DNA from: a virus
Lineage: Duplodnaviria > Caudoviricetes
IMG/VR virus record: IMGVR_UViG_3300036793_000054
Coordinates: 1 to 60,468 of that record
Strand: one strand, 5' to 3'
DNA: 60,468 nucleotides
In this document: positions 1 to 60,468 of the stretch, piece after piece
How positions within the stretch are numbered: position 1 is the first letter of the stretch
Layout: the number at the start of each line of letters is the position of its first letter
The notes under the pieces: model-generated
Seen by the model: the letters and a program-made list of their open reading frames with translations, nothing else
What the model was told of the DNA's origin: nothing
The model's database searches: none
Made by a program: the position numbers and the translations under genes

Positions 1-196
1 GCTCTTGAGCGTCGTCCACAGATCCGCCCCGTCGATGTCGGCCAGCTGCCACAGCCGGGTCAGCGACTGATCCACCGCCGCCGTGCGCACCCCGGTCGTG
101 GTGAACGGCGGCGGGATCACGCCGGAGAACGCGGTATCTTGCTGATACCACACCTGGCCGTACTGGACCGGGCCGAAGATCTGGAACTGGCACAGG
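1..196. repeat. Terminal direct repeat, left copy (circular overlap)
   Basis: 1-196 equals 60273-60468 except position 127 G vs 60399 A. Confidence 0.97.
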
Positions 197-1533
197 TTCG
201 TGTTCGTCGGCTGGAACGCGTAGGTGATCGCGCCGATCGGGTTCGCGTTGCCGCCGTTTCCGCTGGCGATCTGGGTCCCGGTGTCATACAGCCGGATGTT
301 CACCGCAGCCGACGTGAACTGGACCACCGCGTACAGGTAGTGCCAGCCGGTGCCGACCGTCGCCGTCTGGCTCCAGGTCTGGGTGTAGCCCTCGTTGCGT
401 ACCGTCAAGCCCAGCGCGCCCGACTGGTGATCCACCGCCAGCTCGATGAAGCCGGGGTACTGGTTGGCGCCGCCGTAGTTGAACTGCGCCTCGGAAATGA
501 AGCAGGTCATGGTGCTGTTCGTGCTCGCAGCGGTCGGGTCGATGAAGAACCAGGCACCGATGCCGAGCAGGTTCGAGTTATGCGCCAGGTAGTCGTTGAC
601 CGTGATCTGCTCGTTGGTGTGCGCGTTGCCGGAGAGGTAGACGAAGCTGCGGGTGATCCCGATCGAGCCCAGGTGCGCCTCGCCGAGAAAGCAGGTGTTG
701 CCGAACTTGCCAGGTCCGTAGCAGCTGGACACCGCGCCCGCTGGCGACTGATGTGGACGGTTGTAGACGCCGTAACCAAAGTAGTAGTTGTACGGAGGCC
801 CCAGGCTCGGCTCGGTCACCATCGGGTCTTCGATGCCGATCGTGCCGACCGAGGGCAGGCCTGCGCCGTTCATCGTCCAGGCACACAGCACGTCCGGGTG
901 CCACGGCGGCCCGACGTAGTAGTCACCCTTGCGCAGCAGCTCCTCGATCACCCAGCTGGTCGCGATCGAGCCGGTGTCACCCGCGTCCGCCGTGCCGAGG
1001 CCGAGGATCGTCTGGTCGGCCGCCCAGGTCGGCAACGTCACCGGGCCGGTCAGGATTTGACTCGAGTCGTAGCAGGTGATGGTGACGTTGCCGGAGGCCT
1101 TGCTGGGCTGGCACACGTTCACCACGCCCGTGAACTGGCGCAGGTTCACCGGACCGGTCTGGGTCTGCACGATCAGCTCGAAGTAGATCGTCGCGCCCTG
1201 GTTGGCGATCGTGCCCAGGTAGTAATCCGAGTAGGGGCTGAAGGCCTTCCAGACCGGCGTCCCATCGGACAGGTTGCCCTCCAGGGTGATCTGGAACTCG
1301 GCGGCCACGTTGCCGTCCGTGACCTCGATCGGGTCGGGGAAGGTCTGGGCCAGTTCGCGGTCCAGGCTGACCTGAGTCACCACCTTGGACAGGTCGCTGT
1401 TCTGATCGTCGAACAGGCCGTCCCGCAGCCAGTCGACCATCAGCTTCATCTCGAAGCGGCGCTTGCCCTCACCGTCGACACCCAGACCGGGCTTGAGCGC
1501 CTCGGCCAGGAAGGTGTTGGTCGGGAACTGCAC
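1..1533 (-). CDS. Minor tail protein, 5' part; continues across the junction into 59277-60272 (about 842 aa total)
   Basis: GTG at 1533 just after the upstream stop (VQFPTNTFLAEALKPG...); frame matches ORF 59277..60425; beta-rich LamG-like segment (TGWHYLYAVVQF); absent from ORF track because it runs off the edge. Confidence 0.85.
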   Translation of the reverse strand, partial: MQFPTNTFLAEALKPGLGVDGEGKRRFEMKLMVDWLRDGLFDDQNSDLSKVVTQVSLDRELAQTFPDPIEVTDGNVAAEFQITLEGNLSDGTPVWKAFSPYSDYYLGTIANQGATIYFELIVQTQTGPVNLRQFTGVVNVCQPSKASGNVTITCYDSSQILTGPVTLPTWAADQTILGLGTADAGDTGSIATSWVIEELLRKGDYYVGPPWHPDVLCAWTMNGAGLPSVGTIGIEDPMVTEPSLGPPYNYYFGYGVYNRPHQSPAGAVSSCYGPGKFGNTCFLGEAHLGSIGITRSFVYLSGNAHTNEQITVNDYLAHNSNLLGIGAWFFIDPTAASTNSTMTCFISEAQFNYGGANQYPGFIELAVDHQSGALGLTVRNEGYTQTWSQTATVGTGWHYLYAVVQFTSAAVNIRLYDTGTQIASGNGGNANPIGAITYAFQPTNTNLCQFQIFGPVQYGQVWYQQDTAFSGVIPPPFTTTGVRTAAVDQSLTRLWQLADIDGADLWTTLKS

Positions 1534-1534
1534 G

Positions 1535-2434
1535 TCACACCTCGTAGATGGTCAGGGTGCCGGTGAGCGTGCCGCCCAGGTAGTCGGCGCCGCCGGATCC
1601 GCCCTGGTTGGCCAGTCCGTCCACCAGCACCTGTGGCACGCCAGCGCCGAGCACCCACGGCTCCGGTCCGGCGTGATCGGAGACCTGCCAGCCCAACGTG
1701 GTGTAGGTGCCTGCCGCGCTGGCGCGCAGCTGCGGGCGCACCGCCGCGATCGAGCCGTCCAGCGGGATCCGGCGGGTGATGTGCTTGCGGTCCACCAGGC
1801 CGGTCTCGTCCACGGTGCCGGTCCAGGGCGCGTGCGCGGTGCCGGTGCTGTCGTACGGCACCAGCTCCAGGGTCGGATTGCCCGCCTGGACGTAGCAGCT
1901 GAAGGTGATCGTTTCACCGGCCAGCACCGGGATCGGGTTGGCCTCGGCGAGCAGTGTTCCGGCCGCTGTCGGTGTCCAGGACAGCGCCGAGCCGGGTCCC
2001 TGGACGTTGCGCCCGCTGGCCTTGTCCGGCAGCAGGAAGCTGGTGACCGCGACGTGCGGCAGGGCACCGGAGGAGGGGAACCACACCGTATCGGCCGTGT
2101 AGACGGTGTCATTCGCCGAGACGGTCGCGGAGAGACGATTCCGGCGGCGCGGGTCCATCAGGTAGTACGGCCCCGGGATCGCGCCCCGGAAGATCATTTC
2201 GAAGAACGACCAAGCCGGTCCGTCCAGCGCATCGAGCGGGATCTGGAAGCTCTGCTTGTAGCCGAACACGTCCTTGGTGGTCGCGCCGGACAGCGGCTGG
2301 TGCAGGACACCGAACTCGGTGACCGGATTGCTGAAGCCCTCCAGCGGCACCTGGATGGGCATGAGTCGGCCGAGCGGTCCGAACAGGTAGACGCCGTAGC
2401 CGTTGGGGATGCTGGCGAGCACGGGTGCAGTCAT
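1535..2434 (-). CDS. Minor tail protein (distal-tail position), 299 aa
   Basis: ATG overlaps tape measure stop (TGATG); MTAPVLASIPNG...; directly follows tape measure gene. Confidence 0.75.
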   Translation of the reverse strand: MTAPVLASIPNGYGVYLFGPLGRLMPIQVPLEGFSNPVTEFGVLHQPLSGATTKDVFGYKQSFQIPLDALDGPAWSFFEMIFRGAIPGPYYLMDPRRRNRLSATVSANDTVYTADTVWFPSSGALPHVAVTSFLLPDKASGRNVQGPGSALSWTPTAAGTLLAEANPIPVLAGETITFSCYVQAGNPTLELVPYDSTGTAHAPWTGTVDETGLVDRKHITRRIPLDGSIAAVRPQLRASAAGTYTTLGWQVSDHAGPEPWVLGAGVPQVLVDGLANQGGSGGADYLGGTLTGTLTIYEV

Positions 2435-5100
2435 CAGCGCTTCGCATTCTTCTTGTTGGTCCGGTTCACGTGGCTGGTGACCTCGCTGGCACTGATGACC
2501 ACCTGCAGGCCTCCGATCGCGTTGGCCACCTTGTCGCCGATGTCCTCGGTGCCGCTGGCGGACGTGGCGCTCGGCGCGGTGCTGGTGCCGGATCCGACGA
2601 TGTTCGGCACGCTGGCGGCGAAGTTGCCGCCGAGGCCGATGTTGAGGGCGGGGGCGAACGCGTCGACCACCTGACCGGCCGCCTTCTTCATGGTGGCCAG
2701 CAGCGGCGCGGTCGCTGCGGTGACGCCGTTGCCGAAGCCCTGGAACAGCCAGATGCCGTACTGGTGGGTGATCTTGGACGGCGAGCCGATGCCCAGCACG
2801 CTCTTGATCCCGCCGAGGATCTTGGAGCCGATGTTCTTGACCGCGTTCAGGGCGGCGGTGGCCATGTTGCCGATACCGTTGATCAAGCCCTGGACGATGT
2901 CCTTGCCGACACCGAGCAGCCAGGATCCGGCATCCTTCAGGCCGTTCAAGATCGAGTGTCCGAGGTTGGAGAACAGCGAGCCGAGGAAGTTCAGACCAGC
3001 GGTAACGGCGTCGCCGATTGCCTTCAGGGCGCCGGTGAACAGGTCCTTGATCGCGTTCCACAGGCCGGAGACGATCTGCTGGAGTCCGTGTCCGAATTGC
3101 GTCCAATTGCCCGTTATGAGGCCTATGAACACATTAATGATGCCCTTGACCACGTCCAGCACGTCGCCGATGACCTTCGCGATCGTGCCGAACACGGCGT
3201 TGACCACCGGCAACAAGCCCTGGATCGCGGGCACCAAGATCGACACAAAGACCTGAACCAGCTGAGTGATCACCGGGATCAGCGGGGTGACAGCGGGCAG
3301 GATTTGGAGGAAGGCCTGGATCACCGAGTTGATCAGCGGCATGCATGCGGCCAGCACCTGCGCCAGCGCCTGGAGGATCGCCCCGGCGAGCTGGGCCAGC
3401 GGGGGCAGCAGGGGGGCGAGCGCCTGCAGGATCTGACCAAACATTTTGGCCAAATCGGCTATAACGGGCGCCAGGGTCTTCATCACGTTGACCAGCGACT
3501 GACCGATGATCGTCGCGACCTGCTGGATCACCGGCAGGATCGGCTTGATCGCGGCGAACAGCGCGGTGAAGGCCTGGGTGATGACGCCAGCGATGATCGT
3601 CGCCAGCTGGGCCATGATCGGCAGCACGGCCTTGATCACGTCCGCGAGCGCCCCGAACAGCGGCTGCAGGTTCTCCAGCACCGTGTTCATGGACAGCATC
3701 GTCGTGATGATCTGCACGATCGGCGGGATCAGCGGCGCGGCAGCCTGGACGAGGGACAGGAACGTCTGGGCGAGCTCGACAAACACGGCCACCAGCGGCG
3801 CGACCAGGGGAGCCATGCTGTTCAGCAGGGGGGTCAGGATGCCCGCCAGCTGCTGGATCAGCGTGACCAGCGGCGGCAGCACGGCCTGCAAGATCGCGTT
3901 GCCGAGCGGCACCAGCGCGTTGATCACCGCGCCGAGCGCGGGCAGGATGTTGCCCAGCGAGGTCAGCAGCAGCTGCAGGCCTTGCGCGGCAGGCCCCACG
4001 TTGATCGACTTGAACAAGCCGACCAACCCCTGCGCCACGGGCACGAGACCGGCGGACAGCGCGCTGATCAGCGGGCCGAAGTTGGCGATCACTGGAGCCA
4101 AGCCGTTCACCAGGATCCCGACAACCTGCATCAAACCGCCCGCGAGGGTCTGCAGCATCGGCGCGACCGCCGCGCCGATCGACGCGAACGCGGGCGCCAG
4201 GTTCTTGATCAGCGCGTCGGCCTGAGTAGCGATACCGGTCAGTACCGGAACGAACGGCTGGAACGACTTCTGCAACGTCTGCTGCAGGGTTGTCCCGGTC
4301 TTCTTGAACGCGGCCTGCACCTTCGCGTTGCTCGCCTCGGCCGCGATGCCGATCCCGATGAACGCCAGCGGCAACGCCGCGCCGAGCGCACCGAGCGCCG
4401 GACCGGCGGCAGCCGTGATGCCGGTGAACATCAAGCCGATCTTGGACTTCAGGGCGTCGGCCACCGGACCGGCGTTGCCGAACTGGCTGACCATGTTGCC
4501 CAGCGACTTGCTGGCGTTGTCCGCCGAGCCGCGCAGCTTGTCCAGCGAGCTCGCCGCGCTGTCGGCCGACTTCTTGCCGTCGTCGGTGGCCTTCTTGCCC
4601 AGGGTGAACTTGCCGACCAGGTCCTTGATCGCGTTGCCGAGCTTGCTGGCTGCCGACGTGTGCTTGTTGGCGGTGTCCGTACTGTCCTTATCGGACTTCG
4701 TGGCCGCCGTGGTGGCCTTGGTCAGATCCTGCTCGGCCTTCGTGCGCCCCTTCTGCGCCTCCGACAGATAACTCTCCGCGACCTGCGACTTGCCCAGCGC
4801 GTCCGCTACGTCCGCCTCGGCGCTCTTGCGCTGCTTGGCGGTGAACAGGCTGGAGGAGCTGACCGTGTTCAGCCGCTGCTGGGCAGCCGCGAGCTCCTCC
4901 GACGCCTTCTGCTGGGACTTCTCGGCCGCCGTGACCTCACCCTCGGCGCTGGCCAGGTTCTGCTGCAGCTTCGAGAGCGGGTCGGCGCTGCCGGTGTCGA
5001 CGTTCTTCAGGGCGTCCTTGACCGCCGCATCGATCTGCTGCTTCAGTCCGGCCGTCTCCGCGACGATCCGGATCGACGCACTGCCGATCACGGTCGCCAC
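2434..5100 (-). CDS. Tape measure protein, 888 aa
   Basis: N-terminal IGSASIRIVAET, long amphipathic Ala/Leu/Pro repeats, C-terminal LGIGSPSK motif, follows chaperone genes. Confidence 0.95.
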   Translation of the reverse strand: MATVIGSASIRIVAETAGLKQQIDAAVKDALKNVDTGSADPLSKLQQNLASAEGEVTAAEKSQQKASEELAAAQQRLNTVSSSSLFTAKQRKSAEADVADALGKSQVAESYLSEAQKGRTKAEQDLTKATTAATKSDKDSTDTANKHTSAASKLGNAIKDLVGKFTLGKKATDDGKKSADSAASSLDKLRGSADNASKSLGNMVSQFGNAGPVADALKSKIGLMFTGITAAAGPALGALGAALPLAFIGIGIAAEASNAKVQAAFKKTGTTLQQTLQKSFQPFVPVLTGIATQADALIKNLAPAFASIGAAVAPMLQTLAGGLMQVVGILVNGLAPVIANFGPLISALSAGLVPVAQGLVGLFKSINVGPAAQGLQLLLTSLGNILPALGAVINALVPLGNAILQAVLPPLVTLIQQLAGILTPLLNSMAPLVAPLVAVFVELAQTFLSLVQAAAPLIPPIVQIITTMLSMNTVLENLQPLFGALADVIKAVLPIMAQLATIIAGVITQAFTALFAAIKPILPVIQQVATIIGQSLVNVMKTLAPVIADLAKMFGQILQALAPLLPPLAQLAGAILQALAQVLAACMPLINSVIQAFLQILPAVTPLIPVITQLVQVFVSILVPAIQGLLPVVNAVFGTIAKVIGDVLDVVKGIINVFIGLITGNWTQFGHGLQQIVSGLWNAIKDLFTGALKAIGDAVTAGLNFLGSLFSNLGHSILNGLKDAGSWLLGVGKDIVQGLINGIGNMATAALNAVKNIGSKILGGIKSVLGIGSPSKITHQYGIWLFQGFGNGVTAATAPLLATMKKAAGQVVDAFAPALNIGLGGNFAASVPNIVGSGTSTAPSATSASGTEDIGDKVANAIGGLQVVISASEVTSHVNRTNKKNAKR

Positions 5101-5103
5101 GGG

Positions 5104-5426
5104 TTACCGTCCTTGCCCGGGCAGCTCCTGGCCGATCTCCGGCGCGGTCTCCAGGTTGCCGCCCATCGCCTGGTGATCCTCGGTGAGGCCCCAGGTTTCG
5201 CGTGCGCGCTTCGGATCGATCATCGCTTCCGCCGTGGTCATCGAATCGCGCAGCTTGCGCAGCGACTCGTCCGGTATCTCCGGCACCATCGCATACATGG
5301 CGTCAACCCAGTCGCCGACCGGCAGCCGCAACTCATCGACGCCCCGCAAGATGAACTGACCCCGGATCCACGGGCCGTACAGGGGGTTCTGCCTGAGGGC
5401 GAGAAGTGCCTTCAGGCGGGAGTAGG
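5104..5426 (-). CDS. Tail assembly chaperone, downstream (T-like) frame, probably reached by -1 frameshift
   Basis: Open -1 frame overlapping end of 5412..5918, only a weak TTG start at 5349, immediately upstream of tape measure. Confidence 0.65.
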
Positions 5427-5918
5427 GCGGCCGTCCATGGCCGCCTCGATCACGTCACTCATGATCTCCATCAGCACTTCGGCATCGATCGAGACGCCGT
5501 CGTCCTCGATCATCAGATGCTGCCAGCGACGCCGCGATGAGCCCTTGTCCAGGTCCAGCCAGCGATCCTGATCAGTCATCGGATGCAGCCTGCCGTCGCC
5601 GTGCGGCGCGAGGGGCGCGCGGAACTTCGGCTCGTAGTCCGGTCCGGCGTTCTTCGGCTTCGGCACGATGGTGGGCGCCCAGGTGATCGAGACACCGTCG
5701 CTGTCGTCCAGCTGCTTGAGCATGAGCCGGATCGCGGACTCGCCCATCTTGATCGCGTCGTCTGCGTTGCGATACATCGCGATCATTGGGCCGAGGTCGG
5801 CGCTGGGCTTCGCGTTGAACTCGTGCACCTCCTCGACACCGCCCCGGTACACCACGATTTCGTACGGGTGGTTGGGGATCTCGTCGGGGCGCTTCGCGTA
5901 GTACCGCTTGCCTGCCAT
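5412..5918 (-). CDS. Tail assembly chaperone (G-like)
   Basis: Position before tape measure; ends ...GRPTPA. Confidence 0.75.
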   Translation of the reverse strand: MAGKRYYAKRPDEIPNHPYEIVVYRGGVEEVHEFNAKPSADLGPMIAMYRNADDAIKMGESAIRLMLKQLDDSDGVSITWAPTIVPKPKNAGPDYEPKFRAPLAPHGDGRLHPMTDQDRWLDLDKGSSRRRWQHLMIEDDGVSIDAEVLMEIMSDVIEAAMDGRPTPA

Positions 5919-5922
5919 GGGA

Positions 5923-6345
5923 TCAGCCTCTCGCGTCCGGTAGTGAGTTGACCATGAAGTTGTTCGGCCTGATCCCGCGCGGGCGCGTGTGCTTGGCGTA
6001 GATCAAGAAGCCGTTGTAGACGAACCGCAGGTGCGGGTTCGGCCGGTTGTTGCGCGGGAACACGTCGTGCGTGCTCGTGCCGTACAGCTGGTAGCCCAGG
6101 TAGAACGTGCGCTCGTTGCCGATCGTGGTCTCCCCGTACGGGCGCTCGCCGTCGATCCCGCTGCTCTGGGTCATCGTGGAGGCCAGTAGGCCTGTCCGGC
6201 GCGGCACCCGCTTCTGCACGCCCTTGCCGACCCGCAGCTGCCGCCGAGCCAGGTCGCGGCGGATCGGCTCGTGCTCATCGGCGATGAACCTGCGGAACAG
6301 GGCGTCATCCACCCCACCCCCGACGTACTGGACCTGGACGCCCAT
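5923..6345 (-). CDS. Neck/minor tail protein (HK97 gp10-like)
   Basis: VPRRTGLLAS, YGTSTH and RPNNFMVNSL motifs; neck-region position. Confidence 0.65.
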   Translation of the reverse strand: MGVQVQYVGGGVDDALFRRFIADEHEPIRRDLARRQLRVGKGVQKRVPRRTGLLASTMTQSSGIDGERPYGETTIGNERTFYLGYQLYGTSTHDVFPRNNRPNPHLRFVYNGFLIYAKHTRPRGIRPNNFMVNSLPDARG

Positions 6346-6944
6346 CAGGGATGCCCAGAAGGCATCGGCGGGATGGTGGGCATCGGATCCGGCAGCAGGC
6401 TTGCCACCGTGAGGATCAGGCCGCCGGACATGGACACGTAGCCGCCCTCCGGCCCGAACGGCTGCACTGAGCCCGCCTGCACGTTGCAGCCGTCCGGGAT
6501 CGCCGGATTCTCGAACGACACGAAGTTGACCATCGCCTGACTCAGGGTGCCCGCATCGAGCAGGAACTGCTGGCCAGCCTTGTTCAACTCGTCCGGGGTC
6601 GGCACCACGCCACGACCGGAGATCACCGGGGTCTTGCGCACCAGCGCGATCGAGATCTCCGCGTGCCGCATCGCGTTCACCGAGGCGACCTTGCCGAAGC
6701 TCGGCGAAAGCTGGGTGGCATCCACCGAGCGACCCCAGCCGACGCTCGCCAGGGCTACCACCAGCTGCTCGCAGTCCCAGGCGATATCGGCCGGTGACCC
6801 GGCGCCCACATACTGGCGCTTCGGCAGCTGGATGCCGTTCTGGGCGAAGAACGCCACCGTGTCCGACAGCAGCGCGTTCGCCACGGTGGCCAGGTCGATG
6901 CCCGTGGTCGGCTTGGCGTCCTCGTAGCTGTAGGGCACGCTCAT
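6345..6944 (-). CDS. Putative tail terminator/neck protein
   Basis: AWDCEQLVV and PFGPEGGYV motifs; synteny. Confidence 0.55.
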   Translation of the reverse strand: MSVPYSYEDAKPTTGIDLATVANALLSDTVAFFAQNGIQLPKRQYVGAGSPADIAWDCEQLVVALASVGWGRSVDATQLSPSFGKVASVNAMRHAEISIALVRKTPVISGRGVVPTPDELNKAGQQFLLDAGTLSQAMVNFVSFENPAIPDGCNVQAGSVQPFGPEGGYVSMSGGLILTVASLLPDPMPTIPPMPSGHP

Positions 6945-7195
6945 GCCTCCAGCTTCGCCACGGCTGCCGCCACCTCGGCCTCGGTCGGCCTGGGCTTGCG
7001 TGGCTTGCGTCCGGCGGCGCTCTTGCGCTTGCGCGGCGGCTCGGCGACCGGTTCGGGCTCGGCAGCGTGCTGCTCGATCGCCAAGGCCTTCAGCGCGTCG
7101 TCCTTGCGCGCGGCGAAGTCCGGCGGGCGCTTGCGCTGGCGCACCGGCTTGTGCGGGCTGAACGGATCGTGCGGGCGCGAGAGAACCATGCGCAC
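6941..7195 (-). CDS. Hypothetical basic protein
   Basis: Fills gap with ATGA overlap at 3' end; start may be 7189. Confidence 0.5.
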   Translation of the reverse strand: MRMVLSRPHDPFSPHKPVRQRKRPPDFAARKDDALKALAIEQHAAEPEPVAEPPRKRKSAAGRKPRKPRPTEAEVAAAVAKLEA

Positions 7196-7198
7196 AGG

Positions 7199-7516
7199 CT
7201 AGATGTCGCCCGTTTGCCGCCGGGCCTCAATGCGTGCCGCAACATCCGCAAGATGCTCGGCGGTCGGCGCACCGCGCGGGTGATGCCGGGCGCACACCAG
7301 GTGCGTCTCGTGCGTGTCCGGGTCCACCAGTTCGTGCCGGGCGGGCCAGCGCCAGCAGCCTTTCTGGTGGCAGTTGTACTTCTTGATCAGCAGGAACAGG
7401 CCGCCGATGATGCCCAGCTCGCCGACATCCGAGATCGCGCCCGACAACAGGCCGTAGTGCGAGCCGGTGCCGCTGGCGCCGAACTCGTAGAACAGCCAGT
7501 TGCCGATCGCCGACAT
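7199..7516 (-). CDS. Small membrane protein with Cys/His motif, 105 aa
   Basis: ATG overlaps upstream stop; hydrophobic segment then CHQKGC...CARHH. Confidence 0.6.
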   Translation of the reverse strand: MSAIGNWLFYEFGASGTGSHYGLLSGAISDVGELGIIGGLFLLIKKYNCHQKGCWRWPARHELVDPDTHETHLVCARHHPRGAPTAEHLADVAARIEARRQTGDI

Positions 7517-8304
7517 CACATCGCTCGAGGGATATCCGGGCTGAACACCCGCGCCCGGCGCGGCCTGCTCGCCGGGTTGATCGCCGACAGCCACAGGTCG
7601 ACCTTGTAGAGGCCAGTCCGGCCGATCTTGAAGAAGTCCATCGGATCCACCACGGCGATCGACACACCCTGCCGCGACACCGACGTGACCCGCTCCGGCA
7701 GGCGGCAATCCGCCGAGCCGCAGCTGAACAGGTTCAGCTCGTGCGCCAGCTCGACACAGGCGGCCACGCCCGACTCCGGCGCCGCCTCGCCGTAGGTGTA
7801 CTGGATCAAGGTGTCATCGAAGACCTTCGACCAGCGGTCGCCGTCCGTGCGCTCCAGCCAGCCGCCGGGCGAAAGACGCCAGGAGGAGAAGATCTCGCCG
7901 TTGATCGTGACCTGCTCGATCGCGGTCACCTGGTCGTGCGGCAGCTTCACCGCGTACGGGTTCGCCAGCAGCCCCATGTACTGCGGGAACCACGCGAAGC
8001 CGACCATGCTGTTCCACCACCAGTAGCCGGGTCCGGACGGACTCAGGCCCCACTGCCGGTAGTACGGGTAGGCGCCGCTGCCCTGCTCGGGTGGCCGCCC
8101 GCGCAGCTCGGCCGTGTAACTGCAGCCGACCCCCGCCCACTGCTCGCCGGAGAGCTTGTAGAGGATCTCGCTGGCCTGCAGCAGGTAGGACGCCCACTGG
8201 TCATCGGCTTCTTCGCCGCGCCACTGCTCCGGCACGTCGTCCGGGGTCGCCCACGCCCCGCACAGGATCTGGCTGCGCGGGGCGGGCTGACCGGGACTGG
8301 TCAC
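7516..8304 (-). CDS. Head-to-tail adaptor, 262 aa
   Basis: ASEILYKLSG, CRLPERVTSVSRQGVS, RTGLYKVDLWL motifs; GTG overlaps major tail stop. Confidence 0.8.
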   Translation of the reverse strand: MTSPGQPAPRSQILCGAWATPDDVPEQWRGEEADDQWASYLLQASEILYKLSGEQWAGVGCSYTAELRGRPPEQGSGAYPYYRQWGLSPSGPGYWWWNSMVGFAWFPQYMGLLANPYAVKLPHDQVTAIEQVTINGEIFSSWRLSPGGWLERTDGDRWSKVFDDTLIQYTYGEAAPESGVAACVELAHELNLFSCGSADCRLPERVTSVSRQGVSIAVVDPMDFFKIGRTGLYKVDLWLSAINPASRPRRARVFSPDIPRAM

Positions 8305-9221
8305 GTCAGGGTCACCGTCGTGTTGCCAGAGATCGTCTCGTAGGTGGCGGTGATGACCGAGGATCCGGCCGCCACGCCGGTCACCAGGCCGGTGGAGTTG
8401 ACGGTGGCGTCGGCCGTGGTCGCCGAGCTCCAGGTGGCGAGCGAGGTCACGTCCTGAGTGGTGAAGTTGGACATGGTCGCGGTCGCGGTCATCTGGATCG
8501 TGGACGTGTGGCTGATCGACGGGGCCGCCGGAGTGACGGCGATCGATTCCACGGTGGGTGGCGTTTGCTCGATCACGCTGGTCAAACCGACCGACAGATC
8601 GGGCACGCCGTTTTCGCGGACGTACTGCCACACTCGGTCCGAGGGATAGTCGAAGTCGTTTTCGGGACCGGATCCCCAGGCGGGATTCTGGATGGAGTAG
8701 CCGGTGAACTCCGGCAGCATCGCCGCGTCGGCCGCCAGCGCCCACGTACCGGCGGGGGTCAGGTAGCACTGCGGGAACACCCAGTGCAGGTAGGGCAGCG
8801 TCCGCGCGTAGGCCGAACCGAGCACCGCGCGCGACCAGGCCTCGATCGAGATGCCGTTCGGCAGTTCTTCAACACCGGTCTGCGGCGCGCGGTAGCCGAT
8901 CTGGTTCGGAGTCGGCGCGGTGTCGTTGATCGTGTCGCCACCGATCAGGAACTGCAGCAGGTTCGGATCCGGCTGGCAGACCTGCAGGCCTGCGATGCTG
9001 CCACGCTTGAGCGTGAAGGGGGCCTGGTAGTTGACGCACGCGACGCCCCGGCCGTTGAGCTGGGTCACCTCCTTGGCGTCCTCGTATTCCAGGCCCAGCT
9101 CGATCTTGACCAGGGCGTCGGTGCAGTAGGCATTGTTGGCGCCCACCAGCGGCAGCCCCGATGCGTCCAGCTTCGTGATCCGCAGCCCCAGGGCAAACAG
9201 TGTGCCCGAACCGTCAAACAT
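8301..9221 (-). CDS. Major tail protein with C-terminal Ig-like (Big_2) domain, 306 aa
   Basis: LRITKLD...G, SIEAWS, YLHWVFP; C-terminal SIAVTPA...ATWSS...VNSTGLVTGVAAG. Confidence 0.85.
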   Translation of the reverse strand: MFDGSGTLFALGLRITKLDASGLPLVGANNAYCTDALVKIELGLEYEDAKEVTQLNGRGVACVNYQAPFTLKRGSIAGLQVCQPDPNLLQFLIGGDTINDTAPTPNQIGYRAPQTGVEELPNGISIEAWSRAVLGSAYARTLPYLHWVFPQCYLTPAGTWALAADAAMLPEFTGYSIQNPAWGSGPENDFDYPSDRVWQYVRENGVPDLSVGLTSVIEQTPPTVESIAVTPAAPSISHTSTIQMTATATMSNFTTQDVTSLATWSSATTADATVNSTGLVTGVAAGSSVITATYETISGNTTVTLT

Positions 9222-9237
9222 GTCTGATTCTCCCTGT

Positions 9238-10065
9238 TCAGCTGATTTGCATCGCGAAGTGACAGCACGAGTCGAAACTGGCCGCGAACAACCGCTGCGC
9301 CCAGACCTGCCGCAGGTTCGCCGAACGGTCCACCGTCTGCGCTGGCGCGACGAACGTCTCCAGCGTGTCCACCCGCTTGGTGACCATGCCCGTCGCGTAG
9401 CACCAGGTGCCCGGCGCGGTGCCACCGCTGCCGTCCGGACCGGTGCCCGGATAGCCGGGGTCGGCCACCACCACCGCGTCCGTCTGGGTCATCAGCAGGT
9501 TGCCGACGCGTCGCAGCTGCGCGCCCAGCTGGGTCGCGATCTGGGTCGGCACGTGCAACATGCACTGCTGGCCGCCGATCACCGCGCGCGCCTCCTGCTC
9601 CAGCACGCCCAGCGCCTGCATCGGGTCCGTGACCGTCTGGGTGATCACGGTCGCGGTCGGACCGGCCAGGTAGTTGTTGGTGACCCCGGTGTTACCCAGG
9701 GCATCCTCGTAGGTGTTGGCCTTCGTGCCGACGCCGGTCCACAACTCGTTGGCCATGGCCAGGGACAGCGTCGCCTCGGCCAGCCGTGATACCCGCTGTT
9801 CGTCAAATTCGACGTTGCGCGTGGTGCACACGTCGGTGACGCGGTAGCCGACCGGCTGGTAAAACTCGAGTCCATCGGTGGAACTGGGCGGGTTCGTGTC
9901 CACGTCGCCACAGGGTGCGACCGGCTGATACGCCGGGCAGGACTCGGACCGCCAGCTGAAACCTTCCTGCCAGCGCGCGTCCTCCACCGGATCGAGCGCG
10001 GACACCAGCAGGTTCGCCACGCGCACTTGCTGCGCTGGCTGTGTCCGTACCGGGGTGAACAACAC
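9238..10065 (-). CDS. Second capsid protein (putative pentamer protein)
   Basis: Between major capsid and major tail; VVVADPGYPG motif; order as in cluster B-like actinophages. Confidence 0.6.
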   Translation of the reverse strand: MLFTPVRTQPAQQVRVANLLVSALDPVEDARWQEGFSWRSESCPAYQPVAPCGDVDTNPPSSTDGLEFYQPVGYRVTDVCTTRNVEFDEQRVSRLAEATLSLAMANELWTGVGTKANTYEDALGNTGVTNNYLAGPTATVITQTVTDPMQALGVLEQEARAVIGGQQCMLHVPTQIATQLGAQLRRVGNLLMTQTDAVVVADPGYPGTGPDGSGGTAPGTWCYATGMVTKRVDTLETFVAPAQTVDRSANLRQVWAQRLFAASFDSCCHFAMQIS

Positions 10066-10095
10066 TGCGACCTCCTGGGCTGGTGGGGGTGAGCA

Positions 10096-10125
10096 GCGCG
10101 ACCGGCCCGCGTGAGCCGGTCGCGC
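10096..10125. terminator. Stem-loop between the two capsid genes
   Basis: GCGCGACCGGC-8nt-GCCGGTCGCGC, 11-bp stem. Confidence 0.6.
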
Positions 10126-10134
10126 GGGAACTCA

Positions 10135-12069
10135 TCAGCCGCCAGACTTCGTGTAGGCGCTCATGCCGTCCGTGTTGGTGGGCGGCGCGATGGTGCCGGA
10201 GCTGGCGCCGTTGGGCACCAGCGGCATGACCACCCGCAGCGACTCCAGGCCCTTGAACGCGACCCCTTCGAAGGACTCGCTGAAGGTCTGGTATCGGTTG
10301 CGCAGGTTCAGGTTCGAGTCGCGCACCAGGCCGATGTCCAGCGTGCCGCCATCCAGGAACATCCAGTCGCCTTCGCGATACAACACCGTGTCGACCGCGT
10401 TCGGCCAGCCGGGCACGTTGTCGCCCGCGTTGAGCGTCGCGTAGGTCTGGGCGGGCAGCATGATGCCGGAGATCGCCGAAGCGGTCGCGGCCAGGCCGTC
10501 CAGGTGCCAGGTGACGTTGACGTTGCGGGTACGGAACCAGCCTTCGATGCTGGCCTGCGCGACCGCGAACAGCCCGGACACGTCGCCGGAGGTGTTCATC
10601 ATCCGGGCGAGGTCGGTCTGCAGCATGTTGATCACCCAGAGGGGCATGATCGTGTGCAGCGGGACCTCGCCGTTCAGGCGGTGCCGGTTGCGGTAGTAGC
10701 TGATCACCTTGTCGTAGTTGGCCAGCATCTCGCGAACCGCCGAGAAGCCAGCACCCGAGGCGACCGAGGGCGCACCGTAGACGATCTTCGAGGAGGTCAG
10801 GATGCGCGAGAGCAGCTGATTCTCCGCGAACCGCGAGGCCGCGACCTGGCTGGACTGGTTGGTCGCGTTCACCCATTCCGTGTCGAAGCGGCTGGTCATA
10901 TTGGCGAACTCCAGGCACAGGTACGTGCTGTAGATGCTCGCCTCCACCACGCCGGGGCAGTCGACCACGTAGCAGGTCTTCGGCCCGAACGGGTCGCCCT
11001 GGCTGTCGTTGCCGGACTCGTAGGTGATGTTGTTCGCGCCGTCGTTGATCACCGACTGGTCATTGTCCTGACCCCACACGCCCAGACCATCGGTCATCTG
11101 CAGCGCGTCGAAGGGCAGCCGGTACTGGATGCCGCCGCGTTCCACCCGGAACGGCGTGAGCGCGTCGCGGACCGGGCGGTCCGTCACACCCACCGTGTCG
11201 ATGTCGTAGATGACCTCCAGCGGCAGGCACAGGCCGCCGGACTGGGCCGCTGCGGTCAGCGCCTGCGGTGTGGTCGCCTCATGGATCTTGTCCATGTTCT
11301 CGCTGTAGTTCTGGCCCAGCGTGTGCGAGTCCGGGTAGGCGAACTCGATGTGCACCACGTCGTAGCGGCCACCGCCCGCCGAGGACGCCAGCGCCCGCGC
11401 CTTGTTCACGAACGCGCGGGAGATCGTGTCCCGGTCGGCCACGGTGCCAGCGGTGAAGCCGGGCACGTCGCCGGAGATGACGATGCGGGCGCCGATCTGG
11501 CTCGGCCCGCGTTCCGGGTTGACCTGCTGCTCGCCCGCCAGCGTGCCCAGGTTGCGCTCGCGGCGCTCACCGGCCGCCTGCTGCGACGGGGGCTGCTGGC
11601 CACCCTCACCGCCGTTCGGCGCCTGCTGGCCACCGTTGGGCGCACCTTCACCGCCACCTTCGGAGGCCTGGCCGCCTTCGCCGCCGCCCTGCTCGGCCGG
11701 ATCCGGCTGCTGACCGGACTCCGGCTCGGGGGGCTGCACGTGGTCGCGTGCCGGGTCGTGGCGTCCTTCCAGGGCGGCCAGCGCCGCGTTGCTGCGGGTC
11801 GACAGTTCGTCTCGGCCCTCCAGCGCGGCCAGTGTCGACTCCACCACCTGGTACTGGGCTGCGAACAGCTCCAGCAGCTCGACATTCGCCGGGGTGGTTT
11901 CCTCGGCTGCCAGCTCGGTCGCTTCGGCGCGGATCTTGGTCCGCACTTCGCCCAGCTCCTGGGCGCTCAGGCCGCGCAACTCGGCGGACAGCTGGCCCTG
12001 GATTGCTTCGCGCTCTCGATCACTCTCGGCAGCCGCGAGGCTCCGGATGATCTGGATAATGCGGTCCAC
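10135..12069 (-). CDS. Major capsid (hexamer) protein with N-terminal scaffold-like region, 644 aa
   Basis: Coiled-coil plus low-complexity N-terminus, then ALTAAAQSGGLCLPLEVIYD, RGGIQY, LDGGTLDIGLVRDS. Confidence 0.9.
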   Translation of the reverse strand: MDRIIQIIRSLAAAESDREREAIQGQLSAELRGLSAQELGEVRTKIRAEATELAAEETTPANVELLELFAAQYQVVESTLAALEGRDELSTRSNAALAALEGRHDPARDHVQPPEPESGQQPDPAEQGGGEGGQASEGGGEGAPNGGQQAPNGGEGGQQPPSQQAAGERRERNLGTLAGEQQVNPERGPSQIGARIVISGDVPGFTAGTVADRDTISRAFVNKARALASSAGGGRYDVVHIEFAYPDSHTLGQNYSENMDKIHEATTPQALTAAAQSGGLCLPLEVIYDIDTVGVTDRPVRDALTPFRVERGGIQYRLPFDALQMTDGLGVWGQDNDQSVINDGANNITYESGNDSQGDPFGPKTCYVVDCPGVVEASIYSTYLCLEFANMTSRFDTEWVNATNQSSQVAASRFAENQLLSRILTSSKIVYGAPSVASGAGFSAVREMLANYDKVISYYRNRHRLNGEVPLHTIMPLWVINMLQTDLARMMNTSGDVSGLFAVAQASIEGWFRTRNVNVTWHLDGLAATASAISGIMLPAQTYATLNAGDNVPGWPNAVDTVLYREGDWMFLDGGTLDIGLVRDSNLNLRNRYQTFSESFEGVAFKGLESLRVVMPLVPNGASSGTIAPPTNTDGMSAYTKSGG

Positions 12070-12225
12070 CGCGTATCCCCTTCGCTCGGTCTGTGCACGG
12101 GGCCGACATCAGCCTTGCGGCTGGTGCTCGGTGGACCTATGGACTACCGGCACGGGAAACGCCCCGTCTGCCACGAAGGCTATGACGGGGCGCAACCGGG
12201 ACACTCGGTGTTGCGTACTTGCGGA

Positions 12226-12384
12226 TCAGGCGCTGGAGTCGTCCTCTTTCTCGGTCTTCATCGCGGCCAGGATCTCGTCCGCCGCGCGTCCGGCAGCCGC
12301 CTCCGGTGTGTGATGTGTCGGCAGGTAGTTGTCGAAGTGATCTTCCAGGATGACAATCAGCTTCTCGCGGTCCAGCTTCCTCAT
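12226..12384 (-). CDS. Hypothetical protein, 52 aa (not in ORF track)
   Basis: MRKLDREKLIVILEDHF..., GGAGG upstream. Confidence 0.6.
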   Translation of the reverse strand: MRKLDREKLIVILEDHFDNYLPTHHTPEAAAGRAADEILAAMKTEKEDDSSA

Positions 12385-12397
12385 TGCCGCCTCCGGT

Positions 12398-12619
12398 TCA
12401 GTCGTTGATCGCGTACGGGCTGCGTCCGGCCAGGATGATGCCCGGCTGCAGGTAGGTTCCCGCCTCGCAGGCAGCGAGGTTCGTGGTGATCAAGTGCTCA
12501 TCGCCCAGCTCGGGTGCCGCGATCGTCTTGGCTTGGGTCGCACTCGCCGCGACCACCACGACCTCCCGCGCGTTCGCCCCGGTCTGCACCAACCAGACGT
12601 AGAGCCGATCAATCGTCAT
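12398..12619 (-). CDS. Hypothetical protein
   Basis: Compact ORF, GC3-biased. Confidence 0.6.
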   Translation of the reverse strand: MTIDRLYVWLVQTGANAREVVVVAASATQAKTIAAPELGDEHLITTNLAACEAGTYLQPGIILAGRSPYAIND

Positions 12620-12669
12620 TGATCACCGGCTCGGCACCATCCGACTCGAACGCGGCGTCATACAGATCC

Positions 12670-12966
12670 TCAATGGACATTGGTCTTTGCCTTCCTCGTA
12701 GCGCGGTAGTCGAACCACCAGTTGACCGAGGAGGTGATCAAACCTCCGACGATCACCGCGAGCCAGCCGACCGCGCGCACCGTCCACACGGTGGCGTAGA
12801 AGGTGGCGATGGCGCCACCGACCAGCATCCACAGGCACAGCTCCAGCATCCAGATCCCGAAGATCCAGTAGGCGATGGAGTGGTGACGGCTGCGGTGCCG
12901 CCCGGTCCAGGTGACGGTGTAGCGCAGAATGCGCGGGCCGAACGAACTGGTGATCCGTGATCTCAT
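12670..12966 (-). CDS. Hypothetical membrane protein (leaderless)
   Basis: Hydrophobic helices; ATG 7 nt after TAACAT. Confidence 0.65.
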   Translation of the reverse strand: MRSRITSSFGPRILRYTVTWTGRHRSRHHSIAYWIFGIWMLELCLWMLVGGAIATFYATVWTVRAVGWLAVIVGGLITSSVNWWFDYRATRKAKTNVH

Positions 12967-12973
12967 GGCACCG

Positions 12974-13002
12974 ATGTTACCCGGTCATTCGTCGGGTGAC
13001 AA
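12974..13002 (-). promoter_or_regulatory. Repeated promoter/operator, copy 1
   Basis: TTGTCA-CCCGACGAATGACCGGG-TAACAT. Confidence 0.85.
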
Positions 13003-13152
13003 GGAGAGATCGAGCTGGCGCAGCGCGGCCAGGCGCTCCTCGATCGACACATCGGCCGCCGCCGCCAGCCGACCGAGCACGGACAGGCCGAGCTCCTCGC
13101 CCTCGGGGAACTCTGGCACCAGGTCCGTTGTGCCGTTAATCGTCCCATTCAT
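12985..13152 (-). CDS. Hypothetical protein
   Basis: MNGTINGTTDLV..., ACCGAGGAG RBS. Confidence 0.55.
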   Translation of the reverse strand: MNGTINGTTDLVPEFPEGEELGLSVLGRLAAAADVSIEERLAALRQLDLSLSPDE

Positions 13153-13280
13153 CCGCTCTATCTCCTCGGTCTGTTGTGGCGGGTTCCCCGTCGCCTTGCG
13201 CAGCGACCGCTCCGGCATGCCGACCTCCATCGGACGCGCCCGCCGCCCGGGGTGTGTCAGCACCGAGCGGCGGGGCGAGC

Positions 13281-13649
13281 TCACTTCCTGGTGCGCTTGC
13301 GCTTCACCCCGCGCACCAGCTCCTCGCGGCGCGCGCAGGTCTTCACGTGCTGAATGAACGTCGGATTGCCCGCCGCCCGGTAACCGGCCGCCTGGCCGAT
13401 CGACCCGAACTCGCCCACCTCCGGCAGATCGCCCGGACGCAAGGTCAGCGCCAGCTTGCCCAGCGAGCTCGGCAACGGATCGATCGGCATCCGCTTCGGC
13501 AGCTTGCCCTCCGGCGTGCGCGCGTTCAGGTTCGGTCGCGTCATCACCCAGGCGATCGGCTCGCGGCAGAACTCGCAGGCGGCCAGCTTCAGCCCGTACT
13601 CGTTGACGCCCACCTGCTGCGGGCGCGTGCTCGGCGTGACCTCGAACAT
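13281..13649 (-). CDS. Hypothetical protein with CxxC...HxxxC zinc motif
   Basis: CEFCREPIAW...MPIDP...HVKTC; TGATG overlap. Confidence 0.7.
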   Translation of the reverse strand: MFEVTPSTRPQQVGVNEYGLKLAACEFCREPIAWVMTRPNLNARTPEGKLPKRMPIDPLPSSLGKLALTLRPGDLPEVGEFGSIGQAAGYRAAGNPTFIQHVKTCARREELVRGVKRKRTRK

Positions 13650-13879
13650 CAGGACTTCCACCACTCCATCTTCTTGGCGCGGACCACGCCAGCGATCAAG
13701 AAGTAGTCGGGGCGCTCGCGGACGCGACGGGACCAGTGGAAGCGGTCGCCCTTTACCGCGAGCTTCAGGTGCTCCTCGTTCTCGGCGTAGCGCCACTCGC
13801 TTTCGGGCAGGCGCTGCGACTGCGCCCACTCGGCCGCTTCGTTCTCGTTCAGGGCGAGCACCCAGATCAGGGGTTTCAT
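13649..13879 (-). CDS. Hypothetical protein
   Basis: Overlapping start/stop chain. Confidence 0.65.
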   Translation of the reverse strand: MKPLIWVLALNENEAAEWAQSQRLPESEWRYAENEEHLKLAVKGDRFHWSRRVRERPDYFLIAGVVRAKKMEWWKS

Positions 13880-14343
13880 GTCGTCGCCGGGAAGCGATCG
13901 AGGTAGCGAACCAGGTGCGTCAGGGGCGCCTCGCTCACGTGCACGTCCAGGATGGTGTCCGCGTGCACGGCGGTCATGGCCTGCCAGATCGCATCGTCCG
14001 GATGCGCCCGGTCGTCCACCTGGCCGTCAACCACGGGGCGCGGGCGACCGGGATCCTGGTCGACATCCCAGCACAGGATGATCGTGTGTCCGGTGTGCTC
14101 CAGGCGCGCGGAGGTGACCGAGCCGACGCGTCCCATCGCGAGCGGGCCGAACGCGAGCGGGCCATACGCGACGTGCACCGCGAATCTGCCGGTGTCATCG
14201 GCGGACACACGGCGCTCCAGTAGATCGCGAAAGGCCAGCTCGGCGGTAGCGTGGTAGTGGACTTCAACCGGGGCGGAATCCGCTTCGATCTTCGTCCTGA
14301 TCGAAGCGGTCGCGCCGATGATGATCAGCGGGAGCACGGTCAC
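13876..14343 (-). CDS. Hypothetical protein
   Basis: AGGAG RBS, downstream of promoter copy 2. Confidence 0.6.
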   Translation of the reverse strand: MTVLPLIIIGATASIRTKIEADSAPVEVHYHATAELAFRDLLERRVSADDTGRFAVHVAYGPLAFGPLAMGRVGSVTSARLEHTGHTIILCWDVDQDPGRPRPVVDGQVDDRAHPDDAIWQAMTAVHADTILDVHVSEAPLTHLVRYLDRFPATT

Positions 14344-14367
14344 CTCCTGGTTGTGGTCGTCGCACCA

Positions 14368-14396
14368 ATGTTACCCTCCCAGTGCACGGGAGACAA
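14368..14396 (-). promoter_or_regulatory. Repeated promoter/operator, copy 2 (between divergent genes)
   Basis: TTGTCT-CCCGTGCACTGGGAGGG-TAACAT. Confidence 0.8.
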
Positions 14397-14407
14397 TGGA
14401 GGTCAGC

Positions 14408-14800
14408 ATGCCAGCTATCCCACCCGAGGACATCGAAAACCGGTTCGGCCGGTTGTCCGCGACCGCCGAGTCCGTTGGCGAGAAGATCGTCAGCATCCTC
14501 AAGAACGCGGCACACGAAGTCAACAAGCTGGTAGGTCACGCCAGCCCGTCCGTCCTGTCCATCGTCCAGCGCCTGGAACAGGGGGCACACGTCGCCGTGT
14601 CCGCGCCCGTGCTCCAGGAACCTCACCAGGACCCTCAGCCGCCCGCGTCTACCACGGCGACGGACCCGGGGGCTGGAGCCAGCTCGGAATCGGCAGCTTC
14701 GCCGACCAGCCAGGAGACCGCCAGCCCTTCGCCGAGCGACTCACCCGCCGCGAGCTCCGCGCCGAGCTCGGCGGACTCGGCAACCGAATCGAAAGGTTGA
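14408..14800 (+). CDS. Hypothetical protein with Ser/Ala/Pro-rich tail
   Basis: GGAGG RBS; MPAIPPEDIENRF. Confidence 0.65.
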   Translation: MPAIPPEDIENRFGRLSATAESVGEKIVSILKNAAHEVNKLVGHASPSVLSIVQRLEQGAHVAVSAPVLQEPHQDPQPPASTTATDPGAGASSESAASPTSQETASPSPSDSPAASSAPSSADSATESKG

Positions 14801-14808
14801 TCCAGATC

Positions 14809-15135
14809 ATGACCGATGCACTTCAGACCGCCCTGACCGATCTCACCAGCGTGACCGGTGACGTGGTCGCCGAGCTGTCCAGCCTGTCCAGCCAGCTGCA
14901 GGCCGCGCTCGCCAGTGGCGACACCGCCGCCCTGCAGTCCGCTGCCGACCAGATCGAAACCCAGGTGGGCACCCTGCGCACCGCGCTGGCCTCGGCAACG
15001 CCAGCGCCCAGCGGATCCACCACGGGAGCTCCGTCCACAGGTGGGGATACCTCCAGCGCGCCGCAGTCGGGCGGCACCACCAGCGATACGACCGCCGCGC
15101 CGGAGCAGCCGCAGACCGGTAGCCCGATGGGCTGA
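14809..15135 (+). CDS. Hypothetical coiled-coil protein (may be a -1 frameshift extension of the upstream gene)
   Basis: MTDALQTALTDL...; frame open far upstream. Confidence 0.65.
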   Translation: MTDALQTALTDLTSVTGDVVAELSSLSSQLQAALASGDTAALQSAADQIETQVGTLRTALASATPAPSGSTTGAPSTGGDTSSAPQSGGTTSDTTAAPEQPQTGSPMG

Positions 15136-15171
15136 TAGCCTGCCGGTCGGCATCTAGCCGATGTAACCGCC

Positions 15172-15202
15172 GAAAGCCCCCCGGCAGCAACGGGGGGCTT
15201 TC
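15172..15202. terminator. Terminator hairpin between convergent genes
   Basis: GAAAGCCCCCCG-7nt-CGGGGGGCTTTC. Confidence 0.8.
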
Positions 15203-15208
15203 GCATGC

Positions 15209-15430
15209 TCAGGCGGCGAGCCGCTTCAGGCAGGCCTTGCAGGTGACCGGCCGCTTGGTGGCGTAGTAGACGACGCCCCGGTTACTGAAGGTGCCGGTCC
15301 GCGCGTTGTGCCCGGTCGGACGGCACAGGGTCTTCTCGGTGCTGCCACGGTGCATCGGGTCGCCGGGCACACCCGCGTGGACCAGGTTGGTGGTGTAGAC
15401 GTTGACGCTGGTGGCCTCGGCTTCGCTCAT
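15209..15430 (-). CDS. Hypothetical zinc-binding protein (leaderless)
   Basis: VH...TLC...VTCKACLK; ATG 7 nt after TAACAT. Confidence 0.7.
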   Translation of the reverse strand: MSEAEATSVNVYTTNLVHAGVPGDPMHRGSTEKTLCRPTGHNARTGTFSNRGVVYYATKRPVTCKACLKRLAA

Positions 15431-15437
15431 AGGAACG

Positions 15438-15466
15438 ATGTTACCCCTCTGGTCGCCGGGTAACAA
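15438..15466 (-). promoter_or_regulatory. Repeated promoter/operator, copy 3
   Basis: TTGTTA-CCCGGCGACCAGAGGGG-TAACAT. Confidence 0.85.
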
Positions 15467-15484
15467 TAGTCTGTGACCTGCGAC

Positions 15485-15805
15485 TCAAGCCTGCGGGATC
15501 CAGGTCTCCAGCTCCTGGCCGTTCGCCCGGTCATACACCAGCCGTTGCGGGATGAACACCCGATCCAGCCGCCGCGCCTCATGACCCAGCGCCGCGACCT
15601 TGACCTCCATTACGTGCCGCACGATCGCCTCCTGGGTATTGCACTGGGCCGCCAGCGTCTTGCCGCGCTTGAAGAACGCCAGGCCCTTGTCCGGGTGCAC
15701 CTCCCACCAGTAGCCCGCGTAGCAGGCCACCAGGCCAGTATTCGGCCGTAGCGCCAGCTCCCACGGCAGGTAGGTGATGTTGGCCGCCGTGATCAGGTCG
15801 CCCAT
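15485..15805 (-). CDS. Hypothetical protein
   Basis: GAGGAGG RBS. Confidence 0.7.
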   Translation of the reverse strand: MGDLITAANITYLPWELALRPNTGLVACYAGYWWEVHPDKGLAFFKRGKTLAAQCNTQEAIVRHVMEVKVAALGHEARRLDRVFIPQRLVYDRANGQELETWIPQA

Positions 15806-15860
15806 GTTGTCCTCCTCGAATTCGATGTTTGTCCAGCAGTACGCGTGTCATCCTTGACGC

Positions 15861-16007
15861 ATGGACGCGGTAGAGCGCGCGGTCGCCGAGCGGATCGCCC
15901 GCCGAGCACGCCAGCGCGCCGAGGTGGCCGCCGAGCGGCTCGCCTTCGAGGCCAACCGCAAGGCAGGCCTGGAGCGCCGCAAGGCTGCGAAGATCAAGCA
16001 GACCTGA
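15861..16007 (+). CDS. Possible small basic protein, 48 aa
   Basis: MDAVERAVAERIARR...; fills gap, no clear RBS. Confidence 0.35.
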   Translation: MDAVERAVAERIARRARQRAEVAAERLAFEANRKAGLERRKAAKIKQT

Positions 16008-16161
16008 TGTTCCGGCCCCACACGCCGCACACCTGTCTGCCGGTGTGCACGTTGATCAGCTCATAGACGCCGTCGTAGGTGCCAGTCACGCGCCACTTCG
16101 CGCCGTGGTAGATCACGATGTCGCTGATGTGGGGATCCCGGGGGACAGTGGTCTCCGTCAT
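15994..16161 (-). CDS. Hypothetical protein
   Basis: MTETTVPRDP..., ATGA overlap. Confidence 0.6.
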   Translation of the reverse strand: MTETTVPRDPHISDIVIYHGAKWRVTGTYDGVYELINVHTGRQVCGVWGRNIRSA

Positions 16162-16355
16162 GCCTGCACCGCCTGGAGAGCCTGGTGATAGGCCACCTTC
16201 GCCTCGGGGGTGATCCGCCACTCGCCATGCGCGGTCCGCACCACCACCTCGCGCATGGTGCAGCGCACTACCTCGCCGTCATCGAGCGTGACGACGCGCC
16301 AGCCGCCCGCCACGCCGATCTCCAGTTTCACGATGGTCTTCGGTGTCTCGCTCAT
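16158..16355 (-). CDS. Hypothetical protein
   Basis: GGAGG RBS. Confidence 0.6.
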   Translation of the reverse strand: MSETPKTIVKLEIGVAGGWRVVTLDDGEVVRCTMREVVVRTAHGEWRITPEAKVAYHQALQAVQA

Positions 16356-16371
16356 GCCTCCAAACTAGCCC

Positions 16372-16400
16372 TTGTGTCCCGGTCCGTCAACGGGTAACTT
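16372..16400 (+). promoter_or_regulatory. Repeated promoter/operator, copy 4
   Basis: TTGTGT-CCCGGTCCGTCAACGGG-TAACTT. Confidence 0.8.
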
Positions 16401-16435
16401 GGTATCCATCAGCCCAACGCACCGAGGAGCCCACA

Positions 16436-16687
16436 GTGAGCACCAAGATCACCAAGCTGACCGAAGCCAACATCCAGGCCCTGAACCTCGTCATCGGCAA
16501 CGACGCGCTGGTGCAGCTCACTGCGACCACCGCGACCTTCGTGGACGAAGGAACCGAGCTGATCGAGTGGTGGTCGGGGATCATGAGCCGGGTTGCCGCC
16601 AAGCACGGTCGGCACGGTCACCCGTATGCCTCGCTGCACGCGGTCACCCGCAAGGTCAACAAAGCCGCTCAGGCCAACAAGCGTTGA
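16436..16687 (+). CDS. Hypothetical protein
   Basis: ACCGAGGAG RBS, GTG start. Confidence 0.7.
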   Translation: MSTKITKLTEANIQALNLVIGNDALVQLTATTATFVDEGTELIEWWSGIMSRVAAKHGRHGHPYASLHAVTRKVNKAAQANKR

Positions 16688-16743
16688 TCATCCAGCCGGG
16701 CGCCCACCGAGGCGCCCGGCTTCGTTCCCCCGAGGAGGACGCC

Positions 16744-17034
16744 ATGAGCAAGCCGAAGCGGTTCGGGTTCCAGGAAGGTCAGCCGCACGTGGTGCCGGTG
16801 CGCCAGACCGCACAGCACACGATCACCTGGTCCACCGAGTGGTCTGGCTGGCGCTGGGTCGCCCCCGGCTGGGAGATCGGCCGCGTGCGCGCTGGCGGGC
16901 TCGGCGGCCACCCTGCCGGTACACGGTCGGAGTACCACCTGAACCGCGTGAGCGAGGACGGTCAGCGTCAGGTGGTCGACATCGTGGACTCGCTGGGTGC
17001 GGCGAAGCGGCGCGCCGAGGAACTGTCGGAGTAG
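16744..17034 (+). CDS. Hypothetical protein
   Basis: CCGAGGAGG RBS. Confidence 0.7.
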   Translation: MSKPKRFGFQEGQPHVVPVRQTAQHTITWSTEWSGWRWVAPGWEIGRVRAGGLGGHPAGTRSEYHLNRVSEDGQRQVVDIVDSLGAAKRRAEELSE

Positions 17035-17051
17035 TCGCAGGTAAGTGACCC

Positions 17052-17081
17052 TTGTGTCCCGGTGGAGTGAGGGGGTAACAT
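17052..17081 (+). promoter_or_regulatory. Repeated promoter/operator, copy 5
   Basis: TTGTGT-CCCGGTGGAGTGAGGGGG-TAACAT. Confidence 0.85.
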
Positions 17082-17088
17082 GGACTTC

Positions 17089-17325
17089 ATGGGCGAGACC
17101 AGCTACCAGACGGACCTCTACCGGCAGACCTGCACCTGCCCCGCCGGGCAGTATGGCCGCCCGTGCAAGCACCTCCGCGCGCTCGCCGACCAGCAGACAG
17201 CCGATGAGGCCAAGGTCGCCAATGCGCAGGCACGCTGGGATCGCGAAGTCCAGATCCAGCAGGCCGCCCGCGCTCGCGAGATCGCCCGCAGCCACTTCTC
17301 CGCCACCTACCCCGAAACGGACTGA
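17089..17325 (+). CDS. SWIM-type zinc finger protein (leaderless)
   Basis: CTCPAGQYGRPCKHL fits CxC-x-CxH. Confidence 0.7.
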   Translation: MGETSYQTDLYRQTCTCPAGQYGRPCKHLRALADQQTADEAKVANAQARWDREVQIQQAARAREIARSHFSATYPETD

Positions 17326-17327
17326 TC

Positions 17328-17561
17328 ATGAATAAGCTCTCGCCGAGGATGACCGACCAGCTGCTGTGGATGGCTGAGCAGCTCGCGCACGGCGGCAGGT
17401 GCGGATCCCTCGAACCGCAGCGCATCGCACTGATGTCCCGGGGCCTGATCGACTTCGCCACCGAGGACGACGCGCACAAGCAGACGCGCAACCGCACCCT
17501 CACCCTCACCGAAGCGGGGTGGCTGAAGGTCAAGGAGATCCGGGAAAACCTCGGCAAGTGA
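17328..17561 (+). CDS. Hypothetical protein, winged-helix-like C-terminus
   Basis: ALMSRGLI...LTLTEAG. Confidence 0.6.
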   Translation: MNKLSPRMTDQLLWMAEQLAHGGRCGSLEPQRIALMSRGLIDFATEDDAHKQTRNRTLTLTEAGWLKVKEIRENLGK

Positions 17562-17770
17562 GCAAGTAGGCCCCATGGTGCACCGCTTCGGCGGTGGGGA
17601 GGTTCGTCTCCTCCCGGGGTCACGCGGTCAGTGGGAACACGCATCCTCGCGGTGCGCTCGGCCCCGAGAAGCAGGGAAGCCGTCAGGCCCCGTAGATCCG
17701 GTTCTGCCGGTGAAGCTGAAGCCCCATCCGGGGGCTGACCGTGACGATCTTTCACACCGAGGAGTCGATC

Positions 17771-18070
17771 ATGAGCTTGACCAAAATGTATGCGCTGACC
17801 TGCGATAACTGCGGGCGCCTCCAGCAGGACGGCCGCCAGGTCTATTCCACCAGCACCGAGGCTCGGCGCAAGGCCAGGGCGGCGGGTTGGGAGCGCCTCC
17901 AGCACCCAGAGAACGTGCGCCAGGGGCTCACGTCAGCTGACAACGTGTCGCATCGGCGGGACTTCTGCAGGATGTGTGCGCCGATCGTCCGCGAGGCCCT
18001 GGCCGAGATCGGCAAGGATCAGGAGCGCGCCGCCCGCGCGAAGGCCTACGCGGATCGGGTCGGCCGGTGA
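17771..18070 (+). CDS. Hypothetical zinc-binding protein
   Basis: CDNC...ARAAGW...DFCRMC; ACCGAGGAG RBS. Confidence 0.7.
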   Translation: MSLTKMYALTCDNCGRLQQDGRQVYSTSTEARRKARAAGWERLQHPENVRQGLTSADNVSHRRDFCRMCAPIVREALAEIGKDQERAARAKAYADRVGR

Positions 18071-18312
18071 CGACTCGCGAGGATCTGGCCGCGACCGCGC
18101 GCGAGCACGGTTGGACGCCGCTCAGGGTCAGCTGGTGGCGCTCGGACCGGTGGTCGCGCGGCGCCGAGCAGGTGATCGTGATCTTCACCGACAGCGGGCG
18201 CGTGTCGCAGGCGAGCCTGCTGCGCGACCGGATCCAGACGGAAGCGGTCTACGCGACGAATAGGAGCTATTCGGACAAGGTTGCGAAGGTATCGAGCTGG
18301 CTCACCAACTGA
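18067..18312 (+). CDS. Hypothetical protein
   Basis: GTGA overlap. Confidence 0.6.
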   Translation: MTTREDLAATAREHGWTPLRVSWWRSDRWSRGAEQVIVIFTDSGRVSQASLLRDRIQTEAVYATNRSYSDKVAKVSSWLTN

Positions 18313-18337
18313 GACTATCGCCACAGGTAGAACGGCA

Positions 18338-18366
18338 TTGTGTCCCGCTGGTACGTCGGGTAACAT
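18338..18366 (+). promoter_or_regulatory. Repeated promoter/operator, copy 6
   Basis: TTGTGT-CCCGCTGGTACGTCGGG-TAACAT. Confidence 0.85.
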
Positions 18367-18396
18367 GGTCTTATCACCCCAACCGAGGAGGACCAC

Positions 18397-18714
18397 ATGG
18401 CCGCCAACACTCGCACTCCGCGCGAGGCTGCCGACGCTGAAGCCGCCCAGCGCGCCCGCGCCAACGGCGAGCGTCTGCGCGCCACCACTACGCGCGAGTC
18501 TCGCGAAGCCGCCGCCAACCAGCTCGCCGAGGTCGACCAGCAGATGATCGCGCTGGACCAGCTGCACACTCAGCTGTCCGCGCGGGGCGCCTACTCGGCC
18601 GCCACCCGCGTGCACGAGCAGTGGCGCACGCTAGCGATCCAGCAGGCCAAGCTGGCGGCGAAGGCCGAAGCCGACGCTGAGTCTGGCTACCTCGCCCAGG
18701 GTATCGAGCTCTGA
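18397..18714 (+). CDS. Hypothetical coiled-coil protein
   Basis: ACCGAGGAGG RBS. Confidence 0.7.
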   Translation: MAANTRTPREAADAEAAQRARANGERLRATTTRESREAAANQLAEVDQQMIALDQLHTQLSARGAYSAATRVHEQWRTLAIQQAKLAAKAEADAESGYLAQGIEL

Positions 18715-18719
18715 ACGCG

Positions 18720-18757
18720 GCGAGACCCCGGCATCCCCCTTGGTGCCGGGGTCTCGC
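18720..18757. terminator. Terminator hairpin between convergent genes
   Basis: 14-bp stem GCGAGACCCCGGCA/TGCCGGGGTCTCGC. Confidence 0.8.
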
Positions 18758-18836
18758 GCTGCCTGGGTGGCCGCCGGGCGGAGCTGGCGCCGTGCTTGGT
18801 GGCTTCAGCCGGGGGTACCCGGCGACCGAGGGCAGC

Positions 18837-19094
18837 CTACTCGTCCGCGCCGAACACCTGGTTGCGTGCGCGCCGTGCGTCCCGGATCAGCTTGTTCAGG
18901 CCGTCCCGGTCCAACTGGATGTAGTCGCCCGCCAGGAACGTTTGCTCATCGAAGCTCGGCGTGTCGGCCGTGCCTTCGTGGTGCTCGGTACGCACCTCGC
19001 CGACCGTCATCTGCACGAACTGGCCTTCGCGGGACCAGGACAGTTCGCCCCGGTACTGCTCGGTACCCCGATGCCGGATGATCTCTTTGGGCAT
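18837..19094 (-). CDS. Hypothetical protein
   Basis: GGAGGG RBS; LDRDGLNKLIRDARRARNQVFGADE. Confidence 0.7.
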   Translation of the reverse strand: MPKEIIRHRGTEQYRGELSWSREGQFVQMTVGEVRTEHHEGTADTPSFDEQTFLAGDYIQLDRDGLNKLIRDARRARNQVFGADE

Positions 19095-19138
19095 GTCGCC
19101 CTCCCTTCACGGAGCGGCCTCGCGCCGCCGAGGAGAGC

Positions 19139-20020
19139 TTAGCCGCCGCAGACCAGCACGCCGTTGACTTGCGTGGTGGCCAGGCCGCTCGGTTCGGTGA
19201 TGTTCGTGGTGCTCGGCGCGCTGCCGTTCGGGCACACCTGCGCTTGCGGCACCGGACCGGCATCCGACGTGGTGCCGTCCGAGTAGGTGACGATCATGTG
19301 CCCGGCACTGTTGAGCACCACCGAGGACACGCTGACCCCATTGGATCCGTCCGTCCCGTTTGCTCCATTGGCTCCGTTTGCTCCAGCCGCGCCAGTCGCG
19401 CCCGCAGGCCCCACCACGTTGCCCAGGTCGCTACTCGTGCCGTCCGAGTACGTCACCACCAGATCCGTGCCGACGATCGCGGAGCCGGTGATCCCGCGCC
19501 CGTCCTTGCCGTCCGCGCCCTTGATGCCCTGCGGTCCGGTCACGGTGCCCACGTCGGCGCTCGTGCCATCCGTGTACACCACGATCAGGTCGCCGTTGAA
19601 CAGGTGCGTGGAGGCGATGCCGCGACCCGGCTGACCGTTGCTGCCGTTCGCGCCGGACGGTCCAGCCGGTCCACTCGGCCCAGGGATCTCGATTGCCGAC
19701 TGCACCTTGCTCGCCTGGGTGCACGCGCCCGCCGCGTTCAACTGGGTGGCCGCCACGCCGCCCTGGTCGCACACTGACTGGACCTGACCGGCCAGCGGCG
19801 CCGCCTGGCTCTGGACCGCCGTCACCCTCGCGTCCGAGCTGTCCGCGTGATCCTGGGTCTGGCTGGCCAGGCTCACGAACCACAGGCTGGCCACGAACAG
19901 CAGCGCCAGCACCAGTGCGATCACCGCGCCCACCCAGTACGTCGGCACCTGGATGTGGAAGCGGTCGCGCCACGTCTGTCGGCGCTGCTGCTGAGTCGGT
20001 CCCGCGCTGTGCTCGCTCAT
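19139..20020 (-). CDS. Membrane-anchored collagen-like protein
   Basis: TM helix, Gly-X-Y runs, three LxVxY(S/T)DGTxxDxG repeats, Cys pairs. Confidence 0.8.
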   Translation of the reverse strand: MSEHSAGPTQQQRRQTWRDRFHIQVPTYWVGAVIALVLALLFVASLWFVSLASQTQDHADSSDARVTAVQSQAAPLAGQVQSVCDQGGVAATQLNAAGACTQASKVQSAIEIPGPSGPAGPSGANGSNGQPGRGIASTHLFNGDLIVVYTDGTSADVGTVTGPQGIKGADGKDGRGITGSAIVGTDLVVTYSDGTSSDLGNVVGPAGATGAAGANGANGANGTDGSNGVSVSSVVLNSAGHMIVTYSDGTTSDAGPVPQAQVCPNGSAPSTTNITEPSGLATTQVNGVLVCGG

Positions 20021-20358
20021 GGGTGACCTGGTTTCGGTTGCCCCTCCAAGGCCTGGATCACGTCCACGATCCGGGCCAGCTCGATGTTCCCTTCGCCTTC
20101 CGCCTTGCCAGCCAGGTAGTCCACGCTCAACTCCTTGGGGATCGGCGGCCAGCCGGGGTGAGTGTCCCACCCTTCGCGCGCGGCCAGCAGGTCCACCGCG
20201 TACATCCTGCGCGCATAGGCGACATTTGTGACCCGAAGTTCCCGCAGCTCGCGTGCCTCACGGCCGAGCCGCCGAGTACGGAAGGTCATCAGCGTAACCA
20301 GCAGGAACAACACGCCGGTCAAGATCGGGATCAGCGTGGACAGTGCCGTGAGGCTCAT
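20017..20358 (-). CDS. Membrane protein (1 TM)
   Basis: N-terminal hydrophobic helix; ATGA overlaps. Confidence 0.65.
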   Translation of the reverse strand: MSLTALSTLIPILTGVLFLLVTLMTFRTRRLGREARELRELRVTNVAYARRMYAVDLLAAREGWDTHPGWPPIPKELSVDYLAGKAEGEGNIELARIVDVIQALEGQPKPGHP

Positions 20359-20786
20359 CTTGCACCTCTCGCCGCCACGTCTTCCGCTTCCGCCAACGCG
20401 CCCCCCACAACGCCGAAGATGACCGCCAGCACGCTCGCCGCCGCCGGAAACGTGACCGGCAGCAGCGGGCTCGGCGCGAATGCCGCGAACCACAACTCGG
20501 TGGCGTAGAACGCCCAGACCGCGCCCGCCACCGCGTGTGCCTGCGGCCGATAGCGCTCATAGAACCAGGTGATCGCCAGGAACAGCGCGGACATGCCGAA
20601 CGCGAACAGCCACCACCAGTTGAGGTCGGTCAGCCGGGCGACCTGGGCTTGCGCCACCGGCACGCCCCGCAGCGCGATGCTGGTGCTCACGTGCAGCAGC
20701 GCGAAGATCAATTGCAGACCCAGGAGCACGCCGGACAGCAGGCGCGAGGCCAGGTGTCCGGCGTGTAGGCCCCGGGTAAACGGCAT
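20355..20786 (-). CDS. Multi-pass membrane protein
   Basis: About four hydrophobic helices. Confidence 0.65.
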   Translation of the reverse strand: MPFTRGLHAGHLASRLLSGVLLGLQLIFALLHVSTSIALRGVPVAQAQVARLTDLNWWWLFAFGMSALFLAITWFYERYRPQAHAVAGAVWAFYATELWFAAFAPSPLLPVTFPAAASVLAVIFGVVGGALAEAEDVAARGAR

Positions 20787-20788
20787 GA

Positions 20789-20995
20789 TCAGCTGCTGGC
20801 CAGGAGTTGGCCGAGCACGATCGCCGCGAACACCAGCGCCAGCCCCGCGCAGGCACCGACCAGGATCCACCAGGCAGTGACGGCAGGGTTGCGCGGCTCG
20901 ACTCGCCGAGCGGCCAGGAACGTCGCGATCAGCAGGCCGAGCGCGACCAGCAGCGCGCCCAGGTCACCGAGCAGGGACAGCGTGAAAGTGGACAT
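20789..20995 (-). CDS. Small membrane protein (2 TM)
   Basis: MSTFTLSLLGDL..., TGATG overlap. Confidence 0.6.
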   Translation of the reverse strand: MSTFTLSLLGDLGALLVALGLLIATFLAARRVEPRNPAVTAWWILVGACAGLALVFAAIVLGQLLASS

Positions 20996-21594
20996 CAGGC
21001 AGCCTTCTTTCCGTGGTGTGCCTTGAATAGCGCGCGACCCTTGGGAGTGGCCAGCATGACGTTCGTCGTCTCGCCTGCCGCCTTCGGCCCCACGTACTTC
21101 AGCAGCAGGGCGTGCAGCGTGGTCCATGGGTTCGCCGAGCTCATCCACTTCGCCGCGCCCTTGCCACGCGTCCAGTATGTCCACAGCGGGTGACCAGGGC
21201 CGAAGGGCAGCTTGGATGCCCACGGCCAGACCGGCGGATTCGCCAGCGACCAGGCCTCGTCCGCCTCGGCGCTGTACTCATCCAGGCTGATCAACGACAG
21301 CTTCGAGCCGCGCGATTTGATCTCGTCCTTGACCGCCTGGTGCGCCTTGGACACCGCACCCGGACGGCCGAGCAGCTGGGCACGCCGCTGGAACTCCTTG
21401 TCGATCTCCTTCAGGTGCGGTGTCTCGGTGTCCTTCAGATCCTTGCGCGCCTTCGCCGTGGACGTGTGCTGCGCCAGCTTGTCGGCCGCGCTGGACACGC
21501 TGGCGACCGAGCTACCACCGACCTTGATCCACCCGTGGATGTAGCCGCCCGGCCCAACGAAGCTGCCCGGCTCTACCGGGCCGAGGCGAAAGGG
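20995..21594 (-). CDS. Protease-associated extension domain, probably expressed by -1 frameshift
   Basis: Frame open to slippery site at 21594; VGPGGYIHGWIKVG lies upstream of the first start codon (21498); LWTYWTRGKGAAKW motif. Confidence 0.7.
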   Translation of the reverse strand, partial: PFRLGPVEPGSFVGPGGYIHGWIKVGGSSVASVSSAADKLAQHTSTAKARKDLKDTETPHLKEIDKEFQRRAQLLGRPGAVSKAHQAVKDEIKSRGSKLSLISLDEYSAEADEAWSLANPPVWPWASKLPFGPGHPLWTYWTRGKGAAKWMSSANPWTTLHALLLKYVGPKAAGETTNVMLATPKGRALFKAHHGKKAA

Positions 21595-23444
21595 TCGATA
21601 CCGAGACTCTCCAGCGCAGCCGTCTTGCCGATCGCCAGCAGCGCCGCGCTCTTACGGTCCGCCATGCCCGGCTCGGCTCCCTCGTCACCCTCGTCCCCCG
21701 CGTCGTCGTCGTTGTCCAACGGCCGATCGATATCCCCGTCGTTGTCCGGGTCGAAGAACGCGATCAGCGCCGCGTTGACCGCCTGAGTGACCTGGCCGAT
21801 CGTGATCCCGCCGCCCGGCACGAACTCGCGCGGCGCCTGCAGTAGGCCAGCCGCCACCAGGCTCACCGCCTCGCCACTGGCCACCCGCGAGCGCGGCACC
21901 GGGTAGCCAGGCGTGTTCACGCTCAAGATCGCGCACAGCTCGAGGTTGCCGCCATGGTTGCGCCAGTCTCCCGAGGGCGGGCTGGACAGCAGTCGGTCCA
22001 CCTCGGCCTCCGACAGCGCCGCCGTGAGGCCATGGATCCAGATGCCGTGCGCGTCCTCGCCAGCGGCCACGTCCGCGACCGCCAGGCACTGGTTGTCGTA
22101 GAAGGCCACCGTCTCGGCCTCGGACAGGGTCGGCCCCGCGTGCCCGCCGGTTGCCGCATCCCGGGACATGCTGATGTGGCCCACCGCGACGGTGCGCTGC
22201 TCGCCGGTCTCGTCCACTACCCTGGCCGCGCCGGTCGCGAACCGCGCGTAGTCGGTGCGGGTGTGCGGGGGACGAACACAGCGCCCGGAATAGGAGACGT
22301 GGCACTCGTTCCAGGTGGCGATGTGGCCGCTGATCTCGCGGCGCCCGTCCGCGCGCGGCTGCCCGATCACGATCGGGGTGGGTGCGCCCAGGTGTGGATC
22401 GGAGAAGATCGCGATGCCGGGCAGTTCGTGCACCGGCTCGGCGCCTGCGGTCAGCGAACCATCGGCCTTCCAGTTCTCCGGCAGCATCTTCTCCAGGCCG
22501 AGGCTCTTGGCCGCTTTGATGATGTGGCGCCGGATCGCGTTGTGCGCGGAGTCGCCACCGTTGCCGCGCCCCACGGCCTTGATCGCCTTGGTGAGGTCGC
22601 TGCCGTTCTCCACCGGGTATCGGGCGTCGCCGTCGCTCTTGCCGGGCAGCGGCGGCATCGCCAGACCCTTGCCCAGGGCGCGCTTGCGCTTGGTGGCGTC
22701 CGGCGTGTCGGCGAGCTCGTAGCCGTCCCGGTCGTAGCCGAGCAGGCAGATGCCGCATTCGTCGCCGAGGTCGGCCGCGCGGAAAGGCGCCAGGGTGAGC
22801 GTCTCGTAGCCGCTGGCGACCAGGGCGGGATCGCCGTCCGGCTCGAGCTGGCCGCCGCCCACTTCCACGTAGGCCTCCTTGAACGCGGGGATCGGGCACA
22901 GCGTGGTCGCGGCGATGGTGCCCTTGGTGATGTTGATCTCCGGCTTGTCGTCCTCGGCGAACGACTCGTCATAGTCGACATCGGACAGGTCCACCGAGTT
23001 GCCGCGCAGGTGACCCTGCCGCGCCAGCTTGCCGCCGGTCGTCTCCGGATCCGCCACCCCCTCGCCCTGCCAGATGAACGTGCCCTCGGGGAATGGCTCG
23101 CCGGTCTGGCGGCTAGTCACCTCCGGACCGGGCGTGCGCCAGATCTTCGTCAGGTGCCCGATCACCTCGGCGCCCGCGTGGCCGCCCTCCTGGCCCGGGT
23201 TCGTGTACTGGGCCAGGATCGAGATCGGCAGCGCGCGGTGATCCAGCGCGTCCGCCGCGATCGTCCGGCCGTCGCTCGTGCTGGCGCCCTCCACCACCAG
23301 ACAGGGGAAGAACAGCGGCAGCTCGCCCTGCTCGTTCAGGTCCGACCCGACCTCGGGGGCCGCGTCGGCAGGGGTCGGCTGTGCCTTGCCCGCGCTCGCC
23401 TGCTTCTTGGCCATGATCGTCTCCCTCACGCTACGTTCAACCAC
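21573..23444 (-). CDS. Capsid maturation protease-like protein (start 23444 or 23414)
   Basis: VEGASTSDGRTI, GHAGAEVIGH, SVDL, ATTLCPIPAFKEA; C-terminal GHIATW, GEDAHGIW, SGDWR, VNTPGYP; follows portal. Confidence 0.8.
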   Translation of the reverse strand: MVERSVRETIMAKKQASAGKAQPTPADAAPEVGSDLNEQGELPLFFPCLVVEGASTSDGRTIAADALDHRALPISILAQYTNPGQEGGHAGAEVIGHLTKIWRTPGPEVTSRQTGEPFPEGTFIWQGEGVADPETTGGKLARQGHLRGNSVDLSDVDYDESFAEDDKPEINITKGTIAATTLCPIPAFKEAYVEVGGGQLEPDGDPALVASGYETLTLAPFRAADLGDECGICLLGYDRDGYELADTPDATKRKRALGKGLAMPPLPGKSDGDARYPVENGSDLTKAIKAVGRGNGGDSAHNAIRRHIIKAAKSLGLEKMLPENWKADGSLTAGAEPVHELPGIAIFSDPHLGAPTPIVIGQPRADGRREISGHIATWNECHVSYSGRCVRPPHTRTDYARFATGAARVVDETGEQRTVAVGHISMSRDAATGGHAGPTLSEAETVAFYDNQCLAVADVAAGEDAHGIWIHGLTAALSEAEVDRLLSSPPSGDWRNHGGNLELCAILSVNTPGYPVPRSRVASGEAVSLVAAGLLQAPREFVPGGGITIGQVTQAVNAALIAFFDPDNDGDIDRPLDNDDDAGDEGDEGAEPGMADRKSAALLAIGKTAALESLGIDPFASAR

Positions 23445-26107
23445 TCGTCCCGGATGCGCAGCACCCGGTCACGCATATCCCTGGTCTGCTGGGCCGTTGT
23501 GCCGGTGCGCCCGGCCGCGTCGTCCATCTCCGCCAACCGCCGGATGTCGCGCATCGCCGGGGTCTCCGGCTGCTGCGCGGCGGCGATCGAGTCCCGCAGC
23601 TCGGGGTCCATGTCGCTGGCGTTCTGCGGGAAGATCCAGGCCTGGACGACGTGACACCGGCAGCCGTCGTGATCGCCTGGGTGGTAATAGTCACCCAACC
23701 ACGCGGTTGCCTTGCTGGTGGCCAACCGCGCGTCGCTCATCGAGTCGTACCGGTGATCATCCAGCGCCTTGTGCGGGTGGAACGTGTTGCGCGGATCCGT
23801 GCCGTACACCCACATGTAGCCGAACGCCGGACCAGCCTTCGCGGTGATCAACTCGGTGATCGTGCCGCCCAGCGCCAGGCCGCCCAGTGGCGCCGAGCTC
23901 GAGCCGCCTTCCTTCAGGCCTGCCGGTGCGCCGCCGATCGTGGCCAGCGCCGTGCGGATGTCGCCCGCGCGCACCACGTCGTCCGGGTTCGCCTCGCCGG
24001 TCGGCGCGTGTCCCTCACGGCCATACAGCCGATCCATGGTGCGCTGCTTGAGCTGCTCGTGCAGCTGGTGCCAGGCGCCGCGCTGTCGGCCGGTGAACGT
24101 GCGCCGCAGTGCCGAGACCGCGCCGAGCTCGAGGTTGAGCAGCTTCTGGGCGACCAGGCAGGCGTTCTTGATCGCATCGGCGGTCCAGGCGATGAACTTC
24201 GCTTCGAGGTAGGCGAACGCGGCGGCCAGCAGTGCGTCCTCGGTGACACCCAGCTCGGCCACCTTGTCCGGGCCGAGGAAGGCAGCGAGATCATCGGCGT
24301 GCTCGGCCAGGTCGCCCTTGTCGATCTTGCGCTGTGCCGCCGAGCGAATCCGCGCGTTTGCTTTTTCGATGGCGCGCGCGATCGCCGCGTCGGCCGCGAC
24401 CGTGAGCCGCTCCAACAGTGCCGTGTCGATGGCGGCCAGCTTGTCACCTGTGATCACCCGCAGCGCTGGTACCGCCGTGGTACCAGCCGCCGTGAGCGCG
24501 AGCTGCTCGCTCATCCGTCCGGTACCACTGCTCGGTGGCGGGCTCGGGTTCTGGTGCGGGATCGAGCCAGCGCCCGGCTTGGCCTCCGGATGTGCGGGCA
24601 GTGCCGCGCGCTGCGGTGGCGTCACCTGGTTCTGGCCGTTCGCCGGACTCGGTACCACCGTGGTACCACTACCGGCGGGTGGCGGGATCGTGATGCCCGC
24701 GCCGGGCAGCAGCCGGGCGATCAGCGTGGCCGCCGTGGTCGGGTCGGTGCTGACCTTGCTCGCCAGCATCTTGATCAAGTCGTCGTTGGTGGGCTCATCG
24801 TCGACGTTGAAGCCGAGCGCCTCGCGCAACGTCTGGCCGCTGATCTGGAAGCGGTCGTATGCGTCCTTCGCGTCCTGCGCGCGGTTCGCGTTCTCCGTGA
24901 CCTTGCCTGCGTCGTACCAGACAACGACCTGTTCGACCTCTTGCGGGTCCAGGCCGTAGCCACCCTCGGTGACCGGCTGAATCAGGCTCGGCCGCAGGTA
25001 GCCCTCGGTGAAGCTGTCGACGATCATCCGCACGCCGGGCTCGAGGTGGTTGCGGAACGTCGTTGCGTCGATCACGTACGCGTTCCAGTGATTGGTGTCC
25101 TGCAGGCCGGTCACCACGGTGGGCGGCACGTCGATCGACTCGGCCATGCGGGTCAGCGAGCGCTCCAGCTTGTCGTTCAGGTCGGCGCTGGTCTCGCGCT
25201 CGAACGTGACGTGCCGGACCGCCTCGATGTCTTCCTTGTCCGCTTCGACGATGATCGGCGCGACCGCGCCACCCTCACCCTCGTTGACGATCGGCGCCAG
25301 GATCGCCGCGTTCAACTCCTGCACGAAGTCCTGTTCACCCTGCTTGTCGTCCGCCCCGAACGGAGACTTCAGGCTCATGTTCTGGGTGACGAACAGGATG
25401 CCGTTCGCCGCGATCCGGCTGCGCGCCGCCGCCCGCAGCTCGCGACCGGACAGGATGATGTCCTCCAGCACGTCCTGCAGGCTGCGCAGCGGGCTGTCCG
25501 ACAGCTTCTTGAACCTCGGGTGCGGCACCCACAGCCGGATCAAAACCTCGGTCTTCGGATCGATCTTGCGACCGGCACGCCCCGGCACCTCCACGATGCC
25601 CAGCGTCGCGCCCGACCCCATCGGCTGCACCTCGTCAGTCGAGAGGATCTGCCAGCGCTCCTTCTTCGTCGCCGGGTCGGTGCTGCCGTGCAGCCAGCCC
25701 TCACCCGCGATCGAGAAGCAGGTATCGGCCACGCCCATGAAGCCGTAGCCGTTGCGCCACGGCAGCTTGTTCAGTGCGTCCTGGGCAGCCTTCTTCAGCG
25801 CTGGCGAGAGCGTGCACTTGTCCGAGTCGACATCGATCGGCTCATCCTCGCCTTCGACCACCTGGCCGATCTTCAGTGCCACCTTGGAGATCGCGTTCGC
25901 CCGGAAGCGCATCGCGCCCGCCAATTCCGGCACCAGATCCCGATAGTCCCAAGCGTGCGTTTGCCAGCCCATCCGCATCGCGGTCAGCGTGTTGACCACC
26001 TTGCGGTTCGTGAGATCGATCCGCGCGCCCGACGCCGTCATCACGCCAGCGGCAACCTTCTTGCCGTCCGGGCCGATGATGCGCTGAGCACCCCACGATC
26101 CGCTCAC
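23426..26107 (-). CDS. Portal protein fused to MuF-like domain, 893 aa
   Basis: WQTHAWDYRDLVPEL, IRLWVPHP, DSPLRS, NHWNAY portal motifs; Pro-rich linker; C-terminal HPGDHDGCRC. Confidence 0.88.
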   Translation of the reverse strand: MSGSWGAQRIIGPDGKKVAAGVMTASGARIDLTNRKVVNTLTAMRMGWQTHAWDYRDLVPELAGAMRFRANAISKVALKIGQVVEGEDEPIDVDSDKCTLSPALKKAAQDALNKLPWRNGYGFMGVADTCFSIAGEGWLHGSTDPATKKERWQILSTDEVQPMGSGATLGIVEVPGRAGRKIDPKTEVLIRLWVPHPRFKKLSDSPLRSLQDVLEDIILSGRELRAAARSRIAANGILFVTQNMSLKSPFGADDKQGEQDFVQELNAAILAPIVNEGEGGAVAPIIVEADKEDIEAVRHVTFERETSADLNDKLERSLTRMAESIDVPPTVVTGLQDTNHWNAYVIDATTFRNHLEPGVRMIVDSFTEGYLRPSLIQPVTEGGYGLDPQEVEQVVVWYDAGKVTENANRAQDAKDAYDRFQISGQTLREALGFNVDDEPTNDDLIKMLASKVSTDPTTAATLIARLLPGAGITIPPPAGSGTTVVPSPANGQNQVTPPQRAALPAHPEAKPGAGSIPHQNPSPPPSSGTGRMSEQLALTAAGTTAVPALRVITGDKLAAIDTALLERLTVAADAAIARAIEKANARIRSAAQRKIDKGDLAEHADDLAAFLGPDKVAELGVTEDALLAAAFAYLEAKFIAWTADAIKNACLVAQKLLNLELGAVSALRRTFTGRQRGAWHQLHEQLKQRTMDRLYGREGHAPTGEANPDDVVRAGDIRTALATIGGAPAGLKEGGSSSAPLGGLALGGTITELITAKAGPAFGYMWVYGTDPRNTFHPHKALDDHRYDSMSDARLATSKATAWLGDYYHPGDHDGCRCHVVQAWIFPQNASDMDPELRDSIAAAQQPETPAMRDIRRLAEMDDAAGRTGTTAQQTRDMRDRVLRIRDEWLNVA

Positions 26108-26110
26108 GCG

Positions 26111-26419
26111 TCAACCTCCTGGCTCGGACTCCCACCGGTCGGTGACCTCGGACAGCAGACCGGTTACCGCCGAGGCTGCCAGGATCGCGACCAGGGCGTC
26201 ATGCACTCGCGGGCTGATCATCCGCAAGAGCACCAGGCCGCCAGCGAGCCAGATGCTCAGACACCACGGGCAGTCCAGGAGCGCCGACCAGCGCGTGGCC
26301 ATGAACGCGTCGTTGCCCTGCAGCTTCGCGCGCAGCTCCGGCAGCGGCCACACTTCGTCCCGCTGCAGCAGGCGCACCGCGCGGTAGGTCGCCAGCCACT
26401 GGGCGAGATCACGGGCCAC
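26111..26419 (-). CDS. Membrane protein (DUF1360-like)
   Basis: LATYRAVRLLQRD...LLDCPWCLSIW. Confidence 0.7.
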   Translation of the reverse strand: MARDLAQWLATYRAVRLLQRDEVWPLPELRAKLQGNDAFMATRWSALLDCPWCLSIWLAGGLVLLRMISPRVHDALVAILAASAVTGLLSEVTDRWESEPGG

Positions 26420-26582
26420 AGTCCGGGCCCCCCGGGCAGTAGCCGACCAGCCGGACGAACCAGTGGATCGGCGAGATCCGCAGACGGAAGCAGCACGGGC
26501 AGCCGAGCGCCGCCAGCATGTGATCGACTCTGTCGCGGCCGAAGACCGAGGCCAGCATGCGCGTCCACAACGAGGTCGTCAC
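26409..26582 (-). CDS. Hypothetical Cys-containing protein
   Basis: GTGA overlap. Confidence 0.45.
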   Translation of the reverse strand: MTTSLWTRMLASVFGRDRVDHMLAALGCPCCFRLRISPIHWFVRLVGYCPGGPDCGP

Positions 26583-26839
26583 AGATCGTCCTTCTTGATC
26601 GGCTCGGTCACGTCGATGCCCACTTCCAGCAGTGCGACCGCGAACGAACACAGCAGTGGCGCGTCGCCTGGGCGGACTATGTGTCGAGTGCTGCCGTCGC
26701 ACGCCGGGCAGTGGATCATGTACTGCTCGACATAGGCGGACGTGTCGCGTCGCCGGACTGGCCGATGTTGCTCAGCCAGTCCGGCGACCAGCTTGGCAGG
26801 CAGACTGATCATGGTCTGCTCACCGTCCGGAATATCCAT
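26579..26839 (-). CDS. Hypothetical protein
   Basis: Overlap chain, CPAC. Confidence 0.55.
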   Translation of the reverse strand: MDIPDGEQTMISLPAKLVAGLAEQHRPVRRRDTSAYVEQYMIHCPACDGSTRHIVRPGDAPLLCSFAVALLEVGIDVTEPIKKDDL

Positions 26840-27171
26840 CAGGCGAACGGCGGCAGCGCGAGCGGAGTCACCAACGTGGTCGCGGCACCCGCCTTGAAGA
26901 CCACGGTCGGGCCGTACTCGTCCACCTCGAACGGTCCAGCGTGCCCCAGGTGACCCGAGGCGACCGCGACGGTCTGGGTGTGCGACACGCCAGGGAAGCT
27001 GACCGTGACGGTGTCGGCTGCGGTCGCGGTGAAGAACAGGTGCGTCTCGCCGTCGTTGGTGATCGAGTTGCCGTTCGTGGCGTCGCAGGCGACCGGCGTC
27101 CAGCTGTCGATCGACATCACGGACGGGCTCTCGCTGTTCAGCTGCTGGACGGGAACGTTCGTTGCGGCCAC
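26839..27171 (-). CDS. Small beta-rich protein, possibly virion-associated
   Basis: AGGAGG RBS; Thr/Val-rich; DATNGNSITNDG. Confidence 0.65.
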   Translation of the reverse strand: MAATNVPVQQLNSESPSVMSIDSWTPVACDATNGNSITNDGETHLFFTATAADTVTVSFPGVSHTQTVAVASGHLGHAGPFEVDEYGPTVVFKAGAATTLVTPLALPPFA

Positions 27172-27216
27172 GGTGTCCTCCTGGATAGATCGGCCTGTCG
27201 GTGGGGACGGTAGCGG

Positions 27217-27729
27217 TCAGGCCTCTTGCGGGTCAGCGGCTTGCGGCAGTGGCTGGTTGGCCTCCTGCTCGCTGGCCCAGCGGTTGCCTTCGACCCGCCA
27301 CAGGGTGTCCAGGCTGCGCTCAGCCTGGATGCACAGCTGGCCGCGCTCGCTGAAGGTCGCGGTCTCCCACTGCTGGATCAGGGCTTCGACGCTCAACGCG
27401 ACCTGGTGCAGGGTCGGTACCGCGCTGGCCGTGTCGACCCGGTGCTGTGGCTTGCCGATCAGGTCTTCCCGCACGCCAGCGCCGTGCAGCTCGTGCAGGT
27501 GGCGCGCCAGGTCTTCGCTGGCCTGCTCGCGCGTGTAGCCGGGTTCGGGCTGGTGGATCGGGTGCTGGCACAGCGCGCAGATCGCCCAGCTGGCACTGTC
27601 GTCCAGCGCGGTGCCGTACATGCCCAGCTCGGACAGAGGCAGTACGGCCATGTCCATCGGCACTAGTTGACCTTCGTTCGGGGCCTCTGAATCGAGTACC
27701 CGCTGTTGATCTGTCGCACCCTCGGTCAT
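27217..27729 (-). CDS. Hypothetical protein
   Basis: ATGA overlap; CALC...HLHELH. Confidence 0.6.
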   Translation of the reverse strand: MTEGATDQQRVLDSEAPNEGQLVPMDMAVLPLSELGMYGTALDDSASWAICALCQHPIHQPEPGYTREQASEDLARHLHELHGAGVREDLIGKPQHRVDTASAVPTLHQVALSVEALIQQWETATFSERGQLCIQAERSLDTLWRVEGNRWASEQEANQPLPQAADPQEA

Positions 27730-28349
27730 ATCCGCTTCCATCCTTCGGTCTCGATGAACTCGGCCGGTGATAGCGCACGCCGAGTGGTCACTACCGTGCG
27801 ACGTGCCGTCTCCAGCCGGTGCACACCTTCGATCGCCGCATAGATCAACTCCTGGTCGGCCTGGGTGTTCGTGCTGCTCAGCAGCTTCTCCAGGTAGCCG
27901 ACCGCCTCCACCTCACCGAACGCGCCCTGCACGAAGCGCTTGATCACGAAGCCGACCGTGCCGCTGTCCGGTCCCGTCCAGTAGCGGGACAGATCCAGCT
28001 TCGCCGCCTCCAGCGCGGGCACCTGCCGCCTCGCCGCGATCTCGGCACGCGTCCGATCGTTCGCCGTCGTGCCGGTCGCCTCGTCCACCTCGTCCCAGAT
28101 CCACACGGTGTCGCCGTAGTTGCTGATCCCGCGTGCCCGGTAGAGCGTGCCGCAGTCCGCGCAACGCCAGCCCAGCGTGCCCCTGCGCGGCCGAGACGGC
28201 TGGCGGCACTGGTGGGGCTTCGGCCGGTTGTCGAGCAGCCAGATGCCGCGCCTGGCCACCGCGCGCCGCCACAGGCTCGGCGAGGCGATCGCCAGAACCA
28301 TGACCACGACCGGGCCGAGCACGCATGCGATCTCCAGCCAGGTCGGCAT
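27726..28349 (-). CDS. Membrane-anchored protein with HxCxxP...WRCxxC motif
   Basis: N-terminal TM; TGATG overlap. Confidence 0.6.
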   Translation of the reverse strand: MPTWLEIACVLGPVVVMVLAIASPSLWRRAVARRGIWLLDNRPKPHQCRQPSRPRRGTLGWRCADCGTLYRARGISNYGDTVWIWDEVDEATGTTANDRTRAEIAARRQVPALEAAKLDLSRYWTGPDSGTVGFVIKRFVQGAFGEVEAVGYLEKLLSSTNTQADQELIYAAIEGVHRLETARRTVVTTRRALSPAEFIETEGWKRI

Positions 28350-28709
28350 CAATGACTCACCGCCAGCGAGATCAGCGCCACCGCCATGCCGACCAGCAGG
28401 CACATCGCGGCCAGGATGATGTCCGAGCCGACACTGGAGCTGCTGCCGACGAACAGCTTGCGCGCCCACCTACGCAGCCGCTCGCGCACCGGGTGGCCCA
28501 GGTTCGACTCGGTGTGGCCGCAGCGCTGGCAGGTGAACAGCTTGCGCCGACCCATGTCGATCAGCCTGCCCTGGTCGAAGCCAAGATCGATCCCGCCGGT
28601 CGGGCCGTCCATGAACAAGAACTGGCTGGACCACGGCTTGTCCTGGTGATCGCACCAGATGCCGTAGCGCAACCGATACCGCAGCCGAGGAGCGAGTAGC
28701 GCCAGCATG
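28349..28709 (-). CDS. Hypothetical membrane protein
   Basis: CDH...CQRC, C-terminal TM. Confidence 0.55.
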
Positions 28710-28870
28710 CTCACCGCGCCCTCGCCATCCTGCGCAGGCAGTTCCACCAGCTCATGACCGGTTCCGCCGCTCGCTGCGCAGCACGCTGGTCCAGCTCAGG
28801 ATCGACACGCCGAGTGCGACCAGGCTCAAGCCCAGGCTGATCAGGCTGGCGAGGTTGACCGAGGTGAACG

Positions 28871-29602
28871 TCATGGCGTCGCCTCGCGCAGCTCCTGCAT
28901 CCACGCATCGAACCCAGCCCGGTCGGCCGCGCTCAGCTCATGCTGGTGGATGCCGTCAGCCTCGCACTGCGGACGGCCGGTGCGTGCGAACCACGTCCGC
29001 AGCTTGGTGCTGCAGGTCGTCCAGCGGGTGTCCACTCCGTCGCCGTCCATCTGGTCGCCCTCCCGCGCCTCACTCCAGGCCTCAAACTCGGCCTTGGCCT
29101 TGCCGTCCAGCATGTGCACGTGCGCGGCCTCGCCGTAGACACACGACATCCGCTTGCCCTTGCCCATCCATTCGCGCAGCTCCGGCGTGCACGGCATCGC
29201 CCAGCGTGCCTGCTCCGGCCACCGCTGCTGGGCGACCTGGCGCCGCCGAGCCCACAGCTGATCGCACAGCCACATCGCCTCTTCGTCGTTGCCGACCCAG
29301 GCGCGCCGCCACAGCAGGCCCATCAGGTCGCCTTCGTCCTGCTGGCGGGTGGCGGTCTCCACCAGACTGGCGGCTCGGTTCATCAGCTCGTTCATGGTGC
29401 GCTTCTCGCCAGCGTGGCTGTCGATGACGCCGGACAGTGCCGCGATCTTCTCGGCGTTCTCCTGGTTGGTCTCGGCGAGACGCTTGTTGGTGGTGAGCAG
29501 CTCGAGGTAGGCCTGCGCCAGGGTGTTGCCGTTGCCGCCGTTGTGGTCACTCTGGGCGGTCCAACTGAGTGCTACCTGGGTGGCTTTGTCGTGGTCAGCC
29601 AT
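28871..29602 (-). CDS. Hypothetical protein
   Basis: MADHDKATQV..., coiled coil then Cys/His motifs. Confidence 0.6.
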   Translation of the reverse strand: MADHDKATQVALSWTAQSDHNGGNGNTLAQAYLELLTTNKRLAETNQENAEKIAALSGVIDSHAGEKRTMNELMNRAASLVETATRQQDEGDLMGLLWRRAWVGNDEEAMWLCDQLWARRRQVAQQRWPEQARWAMPCTPELREWMGKGKRMSCVYGEAAHVHMLDGKAKAEFEAWSEAREGDQMDGDGVDTRWTTCSTKLRTWFARTGRPQCEADGIHQHELSAADRAGFDAWMQELREATP

Positions 29603-30479
29603 GCTGTTCACCTTCGGTGATGATCGTTTCAGTCTCGGCTGACTCTTGATCTTCGACCCAGCGCCGCGCCGCCACCCACTCGTCATGCCCGAAGCCGATC
29701 AACGAGCCGATATCGGCCACGCCAGTCCTGCCCAGCCCCGGGTCGGGCAGCGCCGCGATCGCCCGACGCAAGTCGTCCTGCATCATCTTCGGCATCACCA
29801 GGCCAGCACTCGATGCACTCGCCGAAGGAAGATCCACAGCCTGGAACGGCTGACCCTTCGCGTTCACTCGGCTGGACCGCCGCACCTTGGCCAGCTCGGC
29901 AGCCTCCTGCGCGCTCCCCGGTGGCGTCCAGCTGCCCTCATACAGCGACCGCCAGCGCTGCGGAACCTCGGCCAACCGGCCAGCTTTCGCCAGTCGCAGG
30001 AACTCCGCGTACGCGTCCGACTTCGACACGATCCCCCGCTCGAGGTGCTCGCGCAGCTCGGCAGTCGGCCGACCCATCGTGCCCTCCACTGGCCAGCCAC
30101 CCGCTGGGCGCTCACGATCCGGCTCGCCCGACTCATCCGCACCCGCGAACTCCAGGCGCCTCTCGCCCATCGTGTTACGCCAGTTCGGTGAAGCGCCGAA
30201 CGGCACCCAGGACAGCTCACGAGCCACCGCGCTCAAGCCAGCAGGCAGGCCGTCATGCCACACCAGGTAGGAGCCGTACTCGGGATGCAGATGCACCTGC
30301 TCGAAGTCGGCGAAAGACGCCCAGACGGAATGAGACCGGTAGGCCGTCGTCCAGCGCAGCACCACCGTGCCGTCGCCGAACACGATGCCTTCGTACTGGA
30401 CCTCGTCCGGCGGAGCCGCGATGCCCTTCGCGCGATACTCCTCGGGTGGGTTGGGCCGATAGCCCTGGAAGCGGAACAT
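29595..30479 (-). CDS. Hypothetical protein
   Basis: EGIVFGDGTVVLRW...HSVW N-terminal module; TGATG overlap. Confidence 0.6.
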   Translation of the reverse strand: MFRFQGYRPNPPEEYRAKGIAAPPDEVQYEGIVFGDGTVVLRWTTAYRSHSVWASFADFEQVHLHPEYGSYLVWHDGLPAGLSAVARELSWVPFGASPNWRNTMGERRLEFAGADESGEPDRERPAGGWPVEGTMGRPTAELREHLERGIVSKSDAYAEFLRLAKAGRLAEVPQRWRSLYEGSWTPPGSAQEAAELAKVRRSSRVNAKGQPFQAVDLPSASASSAGLVMPKMMQDDLRRAIAALPDPGLGRTGVADIGSLIGFGHDEWVAARRWVEDQESAETETIITEGEQHG

Positions 30480-30811
30480 CACACCACCGCCACGGTCGGC
30501 GCCGACCAGGCCAGGAACCGCTTGGTGTCCTGCGGCAGCCGGATCACCCAGCCGTCCGCCAGGCGCTTCGCCTGCACGCCGGTCAGGACGCGCCGCGCGG
30601 AGCGGACGCTGAAGCCGGTGAAGCTGAACACCGGCAGGTTGTCCTCGGGGTCGATCGCGATGCTGATGGTCGGCTTGGTGCTGCCGTAGCGCAGCTGGAA
30701 GTACCACATGCGGGGGGTGACGTGCTGTTCGATCGACACCACCAGCCAGGTCAATACGAGCACCGTGACCGTGCAGGCCAGGATGGTGTTCAGGAGATCG
30801 GGTGCGTTCAT
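30479..30811 (-). CDS. Hypothetical membrane protein (leaderless)
   Basis: TM helix; ATG 7 nt after TAGCAT. Confidence 0.6.
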   Translation of the reverse strand: MNAPDLLNTILACTVTVLVLTWLVVSIEQHVTPRMWYFQLRYGSTKPTISIAIDPEDNLPVFSFTGFSVRSARRVLTGVQAKRLADGWVIRLPQDTKRFLAWSAPTVAVV

Positions 30812-30818
30812 GGTGGTC

Positions 30819-30848
30819 ATGCTACCCGTTCGATCGATCGGGACACAA
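30819..30848 (-). promoter_or_regulatory. Repeated promoter/operator, copy 7
   Basis: TTGTGT-CCCGATCGATCGAACGGG-TAGCAT. Confidence 0.8.
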
Positions 30849-30851
30849 GGA

Positions 30852-31232
30852 CTACACGCTGACCGGTGCTGGCCACATCGCGACCTGAGTGCTGAAGCTC
30901 GGCCGCCACTGCTTCAACCTGGACCCACAGCCACAGCCGCCCGTGAACGTCACCACCGCCAGGCCAGCAGCCGTCTGGATGTCCGTGCCGCGCCCCGGCA
31001 GCAGGCTGCTCGCAGGCTTGACCGTCGCGGCGAAGTCGATCGGTGACCACCAGTCCGGCGTCAGGCCGCCCCACTCCGGCGTGGCCACGGAGGGCACGGA
31101 GGCATAGACGAGCAGGCCGATCGAGGTCGCGTACGCGCGCGTTCGGTGCAGGACACGGCCGTCCGGGAGTAGCACCGAGGCTGGCCACCAGGCGCGATAG
31201 GTGATGATCTTGGATGGATCGATCGCCGTCAT
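30852..31232 (-). CDS. Hypothetical protein
   Basis: C-terminal GGCGCGSRLKQW motif. Confidence 0.7.
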   Translation of the reverse strand: MTAIDPSKIITYRAWWPASVLLPDGRVLHRTRAYATSIGLLVYASVPSVATPEWGGLTPDWWSPIDFAATVKPASSLLPGRGTDIQTAAGLAVVTFTGGCGCGSRLKQWRPSFSTQVAMWPAPVSV

Positions 31233-31278
31233 GCTGGCATTCTCCCACGTGAGCGCTACTCCCGGACCGGGACACACG

Positions 31279-31635
31279 TCAGTTCTTGAGCCACTTCCCG
31301 CCATCGAGCTTCAGTCGCTCCAGTGCGTACAGCGCCACCATGAACGCGTTGCGCACCTGCTGATCGCCCGGGTAGTCCGGCGTCGTCGCCACCGGCAGTG
31401 CCAGCATCATCCGATCCACCACCTCGGCGCGCGTCGGCAGCGCGTCCATCGGCGGACCATCCGACCTTCGCCAGCCAAGCTTGCCGTCCGCCTTGCGCGT
31501 GACCTCCCACAGCTGATGGCAGTCGTCGCACTCCCACTGCGAGCCGACGCCAGGACCGAACTTGCCGATCCGGACGATCGGCGGCACGCGACACGTGTGT
31601 GCCTTCGGGGGCAAGCCGCCGTTGATCCAGCCCAT
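31279..31635 (-). CDS. Hypothetical protein with HxCxxP...WECxxC motif
   Basis: Motif shared with 27726..28349. Confidence 0.6.
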   Translation of the reverse strand: MGWINGGLPPKAHTCRVPPIVRIGKFGPGVGSQWECDDCHQLWEVTRKADGKLGWRRSDGPPMDALPTRAEVVDRMMLALPVATTPDYPGDQQVRNAFMVALYALERLKLDGGKWLKN

Positions 31636-31937
31636 CACGGCCTGCCCGGGATGTCGTCTGTGGTAAACACGGTCACCCGGTCGGCTGGCCGCGCGTCGCC
31701 CTGGTAGTGCACGCGACACAGGTTCATGATCGACTCGGCGAAGCGGTAGGCCTGCTCGGCAGGCAACTCCACCGTGGTCGCGGTGCCATCCTGCTCGGCA
31801 CCCTTGATCCAGACATGTGGACCATCCGCGTTGCTCGACTCGTAGACCTGCACGCTCTCCTGGAGCCGGTTGATCTGCGGTGTCGCCCGCACGAAACCGC
31901 GCAGGTTGGTGTCCATCCGCAGGTGTTCATTTGCCAT
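31635..31937 (-). CDS. Hypothetical protein
   Basis: VYESSNADGPHVWI; RBS. Confidence 0.65.
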   Translation of the reverse strand: MANEHLRMDTNLRGFVRATPQINRLQESVQVYESSNADGPHVWIKGAEQDGTATTVELPAEQAYRFAESIMNLCRVHYQGDARPADRVTVFTTDDIPGRP

Positions 31938-31953
31938 GTTGATCTTTCCTCGG

Positions 31954-32364
31954 TCAGTCGTTGTCGATGAACACGAACGTGTCGATGCCGCCCTGCCGCG
32001 CGTAGGCCGCCGTGTAGGTCGCGCCCCGGCTGCGCTGCCGGATCCCCGCGATACAGCAGTCCGCGCCCAGGTCGGCCATGCGCCGGTCGCGCTCCAGGTA
32101 GTGACCCGGACGGCCCGGATGCACGTCCGTCCGGGCATTCGTCCACCTGCACAGCTGGTCCACCAGTGTGTCCCAGCCCTTCGCGCCGCCATGCCGGTGC
32201 GTCACCGAGGGGTCGAACAGCTCGAACACTTCGCGCACCAGCGGCTTGCGCCAGGTGCGACTGCCGGTCCACAGCACGCACTGCACGAGCGGACCGCGCA
32301 CAGCCCGCCGAGCCAGCCATTCGGTCAGCCGGTCGAACTCCGCGCGGTTCGCTTCGTCGATCAT
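31954..32364 (-). CDS. SLOG/YspA-like (DUF2493-like) protein
   Basis: TGSRTW, HGGAKGWD, RDRRM, SRGATYT motifs. Confidence 0.7.
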   Translation of the reverse strand: MIDEANRAEFDRLTEWLARRAVRGPLVQCVLWTGSRTWRKPLVREVFELFDPSVTHRHGGAKGWDTLVDQLCRWTNARTDVHPGRPGHYLERDRRMADLGADCCIAGIRQRSRGATYTAAYARQGGIDTFVFIDND

Positions 32365-32501
32365 CGTTCGACCACCGACACGATGGTATAGCCCTGCTCG
32401 GTCAGGCGCTTCTTGGTGCTCTCCACCTGGTCCGGGTAGGCAGCCGCCTCGATCGGCTTCGCCCTGCCGCGCCGAGCGGTGATGATGATCGGCGCGTCCA
32501 T
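32361..32501 (-). CDS. Hypothetical protein, 46 aa (not in track)
   Basis: MDAPIIITARRG..., ATGA overlap. Confidence 0.5.
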   Translation of the reverse strand: MDAPIIITARRGRAKPIEAAAYPDQVESTKKRLTEQGYTIVSVVER

Positions 32502-32525
32502 CGTGCTGCGGTAGTCGCCCACGGT

Positions 32526-32696
32526 CTACAGCCCTTTCATGTTCTTCTTGACGATCTTGCTGATCGCGGACTGCGGACCCTCCGCCTCGTCCCGGTCGGC
32601 CGCACCATCAGCGAAGGCGCGCTTGACCGCCTCTTTCTTCTGCTTCTCGGTGAGGCCCTTTTTCGGCTTCGGCTTCTCGTCCTTCGGCTTGGCCAT
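32526..32696 (-). CDS. Small Lys-rich protein
   Basis: CCGAGGAG RBS. Confidence 0.65.
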   Translation of the reverse strand: MAKPKDEKPKPKKGLTEKQKKEAVKRAFADGAADRDEAEGPQSAISKIVKKNMKGL

Positions 32697-32712
32697 GATG
32701 TTCTCCTCGGGT

Positions 32713-32931
32713 TCAGATCCGGCCGTACAGTCCAGCCGACCGGTACTCGGCGGCATCGGCCTGGCACACGAAGCACTGTTCGCTCAAGTCCAGGTCGACA
32801 CCGTGCACACCGCAGGTCGGCCAGGTGTCGTCATGCTCGGCGAGGATCGCCCGCGCGGTCGCTTCGCGCATCTCGGCGCGCACGATCGCGAAGGTCTCTT
32901 CGGTGTCCGTGCCGACCACGTAGTCCGCCAT
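32713..32931 (-). CDS. Hypothetical Cys/His protein
   Basis: AAGGAG RBS; CGVHG...CFVC. Confidence 0.6.
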   Translation of the reverse strand: MADYVVGTDTEETFAIVRAEMREATARAILAEHDDTWPTCGVHGVDLDLSEQCFVCQADAAEYRSAGLYGRI

Positions 32932-32966
32932 GGTGTTCTCCTTGGTGTGTCGATCCAACGAGGACC

Positions 32967-32996
32967 ATGTTACCCGGTCTGAACCTCGGGTGACAA
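32967..32996 (-). promoter_or_regulatory. Repeated promoter/operator, copy 8
   Basis: TTGTCA-CCCGAGGTTCAGACCGGG-TAACAT. Confidence 0.85.
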
Positions 32997-33269
32997 GAGC
33001 TTCTTTAGGGCAGCCGCGCGCGACCGCCTGATCGCCTTCCGCTCCTCCGGCGATGTGCCACCCCAGATGCCGAACCGCTGATCCGTCGCCAGCGCCCACT
33101 CCAGGCACTCCGGCCGGATCGAGCACCGGCCGCAGACCACCCTCGGCTCTCGCGTGCTGCCGCCCTTGTCCGGGTAGAAGATCTCCGGATCGGTCTCCGC
33201 GCACGAACCATCCGCCCACTCCGGCTCCGGTGCCGCACGCCGGATCCGCACCGGCTCGTGCGTGGTCAC
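32970..33269 (-). CDS. whiB: WhiB-family transcription factor
   Basis: W...C..TDPEIFYP...CxxC.....C..WAL...FGIWGG.S..ER. Confidence 0.95.
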   Translation of the reverse strand: MTTHEPVRIRRAAPEPEWADGSCAETDPEIFYPDKGGSTREPRVVCGRCSIRPECLEWALATDQRFGIWGGTSPEERKAIRRSRAAALKKLLSPEVQTG

Positions 33270-33643
33270 GACGCCACCGGGTATCCCCGGGCGGCCAGCT
33301 CATCGGCCATGACGCGCACGAACAGCGCCAGCCGGGTCTTCACCTGGCTACGCGCCGCCCGCCATGCCAGGTGCTTCGCGCACAGCCTGCCCGGCACCTG
33401 CTCCGTGCACTCGATCCACGCACACACATGCGGCTCGCGGCGCTCCTTATAGACCTCGACATCCGGCGCGGTCAGTACCTCCAGTGCCACCACCAGGCGG
33501 CCAGCACGATCACCACGGTCGCGCTGGCCGCCGTTACCGTCGTCTTGATCACGATTGTCGCTATGCGCTCCCACGTGCGCCTCCTGCGAATGTGCCTGTC
33601 GATCTTCGTCCACGGGTTCATGGCGAAGATCGTTCCCGATCAC
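33266..33643 (-). CDS. Hypothetical protein
   Basis: Overlap chain; C...C...LCAKH. Confidence 0.45.
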   Translation of the reverse strand: MIGNDLRHEPVDEDRQAHSQEAHVGAHSDNRDQDDGNGGQRDRGDRAGRLVVALEVLTAPDVEVYKERREPHVCAWIECTEQVPGRLCAKHLAWRAARSQVKTRLALFVRVMADELAARGYPVAS

Positions 33644-34074
33644 GGCTGCACCGGCTTCACCAGGTCGGCCTGTGCCGCAGCCTCCTCTTCAGCATCCGCT
33701 TCAGCCTGCGCCTCGGACCGGCGAAGGTCCAGGTCACGCACCCAGGACAACACGACTGCCGCCGCCTGGATCAGCTCGCCGCGCAACTCCTCGGTGCCCT
33801 GCGCCTCGGCGAGACCCTCGAACACCTCTTCGGTCAGGATGTGCCGCCAGGTGAGCTTGCCGCGTTGCGCCGCGCTCTCGCAGACGTTGCGCGCGTCCTC
33901 ACGCACCTTGCTGGCGAGCCCGATGTAGATCAGCGGCACGTGCGGTCCGGTGCCGTCCGGGTGCGCCTGCACCTGCCACAGCTCGATCTGGCGGACAACC
34001 TCGGTAGCCACCTCGGCCGCGATCTGGCCGTCGATGTCAGCCACCTCGGCGACGCTCACGTTCCAGGTGCCCAT
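33640..34074 (-). CDS. MazG-like all-alpha NTP pyrophosphatase-like protein
   Basis: TWRHILTEEVFE...LRGELIQAAAV...W. Confidence 0.65.
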   Translation of the reverse strand: MGTWNVSVAEVADIDGQIAAEVATEVVRQIELWQVQAHPDGTGPHVPLIYIGLASKVREDARNVCESAAQRGKLTWRHILTEEVFEGLAEAQGTEELRGELIQAAAVVLSWVRDLDLRRSEAQAEADAEEEAAAQADLVKPVQP

Positions 34075-34256
34075 CAGTCCACCACCGTGAACGAGTCTGC
34101 CGGGTTGTAGCTGTATGACCGCTTGTCGCCCCGGTAGGCGATCAGCACTCGGCCGCCGCCACCGCGCGCCACCGACTCGATGATCCGTACACCCAGGATC
34201 CCGAGATCAACCTTGTTGCCTTCGCGCAGCGCGTGCGCGCGTCGCTTGATCCTCAC
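34074..34256 (-). CDS. Hypothetical protein
   Basis: Overlap chain. Confidence 0.6.
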   Translation of the reverse strand: MRIKRRAHALREGNKVDLGILGVRIIESVARGGGGRVLIAYRGDKRSYSYNPADSFTVVD

Positions 34257-34402
34257 TTCAGCTCCAGCTCGCTCAGGCGGAAGACTCGAGTCGAGCCATC
34301 CAGCTTGTCCACGGTCATGACCTTGCCGCTGGGACTCGGGTCGCCGACCAGCGTCACGTCGCGACCGGTCTTCTTGACGATCGCCTCCTGCGGTTTGCTC
34401 AT
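34253..34402 (-). CDS. Small hypothetical protein
   Basis: CCGAGGAGG RBS; MSKPQEAIVKKTG. Confidence 0.6.
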   Translation of the reverse strand: MSKPQEAIVKKTGRDVTLVGDPSPSGKVMTVDKLDGSTRVFRLSELELK

Positions 34403-34488
34403 CGCGCCCTCCTCGGCTTCTTGTCTTTGATCACGATGGTGCGCACGGTCGCGCCGTGCTGCACCACCGTGACCGTGCGCTTGCTCAT
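34399..34488 (-). CDS. 29-aa peptide (not in track)
   Basis: MSKRTVTVVQHGATVRTIVIKDKKPRRAR; ATGA overlaps at both ends. Confidence 0.5.
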   Translation of the reverse strand: MSKRTVTVVQHGATVRTIVIKDKKPRRAR

Positions 34489-34655
34489 CCGAAGTCATCG
34501 AACGCGTTGATGTGCTGCGGCTTGGCGCAGGTCCGGTAGCCCGGGCGCGGCCTCTTGTTGCACCCGGTCATCGCGCACTTGTTGCTCTGCTTCTTGTGCG
34601 CGTCGTGGCGCACCGTGTGTGTGGTCGGAACCACGAAGTCCTTCAGAAAACCCAT
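34485..34655 (-). CDS. Small Cys-rich protein
   Basis: CAMTGC...C...H; TGATG overlap. Confidence 0.6.
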   Translation of the reverse strand: MGFLKDFVVPTTHTVRHDAHKKQSNKCAMTGCNKRPRPGYRTCAKPQHINAFDDFG

Positions 34656-34879
34656 CAGTCCTCGTCCTCCTCGTCCCATGGCTCCTCGGCACCACAGCGG
34701 CGGCACTCGCCACCGTCCACCGGGTAGTCGTGATCTTCCATGTCCCACTCGCACCAGCCTTCGGGTACGACGTGGTGGATCTCGGTATCGAACGGGTAGC
34801 CGCACACGGAGCACCTGCGGTCCGGCGCGCGCTGGTAGTCGCCGGGACTCTCGTACTCGTGCTGCTCGGTCTCGCTCAT
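34655..34879 (-). CDS. Small acidic Cys/His protein (leaderless)
   Basis: CSVC...H...C...H...CRRC; ATG 6 nt after TAACAT. Confidence 0.65.
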   Translation of the reverse strand: MSETEQHEYESPGDYQRAPDRRCSVCGYPFDTEIHHVVPEGWCEWDMEDHDYPVDGGECRRCGAEEPWDEEDED

Positions 34880-34885
34880 GAGTCC

Positions 34886-34915
34886 ATGTTACCCGACGCC
34901 ACGCGGGAGACACAA
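34886..34915 (-). promoter_or_regulatory. Repeated promoter/operator, copy 9
   Basis: TTGTGT-CTCCCGCGTGGCGTCGGG-TAACAT. Confidence 0.8.
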
Positions 34916-34940
34916 TGCCCTTCGACCTGCGGTGATGACC

Positions 34941-34969
34941 GTGTGTCCCGCCAAGTCACCGGGTGAGAT
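34941..34969 (+). promoter_or_regulatory. Repeated promoter/operator, copy 10 (variant; upstream of transfer operon)
   Basis: GTGTGT-CCCGCCAAGTCACCGGG-TGAGAT followed by three TGGTACC. Confidence 0.65.
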
Positions 34970-35011
34970 GGTACCGTGGTACCGAAGTGGTACCAACGAG
35001 GAGAGATCAAC

Positions 35012-35170
35012 ATGAGCATGAAGCCCCTGGTGGCGATCGGTGCCAGCGTGGTCCTGGTCGGCGCGGTACTGGCCAGTCAGTGGTACCTCGCTGTCGGGAT
35101 CTTCGTCGCCTACGTTGGATGGACGCTCACCCGGACACCAGCCCGGAACCGAGGAGGGATGCACCGATGA
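35012..35170 (+). CDS. Small membrane protein, 52 aa
   Basis: GAGGAG RBS; two hydrophobic stretches; ATGA overlap with next gene. Confidence 0.7.
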   Translation: MSMKPLVAIGASVVLVGAVLASQWYLAVGIFVAYVGWTLTRTPARNRGGMHR

Positions 35171-36048
35171 ACAAGATCGACCTACGTCAGGTGCGGCTGC
35201 GGATCGGCGCGCTGATCGTGGTCGCCTGCGCCGCCGCCATCAGCTTCATGTCCAGCCGCGACCTCGCCGTCATGGCGCACTTCGGCTGGCTGTCCTGGCT
35301 GTTCCCTGTCTGCCTGGACGCCGTGGCCGCCGTGGCCCTGGACATCTGGATCCGGCGCACCGCCGCCCAGCGGATCGCGGGCTGGCTCGGCATGACCGCG
35401 ATCACCCTGTCCACCGCGTCCAATGCGGCCGACCACTACCTGTCCACCGGCATGGTCCTGGCCGCCGTGCTCGGCGTGGTACCGCCCGCCATGCTCGCCT
35501 GGCTGCTGCTGGTCCTGCACAAGCACGCCACCCCGGTACCGGTCACGCACCCGGTCTCTGTGCCCGGCGGTCTCGTGCACGCGCCAGGACCAGACCCAGC
35601 TGCGGTACCAGTGCCGGTACCGCAGGACCAGATCATCGCCGAGTACCAGCCGGTCCCGGTACCGCGCGAGATGGTCCCGGAAATGCGTTACTCGGTACCA
35701 GCCAGCGCACCTATCACCCCGGTGCCGGTCACCCGCGAGGACCGTCCGGTACCGCCGGAGACCGATGCCGAGAAAACCATGACCATGCCGATCATCGGTC
35801 GCAAGGTCGGTGAGCCGGGCGAGACCAGGACCAAGGTCCAGCCCGCCGTGCGCAAGGCCAGTGCCAGTGCGACTGCCAAGCCTCGACTGGTCTCGGTGCC
35901 GGTCGGCCACAGCAATGAGGAGCTGGCCGCCAAGCTGGCCGAGACCGGAGCGGTACCGCCGCGCCGGGAGATCATGCGCCAGTTCGGTATCGGTACCGGC
36001 CGCGCCACCACCATCGCCCGCAGGGCCGAGGAGCTGATCGCATCATGA
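35167..36048 (+). CDS. DUF2637/Spd-like membrane protein with C-terminal HTH, 293 aa
   Basis: 4 TM (AAAISF...WLFPVCLD...STASNAADH...VVPP), Pro/Val linker, PRREIMRQFGIGTGRATTI. Confidence 0.75.
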   Translation: MNKIDLRQVRLRIGALIVVACAAAISFMSSRDLAVMAHFGWLSWLFPVCLDAVAAVALDIWIRRTAAQRIAGWLGMTAITLSTASNAADHYLSTGMVLAAVLGVVPPAMLAWLLLVLHKHATPVPVTHPVSVPGGLVHAPGPDPAAVPVPVPQDQIIAEYQPVPVPREMVPEMRYSVPASAPITPVPVTREDRPVPPETDAEKTMTMPIIGRKVGEPGETRTKVQPAVRKASASATAKPRLVSVPVGHSNEELAAKLAETGAVPPRREIMRQFGIGTGRATTIARRAEELIAS

Positions 36049-37946
36049 GCAAGCACCCGCTCGCCCGCCTGCTCGGTGACGGTGTCATCGCCGGGGTCAC
36101 CACCTGGGCCGTCTGGCGCTTCCTGCTCAAGCCCATGGGCCGGGGCGTCAGCCACCTCGGGTACCGCTGGCGGCGCTTCCTCACGCCCCTGTGGCTCTCG
36201 CTCGGCATCGAGATCACCGCGATCATCTGGCACCGGCTGGCACCGTGGTACTGGTGGCTGGCACTGGCACTGCCGGTCTTCGGTGGTACCGCTGCGGTAC
36301 TGGGACCACGCCTGTCGACTGGCTGGTCCCGGCTGGCACTGGTCCTGGTACCGGAGTCGATGGACGGTGGCCGCAAGGGCGCCCTGGATCGAGTACCAGA
36401 ACGGATCTACTCGGCTGCGGTACTGAGCTACCTCGGCCTGTGGCTGGCACTGCGGGTCGGTACCGGTGCCAGCGCGCTCACCACCTACGGCTTCTGGGCG
36501 GGCGTGATCGGCTTCGGTGGTACCTGGTGGTACCACCGCCGGATCCGGACCGCCGGGATCGCGGACCGCTACGCCCGGTCCTGGAAGACTCTCGCGAACC
36601 CGGACACCGGTCCGATCAAGGAGCTGCACGGGTCGCGGTGCGTGGAGGCACGGGGTAGGGGACGCAACGTCGCCTACCTGACCGTGCGGCTGAAGGGCGG
36701 CTTGACCGTCGCCGACCTGTCCAACCGGCTGGACCAGCTGTGCAGCTTCTGGAGCCTGCGGCGCGGTGCCATCACCCTCTCCGAAGATGAGAGCAACGCG
36801 CGGCGCGCCTACCTGCAGATTCTGCGCGGGGACCCGTGGCGCCACGACATTCCGCACCCGCTGCCCGAACCCGGGACCGTCTCTCTGCTCGGTCTCCGCG
36901 AGACGATACCGATGTTGGGCCTGCTGGCGAACGGTGAGCAGGAGACCATGCGCACCCGGCACCTGCAGATCATCGGCAAGAACGGCTCCGGCAAGACCGT
37001 GCTGCTGGAGGACCTGATGATCTGGATCTCCAGCTTCACCGATGCCCAGATGGTCGGCGCCGACATGGCATCCGGTGCCACGTTCGCGATGTGGCAGCCG
37101 GTCATGCTGCTGCCGGTCGCGATCAACTACGAGCAGACGCTGGAGCTGCTGCGCCGAGTGGTCGCCGAGATCGAGTACCGCGAGGCCAAGCTGGGCGTCG
37201 ACAAGGCGACCGGGCAGGCCAACGACTCGATCGTGATCAGCCCCGAGGAGCCAGCGCTGTTCTGCCTGGTAGACGAGTTGCCAAAGTTTGTCAGTCATTG
37301 CCAGATGCTCGGCGCCAAGGGCAAGGAGGGCATTCACCTGCTCAACGTGATCGGCCAGCAGGGGCGCAAGGTCCGAGTCTGGGTGATCGCCTGCGCGCAG
37401 AACGGCTCGAAGGCGAACATGGCCACCAAGGAGCTCCAGGCCCAGATGTCCACGATCAGCTTCTACCTGAGCGAGCACGCTTCGCGGGTGCTGTGGGGTG
37501 CCGACGTGCGGCAGGGCTGGTCGTCCTCGGGGCTGAAGAACGGCCAGGCGCTGCTGCAGGACGACGAACACACCGAGCCGAACGTGTTCAAGGCCGTCTT
37601 CGCCACAAAGGCGCAGCGTGCGGCACACATCCGCAAGGCCTCGGCGGTGCCGCGACCGGCGGGGATCTGTCCTGGCCTGTTCGCGGCGGTGGATCCGGTT
37701 GAGCCAGTGACCGTGGTTGACGCCCCGGTAACCGAGTCGAAGACCGATGCGCTGGATCGGCTGATCATCCAGACCCTGTGCGACCGGCCGCAGGCGCACT
37801 GGAAGGAGCTGGCCGAGCTGGGCGGGGTCGCGAAGCCGACGCTGTACCGGAGCTTGAAGCGCCTGGTCAACCTGGGTGAGATCCACTCGATCGGCAAGGG
37901 CTGCTACCGGATCGGCCGCGACCCCGACATGAGCCAGGCAGCCTAA
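36045..37946 (+). CDS. TraB-like FtsK/SpoIIIE DNA translocase, 633 aa
   Basis: N-terminal TMs, Walker A GKNGSGKT, Walker B LFCLVDE, GRKVRVWVIACAQ, C-terminal wHTH (KELAELGGVAKPTLYRSLKRL). Confidence 0.85.
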   Translation: MSKHPLARLLGDGVIAGVTTWAVWRFLLKPMGRGVSHLGYRWRRFLTPLWLSLGIEITAIIWHRLAPWYWWLALALPVFGGTAAVLGPRLSTGWSRLALVLVPESMDGGRKGALDRVPERIYSAAVLSYLGLWLALRVGTGASALTTYGFWAGVIGFGGTWWYHRRIRTAGIADRYARSWKTLANPDTGPIKELHGSRCVEARGRGRNVAYLTVRLKGGLTVADLSNRLDQLCSFWSLRRGAITLSEDESNARRAYLQILRGDPWRHDIPHPLPEPGTVSLLGLRETIPMLGLLANGEQETMRTRHLQIIGKNGSGKTVLLEDLMIWISSFTDAQMVGADMASGATFAMWQPVMLLPVAINYEQTLELLRRVVAEIEYREAKLGVDKATGQANDSIVISPEEPALFCLVDELPKFVSHCQMLGAKGKEGIHLLNVIGQQGRKVRVWVIACAQNGSKANMATKELQAQMSTISFYLSEHASRVLWGADVRQGWSSSGLKNGQALLQDDEHTEPNVFKAVFATKAQRAAHIRKASAVPRPAGICPGLFAAVDPVEPVTVVDAPVTESKTDALDRLIIQTLCDRPQAHWKELAELGGVAKPTLYRSLKRLVNLGEIHSIGKGCYRIGRDPDMSQAA

Positions 37947-37951
37947 GCAGC

Positions 37952-37987
37952 AGACACCCCCCGGGTCTCGTCTCCCGGGGGGTGTCT
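37952..37987. terminator. Terminator hairpin between convergent genes
   Basis: 14-bp stem AGACACCCCCCGGG/CCCGGGGGGTGTCT. Confidence 0.8.
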
Positions 37988-37998
37988 CGTCTCTGGTG

Positions 37999-38160
37999 TT
38001 ACTTGCGCTTGCCGAGCAGTTTGCACTCGGACACGGTGCGCGCCGGGAACTTGGCTTCGAACTTCTCAATTGCCTTGGTCTGGCTCTCGGCCGCGACGTT
38101 GACGAAGCCCTGCGACTTACCATCCAGGTAGGTGATCTGGTAGGTCCACTGTTCGGCCAT
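37999..38160 (-). CDS. Small protein, paralog A1
   Basis: ACCGAGGAGG RBS; MAEQWTYQITY. Confidence 0.7.
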   Translation of the reverse strand: MAEQWTYQITYLDGKSQGFVNVAAESQTKAIEKFEAKFPARTVSECKLLGKRK

Positions 38161-38192
38161 TTTGTCCTCCTCGGTTCGTGCTGACATGGACC

Positions 38193-38222
38193 ATGTTACC
38201 CGACGTGGTTAGCGGGACACAA
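38193..38222 (-). promoter_or_regulatory. Repeated promoter/operator, copy 11
   Basis: TTGTGT-CCCGCTAACCACGTCGGG-TAACAT. Confidence 0.85.
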
Positions 38223-38239
38223 TAGGCATCTACCTGCGA

Positions 38240-38404
38240 TTACTCGTTGACCCTGCAGGAGTTGACCGTGCGGTCCGGGTGCGCCGCCTTGAACTTCTCG
38301 ATCGCCGCCGCCTTGCTGCGCGCCGACACGTTGATCGTGCCCTTCGGTACGCCACCGCCGCTGTAGCTGATCTCGTAGTTGTGTTCGCCCGCTTTAGCTG
38401 GCAT
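38240..38404 (-). CDS. Small protein, paralog A2, 54 aa (not in track)
   Basis: MPAKAGEHNYEISY...AIEKFKAAHPDRTVNSC; GAGGAGG RBS. Confidence 0.7.
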   Translation of the reverse strand: MPAKAGEHNYEISYSGGGVPKGTINVSARSKAAAIEKFKAAHPDRTVNSCRVNE

Positions 38405-38425
38405 GTCCTAATCCTCCTCGTTGGG

Positions 38426-38665
38426 TTACTTGCCGAAAATCGTCCGCAGCGCCTTGGTCAACTCACGCTGCACCACCGCCGGATCCTTCAGCTGTATCGC
38501 CGACAGCTTGACCTGCGCGTTGTTCAGCGTGCCCGGCCACGCGCAGGACATCGTCCAGCGCGACTTGCTGTCCCGATGCACCGTCGCCAGCGCGTGGCCG
38601 CTCGCCTCGCGCTTGATCGTCTTGCCCACCGGCATGTCGCTGATCTCATCCGCATCGATCAACAT
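38426..38665 (-). CDS. Hypothetical protein
   Basis: GAGGAGG RBS. Confidence 0.65.
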   Translation of the reverse strand: MLIDADEISDMPVGKTIKREASGHALATVHRDSKSRWTMSCAWPGTLNNAQVKLSAIQLKDPAVVQRELTKALRTIFGK

Positions 38666-38834
38666 CTGCGCCTCCTCGCGCGCTCGCGTCCGCGCTCGTG
38701 CGCGTCACGCGTGATGCGTGCACACGCGCACTATGTATGCGCGCGGGTTTGCGTCTCCGTCTCTGGGTGTGCGCTCGCGCGTAATGCACGCAGGCGCGAG
38801 AGATCATGAGACTGAGACGATGTGAATCGGACTT

Positions 38835-38883
38835 TCACGGTCATTCGGGCGGCATACCTCGCATACCGCCCGAATGACCGTGA
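38835..38883. repeat. Perfect 18-bp inverted repeat
   Basis: TCACGGTCATTCGGGCGG-13nt-CCGCCCGAATGACCGTGA. Confidence 0.9.
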
Positions 38884-38912
38884 TCATGGTGTCTCACCCC
38901 GGTCCGACCGGG

Positions 38913-39146
38913 CTACCTGCCGATCGCCTTGCGGGCTGGCAGCCGTCGCGCCGTCGCCTGCACCGGACCGGACTTCGGCTGCGGCAGGCCAGGAGGCGCC
39001 GACTTCAGCGGATCCCCCATCTTGTTCGCCTGCTCGCAGAGCTTCTGCGCCTTGCTCTTGGACACTCCGCCCACCTGGGTCTTGCGAGTGCCCAGGTCGA
39101 ACACCTGGAACTTGCCGCCATCCTGGCGAACCTCGTAGCGCCTCAT
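38913..39146 (-). CDS. Hypothetical protein
   Basis: CCGAGGAGG RBS. Confidence 0.65.
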   Translation of the reverse strand: MRRYEVRQDGGKFQVFDLGTRKTQVGGVSKSKAQKLCEQANKMGDPLKSAPPGLPQPKSGPVQATARRLPARKAIGR

Positions 39147-39304
39147 CGCTTGAACCTCCTCGGCTGGTTGAACTCCCGGTTCTTCCGACCGACCAGCGAC
39201 TGTGCCGCCTGCTCGGTCAGCCCGGTCTCCACCGCGCGGTGCCCGTGCACCGGCTTGACGGTCCAGCTGCCCGGCGTGGCTTCGTACGCGATGTAGGCGT
39301 TCAT
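39143..39304 (-). CDS. Hypothetical protein, 53 aa (not in track)
   Basis: MNAYIAYEATPGSW...; RBS; ATGA overlap. Confidence 0.6.
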   Translation of the reverse strand: MNAYIAYEATPGSWTVKPVHGHRAVETGLTEQAAQSLVGRKNREFNQPRRFKR

Positions 39305-39383
39305 GTTGCCCACTGCGCCCTCCTCGGGGTCATCATCGGGCCGGTCTCGATTCCGGCGACGCCTCTCGGCGTTTCGACCCAGC

Positions 39384-39629
39384 TCAGACTGCGGGCGATA
39401 GCTTGGCGAGCTCCTGCACGTAGGTGATGAGGCTGCGCAGGTCGCGCAGGTGGCCGCCGGGCGCTGCGCCCGATTCGAGGTAGTTCAGCCGCACGCCGAA
39501 GGTGTCGAACTTGCGGCCCAGGAGATCCACGCCACCGGGGGTGGCGATGCGCAGGGGTGTCTGGACGCGCACGGCTGCAGGGAGTCCGCTGGGAAGGATG
39601 AAGTGCACTACGTAGGTCTTGAGCGCCAT
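39384..39629 (-). CDS. Hypothetical protein
   Basis: GGAGG RBS. Confidence 0.65.
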   Translation of the reverse strand: MALKTYVVHFILPSGLPAAVRVQTPLRIATPGGVDLLGRKFDTFGVRLNYLESGAAPGGHLRDLRSLITYVQELAKLSPAV

Positions 39630-39660
39630 GGTGTTCCTCCGGTGTGTCGGTGATGAGATC

Positions 39661-39690
39661 ATGTTACCCGGTCACGCCAGCGGGACACAA
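39661..39690 (-). promoter_or_regulatory. Repeated promoter/operator, copy 12
   Basis: TTGTGT-CCCGCTGGCGTGACCGGG-TAACAT. Confidence 0.85.
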
Positions 39691-39693
39691 GCC

Positions 39694-39966
39694 CTACTTC
39701 GCGCGGATTCCCCGCAGCCACTCCATCCCCGCAGGCGGCTCCTCGTTCCGCAGCACCTCCACCACCTCGTCCGAGTCCGCCACCGCCTGGCGCAGCTCGG
39801 CACGCTCCGGCGCCACCGTCCATGCGTTCAGGCCGTCCCGGTCCGCCAAGGCCTCCGCGACCGCGTGCCCCACCGACATGGCCGCGTCCCCGAGCGCTCG
39901 GAAGGCCTGCCGCAGCGGCTCGATGTCGACACGGAAGGCGGACCGGACTCCATCGAGATCAGGCAT
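39694..39966 (-). CDS. Hypothetical protein
   Basis: GGAGG RBS. Confidence 0.55.
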   Translation of the reverse strand: MPDLDGVRSAFRVDIEPLRQAFRALGDAAMSVGHAVAEALADRDGLNAWTVAPERAELRQAVADSDEVVEVLRNEEPPAGMEWLRGIRAK

Positions 39967-40360
39967 GGCCAGCCTCCAGTTGTCCAGAACCGTCCAGCTC
40001 GGCCGGTGCCATCGGGTTCCACCTCTTGAACAGTGCCTCGAAGGCCTCCGCGTAGGTGTTCGCCTCAGCCATCTGGAACGACTTCATAGCCGTCTGCACC
40101 GTGTAGGTGATCACCTCGGTAACGATCATGTTCAGGCTGTACGTGGTGATCGGCGGTCGGTAGATCAGCGCGGTCAGCTGTGCCTTCGTCATCTCCCGGC
40201 TCGCCACCACGCGACACCGGCCACCGACCTTGCCGCCCACGACCACGAACTCCGGCTCATCGACCGGCGTCCACGAACCCAGACTGCTACCGTCCATCAG
40301 CTCCTCCTCATTCGCTTCACGCATCCCGGACAATCCACGCGCCTGTTGGTCAGATGCCAA
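39959..40360 (-). CDS. Hypothetical protein (start uncertain)
   Basis: GC3-biased ORF. Confidence 0.55.
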   Translation of the reverse strand: MASDQQARGLSGMREANEEELMDGSSLGSWTPVDEPEFVVVGGKVGGRCRVVASREMTKAQLTALIYRPPITTYSLNMIVTEVITYTVQTAMKSFQMAEANTYAEAFEALFKRWNPMAPAELDGSGQLEAGHA

Positions 40361-40466
40361 TCCGGCCAGCCGCCATCAGCCCGCACCACCTTGCCGCAGA
40401 GCATGATCGGCCAGTGGTTCCAGAGTGTCGTCCGACCGCTGGACTGGTGGACTGGATTGATCCAGC

Positions 40467-40808
40467 TCACGACAGCCCGCGCAGCGAGTCATAGACATAC
40501 GCCGGACCGGACTCCACCGCCAGCTTCAGCCAGGACGGGGCGGCATCCATGTCCTCCTCGCCGTAGCGGCGCCAGCGCTTCACCCGCGATAGCTGACCGT
40601 CTCGCTTGACACCGTCGCCACCGACCGCCGCGATCACCAACTGCCGCAGGCCGCCCTTGCGGCTCCAGATGATCTCTACTCGGTCCGGCAGGAACTCCAG
40701 CCCCGCGTTGTCCAGCCAGGTCTGTCCGTCGAACTGGGTGTCCGGTCCGGTCTTCAAGTTCGCCTCGAACTTCGAGACCGTGAAGGCCTCGCCGTCGATA
40801 ATCTCCAT
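40467..40808 (-). CDS. Hypothetical protein
   Basis: GAGGAGG RBS. Confidence 0.65.
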   Translation of the reverse strand: MEIIDGEAFTVSKFEANLKTGPDTQFDGQTWLDNAGLEFLPDRVEIIWSRKGGLRQLVIAAVGGDGVKRDGQLSRVKRWRRYGEEDMDAAPSWLKLAVESGPAYVYDSLRGLS

Positions 40809-40821
40809 CGTCTCCTCCTCG

Positions 40822-41463
40822 TCACAGCGCCGCAGTGATCTGCGGCAGCAGGTGTGGATCCACATAGAACGCGCCGACCACGAAGCACGCCACCATCGCC
40901 AGTGCGGTCACGATGTGCTCGCCGTGCTGCTCCCAGCCGCCCTGCGCGCCGTGGCCGCCCGTCTTGAACCGCAGCCACTCGGGGATGCCGTAATGCCGCC
41001 AGGACGCGCCACGGACCCGCAGCGGCCACAGCGCGGGCACCCCGCTGTTCGTGCAGGCATCCCCCGCGATATGGGTCAGCCAGCCCACCAGGAGCCCGCA
41101 GGCGACCGCTGGACCGTTCGCACCACCCAGCGCCGCCCAGGCCGCCAGCGGCAGCACGGGGGCGAACGCGGGGGTGTGCGTGAGGGTGCGGTGCCCGTTG
41201 GTGTGCTCGGCATCGCCCGGTCCTCGAGTCAGGTGATAGACGGCTTTGGACAGGTAGACGAACGCGCGACACAGCAGCCACGTCACCGGGCCGAGGCTGT
41301 GGGTGAGCTTGCCCTCCCGGTGATCCAGGTCGGGCGCGAGCACGCCGATGATCGCCACCGCGAAGTAGGCTGCCGCCGTTCCTGGCGTGTGCGCGATCGG
41401 CACCACCGGGTAGGTCAGCTCGGCCGCCAGCAGCCCCTCGGCCGCGTGGCCATGCCACATCAT
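40822..41463 (-). CDS. YdjM-like membrane-bound metal-dependent hydrolase
   Basis: H...PDLDH, HRTLTHT, HIAGDACTNSGVPALWP. Confidence 0.85.
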   Translation of the reverse strand: MMWHGHAAEGLLAAELTYPVVPIAHTPGTAAAYFAVAIIGVLAPDLDHREGKLTHSLGPVTWLLCRAFVYLSKAVYHLTRGPGDAEHTNGHRTLTHTPAFAPVLPLAAWAALGGANGPAVACGLLVGWLTHIAGDACTNSGVPALWPLRVRGASWRHYGIPEWLRFKTGGHGAQGGWEQHGEHIVTALAMVACFVVGAFYVDPHLLPQITAAL

Positions 41464-41759
41464 GCGAGCTCCCGGGACAGGTGCCAGTGGTTGCACCAGT
41501 CGCACGGATAGGCGCCCTGCGGATCATTGCCGATCTTCTCCAGCGCCGAGGAGCAGGCCTCGGCCGCCGCCTGAGTCGGGTAGCACATCTTGCGCTGGGC
41601 TCCCCTGGGCGCGCTCTCGCACTTCAGCGCGTACCCACGGCGGTCGGTGACCGCGTACTGCCTGATCACCTTCATGCCGTGCGGGACGGCAGGCGTGCGC
41701 GCCTCGCCCAGGATCTTCGAGCGGTCCGGCAGCGACCGGCCCCGTAGAGGCCTACCCAC
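41460..41759 (-). CDS. Hypothetical protein with YxCxxCxxWHL motif
   Basis: AYPCDWCNHWHLSR. Confidence 0.6.
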   Translation of the reverse strand: MGRPLRGRSLPDRSKILGEARTPAVPHGMKVIRQYAVTDRRGYALKCESAPRGAQRKMCYPTQAAAEACSSALEKIGNDPQGAYPCDWCNHWHLSRELA

Positions 41760-42042
41760 AGCACGGTCCCAGCAACTCGCCAGTGCGGCCACTCGCCGAG
41801 AAGCGCACCAGGTCACCTGCCTGAAACTCGATCCCGCAGTCGGCACACACGCCCGACCACTTCGCCACGAACGGCCGAGACGACTTGATGTCGGCTCGCG
41901 CCTGCTCCTCCGGCGTCTGGCCGCCCCGGTGCTTGCGGCAGGCGCACATGCTGACCGGCAGCTCGGTGATCTCGCACTCCGCCTCCGGCTCCTCGGTGTC
42001 CCAGTCGGCAACATGCTCCAGCCATGGATCCCCGCCGCTCAT
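41752..42042 (-). CDS. Hypothetical Cys-rich protein
   Basis: AKWSGVCADCG; ATGA overlap. Confidence 0.6.
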   Translation of the reverse strand: MSGGDPWLEHVADWDTEEPEAECEITELPVSMCACRKHRGGQTPEEQARADIKSSRPFVAKWSGVCADCGIEFQAGDLVRFSASGRTGELLGPCCG

Positions 42043-42533
42043 GATCCAGCCTCCAGCCGTGCCCGCCGAGCGGTCAGCGAGTCGTTGTCGACCAGGGTCG
42101 CGTGCACTTTCGCCGGTTGGTCCAGCTTCAGCAGCAGCTCGGCCAGCCGCTCCTTGACCAGCGTGTCGTTGGACGACGCCACCTCGAACTTGCCATTGAC
42201 GGTCAGCGACCAGGTCGCGCCGTTCGCCTCGCGCCGGATCTCGAAGACCGTCGTGTCCGCCATGCACGGCCCGTCATGCGGGTGACCAGTGCCCCGGCAG
42301 GTCCAGCACTTGCCGTTGGTCTCGGGGTCGCTGGTGTTGCCGTGCCCATCACAGTCGGTGCAACAGCCAGCAAACTTCACGCGCAGCTCCTGCGCGTAGT
42401 CGGCCATTGCCAGCAGGGTCACGCCCATCAGGTGCTCCTGGTCGGAGACGCCCCGGGATGCCCAGCCGGGCGCCGTCCAGCGGGTCGCGGTCCAGCGTGC
42501 GTGCGCGAGCTGATCGGGAGTCATTTTGGTCAT
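42039..42533 (-). CDS. Protein with DnaJ-type CxxCxGxG zinc motifs
   Basis: CTDCDGHG...CWTCRGTG. Confidence 0.6.
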   Translation of the reverse strand: MTKMTPDQLAHARWTATRWTAPGWASRGVSDQEHLMGVTLLAMADYAQELRVKFAGCCTDCDGHGNTSDPETNGKCWTCRGTGHPHDGPCMADTTVFEIRREANGATWSLTVNGKFEVASSNDTLVKERLAELLLKLDQPAKVHATLVDNDSLTARRARLEAGS

Positions 42534-43018
42534 CACCGGCCGCCCGTCACGCGCTTCAGCGCCGCGTTGCACTCGGCGATCGTGTCCCGGTAACGCTCGT
42601 GCAGCTGCTCGCAGTCGGCGCGGTCGCTGCGCTGCTGCATCTTCAGCTGGGTGATCTCGATGGTCGCACCGGACAGGTCGCCCCAGCCCTGCGCGATCAG
42701 TGTGGTCACGATCTGACCGGCCAGCGCCATCGCGATGTCCGCCCGCAGCCCGGTGTTGTCCAACTGGCTGGCGCGCAGGGGCGTGCCACGGAGTGCGGCA
42801 TAGACGTTGCGCTGCGCCTCCTGGCGCTCCTCGGGTGCGACGTGCGGCCGAACGCTGGCGCCGTTGGTGGCCTCCAGCTCGGCGGCCAGAGTGCGCGCCT
42901 CGGACAGGCCCAGATGCGAAACTGCGGCGATCGCGCCCATCTTCCAGGCCTGCCGCCGCTGAAGGTCCATGTTTGCCCAGTTCGAGGGGTAGGGCACCCC
43001 GTGATAGGTATCGGTCAT
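42533..43018 (-). CDS. Hypothetical protein (leaderless)
   Basis: ATG 6 nt after TAACAT. Confidence 0.65.
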   Translation of the reverse strand: MTDTYHGVPYPSNWANMDLQRRQAWKMGAIAAVSHLGLSEARTLAAELEATNGASVRPHVAPEERQEAQRNVYAALRGTPLRASQLDNTGLRADIAMALAGQIVTTLIAQGWGDLSGATIEITQLKMQQRSDRADCEQLHERYRDTIAECNAALKRVTGGR

Positions 43019-43024
43019 ACGGGC

Positions 43025-43054
43025 ATGTTACCCGACCGGACCACCGGGTTACAA
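43025..43054 (-). promoter_or_regulatory. Repeated promoter/operator, copy 13
   Basis: TTGTAA-CCCGGTGGTCCGGTCGGG-TAACAT. Confidence 0.85.
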
Positions 43055-43561
43055 GTCCAGATCCCCCGGACGCACCGGAATGCCCAGCCGGATCCGCGCC
43101 GCGACCACACTGCGGGTGATCCGGGTATCCGGCCGGTACCGACGACCGTTCGGCGCCCGCCAGAACCCACCCTCCAGCGGAGTCCAGTCCGCCGGGTTGT
43201 GGATGTCGTTGCGCTTGCGGTGCTTGAACTCGGTCGTGCGCACCGCCGCCGCCAAGCTGTCCCCCTGGTCCACGTCCGTCAACTCGTCCAGGTCGAAGCT
43301 CTCGCCCTTCCAGCGCGCGTAGCTGGCCACCTGCACCTCGATGAACGCCGAGGCGATCGCCCGCGCCAGCTCGTGCGGATTGCCCGCCACCGCCGCCCAG
43401 CCGCGCGCCAGCGGAGTGGACACCCGCAGCCGACCGCCCGGCAGCGACTCGATCCGCAGATCCAGCTCACGCACCTGGTGCCGGGTCGGCGCCGACCCCC
43501 GCAGCATGCCGTCCGGATTCGCCCGATGCGTCTGCACTTGCCGGGGGATCTCCACGCTCAC
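43049..43561 (-). CDS. Hypothetical protein coupled to terminase gene
   Basis: GTGA overlap with terminase stop; WRAPNGRRY. Confidence 0.65.
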   Translation of the reverse strand: MSVEIPRQVQTHRANPDGMLRGSAPTRHQVRELDLRIESLPGGRLRVSTPLARGWAAVAGNPHELARAIASAFIEVQVASYARWKGESFDLDELTDVDQGDSLAAAVRTTEFKHRKRNDIHNPADWTPLEGGFWRAPNGRRYRPDTRITRSVVAARIRLGIPVRPGDLDL

Positions 43562-45252
43562 CACCTGCGCCCCTGGGTTCTGGTCGGGATCGTGCCGCCG
43601 CCAGCGCGGCCATTCAGGGACGAGGTGGGCACGCTGCCGCCGGACTGCACGCGTGTGCCGGTGCCGTGGCCGAACAGGTCCAGCTCCAGGTGCACGAACG
43701 CGTCCATCCGGTCCGGGCTCGGCATGCCCTCCTGCCAGGTGGTCAGCACGTGCACCAGGAGCGGGAAGCTGCCGACGAACTTCGTGCGGTCGGATTCCAC
43801 CAGGGGCGCGGCCAGCTTGGCGCGCATGAGCTTCGAGCCCTCCGGCTTGACCGCCCGGATCGGGATGCCCGTCTTCGGCAGCTTGATGATCTTCGAGACG
43901 GTCCACCAGATCTCCCGCAACCGGACCTTGATGTCCTCCAGCTCCTCCGCATCCACCTCCCAACCGCCCGTGGTCAGGCTCAGCGCCGCGCGGTAGATCG
44001 TCTCCTCGTCCGATTCCGCCGGGAAACTCTCGGCCGGTGCGCCCTGCGGGAAAACCGCCTCGAATAGAGCCATCGCATCGCGGCGCAGATCCCGCCAGGC
44101 CTCGCGTCCACGCCGCTGCAGGCCGGACAGCGACTGCTCGTAGCAGACCTCGACAGCGCTCCAGCGCAGCGCGGCCAGGAAGGCGACACGGAACCACCGC
44201 GACACCGTCATGTGCCCGCTGTCGTCGGCCAGGATGTAGGCCTTCCCGTCCTCGCCGAGACCGGCCGTGATGATGCCCGCCTCATCGCCACTGCCCTCGT
44301 TGTCAGCAGGGTCCACCATGGTCAGCACCTTGACCAGCGCGGGCGCTCGGTCCACCTGGTTGCGGGAGATCCAGGCCGCCTTGTAGACGCCACCTTCGAC
44401 CGGCGAAGGCCTGCCCTGGTACAGCGCGGCGAACACGCGCTCACCCACGTCCTTGCGGGTTTCCAGCCAGTCCGATTCGGTACGGCCACGGGTGGAGGTC
44501 AGCCACACACCAGGCTTGCGGTCCAGCGCGTCCGGCGTCTTGCCGTCCGCCAGCGCTGGAATGTTGGTCAACGGCCAGCCCTCGGCGATCCGGTTGCCCG
44601 CGATGTCGGCCTGCGACCACCGGGTCTGGGTGACGATCACGCTGGCCGAGGGGGTGAGCCGGGTGCGAGCCACCGCCTTCCACCAGCCCTCCTGCGCTTC
44701 CAGGATCTTGACCGAGTCGGCTTCCTTCTGGCCTGCTAGCGGGTCGTCAATGATCATGAAGTCGACCGGTCGGCCGGTCAGTGCGCCGCCGATGCCCACC
44801 GACACCATGCCGCCCTGGTGACCCTCCAGCAGCCACTCCGACGCCAGCGCCTTGTCCCGGCTCACCTCGAGCCCCAGTTCTTCGCCGTGCGTGCGGATCA
44901 TCGACCGCACGAACACGCCGGACACGCGGGCGATCTGCGCCTGGTAGCTGATGTAGGCGATCCGCAGGTCCGGGTTCGCCACCAGCGCCCGCAGGCAGAA
45001 CCACCGCAGCAGCGTCGACTTGCCCTCCTGCGGCGGCATCGACAGCACCGCCCGGCCAGCCCGGTCCTCCTGTGCCACGCGCATCGCCTCGGCCAACACC
45101 TCCAGTCCCGGCGTGACCACGGTCGTGTAGTCCAGGTGCTGGGCGAGATCCAGCGCGGACGGGAACTGCGCCAGCGCCTGCTTGCGCCGCGATTCCGGCG
45201 AGTCGTCCTTGCCCTCGAGTCGATCGGCCGCGCGGTCCAGGTAGGTGGTCAT
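43558..45252 (-). CDS. terL: Terminase large subunit
   Basis: Walker A MPPQEGKS, GGALTGRP, Walker B FMIIDDP, QTRW, nuclease VDPA and SPDRMDA. Confidence 0.95.
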   Translation of the reverse strand: MTTYLDRAADRLEGKDDSPESRRKQALAQFPSALDLAQHLDYTTVVTPGLEVLAEAMRVAQEDRAGRAVLSMPPQEGKSTLLRWFCLRALVANPDLRIAYISYQAQIARVSGVFVRSMIRTHGEELGLEVSRDKALASEWLLEGHQGGMVSVGIGGALTGRPVDFMIIDDPLAGQKEADSVKILEAQEGWWKAVARTRLTPSASVIVTQTRWSQADIAGNRIAEGWPLTNIPALADGKTPDALDRKPGVWLTSTRGRTESDWLETRKDVGERVFAALYQGRPSPVEGGVYKAAWISRNQVDRAPALVKVLTMVDPADNEGSGDEAGIITAGLGEDGKAYILADDSGHMTVSRWFRVAFLAALRWSAVEVCYEQSLSGLQRRGREAWRDLRRDAMALFEAVFPQGAPAESFPAESDEETIYRAALSLTTGGWEVDAEELEDIKVRLREIWWTVSKIIKLPKTGIPIRAVKPEGSKLMRAKLAAPLVESDRTKFVGSFPLLVHVLTTWQEGMPSPDRMDAFVHLELDLFGHGTGTRVQSGGSVPTSSLNGRAGGGTIPTRTQGRRW

Positions 45253-45932
45253 GCTGCCGCCAGTTTGCGAATCTCCGCACCGGCCGCCGCCCGCGCGCTC
45301 TCCATCTTGTCCGGCGGAACCCCCGCCGCCCGCAGTGCGGCCTCCACCGCCTTGACCACGATCGCCGCCTTCTGCTCCTCGATGCGCACCAGGCGTTCGT
45401 CGATGTTGAGTCGGCCGATCGCGACCAGCAGCCGGGCGGCATCGTTCATGGCGCGCTCATACAGCACCACCTCGCCCCGAATCTGCTCGTGCCTGCCCTC
45501 ATCGTCGAAGGTCGAATAGCGCAGGTTGGTCAGGTGGGCGACGTGCGCGGCCATGATGTCTTTCCAGCGCAGTGCCTCACCGGCCAGGCGCGCGAGCTCC
45601 TCCAGCGGATTGTCCACGGGGGTCGCGGCACTGTTGACCTGTTCCAGTTCGCGGGTCGCGCGCGCGGTCAGCTCGAGCTCGGCGGCGCGCTTGCGGACGT
45701 TGGGCGAGTTGCCGAAGTGCAGCTTGCAGGGTCCGTACCCGGCGTGGTCGGTGCCCCATCCGGCGGGCCGGTGGCAGAGGCCTTTGGCTTTGCCGCCCTT
45801 GCTGTGGCAGAAGCGACTACCCGGTTTGTCCGGATGGGTGCAGTTGCCGTCCTTGTCCTTCAGGGTGTTCCTGGACAGCTTGTAGCCACGCGGATTGTCC
45901 GGCGATGGTCCAGGCGTGTGATCATCAGCCAT
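45249..45932 (-). CDS. Putative terminase small subunit (leaderless)
   Basis: Directly upstream of terL; C...C..PAGWGTDH.G.G.CKLH.G motif then helical region. Confidence 0.7.
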   Translation of the reverse strand: MADDHTPGPSPDNPRGYKLSRNTLKDKDGNCTHPDKPGSRFCHSKGGKAKGLCHRPAGWGTDHAGYGPCKLHFGNSPNVRKRAAELELTARATRELEQVNSAATPVDNPLEELARLAGEALRWKDIMAAHVAHLTNLRYSTFDDEGRHEQIRGEVVLYERAMNDAARLLVAIGRLNIDERLVRIEEQKAAIVVKAVEAALRAAGVPPDKMESARAAAGAEIRKLAAA

Positions 45933-45938
45933 GCGCGC

Positions 45939-45968
45939 ATGGTAACCCCAGTTCTAACCGGGTGACAC
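45939..45968 (-). promoter_or_regulatory. Repeated promoter/operator, copy 14 (variant)
   Basis: GTGTCA-CCCGGTTAGAACTGGGGT-TACCAT; ATG 6 nt later. Confidence 0.7.
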
Positions 45969-45985
45969 CAAGCGAAATGTAACGG

Positions 45986-46306
45986 TCAGGCGGACACGTA
46001 CCGCGCGGCAAACTGATCATTGGTGTAATGGTTGCTGGGAGTGACCACGCCAGTCCAGCCAGCGAACGTGCCCCAGTAGGCCGGACTCACGATCCAGTCG
46101 CCCACCGCGATCTTGTAGGCCGGGAACGCGCCGCTGGCGATCGACACGCTGCCGTCCGCGTTCGCCAGCGCCTGGACCATCGAGCCCTGCGCCCAGCCAC
46201 CATCGCCATGGATGAAGCCCAGGGCGGTCAGAAAGTCCTGCTGCGCGGTCGCGCCACTGCCGAGCTGGACCGCTTCGAAGTGCGGCGCGTTCTGGGTGTA
46301 GGTCAC
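45986..46306 (-). CDS. Hypothetical protein, possibly virion-associated
   Basis: GTGA overlap with fibre-like gene. Confidence 0.6.
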   Translation of the reverse strand: MTYTQNAPHFEAVQLGSGATAQQDFLTALGFIHGDGGWAQGSMVQALANADGSVSIASGAFPAYKIAVGDWIVSPAYWGTFAGWTGVVTPSNHYTNDQFAARYVSA

Positions 46307-46836
46307 GTTCCGATGTCCCTTACCGTCAAGACGCTCGGACGCACCGAGCCGTCACCCCATCGACTGTTGCCGCTACCCGCGTTGGTCAGCGCGAACAATC
46401 CCACCGACACGGTGCCCGCCGTGAACACGCCGGGCTCCTCGATCATGCCGTACACCTGCTGCCCGAAGCCTTGGGTGGTGCAGCAGGGCACCTCCAGGAT
46501 GATCGCGCCGTTGGCCACAGTCACCGTCGCACCCGCCACCCAGCGCACCCGGTACATGACCGCATTGCCGGTGTCGTTGTTGAGCACGCCGGACGCGCGC
46601 ACCTCGTAGCGCCGACCGGCAACAGCGGTGAAGCTGATCTGTCCGATCTTCACTTCGCCGCTGGCCGAGGTGATCACCTGGGCTGCCGAGGTGTCCTGCA
46701 GCGTGCCCATCCGGCCGATGCCCGGACCGCTATCCACGTAGCCCTTGGTCGCGGCATCCGTGCTCGCACTCGGGGTGAGCACATTGATGATCTTCTGCAG
46801 CCCCATGTCCAGCGAGCTCAGGAACTTCCGCGCCAC
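46303..46836 (-). CDS. Fibre/minor virion protein
   Basis: LDMGLQKIINVLTP...DAATKGYVD fibre-type motif, beta-rich C-terminus. Confidence 0.65.
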   Translation of the reverse strand: MARKFLSSLDMGLQKIINVLTPSASTDAATKGYVDSGPGIGRMGTLQDTSAAQVITSASGEVKIGQISFTAVAGRRYEVRASGVLNNDTGNAVMYRVRWVAGATVTVANGAIILEVPCCTTQGFGQQVYGMIEEPGVFTAGTVSVGLFALTNAGSGNSRWGDGSVRPSVLTVRDIGT

Positions 46837-46839
46837 GGC

Positions 46840-47913
46840 TCAGCCAATCAGCGTGTAGTTGTAGGTCCCGGTCGGTGGTGCCGTCGCGGCCACGAAGCTC
46901 CCCGCGTTCGCGGTGCTCGGCTGGAACTCCAAGTCGTATTCCTGGGTGCCGTTGTAGACCACCCACAGCGGCGCCAGGTTGTTCAGGTTGTGCGTCACGG
47001 CGAAGGTGGTCGTGGTGCCGTTGCCGGTGAACGTGCCGGTGAACTTCGTGGCCGCGATCGTCTTGTCCAGCGCGATGCCGCCCGCGCCGACACTCAGTCC
47101 ACCGGCCGCCGCCGCGACCGCCGCGATCACACCAGCGGTCAGGCTGATCCCGTTGCCCGCCGTGAGGGTGACCGGGCTCAGCACCCGGATCCAGGTCTGG
47201 GCGTCGGTGCCGAGCACGATCGCGCCCTGGCTGCCGGTGCCGGTCGCGGTCTGCATCCAGATCGTGTTGGGGTTGCTGCCGTCCTCGCCGCCGATCACCA
47301 CCATCGTGCCGGGCATAATCGAGCCCGTGGTGTTGGCGTCGGCCGAGCGGGTCAGGGCCGAGGTGGCGCCGTTCCAGACGTAGATGCCGTCCTGAGTGTT
47401 GGTGGACTGCGCCGCCAGCAGCACGCGATCACCCGCCACCATCGCGTGACCGGAGATGGTGGCACCCGGCGACGCGGTGTTGATGTTGACGGTGGCGACG
47501 ACCTGCCCCTGCTGTTCCTTGATGTCCATCCCGGTCTGGATGTTCGCTAGCGCCGCGTTGAACTGGGTGTACTCGACAGCCTGTCCGGAACCAGACGCCG
47601 TCCCCAGGCTGGAGAACTGCTGCCCAGCCATCGCGACCGCAGCGTTCGGCGCCGTCATGCTCGCCCACCGCAGCGCCTGGACGGCCGCTGTGAAGTCGCT
47701 GATGTGTGTGTGGTCGGTCGAACCAGTCGCCGAGCCGAGATCCTTCAGATCGATGGTGGCGCCGTTGATCTGCACCTTGACCGCGTGACCGGACGAGTCG
47801 TACCAGATCCGCGAGTCGGCCGGGCTGGACGGATTGCCCGCCACGTTCTCCAGCAGCGCGGTCAACAGCTGGTTGCCGGTCAGATCAACATTGGTGAGAA
47901 ATTTCCGGGACAC
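46840..47913 (-). CDS. Fibre/minor virion protein
   Basis: AGDRVLLAAQSTNTQDGIYVW, LTRSADA, VTHNL motifs. Confidence 0.7.
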   Translation of the reverse strand: MSRKFLTNVDLTGNQLLTALLENVAGNPSSPADSRIWYDSSGHAVKVQINGATIDLKDLGSATGSTDHTHISDFTAAVQALRWASMTAPNAAVAMAGQQFSSLGTASGSGQAVEYTQFNAALANIQTGMDIKEQQGQVVATVNINTASPGATISGHAMVAGDRVLLAAQSTNTQDGIYVWNGATSALTRSADANTTGSIMPGTMVVIGGEDGSNPNTIWMQTATGTGSQGAIVLGTDAQTWIRVLSPVTLTAGNGISLTAGVIAAVAAAAGGLSVGAGGIALDKTIAATKFTGTFTGNGTTTTFAVTHNLNNLAPLWVVYNGTQEYDLEFQPSTANAGSFVAATAPPTGTYNYTLIG

Positions 47914-47928
47914 GAGGCCCCCTCCTTG

Positions 47929-48486
47929 TCAGGACAGCCAGGCAGTACCGCTGAGCGCGGCGCTGAAGGTGAGGGTCAGGTTGTTGGTGTCCACATAGGT
48001 CAGGCTGTCCTCTTCGATCAGCCCACCGTCCAGGTCGAAGATCTTCAGACCGGCCGGATTGAAGCCGAGGTTGTGCGGGATTGACCAGGTGTTTCTCGGC
48101 GTTTGCTGCTGCCACTCGAACCAGATGCCCTTGATCTGGACCGGCCCACCCGGGTTGCTGTCCGGCGGGATCGGCACCAGCAGATCGCGCAGCTGATATG
48201 GACCGCCGCCCTCCGGCACCGAGATCGGCCACACCAGGCCGCCGGGCACACACGACTCGTCCACCGCGTAGTAGGTGCCGGTCTGCTCCAGCTCGCTGTT
48301 CGGAGTCAGCTCCGCGACCCAGACGCCGTTGGTGTCGGTGTCTACCGCGACCTGGGACACGATCTCGCCGGTCCCGTTGAGCAGGTACGGGTTCAGTGGG
48401 CAGATCAACCGGATCCGCACGGTCACGTCCTGCAGCGGGCGCCCGCTGGCGTCCGTCAGTGTGTTGGTGACCTCAACCGTCGACAC
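47929..48486 (-). CDS. Minor virion protein (BppU-like N-terminus)
   Basis: LTDASGRP...ELTPNS...TYYAVDE; WSIPHNLGFNP. Confidence 0.6.
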   Translation of the reverse strand: MSTVEVTNTLTDASGRPLQDVTVRIRLICPLNPYLLNGTGEIVSQVAVDTDTNGVWVAELTPNSELEQTGTYYAVDESCVPGGLVWPISVPEGGGPYQLRDLLVPIPPDSNPGGPVQIKGIWFEWQQQTPRNTWSIPHNLGFNPAGLKIFDLDGGLIEEDSLTYVDTNNLTLTFSAALSGTAWLS

Positions 48487-48531
48487 GTCCGCAGGCTAAC
48501 CGGTGACTGCGATTGCGGACCCCGGACATGC

Positions 48532-48566
48532 GAGAGCCCCCCGGTTCCCGAGACCAGGGGGCTCTC
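48532..48566. terminator. Stem-loop
   Basis: GAGAGCCCCC/GGGGGCTCTC. Confidence 0.6.
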
Positions 48567-48617
48567 CGACCCACGTTCCCCAACGCCAACGCAGGCTAGC
48601 GCACAGTGCCGACAGTT

Positions 48618-48974
48618 CTACCGGTACTGCAGGATCTGACGGACCTGATCCCAGTCGCACGGTCGCCACAGGTAGCCCTGCGATCCGGCCGAGTCCAGCC
48701 ACGCCTGCTGATCCAGCGTCGGCTTGTCGGTGTCGGTCTTCAGTTCGGCCAGCAGCACCACGCCACGACGCGCCAAGATCAGGTCCGGCAGGCCGCTGTG
48801 CCCTTCGTACGGAGTCCGCCAGCCGTGCGCGGTGCGCGCCGGGCGAACGTGGCAGATGCGCCAGCCGAACACCTTCGCGGTGTCGATCACGCGCGCCTTC
48901 CACTCGTCCTCCGACAGTGCCCGCCCCGGCGCCGCCACCGGAGTCAGCCCCGGTCGCGTTTTGGTCGCCCTCAC
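48618..48974 (-). CDS. VRR-NUC-like PD-(D/E)xK nuclease
   Basis: GLPDLIL...AELK...QQAWL...WRP; GTGA overlap. Confidence 0.85.
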   Translation of the reverse strand: MRATKTRPGLTPVAAPGRALSEDEWKARVIDTAKVFGWRICHVRPARTAHGWRTPYEGHSGLPDLILARRGVVLLAELKTDTDKPTLDQQAWLDSAGSQGYLWRPCDWDQVRQILQYR

Positions 48975-49894
48975 CGGCTCGCCAGTTCGATGCAACCATC
49001 GAGCTCCTGGCCGCCCTGCGCTGTCCAGTCCACCGTCAAGCCCGTGCTGCCCGAAGGCAGCTGGCGGAACACCCGCGTGTTGTTCGCGATCGCGATCGTC
49101 TCCGACCCGAGTGACTCCGCCTGGTCGTTCAGGAAGTTCAGGAACACGCTCACCTCGCCAGCGTCCGGCACGTACAGGGCGCGCAGGGAGACGAAGCCGT
49201 CCGAGAAATAGCTGCTCGCCGTGCCCACGGTGTAGGTGGCGAACGCGCGTCCCGCCGCGCTGTCGACCTTGATGGGCAGAACCGCGTTCGACATGTCGAT
49301 CTCCTCGGCATTGTTGGCTGCGCCCGCAGGCGTGTTGATCTGGTCGTTGATATCGCAAGCGATCCCGCTGACCACCTGCTCGGTGATTCCGGCGTTGCGC
49401 TGCCAGAACGTCACCCACTGGCGCTGTGCGTTCGACGGGGCCGTCCCGCACAGCCACCACCAGGAACCCAGGCCAGCATCGTGCGCGGCCTGGGTGAACT
49501 CGCTGAACCCGTACGCACCGGTCCGCGCGCGGCCAAGAGCGGCCTGGAAGCCACGGAGGTAGTTCAGCGCCGTTGGCACCTGGCTGGCGTTCAGGTGCAT
49601 GTCCACCGAGGCCGCAATGCTGACCGAGGTGGGGATGCCGCAGTTGTGCGCGTCGATCGCGGCGGCCTGCGCGTTCGACACACCCGCGTTGTAGCCGCCC
49701 GCCCAGTCCGTGGTGCCCAGCTCATACACGAGCAGCACCTGCAGGCCGTGCGCCACCAGATCCGCGTACTCGGCCGCCGTGATGTTCTTGGTGTGCCCTG
49801 GCGTACCCACGTAGCGGATCACGCCCGTGAAGCCAACCGACCGCAGTGCGGCGCCGCCTGGTCGGCCAGCGGAGTAGTCCGCCCAGATCGTCAT
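48971..49894 (-). CDS. Endolysin, DUF1906/GH25-like glycoside hydrolase
   Basis: DYS...GVIRY...KNIT..E...LVYE...SVD...GAYG...CDIN; ACCGAGGAGG RBS. Confidence 0.8.
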   Translation of the reverse strand: MTIWADYSAGRPGGAALRSVGFTGVIRYVGTPGHTKNITAAEYADLVAHGLQVLLVYELGTTDWAGGYNAGVSNAQAAAIDAHNCGIPTSVSIAASVDMHLNASQVPTALNYLRGFQAALGRARTGAYGFSEFTQAAHDAGLGSWWWLCGTAPSNAQRQWVTFWQRNAGITEQVVSGIACDINDQINTPAGAANNAEEIDMSNAVLPIKVDSAAGRAFATYTVGTASSYFSDGFVSLRALYVPDAGEVSVFLNFLNDQAESLGSETIAIANNTRVFRQLPSGSTGLTVDWTAQGGQELDGCIELASR

Positions 49895-49943
49895 GTGCTC
49901 CTCCTCGGTTGCCCGCACGGTAACCCCGCCGGGCAGTTGCGGG

Positions 49944-51227
49944 TCACAGGTTCGCCCAGTCCGCGACCATGCCGTAGTAGTCCGGATCGGTGGGGATCCA
50001 GGACAGCCGTCCCGCCGTGGCCTTGCTGAGCCGGGTCGGCCACATGCGTTCGTCGCGGGCGCCACGCCAGCTCACCACATCCGCCGTGTCCTCCCGATCC
50101 TCCTTGCTGCGGCGCAGGCCCAGGCCGAACTCCGGCCAGCCGAGCAGTAGCGAGGAGCCACGCGGCGCCATCTTGCGAGCGCCGTCCGCCTCGGCCTTGC
50201 CCGCGTGCGCCTCGGTGATGATCGCGCAGCCGTGCCGGTCCCGGATGTCGTCCAGTGTCGCCGTGACCGCGCGCAGCGCCTGGCTGCTGTTCTCGTCCTC
50301 GCGATGCAGCTTGTAGAGCGGGCCGATCACCAGCATGTCGGGGGTCGCGGCCGACACGTAGCGCTCCAGCCAGCTCACGTCCTGCGGGTTCATCAGGTTC
50401 AAGCCGCCCGGACGGAACTCGATCGCCAGCTGCTTGGACCAGTCCAGCGGCTCGGCACCGTCCATGATCCGGCAGTTGTTGATCCCCGCCTTGATCCGGG
50501 AGTACCGGCGCACCGACTGCATCTTGCTGTTCTCGCAGTCCACCACCGCGACCCGCAGATCCTCGTCCAGCACGCCGCCCGTGAACGGGTGCACCGCGCC
50601 CGCCACCGCGCACGCCAGCTGGGAGATCAGCTCCGACTTGCCGAAGCCCTCGTCACCGGTCAGCAGCAGCCGGTCACCACGCTCCAGCAGCCCCGGCACC
50701 AGCCAGTCGTATTGGAACTCCTGCGCCAGGAACTCGTCCAGGTAGGTGACCTTCATCGACGACGCGCAGCCCGCCATGTCGGAGACCTCGTCCACCGCGC
50801 CCTTCAGATCCGCGCTGGCCTCGGCGAGGTACTCGGTCTCGCCGGAGTCCCAGGCCGCATCGAGACGCTGCAGCACGCGCGTGATCCGCTCGGCCAGGTG
50901 GCGCCGCCCATACAGCTCGCACACTCGATCCGCGTAGTGCTCGGCCGCCGCCGCGACCGGCGCCATGTGCGAGAGCTGCGCCACGTAGGTCGGATCGATC
51001 CGGGAGACGAGACCCTGATCCATCAGCGCGGACACCACCGTGGACAAGTCGACCGGGATCCGCTTGGCCACCATGTCGCGGATCACGTCGGCGAGCATCT
51101 TGTGCCGCTCGCTGTAGTAGGCATCGGGGGGGACGGCCAGGAACGCGGTGCGGATCGCGGTCTCATTGTCGATCATCGAGCCGAGCAGGAACTGTTCCGC
51201 CAGCGCGTCGTGTGCATTGATGCTCAT
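49944..51227 (-). CDS. Replicative helicase (DnaB N-domain plus RecA/AAA_25 domain)
   Basis: AEQFLLGSMI N-terminus; YDWLVPGLL, Walker A GDEGFGKS, VDCEN, RGSS. Confidence 0.85.
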   Translation of the reverse strand: MSINAHDALAEQFLLGSMIDNETAIRTAFLAVPPDAYYSERHKMLADVIRDMVAKRIPVDLSTVVSALMDQGLVSRIDPTYVAQLSHMAPVAAAAEHYADRVCELYGRRHLAERITRVLQRLDAAWDSGETEYLAEASADLKGAVDEVSDMAGCASSMKVTYLDEFLAQEFQYDWLVPGLLERGDRLLLTGDEGFGKSELISQLACAVAGAVHPFTGGVLDEDLRVAVVDCENSKMQSVRRYSRIKAGINNCRIMDGAEPLDWSKQLAIEFRPGGLNLMNPQDVSWLERYVSAATPDMLVIGPLYKLHREDENSSQALRAVTATLDDIRDRHGCAIITEAHAGKAEADGARKMAPRGSSLLLGWPEFGLGLRRSKEDREDTADVVSWRGARDERMWPTRLSKATAGRLSWIPTDPDYYGMVADWANL

Positions 51228-52132
51228 ATGTCCAAGACCTCTCCGTGGTGGCCGTACACGATCTTGTGCCCGTAGCTGTCGAACACTGGCCTGCCGCGCC
51301 CATCCACCGCAGCATGATCGGCCACCGCCGCAGTCGGGCTGTGCGTCGGCCGCTTCGGGCCACCCAGCAGCGTGTTGCGCAGCCGCTCGCCGGTCAGCGT
51401 CCAGTTGTTCTCTGCGATGAACGCCAGCGCGCCGGACACGGACTGGTCCGCGAAGTCGTTCTCCAGCGCGCGGCGGATGATCTTCATGAACGCGGGCACG
51501 TTCCCCGTCTTGCCCAGCCGCTCGTAATGCTCCTGCGCCAGCCGAGTCGCCCGCTGGTTCAGGGTCAGCGGCTTCTTCTCCTGGCTGTCTTTGGTCTCGG
51601 GGACGGCTTCAGGGACGGCCTGGAATAGAGCCGACTGCCCGGTGAGCTTGCTCGCCGGATCTTCTTGATCAGTCTTCTTAAATCCTTCTTCTACTATCGA
51701 CGGGTTTTCAGGCGATGACTTTCCAGTCGATGAAACGACCTGCGGTTTTGCACCGTTCTCGCCGGTCGGCTTCGTTGACGGGTTTTCCGTCGATGTAAAC
51801 CCCGTCAATGGGCGCGCGATCGGGTCGTCGGTGATGTGCCAGACCCAGCGCCAGGAGGACTTGCCTGCGCTGATCCGCTCGCGATGAAGGTAGCCAGCGG
51901 TCTCCAGCTCGCGCAGCCCACTGCTCACCGCGTCGCGCCCTTCGACCATGGATCGATCGAGCTGCTCACGGGACATCTGCCAGCCGGACTCCGGCAGCGA
52001 GAGGAAGTAGCCGAGCAGGCATCGCGCGGTTGCCCGCAGCGGTACCGGCAGCTTGCCGCGCAAGAACGCGTTGGTGACGATCTGGAAGTCTCTCGCCGGT
52101 ACCGGGCCGATGGAGACGGCGAACTCGGTCAT
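51224..52132 (-). CDS. Replication initiator (HTH Rep), 302 aa
   Basis: FQIVTN...ARCLLGYFLSLP..W...EGRDAVSSGLRELETAGYL; repetitive ENPS linker; upstream of helicase. Confidence 0.8.
   Translation of the reverse strand: MTEFAVSIGPVPARDFQIVTNAFLRGKLPVPLRATARCLLGYFLSLPESGWQMSREQLDRSMVEGRDAVSSGLRELETAGYLHRERISAGKSSWRWVWHITDDPIARPLTGFTSTENPSTKPTGENGAKPQVVSSTGKSSPENPSIVEEGFKKTDQEDPASKLTGQSALFQAVPEAVPETKDSQEKKPLTLNQRATRLAQEHYERLGKTGNVPAFMKIIRRALENDFADQSVSGALAFIAENNWTLTGERLRNTLLGGPKRPTHSPTAAVADHAAVDGRGRPVFDSYGHKIVYGHHGEVLDI
51661..51806. other. Candidate replication origin inside rep
   Basis: GACGGGTTTTC at 51699 and 51777 beside AT-rich 51661-51698. Confidence 0.55.
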
Positions 52133-52485
52133 GCCGCAGCCGCCTTCCAGGATCGGTACCTGGCGATATTGCAGGCCGAGCACACTAGTTCGTAATTGTG
52201 CAAAGCATCCGGACCGCCTGCTGATTTCGGCACAACGTGATCAACTTCAGCCCAGGTGAATCCTGGCATTGGAACCCAGCCAGCATCCCCCGCAACGCGA
52301 ACACGTCCCATGTTCGTCGGCTGTGCGTAAATCTTGCACCAGCCCTCGCCCTCGAAAAACTCCCACCAGCCGGGCATCTCAATCACTGTGTCGGGCAGGC
52401 TGGGATGCGCGAGTGGCGCCTGGCAATCCGTGCATTTGTTGCCGTACTTCTTGATCAGAATCGGCGCAGCCTGACTGGTCCTCAT
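52129..52485 (-). CDS. HNH endonuclease
   Basis: CTDC...VDHVVPKSAGG...NYELVCSACN. Confidence 0.85.
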   Translation of the reverse strand: MRTSQAAPILIKKYGNKCTDCQAPLAHPSLPDTVIEMPGWWEFFEGEGWCKIYAQPTNMGRVRVAGDAGWVPMPGFTWAEVDHVVPKSAGGPDALHNYELVCSACNIARYRSWKAAAA

Positions 52486-52703
52486 GCCGCGCCGCCGGTC
52501 AGGTAGGCCGCGAAGTCGGCACACTCCTGCTCGGTCAGCAAGGCCTTCGCCGAGCGGATGCAGGCCGCGAGGTCGAACGCGGCGGCGGCGCGATCCAGAT
52601 CACTGCCCGAAAAGTGCGGTAGTGGGTCGCCTGCCGCGAGAATCGCCGAGGTTGCCAGTGCTGCCGTGTCGCCCGTAACGGGCTGGGTTGCTACTATGTT
52701 CAT
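52482..52703 (-). CDS. Hypothetical protein
   Basis: AGGAG RBS; ATGA overlap. Confidence 0.6.
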   Translation of the reverse strand: MNIVATQPVTGDTAALATSAILAAGDPLPHFSGSDLDRAAAAFDLAACIRSAKALLTEQECADFAAYLTGGAA

Positions 52704-52784
52704 GTTCTGCTCCTGGGTGAGAACGGTTTCATGTTCTGCTTTCCTGGGTTGCGGGATCGGCCTGCCAGCCGCTTGATGAGCATT

Positions 52785-52813
52785 CGACCCCCGGACTAGC
52801 CACCCGGGGGTCG
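52785..52813. terminator. Stem-loop upstream of HNH-rep-helicase genes
   Basis: CGACCCCCGG-9nt-CCGGGGGTCG. Confidence 0.6.
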
Positions 52814-52978
52814 CGCTTGTATTACGACGTGTTACTGAGGGTAGAATTCCCCACGGTCCTCGTCCTCCTCGTGTGTCGGAGATGGCGGGGGCAAGTCCCG
52901 AGTCGAGCCCTCCCCCCACGGTCGGGCTCCTCGGGGCGCCCAGCGCCGGTAGCGAGATCGTACGCCGAGTGACCGCGA

Positions 52979-53596
52979 TCAGAACAGGGTGCCGTCGCCC
53001 CATTCCACAGTATCCACAGTGGACACTTGCTCACTTGCTTGAGTGTGCGAGCTCGGGTGATCCACCTTGATCAGATCCTCGCCGTGCTCCTGCCGCCAGG
53101 AGATCGACCGACCCAGCGGCGTCAGCTCCCAGACCGTCCACTCTGTGTCACCATGCCAGCGCGTCCGGGCGCTCGGCCGCACCAGGCCGTAGTCCACCAG
53201 CTCGCCACGCCGGGGTCGCTCGGTGCTCGGCGACATTTTCAGTGTCTGCTGAAGCTCGAAGTCCGTTTTGCCGTTTCCCTCGGTCAACTCGAGCAACACC
53301 AGCGAGCGCTGGGTACCCGTCCGCATTGTGATCGCGGTTGCTGCCGCCCGGCTGGTCGCCCTGGCGTCGCTGCGCACCTTGCCGGTGCGGTCGCCCGCAG
53401 CCAACTGCTCGGCGCCGGAGAGACGCTCCAGGGCCTGTGTCACCGACCGCTCAATGATGCCCAGCTCGGTCAGGATGCCGTTGGACACCTGCAGCACGTC
53501 GGAGACCCGAGACGACTGATCGAGACCGCGAGACACGTAGCGCGCCCGCTGCACCGCCGCGTGCGCCTGCGCCAGCAAGTCGTGCAGGTCAGCCAT
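52979..53596 (-). CDS. Winged-HTH DNA-binding protein
   Basis: TSRAAA...TDFEL...ERPRRGELVDYGLV...VW. Confidence 0.65.
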   Translation of the reverse strand: MADLHDLLAQAHAAVQRARYVSRGLDQSSRVSDVLQVSNGILTELGIIERSVTQALERLSGAEQLAAGDRTGKVRSDARATSRAAATAITMRTGTQRSLVLLELTEGNGKTDFELQQTLKMSPSTERPRRGELVDYGLVRPSARTRWHGDTEWTVWELTPLGRSISWRQEHGEDLIKVDHPSSHTQASEQVSTVDTVEWGDGTLF

Positions 53597-53996
53597 GACG
53601 CACCAACGGCATGCCGAGAGCCAGCCGCAGCTCCTCGATCGCCACGCTGATCGCCCGGCTGCGCTCCTCGAACTTGCCGTACGCTTTGGCGCGTTCGACC
53701 TGCACCAGCGCTTCGACGATGTGCACGTTCGCCCTGCCGCTGATGTCCTCCTCCTTGATCTTCATTGCCCGATCGGCGATCTCGCGCTCCTGCTGGACCG
53801 TGTACCGCAGGCGCAGCACCTCGTCCGCGAGGATCTTCGACTGGCTGGCCCATTCCTCGCGCCCTTTGTCGTCGATCTCGGTGCGCCATGCGTCATTAAT
53901 CGCACCGTTGACCAGGCTGGCCTGCCAGTCCACGGGGTGCTCCAGCCCCACGTGCTCCAGCGTGAAATTCGTGTCGTACTCGATGCCGTCAGGCAT
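53589..53996 (-). CDS. Hypothetical protein
   Basis: Operon ORF. Confidence 0.6.
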   Translation of the reverse strand: MPDGIEYDTNFTLEHVGLEHPVDWQASLVNGAINDAWRTEIDDKGREEWASQSKILADEVLRLRYTVQQEREIADRAMKIKEEDISGRANVHIVEALVQVERAKAYGKFEERSRAISVAIEELRLALGMPLVRHG

Positions 53997-53999
53997 GAT

Positions 54000-54695
54000 C
54001 TACTTCCCTTCCTTGCGTTCGACCTTGACGCCCCGGTAGCGCACGTTCTTGCGGATCGAGCTGGAGACGGTGGACGAGACACCGTCACCCCCCGGCGTGC
54101 GCGCCAGCTCGGCCGCGAACGCACGCACCTTCGACACCTGCGGAGTGAACTTGCCGAGCGTGCCCAGCATGGTCAGCGCGTCCGTGATCAACTGGGCCAG
54201 GATGCCCTCGCGTTCGTCCCAGTCCTGATCGGGTGTCTGGCGAATGTCCTCGCGAAACAAGCGTTCGATCAGCTCCGCGCTGTCGGACAGCACCGCGAAG
54301 GCCACGGCCGACCGCAGCGCGTCCGGGTCGATGTCGTATTCGTTCTGGGTGTCCAGGGTGATCTTTACGTCGCCCTCGGCGTCTGGCACGGTGAGCGGAC
54401 TCGCGGGGATGCCGTCCTGATCGCCGACCGCCGTGATCAGCTCCTCCTCGGCGATCGCCAGCGCTTCCTTGCGCGCGAAGTCGAACGCGTCTCGGTACTC
54501 CAGGCACGCCCGGATCACGTCGGCCAGACTGCGCTGCATCGGGAACGTGTCCTCCGGCTGGTGCACGTCGCCGCGCCGCCGCCGCTCGGTGATGACGCCA
54601 GCTTCGATCTGTTCGCGCAGCACGGTGCGGATGTTGCGCGCGGTCGGCAGCGTCTGGCCGCCCAGGACCAGCGCGGTCTCGTCAGAGTCGGTCAT
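54000..54695 (-). CDS. Hypothetical protein
   Basis: MTDSDETALV..., GC3-biased. Confidence 0.65.
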   Translation of the reverse strand: MTDSDETALVLGGQTLPTARNIRTVLREQIEAGVITERRRRGDVHQPEDTFPMQRSLADVIRACLEYRDAFDFARKEALAIAEEELITAVGDQDGIPASPLTVPDAEGDVKITLDTQNEYDIDPDALRSAVAFAVLSDSAELIERLFREDIRQTPDQDWDEREGILAQLITDALTMLGTLGKFTPQVSKVRAFAAELARTPGGDGVSSTVSSSIRKNVRYRGVKVERKEGK

Positions 54696-54867
54696 CGGCG
54701 TATCCCTGTACCTCGTCGGCCAGGTCGCGAAGTACCTGCGCCAGGTCGTAAAGATCCGCGTCGTCGGCACTGGCGACTGGGAAGTGTTGTTGATCATTCA
54801 GCGAAATGATCACATCGATATGCTGTCCGGTTCGGCCCCAGTTCTGGGCCATGCTCGGCAGGCTCAC
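54682..54867 (-). CDS. Hypothetical protein
   Basis: GAGGAG RBS, GTGA overlap. Confidence 0.55.
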   Translation of the reverse strand: MSLPSMAQNWGRTGQHIDVIISLNDQQHFPVASADDADLYDLAQVLRDLADEVQGYADDRL

Positions 54868-55133
54868 GGTGTCTCGTCTCCTCGGTGCTGATACTCGGTG
54901 ATGGTGTCGAGCAGGCCGCGCATGAACTGCTCGCTCTCGGCGGTCAGGTCCGGCGCGACGTTGAACAGGTCACGCATGGACTGCGCGTAGCTGTCGACCA
55001 TGCTGGGCGTCCAGGACTCGATCGCCCAGTTGGCCAGCCGCTGGCCGCGCTCGTAGGGGTCGACCTCCGGCGTGAACGCGCCGTGCGGGAACGAGTCCAT
55101 GACGCGCTCAGAACGGGCGCTCGGTTGCGACAC
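54864..55133 (-). CDS. Hypothetical protein
   Basis: GGAGG RBS. Confidence 0.55.
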   Translation of the reverse strand: MSQPSARSERVMDSFPHGAFTPEVDPYERGQRLANWAIESWTPSMVDSYAQSMRDLFNVAPDLTAESEQFMRGLLDTITEYQHRGDETP

Positions 55134-55374
55134 GGGACACCTCCAGTTCGATCGTCTCGTCTTCGGCGAGGTATGCGGTGCTGTCGATCTGCGGGATGAC
55201 ACAGCCGGTGCACAGCTCGTAGTAGTCGGTGTTGAGCTCGGTGCCGGTGTCGGTGACCAGGCGCAGGAGCGAGGTGACCGGCTCCTCGGCGCAGCGCGGG
55301 CAGCTGGCACCCTGGCTCGGCACGTCGTCGACGATGGTCAGCCGGATGTCGTAGCTGGCGTTCTCCTCGGTCAT
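55108..55374 (-). CDS. Hypothetical zinc-binding protein (leaderless)
   Basis: CPRC...CTGC; ATG 7 nt after TAACAT. Confidence 0.65.
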   Translation of the reverse strand: MTEENASYDIRLTIVDDVPSQGASCPRCAEEPVTSLLRLVTDTGTELNTDYYELCTGCVIPQIDSTAYLAEDETIELEVSRVATERPF

Positions 55375-55381
55375 GAGAATC

Positions 55382-55410
55382 ATGTTACCCGGTGATCCTT
55401 CGGGACACAA
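55382..55410 (-). promoter_or_regulatory. Repeated promoter/operator, copy 15
   Basis: TTGTGT-CCCGAAGGATCACCGGG-TAACAT. Confidence 0.85.
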
Positions 55411-55413
55411 GGC

Positions 55414-55444
55414 GAGACCCCCCGACTGGGTGCCGGGGGGTCTC
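55414..55444 (-). terminator. Terminator after ssb
   Basis: GAGACCCCCCG/CGGGGGGTCTC. Confidence 0.75.
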
Positions 55445-55459
55445 TTCAATGGGGGTTGT

Positions 55460-55960
55460 CTAGAACGGCGGCTCGCCGTTGTAGCCATTCGGGCCAACCG
55501 GTGCGGGCGCCGGAGCAGTGTTCCACAGGTCATCGTCGGCAGCCTTCGCCGCACTCGGCCTGGCGTACTGCCCCTGCGACGCGCCAGCACCCTCACGGTC
55601 CGGCCGATTCACCTTGGCGGTCGCATAGCGCAGCGACGGACCAACCTCGTCCACCTCGAGCTCGATGACCGTGCGGCGCTCGCCGTCCTTGGTGTCGAAG
55701 GTGCGCTGCTTCAGGCTGCCCTGCGCGATCACCCGCGATCCGCGCTTCAGAGTCTCGGCCACGTTCTCCGCCATCTGGCGCCACGCCGAGCAGCGCATGA
55801 ACAGCGCTTCGCCGTCTTTCCACTCGCCGCTGGCCTTGTCGAACTTGCGTGGCGTGCTGGCCACGGTGAAGCTGACCACCGCCGCCCCGCCCTGGGTGAA
55901 CCGCAGTTCTGGATCGGCGGTCAGATTGCCGACCACAGTGATCGTTGTTTCGCCTGCCAT
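55460..55960 (-). CDS. ssb: Single-stranded DNA-binding protein
   Basis: [22 protein letters not shown]...EPPF, actinobacterial SSB. Confidence 0.97.
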
Positions 55961-55981
55961 GTTGATCTCCTCGGTTGTTGA

Positions 55982-56803
55982 TCAGGTGTTGAAGTTCGGT
56001 GCGTTGAACGAGGCCCCGACGCTACGCGCGATCGACTGGAACCCGGACAGCATCGAACGCAAGTTGTGCATGGTGTCCGCAACCGCCTTGGCCAGCGTCT
56101 CCGTCTCCATCTTGCGTCGATACAGCTGCTCGCACGCCACCAGGGCGTCCGCCTCGCGCACCTCCTTGGACCGGCCGGTCGACTCGATGATCGCCTTCGC
56201 GTGCGCCAGCTCGTACTCCAGCGCCGCGTTGTGCGCCTCCACCACGCATCGACGCTGGAAGTACTGGCCCTGCTCCAGCCGCTGGGCGATACTCACCAGC
56301 TGCAGCTCGACATCCGCAGGCGTGTAGACCTGGGTCGGGTCGATCGCGGCCAGTACCGACTCAATCGGGTCCACCGGCACCACAGCAGACTCCGGCAGCA
56401 CCATCACGCCGGTCAGCTGCTCCTGGGTGCCCATGTCCGGGTTGTAGCCGCTGCTCTCGTCCGACGTGTCCCACGGTGGCGAGCCGTCCTCCCAGGGCGC
56501 ATCGAGGCCTGCCGCATCGGCGGCGGCTTCGCTCGGCGCACCCTGGATGTGCTCGGCAACCGCAGCCTGGACGGCAGTCCGCGTGCCGATCGCAGGCAGA
56601 TCCTCGCCCTGCACGTCGGTCTGCTCGGTGATCACGATCGGCCGCTCGGCGTGGTATTCCTCCGGCGGGATGCCGAGCGTCACGCCGCAGGCGCAGTGCA
56701 CCGCGCCCGCAGAGGTCAGCTCGATCTTCTCGGGGCTCTGCTGCGCGCAGCCGCGATGCAGCGGGCGCCAGTTCGTTTCCAGCAGGATCTCGGCGATCTT
56801 CAC
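55982..56803 (-). CDS. Hypothetical protein, helical C-terminus (recombination operon)
   Basis: Between ERF and ssb. Confidence 0.7.
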   Translation of the reverse strand: MKIAEILLETNWRPLHRGCAQQSPEKIELTSAGAVHCACGVTLGIPPEEYHAERPIVITEQTDVQGEDLPAIGTRTAVQAAVAEHIQGAPSEAAADAAGLDAPWEDGSPPWDTSDESSGYNPDMGTQEQLTGVMVLPESAVVPVDPIESVLAAIDPTQVYTPADVELQLVSIAQRLEQGQYFQRRCVVEAHNAALEYELAHAKAIIESTGRSKEVREADALVACEQLYRRKMETETLAKAVADTMHNLRSMLSGFQSIARSVGASFNAPNFNT

Positions 56804-57906
56804 GACTGCACCGCAGCCTTGTCCTCGGCACGCTCAGCGTCGGTCGGGAACTGGACCCGGCGGGCGACGTAGAGCGCCTTGCCGAACGCGTTGCCGTCGT
56901 GCAGCCGCACCAGCAGGCCGAGCTGGTCCGCGTAGATGATGATCTTGTTGACCTGGTCGCGTGACTTCGAGGCCTGCGCTGCGGTCAGCGCCTTGCTGAT
57001 CGTCACCATCTGGTTGTCGGTCGTGTCCGGCCAGCCCTGACCGGCCGTCGCCCGGCGAGCGATCTCCTTGCTCGCTGCCGACAGCACCTCGTTCGCACGC
57101 TGCTCGCGCCACTCCGGCGTGTCCTGCTCCTGGCCGATCTCGCGGGCGCCCAGCTCGGTCTTGAGCGTCTCGACACCGGCCGCCATCGGGTCGCCGTTGA
57201 CCTTCTCCCGCGCTTCGTGGACAGCCTGGGTCTGCGCCTGCTGGTCGTCCAGTTTGGCTGCGGTCGGCTCGGTGACGCCGTTGCTGCCGGTGGTCATGGT
57301 CGCCTGCTGTGGTGCCACGCCAGCCTGGTTGCCGTCCACGTAGGCCTTCGTCGGCTGACCGGCCGCCTGCGCCTGAGCCTCGCGGCGCTCGCGCAGGATC
57401 CGCTGGGCGTCCGTCTCCGTCTCGTCCTGGTACTCGGGACGCTCGTTGTCCGGGTCAGCCATGTCCTTGAATGCGATCGCGTAGACCTGGGTGAACGCGG
57501 ATTTCATCGCGCCGGTCATCGCCTTCGGGACGCTCTTGTCGCCGGAGTCGAGACCCTCACCGACACCTTCACCAACCAGCGTGCTGCCGTCGATCAGGCT
57601 GGTGAAGGTGTAGCGCACGGTGATGATGCTGCGGTGCCAGTGAGTGATCTTGTCGCCCCACTTCTCATCATGCTTGGTCGTCTCGTAGGACTCGGTCTCG
57701 ATGTTCAAGACCCGAGACTGCGGCATGATCGAGAACTTGCGGAAGGCCTCGCCGAGCTCGTTGACCACGTCATCGGCCTTGCGGAAGTTGTAGTTCGGTC
57801 CTCCGCGAACTTCCATCCGGCCGCTCTTGCTAATGCTGCGCACCTCGTCCATGACCTCGCCGACCGACGCCAGGATGGCAGGGTGGGCGGTTGTCTCCTC
57901 GGACAT
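56800..57906 (-). CDS. ERF-family single-strand annealing protein
   Basis: YNFR..DDV, DGS....GEGLDSGDKSVPKAMTGAMK. Confidence 0.85.
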   Translation of the reverse strand: MSEETTAHPAILASVGEVMDEVRSISKSGRMEVRGGPNYNFRKADDVVNELGEAFRKFSIMPQSRVLNIETESYETTKHDEKWGDKITHWHRSIITVRYTFTSLIDGSTLVGEGVGEGLDSGDKSVPKAMTGAMKSAFTQVYAIAFKDMADPDNERPEYQDETETDAQRILRERREAQAQAAGQPTKAYVDGNQAGVAPQQATMTTGSNGVTEPTAAKLDDQQAQTQAVHEAREKVNGDPMAAGVETLKTELGAREIGQEQDTPEWREQRANEVLSAASKEIARRATAGQGWPDTTDNQMVTISKALTAAQASKSRDQVNKIIIYADQLGLLVRLHDGNAFGKALYVARRVQFPTDAERAEDKAAVQS

Positions 57907-57922
57907 TCTCTGTCTCTCCGTC

Positions 57923-58459
57923 TCAGTTGATCTTGCGGGACTTGGCGTAGGCCGTCAGACCGTCTTCAACCGCGACCGCGACGCTACGGCCGGAGGCCTG
58001 GATGCGGTCGCGGGCGGCCAGGTAGGGCGCGGTCGGCACCGTGAAGCGCAGCCGGTAGCGGTCCACGCCGTAGCTGCGCAGGGGCAGCCGCTGCCGCTGG
58101 ATGCGCCGCACCGCGAGGTCCACCTTGGCCTGGATCTCGGGATCGCTCGCGCCGCGCTTGCGCATCCGCTTCGTGGTGGTCTCCACCGCGCGGGCGATGC
58201 GCTCCTTGATCAGCGCCTGGTGCTTCGCGATCTGTGCGTGCGTGACCTTGCTGGCCGCGTCGAACAGGATCGCTCGCGCCACGTCGTTGACGTTCTGACC
58301 GTTGTAGGCGGCCACCGCGCGCACGGCTTCGTGCAGGGCGTGCGTGATCCGCACGTCTACTTCCGTCTCGTCGGTCTCGTTGCTGGCGCTGGACTGCGGC
58401 TGAGCGCGAGCGGCATAGCCGCGCGCCAGCTGTGCCAGCTCTCGTGCAGTCGTGTTCAT
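57923..58459 (-). CDS. Basic protein, possible ribbon-helix-helix regulator (leaderless)
   Basis: VDVRITHALHEAVRAVA...VNDVARAIL and a similar second segment; ATG 6 nt after TAACAT. Confidence 0.6.
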   Translation of the reverse strand: MNTTARELAQLARGYAARAQPQSSASNETDETEVDVRITHALHEAVRAVAAYNGQNVNDVARAILFDAASKVTHAQIAKHQALIKERIARAVETTTKRMRKRGASDPEIQAKVDLAVRRIQRQRLPLRSYGVDRYRLRFTVPTAPYLAARDRIQASGRSVAVAVEDGLTAYAKSRKIN

Positions 58460-58465
58460 ACGGCG

Positions 58466-58495
58466 ATGTTACCCCAGGCTGGAACGGGATACAAT
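58466..58495. promoter_or_regulatory. Repeated promoter/operator, copy 16 (bidirectional)
   Basis: Minus: TTGTAT-17-TAACAT; plus: TACAAT 6 nt before ATG 58502. Confidence 0.85.
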
Positions 58496-58501
58496 CACCT
58501 C

Positions 58502-58867
58502 ATGACGATCAGACCGAACTGGCTCAAGATCCGCGCTCAGCTGTGGGAGCGCTGCTCAGGCCGCTGTGAAGTCACCGGCATACCGCTCGGCGACAACTGG
58601 GCCGTCCACCACCGCCGCAAGAAAGGGATGGGCGGCACCTCGCTGCCGGACGTGCACGCGCTCTACAACCTGATGGCGGTCACGCACGCCGCGCACAACC
58701 TCGGCACCATGTCCATCCACCTCAATCCCGAGTGGTCCAAGCGGCTCGGCTACCTCATCCCCGCCTGGGACGACCCGCAGCTGCGCCCGCTCGTCCTGCT
58801 CGGCCGCCGCAACGTGTGGCTCACCGCAGATGGTCACTACACCAGCGAGCCCCCCGCTTGCGCGTAG
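58502..58867 (+). CDS. HNH-like endonuclease
   Basis: RCSGRCE...HHRRKKGMGG...NL...H....IHLNP...GYLI. Confidence 0.75.
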   Translation: MTIRPNWLKIRAQLWERCSGRCEVTGIPLGDNWAVHHRRKKGMGGTSLPDVHALYNLMAVTHAAHNLGTMSIHLNPEWSKRLGYLIPAWDDPQLRPLVLLGRRNVWLTADGHYTSEPPACA

Positions 58868-58879
58868 CGGGGGGCTCGC
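58845..58879. terminator. Terminator hairpin between convergent genes
   Basis: 14-bp stem GCGAGCCCCCCGCT/AGCGGGGGGCTCGC. Confidence 0.8.
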
Positions 58880-58919
58880 CTGGGATCAACATGAATGCCC
58901 GAGGAGGCATGCGCTCAGT

Positions 58920-59273
58920 TTAGACGGTCGCGGACGGTTTCGGCGCCACGCTGTCCGCGACCGGCGCGGGCTGGTAGTTCGGTGCGCTCGGGTGGCCCAG
59001 TGCGAAAACCACCACCAGCCGAGCCGCCCAGGAGTCCAGCTGCGGGACCTTCGTCTCGGCCCAGCGCCACAGCGCATACCACGCGAAGGTGAGCACCGCG
59101 CCCAGGGCGTTGACCGCGAGATCGTGGTAGGTGGCCAGGAAGGTTGCCGGGATGCCGAGGCTGATTGCCCAGGCGACCGCGTAGCCCCACAGCAGCGGGA
59201 CGCCGGTACGGATCAGGGATATCGCCAGGTTGGACAGTGGGCCGCCCTGTGGTTGCTGGTGTGTCATGATCAT
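58920..59273 (-). CDS. Putative holin
   Basis: SLIRTGVPLLWG...WYALWRWAE...LG..P.Y; 2-3 TM; follows tail genes. Confidence 0.65.
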   Translation of the reverse strand: MIMTHQQPQGGPLSNLAISLIRTGVPLLWGYAVAWAISLGIPATFLATYHDLAVNALGAVLTFAWYALWRWAETKVPQLDSWAARLVVVFALGHPSAPNYQPAPVADSVAPKPSATV

Positions 59274-59276
59274 CTC

Positions 59277-60468
59277 CTAGAAGGTGCGGAACGTCAGTGC
59301 GTCCTTGACGCCGTCGCTGGTATTGATGGTGCGCTTGATGCCAGTCAAGCTGACATAGATCTCCGCGCCGATCGAGTCCTCATCCTCATCGGTCAACATC
59401 ACCACGTCCTGCAGCTGCAGGCGCGGATCGCCCACGATCGACACATCCTGGATGTAGGGGCGCGGCTGCTTGGTGTCGGCCAGCAGCAGGTTCATCAGCG
59501 TGGTGGTCGTCGGAGGATCCTGCAGCCAATCGTTGGCGGGCACGTTGAGCACGCGCGGTCCGTACTGGCTGACCGAGGTCGGGTCGGAGACCATCGGGCT
59601 TGCGTCGGAGAAGTCCTGCACGATCGTGCCGCCGACGTGCAAGAACGGCGTGTTGTCGTCCACGGAAAACTGGAGCGTCTGGCTGCTGTTCGCGCTGATC
59701 ATGTTCAGCTGCATAGACCGCGAGTCCTGGCCGTTGATCGCCGCGATGACGTTGACGCCGGAGCCGACCGCCGGGGGGGAACCCTGTGCACTGCTGCCCT
59801 GCTGGTAGGCGGTGAACCCGTTGTACCAGAAGTCCGGTTTGTAGAAGCTCATCCAGTCCTGCCAGGTGAACAGGCCGGACGGACCGGCGCCGCCCGGCTC
59901 GGACGGATCGATCGGGTTGCCGATCCCCTGGGCCTGCGGGTGCCACAGCACGGGGCCGAGTCGGATGGACTGCACGTCGGTATTGCTGACCGAGTAGGAC
60001 AGGTTGGCCAGCGGGGGCACCTGGAACTGGTTGGCCTGCTGTCCTTTGTAGATCGACGAATAAGGTACCGCCGCGCGTCGCTTCGTCGACCAGTTGATCA
60101 TGTTGGCGATGGTGGCCTGGTTCGCCTCCGGATCGATGTCGAACAGCGAATCCAGGCCGTACGTCACCACCGACAGCGACGTGTCCTGCCGGGCCAGGAT
60201 CGTCGCCCGGTTGTCGAAGTGCATGGTGCCGAATTCGTCGGAGTAGATCGCGCCCAGCTCCGCGCCGACCACGCTCTTGAGCGTCGTCCACAGATCCGCC
60301 CCGTCGATGTCGGCCAGCTGCCACAGCCGGGTCAGCGACTGATCCACCGCCGCCGTGCGCACCCCGGTCGTGGTGAACGGCGGCGGGATCACGCCGGAAA
60401 ACGCGGTATCTTGCTGATACCACACCTGGCCGTACTGGACCGGGCCGAAGATCTGGAACTGGCACAGG
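59277..60468 (-). CDS. Minor tail protein, 3' part (joins 1..1533)
   Basis: DEFGTMHFDNR, SVSQYGPRVL, GDPRLQLQDVV tail-hub motifs. Confidence 0.85.
   Translation of the reverse strand, partial: LCQFQIFGPVQYGQVWYQQDTAFSGVIPPPFTTTGVRTAAVDQSLTRLWQLADIDGADLWTTLKSVVGAELGAIYSDEFGTMHFDNRATILARQDTSLSVVTYGLDSLFDIDPEANQATIANMINWSTKRRAAVPYSSIYKGQQANQFQVPPLANLSYSVSNTDVQSIRLGPVLWHPQAQGIGNPIDPSEPGGAGPSGLFTWQDWMSFYKPDFWYNGFTAYQQGSSAQGSPPAVGSGVNVIAAINGQDSRSMQLNMISANSSQTLQFSVDDNTPFLHVGGTIVQDFSDASPMVSDPTSVSQYGPRVLNVPANDWLQDPPTTTTLMNLLLADTKQPRPYIQDVSIVGDPRLQLQDVVMLTDEDEDSIGAEIYVSLTGIKRTINTSDGVKDALTFRTF
60273..60468. repeat. Terminal direct repeat, right copy
   Basis: Matches 1-196. Confidence 0.97.

Follow-up and report, generated by a model that had tools for sequence, protein, structure and literature searches.

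A programmed −1 ribosomal frameshift site probably lies at the 3′ end of the head (capsid) maturation protease gene of an uncultured soil phage, the complete genome of which (60.5 kb) makes up the window, i.e., the whole stretch of 60,468 nucleotides that was analysed. As judged from the comparison of sequences, slippage on a conserved CCCTTTC very probably equips some of the protease molecules with a small additional domain, both in this phage and in at least ten related lineages. Most ribosomes would read the 3′ end of the gene as GAC CCT TTC GCC TCG GCC CGG TAG and produce a protease of about 623 residues. We infer that a fraction of them would slip back by one base on C_CCU_UUC, with the P-site tRNA re-pairing with CCC instead of CCU and the A-site tRNA with UUU instead of UUC. 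A hairpin starting six bases downstream, perhaps together with the stop codon in its loop, probably helps the slip. The slipped ribosomes would then read 197 more codons in the −1 frame, resulting in a protease of about 816 residues, whose extension would comprise, in order, the VGPGGYIHGWIKVG motif, a helical middle module and a four-helix LWxYWTxGxG domain of about 75 residues.

The zero-frame protease ORF occupies positions 21573..23444 of the minus strand, where all the features described below are also located, and its translation counts 623 codons from the first GTG. The true start of the protease may be the ATG at codon 11. The protein matches the PHROG families phrog_18402, "head maturation protease" (6.4e-33), and phrog_859 (3.9e-59), and the portal gene (phrog_776) is located directly upstream. 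As was found by the tblastn search, 866 phage records match the protease, and the best of them are annotated as capsid maturation proteases of actinophages, which are annotations and not assays. Both the sequence family and the place beside the portal gene point to a head-maturation protease. The Pfam search with the protease and the extension gave no match at E ≤ 0.01, and Peptidase_S78 was not matched; the PDB sequence search with the protease profile gave no match at E ≤ 1, and the scan of genome contigs for prophages with the protease yielded no relative. The model of protease residues 330–560 (pLDDT 81) showed the best structural match to T4 gp21 (Z 6.2, rmsd 3.6, 126 aligned residues), followed by 18 rows of herpesvirus proteases (Z 3.6–5.1), and Z values this low can reflect a common arrangement in either case; the Foldseek E-values for the same model were only 0.13–1.3. 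The SGDWR sequence is invariant, and at least 90% of the 58 protease sequences retain several histidines; these conserved serine and histidine residues are candidates for the active site.

The sequence-only reading had placed a slippery heptamer, a spacer, a hairpin and a −1 frame free of stop codons down to position 20995 at the end of this gene, and all of these were found where it had put them. The heptamer C_CCT_TTC (GAC CCT TTC) is in the zero frame at 21588..21594 and is followed by the six-base spacer GCCTCG (21582..21587). The TAG stop codon of the short, unshifted protease (21573..21575) lies 15 bases past the heptamer. In the −1 frame, no stop codon interrupts the stretch between 21651 and the TGA at 20997–20995. 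The extension (20995..21591) contains 198 codons counted from the re-read TTT, and the predicted long isoform has 618 + 198 = 816 residues. The TGA of the extension shares bases with the ATG of the small gene that follows (TGATG). According to Sharma et al. 2014 (PMC4066793), C_CC.U_UU.C supports "high level frameshifting" in E. coli, which may not hold for the host of this phage, and H_HH.U_UU.Y is among the most efficient slippery motifs. The background rate of in-frame X_XXY_YYZ heptamers in related protease ORFs is about one per 519 codons (132 in 68,464 codons). The heptamer of the window by itself is not beyond chance; it is the comparison with the relatives that raises the finding above it.

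This comparison covered 94 related protease loci with 68,464 codons in total. It had been asked whether CCCTTT is conserved at the 3′ ends of protease genes, and this turned out to be the case at the same place in 12 of the 94 loci, with proteases down to about 40% identity. These loci, which correspond to 10 lineages below 90% protease identity, carry C_CCT_TTY in frame 6–11 codons before the protease stop, and each of the 12 has an open −1 extension of 80–136 codons. Except for one near-identical trio, the protease identity among them is 38–85%. Altogether, there are 16 in-frame C_CCT_TTY heptamers in the 94 loci, including the 12 near the protease stop and one more at the junction of an in-frame fusion. 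The LWxYWTxGxG domain of the window makes up the extension in 9 of the 12 heptamer loci. The choice of codons at the site is distinctive: CCT is used in 10 of 10 loci vs 21 of 451 proline codons (4.7%) elsewhere in 10 of these ORFs, and the codon preceding it ends in C in 10 of 10 cases vs a background of 47%. It seems that the slip site is conserved beyond the needs of the protein. The overlap of two frames constrains the bases near the site and could explain a part of the conservation, but not the choice of CCT.

The simplest alternative implies two ordinary genes, with the protease ending at the TAG, a separate protein of 167 residues starting from the GTG at 21496..21498, and the heptamer and hairpin being incidental. 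This GTG, the first ordinary start codon of the −1 frame, does exist, and the ORF beginning with it has a GC3 of 0.87. Gene callers have also given free-standing homologues of the domain (e.g., P0002 and P0005), and two related loci (L025 and L026) encode the domain separately. However, as the sequence-only reading had noted, the GTG is devoid of a ribosome-binding site: no Shine–Dalgarno-like run was found at the usual distance, 5–10 bases before it, and the nearest one, GGTGG, is located 17–21 bases upstream. Besides, the −1 frame encodes ..PFRLGPVEPGSFVGPGGYIHGWIKVG.. ahead of its first ATG, GTG or TTG, and only then LWTYWTRGKGAAKW. The earlier suggestion that the part preceding the GTG is coding is strengthened by the GC3 of the 74 bases from the protease stop to the GTG, which is 0.88 in the −1 frame vs 0.58 and 0.62 for the remaining frames, and by a motif in it that is conserved in many phage proteins. 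Independent initiation at 21498 would remove this motif, and in most relatives no start codon at all is available for it. Ten loci, counting the window, carry its domain in the −1 frame, and 8 of them (8 of the 9 other than the window) lack ATG, GTG and TTG codons from the heptamer up to the domain, while 6 have no start anywhere in the open −1 frame ahead of the domain; the window and L027 do possess ordinary start codons before it. In L023, the only start would cut into the domain, because free-standing LWxYWTxGxG homologues begin with M..S.L.FG.G. Two ordinary genes would also leave the choice of CCT unexplained, and this arrangement is very unlikely.

Termination followed by reinitiation, or the use of an unusual start codon near the protease stop, could likewise yield a separate protein, with no frameshift involved. 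The genes of late operons in phages are often coupled, the stop codon is 15 bases past the heptamer, the −1 frame is open across it, and the separate genes of L025 and L026 use a GTGA overlap. However, the aligned region has no conserved near-cognate start, whereas the heptamer in it is invariant. The distance between the heptamer and the stop shifts from 6 to 11 codons from locus to locus, with the heptamer itself staying constant, and the in-frame fusion found in one relative joins exactly at the Pro-Phe encoded by the heptamer. Reinitiation is, by a shade, an even less probable origin of the domain than two ordinary genes.

The fusion just mentioned answers another question raised by the sequence-only reading, namely whether relatives have the domain fused in frame. 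A homologue with 52% protease identity (P0012, locus L112) does carry the LWxYWTxGxG domain in frame, and its junction, ..VVHPF-DLGG.., is at the same Pro-Phe. Two close relatives show the opposite state: in L025 and L026, the domain is encoded by a gene of its own, which starts with a GTG overlapping the protease stop, and therefore covalent linkage is not essential. The slip site is also found with other cargo. In L030, L114 and L115, C_CCT_TTY leads to a different domain, which is in frame in 8 other loci, and in L036, C_CCA_AAA leads to a third domain, which is in frame in L048. The tblastn search with the second domain type found six records, all inside annotated genes, three of which are annotated as maturation protease. 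Some in-frame lineages possess a slippery heptamer followed by an immediate −1 stop, namely CCCTTTT-TGA in L112, CCCAAAA in L099 and L104, and GGGAAAA in L073. Two other groups of candidates were rejected. CCCAAAG in L063 and L064 was attributed to chance, as the long open −1 stretch in these loci corresponds to the following gene, which has an ATG of its own; this heptamer is also missing from the near-identical L062. In the cultured phages OneinaGillian and BruhMoment, the small gene following that of the protease does occupy the −1 frame, but an ATG of its own is present and a heptamer is not.

An in-frame fusion such as that of L112 could also be the true state of the gene in the window, the frame being broken by an assembly or sequencing indel, or the domain could be a dead remnant of a decayed gene. 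The record is a metagenome assembly, and the site contains the short homopolymer runs CCC and TTT. This explanation is the least credible of all those considered and can hardly be correct, as the same arrangement of frames occurs in 12 other contigs from many samples, and the −1 frame retains a coding signature, with the conserved domain in it being intact. The probable source run has been assembled a second time; this assembly, which is not independent of the first, spans the site and agrees with it letter for letter, with 0 differences. In another study, a relative is represented by a contig whose loose end has CCCTTTC on the gene strand as well.

As for the programmed frameshift, the contribution of the hairpin is less uniform than that of the heptamer. 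The hairpin GCCCGG-TAGAG-CCGGGC (21565..21581) begins six bases past the heptamer; its stem is formed by GCCCGG (21581–21576) and CCGGGC (21570–21565), and the loop TAGAG (21575–21571) contains the zero-frame stop. The sequence-only reading had counted this stem as a part of the signal, which stands as far as its presence and spacing in the window are concerned, but the hairpin is conserved in only one subgroup of five loci. In this subgroup, all six pairs are kept in five of the five sequences, the changes being a compensatory one from GC to AU and another from GC to GU, and 93 of 500 shuffles equal this result. The local fold is no more stable than that of the shuffled sequence (z = −0.21), and a competing pairing with the downstream GGGCCGGGCGGC can be formed in the window. 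The heptamer-bearing loci outside the subgroup do not have the hairpin in this form, including five with the same domain, and two loci with 97% identical proteases, L109 and L110, have no common structure after the heptamer. No conserved upstream Shine–Dalgarno-like stimulator common to the heptamer loci compared was found.

The extension appears to be composed of modules that are also used by other phage proteins. The motif VGPGGYIHGWIKVG (21517..21558) is located upstream of the first start codon of the frame. Of the 20 loci listed, 15 encode other phage proteins with a near-identical internal sequence, VGP[KE]GYIHGWIKVG; thirteen of these open frames are 520–1910 aa long and two are 241 aa long, and a sixteenth locus has the variant VGPEGYVHGWVKV. 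The VGPKGYIHGWIKVG motif is common to many large MuF-, toxin- and protease-linked phage proteins. The middle module (..LKEIDKEFQRRAQLLGRPGAVSKAHQAVKDEIKSRG.., 21289..21489, with approximate borders) is represented by matches to query residues ~11–99 in many phage proteins, often in several copies per protein. The C-terminal LWxYWTxGxG domain (21004..21219) consists of about 75 residues with four predicted helices; it is recognised in the window with an HMM E-value of 3.6e-33, and 135 representative proteins match it at E ≤ 0.001. The extension belongs to phrog_6439, a family of unknown function, and the tblastn search with it found only four phage records, all of them free-standing ORFs. The model of the domain (pLDDT 79.5) gave nothing at E ≤ 0.001 in the Foldseek search against PDB and only weak rows in BFVD, with an uncharacterised protein of phage Mendokysei being the best (E 0.014). 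The weak BFVD rows to the capsid proteases of cultured phages were not borne out by the domain HMM, which misses OneinaGillian gp22 and BruhMoment gp19. In the ESM Atlas, the domain matches unnamed clusters at 0.77.

The company in which the LWxYWTxGxG domain is found suggests where it may act. It is fused in frame to Peptidase_S78 or S78-like prohead proteases (P0006, P0008, P0016, P0021 and P0051), to portal-like proteins (P0009, P0015 and P0061) and to the MuF protein P0064, and proteins of these three kinds are located in the head interior. Because of these fusions, we favour the guess that frameshifting keeps the protease molecules bearing a small head-interior module at a low, fixed ratio. 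The long form may deliver the extra domain into the prohead, as the sequence-only reading proposed. The HK97 gp4 protease has a C-terminal capsid-targeting tail, and the T4 internal proteins possess a capsid-targeting sequence cleaved by gp21. The suggested action of the extension is based on the analogy with these short terminal modules, which decide packing into the prohead with, or by, the maturation protease; the Foldseek search against PDB and the BFVD search revealed no sequence or fold relation between the extension domain and either of them.

Frameshifting by −1 in tailed phages is a textbook feature of tail chaperones and a few capsid genes. In phage T7, a −1 frameshift at the end of the capsid gene (10A/10B) produces a C-terminal extension on a minority of subunits, which is built into the head. 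The putative site described here is also at the end of a head gene and would also extend a minority of the product, but T7 shifts the capsid subunit, whereas here it is an enzyme acting in the prohead. The tau and gamma subunits encoded by E. coli dnaX arise by a frameshift with a heptamer and a downstream structure. Unlike that in dnaX, the shift in the window would lengthen the protein, and dnaX is best compared with the in-frame L112, where a −1 slip on the kept C_CCT_TTT meets TGA at once and would give a short form. Natural in-frame fusions, in which every molecule has the domain, differ from the window, which would give it to a fraction only.

The tail assembly chaperones of the λ gpG/gpGT type are made, according to PMC7302621 and PMC4378225 (citing Xu, Hendrix and Duda 2004), by a −1 slip that yields a minor C-terminally extended fusion in a fixed ratio. 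On this account, the arrangement in the window resembles them in having X_XXY_YYZ close to the 3′ end of a gene involved in phage morphogenesis, which would give a minor C-terminally extended fusion, in having a downstream ORF with no start of its own, and in its conservation over very diverged phages. It differs in concerning the head-maturation protease gene, with the heptamer C_CCU_UUY, and in its extension, which is drawn from a set of at least three interchangeable small domains encoded in frame by other relatives. The site itself is not a λ G/GT tail chaperone pair, which would consist of two small ORFs immediately preceding the tape measure gene: this gene is at 2434–5100, and the site, at 21.5 kb, is flanked by the portal and head genes. 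PMC4066793, which also names the dnaX frameshift, lists five prophage clusters with conserved frameshift sites (tables S4 and S5), which may include a protease. In the article texts covered by the full-text literature search, neither a frameshift in the protease gene of a phage nor the GYIHGW motif was described.

A broader reading, which is tentative and rather doubtful as a whole, is that the 3′ end of the actinophage head-protease gene serves as a general loading dock, where at least three unrelated small domains are attached in frame or by a −1 slip and recoding sets the number of copies of each head-interior module per capsid. The fused lineages with a retained heptamer and a −1 stop might then continue to yield both products, but in the reverse ratio, like dnaX, and the VGPKGYIHGWIKVG motif might be the common signal of this cargo system, serving for cleavage or docking.

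With a conserved site in the maturation protease gene, phage −1 frameshifting would be extended to a new class of genes. Such a site would also explain the start-less "orphan" ORFs just past protease genes, which are now missed or truncated by gene callers. One silent base change should abolish the long form, which would provide a direct test of the role of the extra domain, and the same handle could probe the counting of proteins into the prohead and whether such domains reach the host with the DNA. The frameshifted, fused and separate versions occurring among close relatives would make up a natural series for testing stoichiometry.

The window, a complete virus record of 60,468 bases with 67% G+C, carries nearly all of its genes on the minus strand. 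The PHROG scan assigned the genes of the large terminase (43558-45252, phrog_38), portal (23426-26107, phrog_776), head-maturation protease (21573-23444, minus strand, phrog_18402 and phrog_859), major head protein (10135-12069, phrog_777), head-tail adaptor (7516-8769, phrog_783) and tape measure (2434-5100, phrog_305 and phrog_58). The protease and the major head protein are separated by about 9 kb (12100-21000), an unusual spacing in a head module; this region contains mostly small genes of unknown function, including four plus-strand ORFs (17080-18714) and a gene for a collagen-like protein (19139-20170, phrog_1806). A tblastn search with the protease matched 866 phage records; the top matches, 25-40% identical, carry the annotation capsid maturation protease. 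Since most of the records are phages of Mycobacterium, Gordonia, Microbacterium and Arthrobacter, the window appears to belong to an uncultured phage with an actinobacterial host. The sequencing run containing the full stretch is labelled as soil metagenome.

For a structure model of protease residues 330-560, built from 58 homologues (pLDDT 81), the best structural match was gp21, the prohead protease of T4 (126 residues aligned, Z 6.2, rmsd 3.6), and the next 18 structures were all herpesvirus maturation proteases. These scores are modest, and E values from Foldseek alone were 0.13-1.3; the set of matched structures is nonetheless uniform. The SGDWR motif is invariant among the 58 homologues. 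Maturation protease is thus accepted as the best name for the predicted product, taken from annotation and modelled fold rather than from an assay.

The sequence-only reading had proposed that a programmed -1 frameshift extends this protease, and every element of the signal that it described was found in its place. The gene ends GAC CCT TTC GCC TCG GCC CGG TAG, with the heptamer C_CCT_TTC (21594-21588, minus strand) in the zero frame, followed after a 6-base spacer by the hairpin GCCCGG-TAGAG-CCGGGC (21581-21565, minus strand), the loop of which contains the TAG. On this strand the -1 frame runs without a stop from 21651 until the TGA at 20997-20995. The first ATG, GTG or TTG in it is the GTG at 21498, and no Shine-Dalgarno-like run was found at the usual distance before it. 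Over the 74 bases that separate this GTG from the protease stop, GC3 is 0.88 in the -1 frame versus 0.58 and 0.62 in the others, which is a coding signature of the -1 frame because the genes of the window have GC3 values of 0.80-0.94. The extension ends in a TGA that shares bases with the start codon, ATG, of the small gene behind it (TGATG, 20993-20997), an arrangement that would fit translation of the extension frame; the product of the small gene begins MSTFTLSLLGDLGALLVALGLLIATFLAA.., a stretch that resembles a membrane helix. Taken alone, the signal in the window would not be convincing: related genes contain 132 in-frame X_XXY_YYZ heptamers in 68,464 codons, or about one in every 519, and shuffled sequence folds as well as the local sequence does (z = -0.21).

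The comparison set comprised 94 loci encoding relatives of the protease (14 viral contigs and 80 metagenome contigs). An HMM of the C-terminal LWxYWTxGxG domain of the extension, built on 26 database hits, placed this domain at the protease gene, or immediately behind it, in 13 of 95 sequences (the 94 loci and the window); a fourteenth, L094, gave only weak matches within a giant ORF. In ten of the 13, including the window, the -1 frame encodes the domain, and within the overlap the zero frame of the protease contains C_CCT_TTC (C_CCT_TTT in one of them). Two loci, L025 and L026, encode the domain as a separate gene, the GTG of which overlaps the protease TGA, and do not contain the heptamer. 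L112, the remaining locus, continues in frame into the domain from a protease 52% identical to that of the window, an in-frame fusion of the kind for which the sequence-only reading had advised searching in relatives. The conservation of CCCTTT at protease 3' ends that it had also proposed to check was borne out by a scan of all 94 loci, which returned 16 in-frame occurrences of C_CCT_TTY. Twelve of these, in 12 of the 94 loci, lie 6-11 codons ahead of the protease stop, every one with a -1 extension of 80-136 codons; one is at the in-frame fusion junction and three are elsewhere. The proteases sharing the site are 38-85% identical pairwise, except for one trio at 97-100%. The alternative, that the domain is translated from a start of its own, fares poorly: eight of the ten -1-frame loci have no ATG, GTG or TTG between the heptamer and the domain, and six have none in the whole open -1 frame ahead of it. 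Free-standing homologues of the domain start M..S.L.[FY]G.G, and the conserved domain of L023 therefore begins upstream of the sole candidate start in that locus.

The choice of codons at the site is distinctive. In the ten heptamer-containing ORFs, CCT accounts for 21 of 451 proline codons elsewhere (4.7%) and is used at the site in all ten; the other Pro-Phe pairs read CCG_TTC (8), CCC_TTC (6), CCA_TTC (2) and CCT_TTC (1). The codon before CCT ends in C in 10 of 10 cases, versus a background of 47%. Selection targets the bases at the site, beyond Pro-Phe alone. In the simultaneous-slippage model, the shift places CCC in the P site and UUU in the A site, each still readable by the same tRNA. 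Transcriptional slippage is known at long A or T runs, and three-base runs are too short for it. In E. coli reporters, C_CC.U_UU.C was singled out for 'high level frameshifting', and H_HH.U_UU.Y was among the most efficient motifs given a stimulator, according to Sharma et al. (2014, PMC4066793).

In the window and L023, L024, L027 and L028, the 6-base spacing and all six hairpin pairs are kept (5 of 5), with one compensatory GC-to-AU substitution (L027) and one GC-to-GU substitution (L024); this conservation is matched by 93 of 500 shuffles and is weak with five sequences. The window-type hairpin is absent from L108-L111 and L113, and no obvious common substitute was found there. In the window, a rival, more stable pairing with the downstream GGGCCGGGCGGC exists. 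The hairpin is probably a local enhancer and not a defining part of the signal.

Other domains are found behind the same kind of site. In L030 (4156-4569), L114 (4165-4524) and L115 (4246-4611), C_CCT_TTY, again at this Pro-Phe, leads in the -1 frame to a different domain (..GGLPKFIKRI..AIATAVNVVKKMC..), which stands in frame at the protease C-terminus in eight loci (L029, L031, L033, L034, L080, L084, L088 and L091); the first start codon past the heptamer of L115 falls within the domain. In L036 (1621-1962), C_CCA_AAA six codons ahead of the protease stop opens a -1 frame to a third domain (..RIRWGTPGDFTRCV..), found in frame at the protease C-terminus of L048. CCCAAAG in L063 and L064 was rejected as a chance occurrence and provides a control: the long -1 frame behind it is merely the following gene, which starts at an ATG of its own, and the near-identical L062 does not contain the heptamer.

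The fused protein of L112 (database protein P0012) runs ..VVHPF-DLGGELAASRLPYGPGSKLWKYW.. into the LWxYWTxGxG domain, and its junction, CAC CCT TTT GAC, retains the heptamer (CCCTTTT), at which a -1 slip would reach a TGA immediately. L099 and L104 (CCCAAAA) and L073 (GGGAAAA) likewise have a heptamer just past the protease core with a -1 stop within 0-3 codons. The short form of dnaX is made by frameshift, and the retained heptamer of L112 would do likewise; as a lead, the heptamers of these four fusions could be a dnaX-like route to a short form. P0012 has an additional domain at its N-terminus (residues 1-190), in which two motifs of the H-x-T/A type (..LHCTLTFLG.. and ..PHIAAAY..) are suggestive of 2H phosphoesterases (LigT-like); Gordonia phage BFVD rows named 'RNA ligase' may reflect the same N-terminal fusion.

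The extension of the window is longer than those of its relatives. From the protease end to the domain the window has 371 letters (21237-21609) and the contig of a relative (run X3, from a different study) has 89; that contig therefore contains neither the GYIHGW motif nor the middle module, which look like an insertion into the window's extension. The loose end of a contig of run X2, at window position 21609, reads CCCTTTC on the gene strand. The motif, VGPGGYIHGWIKVG (21517-21558, minus strand), belongs to the extra part. The near-identical 14-residue VGP[KE]GYIHGWIKVG is present in 15 of 20 phage loci examined (among L006-L021, for example L011 3001-3063, L019 3001-3060 and L008 3001-3066), in open frames of 520-1910 aa (13) or 241 aa (two); a sixteenth, L021, has the variant VGPEGYVHGWVKV. 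As many as three or four copies are present in some phage genomes. Among database proteins, the motif follows a MuF domain (P0064), precedes a Zeta-toxin domain (P0126) and also occurs near the N-terminus of small proteins. A full-text literature search found no use of the string GYIHGW in a relevant sense; the motif could serve for cleavage or docking, or mark the border of a module. The helical middle module (..LGRPGAVSKAHQAVKDEI..) recurs, often repeated, in proteins like those carrying the motif. L014 and L015 (open frame 3-2051) encode a 682-residue phage protein with this module and a stretch (..YTANDYYSLNGQLRGGN..) in which we see a resemblance to ADP-ribosyltransferase toxins.

The terminal domain, about 75 residues long, was modelled as four helices (pLDDT 79.5), and comparison of the model with solved structures gave no match. 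It occurs free-standing, at the C-terminus of HK97-type-portal-like proteins (P0009, P0015 and P0061, judged by eye), before or after a prohead protease (P0021 and P0051 by Pfam Peptidase_S78; P0006, P0008 and P0016 by eye), after MuF (P0064) and after an ADP-ribosyltransferase module (P0133, Pfam). We take all of these carrier types to be head-interior proteins.

A full-text literature search, outside which lay the supplements of PMC4066793 listing five prophage clusters with conserved sites, returned no account of frameshifting in the protease gene of a phage, and the available text of comparative actinophage papers mentions frameshifts for tail chaperones and a transposase only. The finding reads as an ordinary kind of recoding in a class of genes for which it is not known to be documented, with interchangeable cargo. 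The majority of ribosomes would stop at the TAG and yield the short protease, and a fixed minority would shift to -1, probably producing a protease of about 816 residues with the extension. It is conceivable that the shifted protease thereby supplies each prohead with a few head-interior modules, as cargo or as a docking element. This proposal is limited by L025 and L026, which encode the domain separately beside proteases 78% identical to that of the frameshifting L027, so that linking protease and domain is one of several workable solutions.

Follow-up and report, generated by a model that had tools for sequence, protein, structure and literature searches.

A GGTACC array selected at the DNA level within the transfer-type operon of a tailed actinophage, with a helix-turn-helix membrane protein as its candidate reader

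The 60-kb window analysed here (60,468 nucleotides), which is a complete tailed actinophage from soil, carries an array of the palindromic hexamer GGTACC that is under selection at the DNA level, and comparison with related loci shows that such an array is conserved in its place and not in its word. The array occupies positions 34970-36534 (1,565 bp, no strand assigned), where 19 exact copies, with the extended form YGGTACCR, are distributed over an intergenic region and three genes of an operon that encodes a small membrane protein, a second membrane protein of the DUF2637 type that carries a helix-turn-helix (HTH) at its C-terminus, and an FtsK/TraB-like DNA pump with a winged helix. The copies are most likely docking sites for a protein on DNA, and the reading favoured here, to which a probability of about one half is given, is that they form a lineage-specific docking array for the HTH of the membrane-anchored DUF2637 protein and would thus provide a clt- or centromere-like handle on the phage genome.

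The word occurs 33 times in the whole window, as against 6.18 +/- 2.58 times in 100 dinucleotide-preserving shuffles (largest 13). In the stretch 34940-36560 (1,621 bp) it ranks first for enrichment among all the hexamers, with 19 copies as against the 0.4 expected at the rate of the remaining window (Poisson p about 1e-25). A pyrimidine precedes 18 of the 19 sites and a purine follows 17 of them, as counted from the site listing. All 19 positions given in an earlier note on this DNA, made from the sequence alone, are present, and the word is missing from the ATPase and winged-helix part of the pump gene as was stated, with zero sites in 36535-43134; the variants GGTACT and AGTACC, also mentioned there, number six in the stretch and 20 across the other 58.8 kb. 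The GC content, which had been assumed to be about 70%, is 0.67, and the chance rate of one site per 3 kb is nearer one per 4-10 kb, so that the excess is larger than had been estimated.

Three of the copies are non-coding (34970-34994, no strand, spacings of 8 and 11 bp) and lie within the 132-bp divergent intergenic region 34880-35011, 18-42 nt 5' of the start codon of the small ORF at 35012. The first of them is located in ATGGTACC, a one-mismatch variant of the repeated box ATGTTACC of the phage. Their description as abutting the promoter was an inference; a consensus scan upstream of the operon finds no promoter.

The array-bearing operon is the sole plus-strand operon in the window, and it lies on the strand opposite to the remainder in all four whole relatives as well. 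Its first gene (35012-35170, plus strand) encodes a hydrophobic protein of 52 aa and contains one site (Trp-Tyr-Leu); small hydrophobic ORFs are found at the equivalent position in five related loci (L005, L007, L031, L035 and L040). The second (35167-36048, plus strand) encodes the DUF2637 membrane protein of 293 aa, with a Pro/Val-rich linker ahead of the C-terminal HTH, and carries nine sites, eight of them as x-Val-Pro through GTA and one as Gly-Thr; residues 13-114 belong to Pfam PF10935 with 38.4 bits at a gathering cut-off of 22.8. The third (36045-37946, plus strand) encodes the pump, an FtsK/SpoIIIE/TraB-like translocase of 633 aa with an N-terminal membrane domain (residues 1-175; 36045-36569, plus strand), a Walker A motif at about residues 311-318 and a C-terminal winged helix at residues 568-611. 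Six sites fall in the membrane domain, and the array stops within it. The pump matches the FtsK/SpoIIIE-like PHROG at 7e-15 and HTH_24 with 22.4 bits (cut-off 21.9); its score of 20.2 bits against PF01580 is under the cut-off of 24, and PF01580 is precomputed on most of its 25 relatives in a family of 26 proteins.

All three codon phases are used by the 16 coding sites, nine of which are read as x-Val-Pro through GTA, four as Gly-Thr (GGT-ACC) and three as xGG-TAC-Cxx, encoding Trp-Tyr (two) and Gly-Tyr (one). When the proteins were kept fixed and the codons redrawn from the phage-wide usage, as derived from a crude gene list, about 2.4 coding sites were expected; the DUF2637 gene holds nine as against 0.41 and the N-terminal part of the pump gene six as against 1.24, and the observed count was reached in none of 5000 synonymous redraws for either segment. 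Synonymous shuffling, proposed in the earlier note as a check, thus bears out its view of a signal at the DNA level, which had been drawn from the non-coding copies and the mixed codon phases. Every Gly-Thr pair (4/4) is written GGT-ACC, every opportunity for xGG-TAC-C is used (3/3) and nine of the 16 eligible Val-Pro pairs use GTA, a codon whose share of the Val codons rises from 5% over the whole phage to 24% in the array region. The array might be suspected to arise from composition or repetitive peptides and to be without function as DNA, as the Pro/Val-rich linker and the Trp/Gly-rich membrane domains give more chances for GGTACC; however, these peptides were held fixed in the resampling, three copies are non-coding, all the codon phases occur and the relatives repeat the pattern with other words. 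This explanation was rejected by the synonymous resampling, and its probability is close to nil. Alignment of the window with the related locus L007, which has the same word, gives one place where the former reads CCG-GTA-CCG (Pro-Val-Pro) and the latter CCC-GGT-ACC (Pro-Gly-Thr), the word being offset by 1 nt; here the word is retained through different amino acids.

The strongest local hexamer cluster lies at the equivalent place in 19 of the 24 related loci, all but L016, L017, L026, L027 and L028; a place counts as equivalent when the best 1.6-kb window of the top hexamer begins from -1700 to +100 relative to the pump start. Strong word enrichment was also found in five of 12 additional metagenome loci. 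The word is GGTACC in the window and L007, TGGCAC(Y) in L005 and L035, CGGWCC in many loci, CRCCAG in L022, L025 and L029, CTCCAG in L042 and CRACCA in L043, and the non-palindromic words are found on both strands (11 and 10 copies in L035, 8 and 11 in L042). Over 16 operons the z score of the synonymous resampling is 4.6-16.6, with a value below 5 only in L016, which is without an array. In each of the four whole relatives this locus is the single dominant cluster of the respective word. The arrays of the relatives stop at about +800, individual site positions turn over from one relative to another, and the three upstream copies have no counterpart in the close relatives L005 and L007.

These comparisons bear on two explanations in which the operon's own proteins need not read the word. 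In the first, self-complementary words would serve as stems in mRNA, antisense RNA or single-stranded DNA. Two array segments do form more stable folds than their dinucleotide shuffles (z -4.4 and -2.8, with four control segments at -1.5 to +0.2), an excess that any palindrome array yields automatically, but the first array segment shows no extra stability (z -0.4). The relatives with non-palindromic words carry both orientations, often as inverted pairs 1-5 nt apart; however, the array of L005 has nine copies of GGCACT and none of its complement, and in L043 the pairing partners are unbalanced (CAACCA 14 and TGGTTG 4, CGACCA 5 and TGGTCG 15), while the degenerate CRACCA is balanced across the strands at 19 to 19, which fits a protein reading a degenerate word and not base pairing. 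With the turnover of the site positions added, a structural role appears very unlikely. In the second, the array would be tied to restriction-modification or some other defence system, in which it would serve as decoy, target or sensor. Several of the words resemble known restriction-type palindromes (GGTACC, GGWCC, GGYRCC, CCWGG-like), and the words differ by lineage, as an arms race would predict. The phage, however, has no match to the methyltransferase profiles PF00145 and PF01555, the words of several relatives are not palindromes and occur on both strands (TGGCACT, CRACCA, CTCCAG), and the sites are concentrated at one conserved place instead of being avoided, the six GGTACC sites outside the array and two smaller clusters being at the chance expectation with no depletion. 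A defence link is thus considered highly improbable.

The choice among possible readers was addressed by covariation. Given the backbone distance, the distance between words follows that between the helices of the DUF2637 HTH (partial Mantel r 0.48, p 2e-4, 17 de-duplicated loci), a covariation that is confounded by shared descent and assessed by partial Mantel tests, which are liberal; for the recognition helix of the pump the same 17 loci give r 0.06 and p 0.29. In a set of 22 loci, likewise, the word follows the DUF2637 helix and not that of the pump. The check proposed in the earlier note, whether homologous operons carry other hexamers covarying with an HTH, is thus positive at the level of sequence comparison, the HTH being that of the DUF2637 protein. 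Two pairs of loci illustrate the point: L006 and L031 have the pump helix SRATVFRRL in common and use GGTACT-type and CGGWCC words, respectively, L035 and L008 have SRATVYRKL in common and use TGGCACT and GGWCC, and the DUF2637 helices differ within both pairs. The mapping of word to helix is not one-to-one, because L005 (SSRATKIANL) and L035 (SQKASELLAA) have unlike DUF2637 helices and the same word TGGCAC. L016 and L017 retain the HTH and are without an array at this place.

The same data bear on the classical arrangement of the Streptomyces conjugative plasmids, in which the array would be a loading site for the pump, read by helix 3 of its C-terminal winged helix and needed in cis for transfer. 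TraB and TraA bind repeated short clt words through such a domain, as described in the relevant passages of PMC3583192 and PMC4170104, where the repeats include those of pSVH1 (8 bp), pWTY27 (TGACACC), pJV1 (9 bp) and the clt of pIJ101. The likeness lies in element-specific short repeats adjoining or overlapping the gene of an FtsK-like double-stranded DNA pump, and the present pump has the same build, being an FtsK/SpoIIIE-type ATPase that begins with a membrane domain and ends with a winged helix (HTH_24); moreover, the full 28-aa winged-helix block correlates weakly with the word (partial r 0.23-0.26, p about 0.015). This arrangement is nevertheless judged improbable. Identical recognition helices go with different words in the two pairs above, the window and L007 both use GGTACC, yet four of the nine pump-helix positions differ between them, and the word does not follow the pump helix alone. 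In the same passages (PMC3583192) a clt locus covers 50-200 bp at or after the 3' end of tra and consists mostly of direct, sometimes inverted, repeats of 5-9 bp, whereas the present array extends over 1.6 kb on the 5' side, is palindromic or, in relatives, two-stranded, and lies in coding sequence. Hence, of the proposal that the array is a clt- or centromere-like locus bound by an HTH of the operon, its location in a transfer-type operon and the tracking of an operon HTH by the word are supported, and the link to the winged helix of the pump and the defining features of a TraB clt are not.

A site better suited to the conserved pump helix is found on the other side of the pump gene. Directly 3' of it lies a GC-rich terminator-like hairpin (37961-37996, plus strand) with four copies of GTCTC (37965, 37970, 37984 and 37989), and in the 150 nt 3' of the pump gene GTCTC/GAGAC occurs 35 times as against 8.0 expected when summed over 20 loci, with zero occurrences in seven loci. 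The hairpin may represent a separate and more conserved cis site.

The candidate reader, the C-terminal HTH of the DUF2637 protein (35914-36042, plus strand), is predicted to consist of three helices (residues 23-33, 39-46 and 50-65) in an AlphaFold2 model of the last 66 aa with a mean pLDDT of 82.6. The model has no PDB match at E <= 0.001; FtsK gamma-domain structures are among its fold matches, which are weak. In the mechanism that we infer, which extends from protein binding and the identity of the reader to membrane tethering, hand-off to the pump and effects on transfer, stability or expression, the array would have been built up over the 5' half of a TraB/Spd-like module through selection on synonymous codons, and selection for the word would also have shaped loosely constrained peptides such as the linker and the membrane helices. 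The likeliest reader would be the DUF2637 HTH, which is encoded beneath the array. Many bound copies of this protein could fix that part of the genome at the membrane beside the pump, and the array would then serve as a handle to move or keep the double-stranded phage genome in a probably filamentous host, a lifestyle that is assumed from the occurrence of relatives in Amycolatopsis contigs. The three copies ahead of the operon, seen in this one phage, could also feed back on its transcription. A word of 6-8 bp is short for a classical HTH dimer.

Likeness to known systems is partial. A palindromic site within coding sequence, regarded as atypical in the earlier note, is less so in view of a published precedent, SpdA2 of pIJ101, which binds palindromes (sps) within its own gene and affects segregational stability, not transfer itself, according to the sections on sps in Thoma et al. 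2014 (PMC4170104). Both cases have a short palindrome inside a spread-type gene of an actinomycete mobile element, kept through codon choice and bound by the product of that gene (here a candidate), and as with sps the sites lie inside or at the start of the reader's gene, with nine of the 19 in the DUF2637-HTH gene and three in the upstream region of the operon. In those sections, however, sps is a 12-bp palindrome in one to three copies that is highly conserved between plasmids, and SpdA is a small soluble protein of 117-163 aa with a conserved N-terminal DNA-binding region; here a word of 6-8 bp that varies between relatives is present in 19 copies per 1.6 kb over three genes, a membrane protein of 293 aa that ends in an HTH is the candidate reader, and a tailed phage takes the place of the plasmid. 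Homology of the reader to SpdA is, from these descriptions, unlikely.

Centromeres of the parS or sopC type resemble the proposed handle in that an array of binding sites serves NTPase-driven positioning of DNA, here in an element with no integrase match; they differ in that the sites here lie inside coding sequence and the motor would be a membrane FtsK/TraB-like pump. No ParA/ParB pair, the ATPase and adaptor whose genes adjoin the repeat array in ParABS-type partition, was found among the about 40 of 95 crude ORFs scanned with PHROGs or Pfam, and a weak PHROG match to 'partition protein ATPase' (E 4e-4) is present at 57926-58459. The KOPS of FtsK and the SRS of SpoIIIE are likewise short words, which a small helical DNA-binding domain recognises on behalf of an FtsK-type motor; these are strand-polar words of 8 bp that are spread over the chromosome and orient the motor, whereas here a palindrome, or in relatives a word found on both strands, stays within a single block of 1.6-2 kb.

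Two smaller GGTACC clusters had escaped the earlier note. One, with five copies (24468-24667, no strand), lies in the portal gene (minus strand) where the sequence is of low complexity, includes two pairs at 11-bp spacing and exceeds an expectation of 0.74 (0 of 3000 redraws). The other, with three copies at an exact 57-bp period (52041-52160, no strand), lies near the 5' end of a replication-initiator gene (O-like/DnaD-like, minus strand), where 0.22 is expected (3 of 3000 redraws). Neither is explained by a tether at the pump, and they could indicate another reader, such as an initiator-like HTH or a regulator of the phage or host, acting by silencing of or feedback on the opposite-strand operon, as a transcription roadblock, or through iteron-like titration of the initiator. 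The DNA-level selection of these clusters, the three copies upstream of the operon and the opposite orientation of the operon in the whole relatives would agree with such a protein. On the other hand, neither cluster was found in the relative G001, which uses the same word, the promoter-proximal copies do not recur in L005 and L007, iterons are usually much longer than this word, and conservation is seen solely for the array that covers the two membrane-protein genes, whose word tracks the HTH encoded there. Another reader is on balance unlikely.

An extension of the DUF2637 reading, which we regard as doubtful, is that of self-addressed delivery, wherein each lineage would write its own word into the reader and pump genes, the pump would move or keep only the matching genomes, and the phage would pass from one hyphal compartment or cell to the next as naked double-stranded DNA, with no need of virions, telling itself from co-resident relatives. 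If so, a quick switching of word and reader helix would resemble incompatibility or specificity groups, and the DNA word would dictate parts of proteins (the Val-Pro linker, and the Gly-Thr and Trp-Tyr pairs of the membrane domain). The favoured reading, if true, would present a clear case of overlapping codes, in which a binding array over two membrane-protein genes overrides codon usage and shapes peptides, and in which word and reader switch jointly among related phages. It would also offer a handle on a poorly understood TraB/Spd-like module carried by many uncultivated actinophages, open to test the long-standing question of whether plasmid-style pumping of double-stranded DNA allows the tailed phages of filamentous actinomycetes to move or keep their genomes, and supply in the lineage-specific word/HTH pairs a natural panel for the evolution of short-site specificity.

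No published description of such an array was found in the full-text literature, supplementary files and subscription journals being outside its coverage, and papers on cultured Streptomyces phages merely list an FtsK-like gene in the parts available (PMC13587820, PMC11536984). Phage-plasmid hybrids with tra genes exist in Streptomyces, including the plasmid-phages pZL12 and pFP4, which conjugate, as cited in passing in PMC4170104 and PMC3583192. Among the loci collected here, one record of the phage-plasmid type (L068) carries DUF2637 together with a terminase.

The GGTACC array is real and strongly non-random, and all 19 copies named in the earlier note between 34970 and 36534 are present. 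The window contains 33 copies of GGTACC, as against 6.18 +/- 2.58 in dinucleotide-preserving shuffles (shuffle maximum 13), and the stretch 34940-36560 alone carries 19 where 0.4 are predicted from the rate in the rest of the window, GGTACC topping the enrichment among all the hexamers there. With its flanks the word extends to YGGTACCR, a 5' pyrimidine being found at 18 and a 3' purine at 17 of the 19 sites. The earlier site list was correct for the main array but overlooked two smaller GGTACC clusters, at 24468-24667 and 52041-52160; the six copies outside the three clusters correspond to the chance level.

The array is laid over a plus-strand operon, an exception in a genome whose genes lie nearly throughout on the minus strand. 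The operon encodes a 52-aa hydrophobic ORF (35012-35170), a DUF2637 membrane protein ending in an HTH (35167-36048; PF10935, 38.4 bits) and, as matched by Pfam and PHROG, an FtsK/SpoIIIE/TraB-like pump (36045-37946) that has a membrane domain at its N-terminus and a winged helix at its C-terminus. The part of the pump gene encoding the ATPase and the winged helix holds no GGTACC, as was noted earlier. The promoter that the earlier note placed at the upstream copies of the array is putative; a scan for sigma-70-type promoters over 34600-38300 found none.

The window is the entire IMG/VR record, with a completeness rating of 100%, and has PHROG matches for structural proteins (tape measure protein, major head protein, portal, large terminase) and for replication and recombination proteins (DnaB-like helicase, O-like/DnaD-like initiator, SSB, Erf-like annealing protein), while the integrase/recombinase profiles PF00589 (tyrosine) and PF00239 (serine) have no match in it. 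The nearest cultured phages by terminase show at most about 35% identity. The ORFs at the two record ends (1-1533, which extends past the record end, and 59277-60468) adjoin each other in four relatives (for instance at 10476-13019 of the relative genome G001), and therefore the record is, judged by gene order, a circularly permuted whole genome. A reading of the array as a pac/cos site or an origin is unsupported, the array not being at the genome ends in relatives with terminal repeats.

That the signal resides at the DNA level, as proposed in the earlier note from its occurrence in non-coding DNA and in all codon phases, agrees with the distribution of the sites. Three copies are non-coding and 16 are coding, the latter spread over the three phases as GGT-ACC (Gly-Thr; 4), xxG-GTA-CCx (Val-Pro; 9) and xGG-TAC-Cxx (3). 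In the array region the word is carried by 4/4 Gly-Thr pairs, 9/16 eligible Val-Pro pairs and 3/3 Tyr opportunities, and GTA makes up 24% of the Val codons as against 5% phage-wide. Synonymous resampling, a check suggested in the earlier note, was performed with the peptides fixed and the codons redrawn 5000 times from the phage-wide usage (based on a crude gene list of our own). The DUF2637 gene has 9 GGTACC copies where 0.41 are expected and pump residues 1-175 have 6 where 1.24 are expected, counts attained in 0/5000 redraws in both cases; the small ORF has 1 (0.77 expected) and the remainder of the pump 0 (0.11 expected). Since the redraws fall short of the observed counts in the DUF2637 gene and the N-terminal part of the pump, composition and peptide repeats do not account for the array. 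Both the secondary clusters likewise stand out in this resampling.

Searches for relatives with the operon (blastn against the plasmid collection) and with the pump (tblastn against the phage collection) returned no match, and tblastn with the pump against the plasmid collection gave only 10 weak Streptomyces matches of 25-29% identity. A large protein collection contained 25 relatives of the pump, mostly on contigs of about 60-62 kb; the closest share 59-61% pump identity. Using a 26-sequence pump alignment, 20 viral, 5 genomic and 24 metagenomic loci were fetched, several of the metagenomic loci being duplicates of the viral ones; the fetched loci include two Amycolatopsis contigs and one Mycobacterium MAG. 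All four whole relatives show synteny with the window, the operon being on the opposite strand in each, and two of the four have terminal repeats.

The earlier note had proposed looking for other hexamers in homologous operons, and this is what the relatives display: the array is kept in place and its word differs by lineage. In an unbiased hexamer scan of 24 related loci, 19 have the best 1.6-kb window of their most enriched hexamer beginning at -1700 to +100 relative to the pump start; L016, L017, L026, L027 and L028 are the exceptions. Binned counts place the arrays from about -1200 to +800, ending where the membrane domain of the pump ends. The word is GGTACC in the window and L007; TGGCAC(Y) / GGYRCC in L005 and L035; GGTACT / CCTGGT in L006 and L030; CGGWCC, sometimes together with GGTACC, in L008, L011-L015, L018-L023, L031 and L040; CRCCAG in L022, L025 and L029; CTCCAG in L042; and CRACCA in L043. 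Enrichment was strong in 5, weak in 3 and absent in 4 of 12 further metagenome loci, the last four being distant (identity about 25% or less). Synonymous resampling of 16 operons gave top z values of 4.6-16.6, with only L016, which has no array, below 5, and in the four whole relatives the word of the lineage has a single dominant cluster, located at the pump locus.

The individual sites are turned over between relatives, as judged from aligned genes. The window and L007 share none of the site columns in the DUF2637 gene and 2/6 in the N-terminus of the pump, where the window and L005 have 4/6 in common with GGCACC or GGTGCC replacing GGTACC. One aligned site retains the word at a 1-nt shift, Pro-Val-Pro in the window being Pro-Gly-Thr in L007.

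Some additional clusters lie downstream of the pump gene. L016 (6300-8100) and L017 (6450-8050) have a GGGWCC/GACCC-rich stretch overlapping minus-strand genes, and the array in these two loci may have moved there. Second clusters occur some 1.5 kb past the pump gene in L006 (5800-6220, or 56524-56941 of the relative G003, in which 8 GGTACY copies were counted) and in L007 (7200-7600, where a single 400-nt bin contains 14 copies of GGWCC).

Selection for RNA or single-stranded DNA secondary structure is a rival explanation in line with the folding of array segments, which is more stable than that of shuffled sequence (z -4.4 and -2.8, as against -1.5 to +0.2 for control segments). However, extra folding stability is expected of any palindrome array, and the complementary partners are unbalanced in L043 and L005, which argues for a degenerate protein site. 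A link with restriction or defence is possible, but several words are non-palindromic and the window has no methylase, the DNA methyltransferase profiles PF00145 and PF01555 having no match in it. The array is a DNA-level, lineage-variable set of sites at which a protein probably docks, and it covers the 5' half of a TraB/Spd-like module carried by the phage.

For the protein reading these sites, the membrane-anchored DUF2637 HTH is the leading candidate, to which we give about even odds on the basis of covariation. The C-terminal helix of DUF2637 follows the word class, being T-x-R-A-[T/G]-x-I-A-R with GTAC words, S-x-[R/K]-A-L-[R/K]-[L/I] with GGWCC and E-[Y/H]-E-V-R-Q-V-L with CRCCAG. Covariation of the word with an operon HTH, which the earlier note proposed to check, was found for this helix (partial Mantel r 0.48, p 2e-4; 17 de-duplicated loci, given backbone distance; the test is liberal under shared descent). 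The winged helix of the pump itself is a possible reader with low odds: its recognition helix (SRATVYRRL-like) is near-constant across the word classes, is identical in L006 and L031 (GTAC-type vs CGGWCC words) and in L035 and L008 (TGGCACT vs GGWCC), and gives r 0.06 (p 0.29) over the same 17 loci given backbone distance. The block-level values over 22 loci are 0.50 for DUF2637 and 0.23 for the pump. Counter-cases to the DUF2637 reading are L005 and L035, which have a common word and different DUF2637 helices, and L016 and L017, which keep the HTH without an array at the usual place. The DUF2637 HTH is modelled as a confident three-helix bundle (pLDDT 82.6); a PDB fold search with it found nothing at E <= 0.001, the top entries below significance being generic winged-helix/HTH folds and the FtsK gamma domain (TM about 0.45), and the HTH subclass is therefore left unnamed. 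A complex prediction for the membrane domains of DUF2637 (residues 1-125) and the pump (residues 1-180) scored 0.00, which gives no indication either way on binding.

A different reader, such as an initiator-like HTH, is suggested by the secondary GGTACC clusters, which lie in the portal and the initiator-like genes. The portal-gene cluster (24468-24667) has 5 copies against 0.74 expected (0/3000 synonymous redraws), including two pairs with 11-bp spacing, in a Gly/Thr/Val/Pro-rich stretch. The cluster at 52041-52160, near the 5' end of the initiator-like gene, has 3 copies against 0.22 expected (3/3000) at an exact 57-bp period, each encoding x-Val-Pro via GTA, and could be a second place of action of the array's reader or part of an origin. 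Neither cluster is conserved in the relative G001 despite its having the same word, which speaks against a different reader.

The phage module is similar to the genes for transfer and spread (TraB/Spd) found on actinomycete plasmids, and a clt- or centromere-like function of the array, as originally proposed, would be plausible. The array does not show the features that define clt, a locus described in PMC3583192 and PMC4170104 as compact, located 3' of tra, composed of direct repeats and read by helix 3 of the winged helix. Non-palindromic words in the relatives occur on both strands, frequently as inverted pairs 1-5 nt apart, and thus the array lacks polarity of the KOPS or TraB repeat-site kind. 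Among published systems SpdA2-sps of pIJ101 comes closest, described in PMC4170104 as a palindrome within the reader's own gene to which the product of that gene binds, with an effect on segregational stability; unlike the phage array, sps is 12 bp long, present in 1-3 copies and conserved between plasmids (PMC4170104). Conjugating phage-plasmid hybrids, pZL12 and pFP4, are cited in PMC4170104 and PMC3583192, and the Streptomyces plasmid record L068 combines DUF2637 and tra-like genes with a phage terminase. Its sister record L067 (Streptomyces anulatus plasmid NZ_CP108377.1) has 12 copies of GGCTCA/TGAGCC in 600 nt (1-600) and 17 in the 7.8-kb locus, the cluster lying towards the 3' end of a hypothetical gene that precedes the tra-like genes; the gene at the corresponding position in L068 is annotated DUF2637. 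A full-text literature search outside supplements and subscription journals found no published description of such an array.

A different motif, GTCTC/GAGAC, is concentrated in the first 150 nt downstream of the pump gene, with 35 copies observed and 8.0 expected over 20 loci; it is absent from this stretch in 7 of the 20 and enriched after the pump stop codon in L011-L015, L018, L020, L021 and L031. The window has four copies at 37961-37996, within a GC-rich terminator-like hairpin. This motif may be the pump's own site, because it and the recognition helix of the pump are both more conserved than the array.

Upstream of the operon and divergent to it, a 74-aa minus-strand ORF (34658-34879) encodes a very acidic protein with two CxxC pairs and a weak zinc-ribbon-like Pfam match; it was set aside as the array reader, being strongly acidic and replaced at that place in L004 by an unrelated 419-aa ORF. 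The 8-mer ATGTTACC has 12 exact copies in the window, two of which (34886-34893 and 38193-38200) flank the plus-strand operon, and 24 matches when up to one mismatch is accepted, as against 11.8 expected (0/100 shuffles reach 24). It is often a few bases from a same-strand start codon, as in GGTAACAT(GG) directly before ATG, and has the look of a -10 box (TAACAT) in phage promoters that would give leaderless transcripts.
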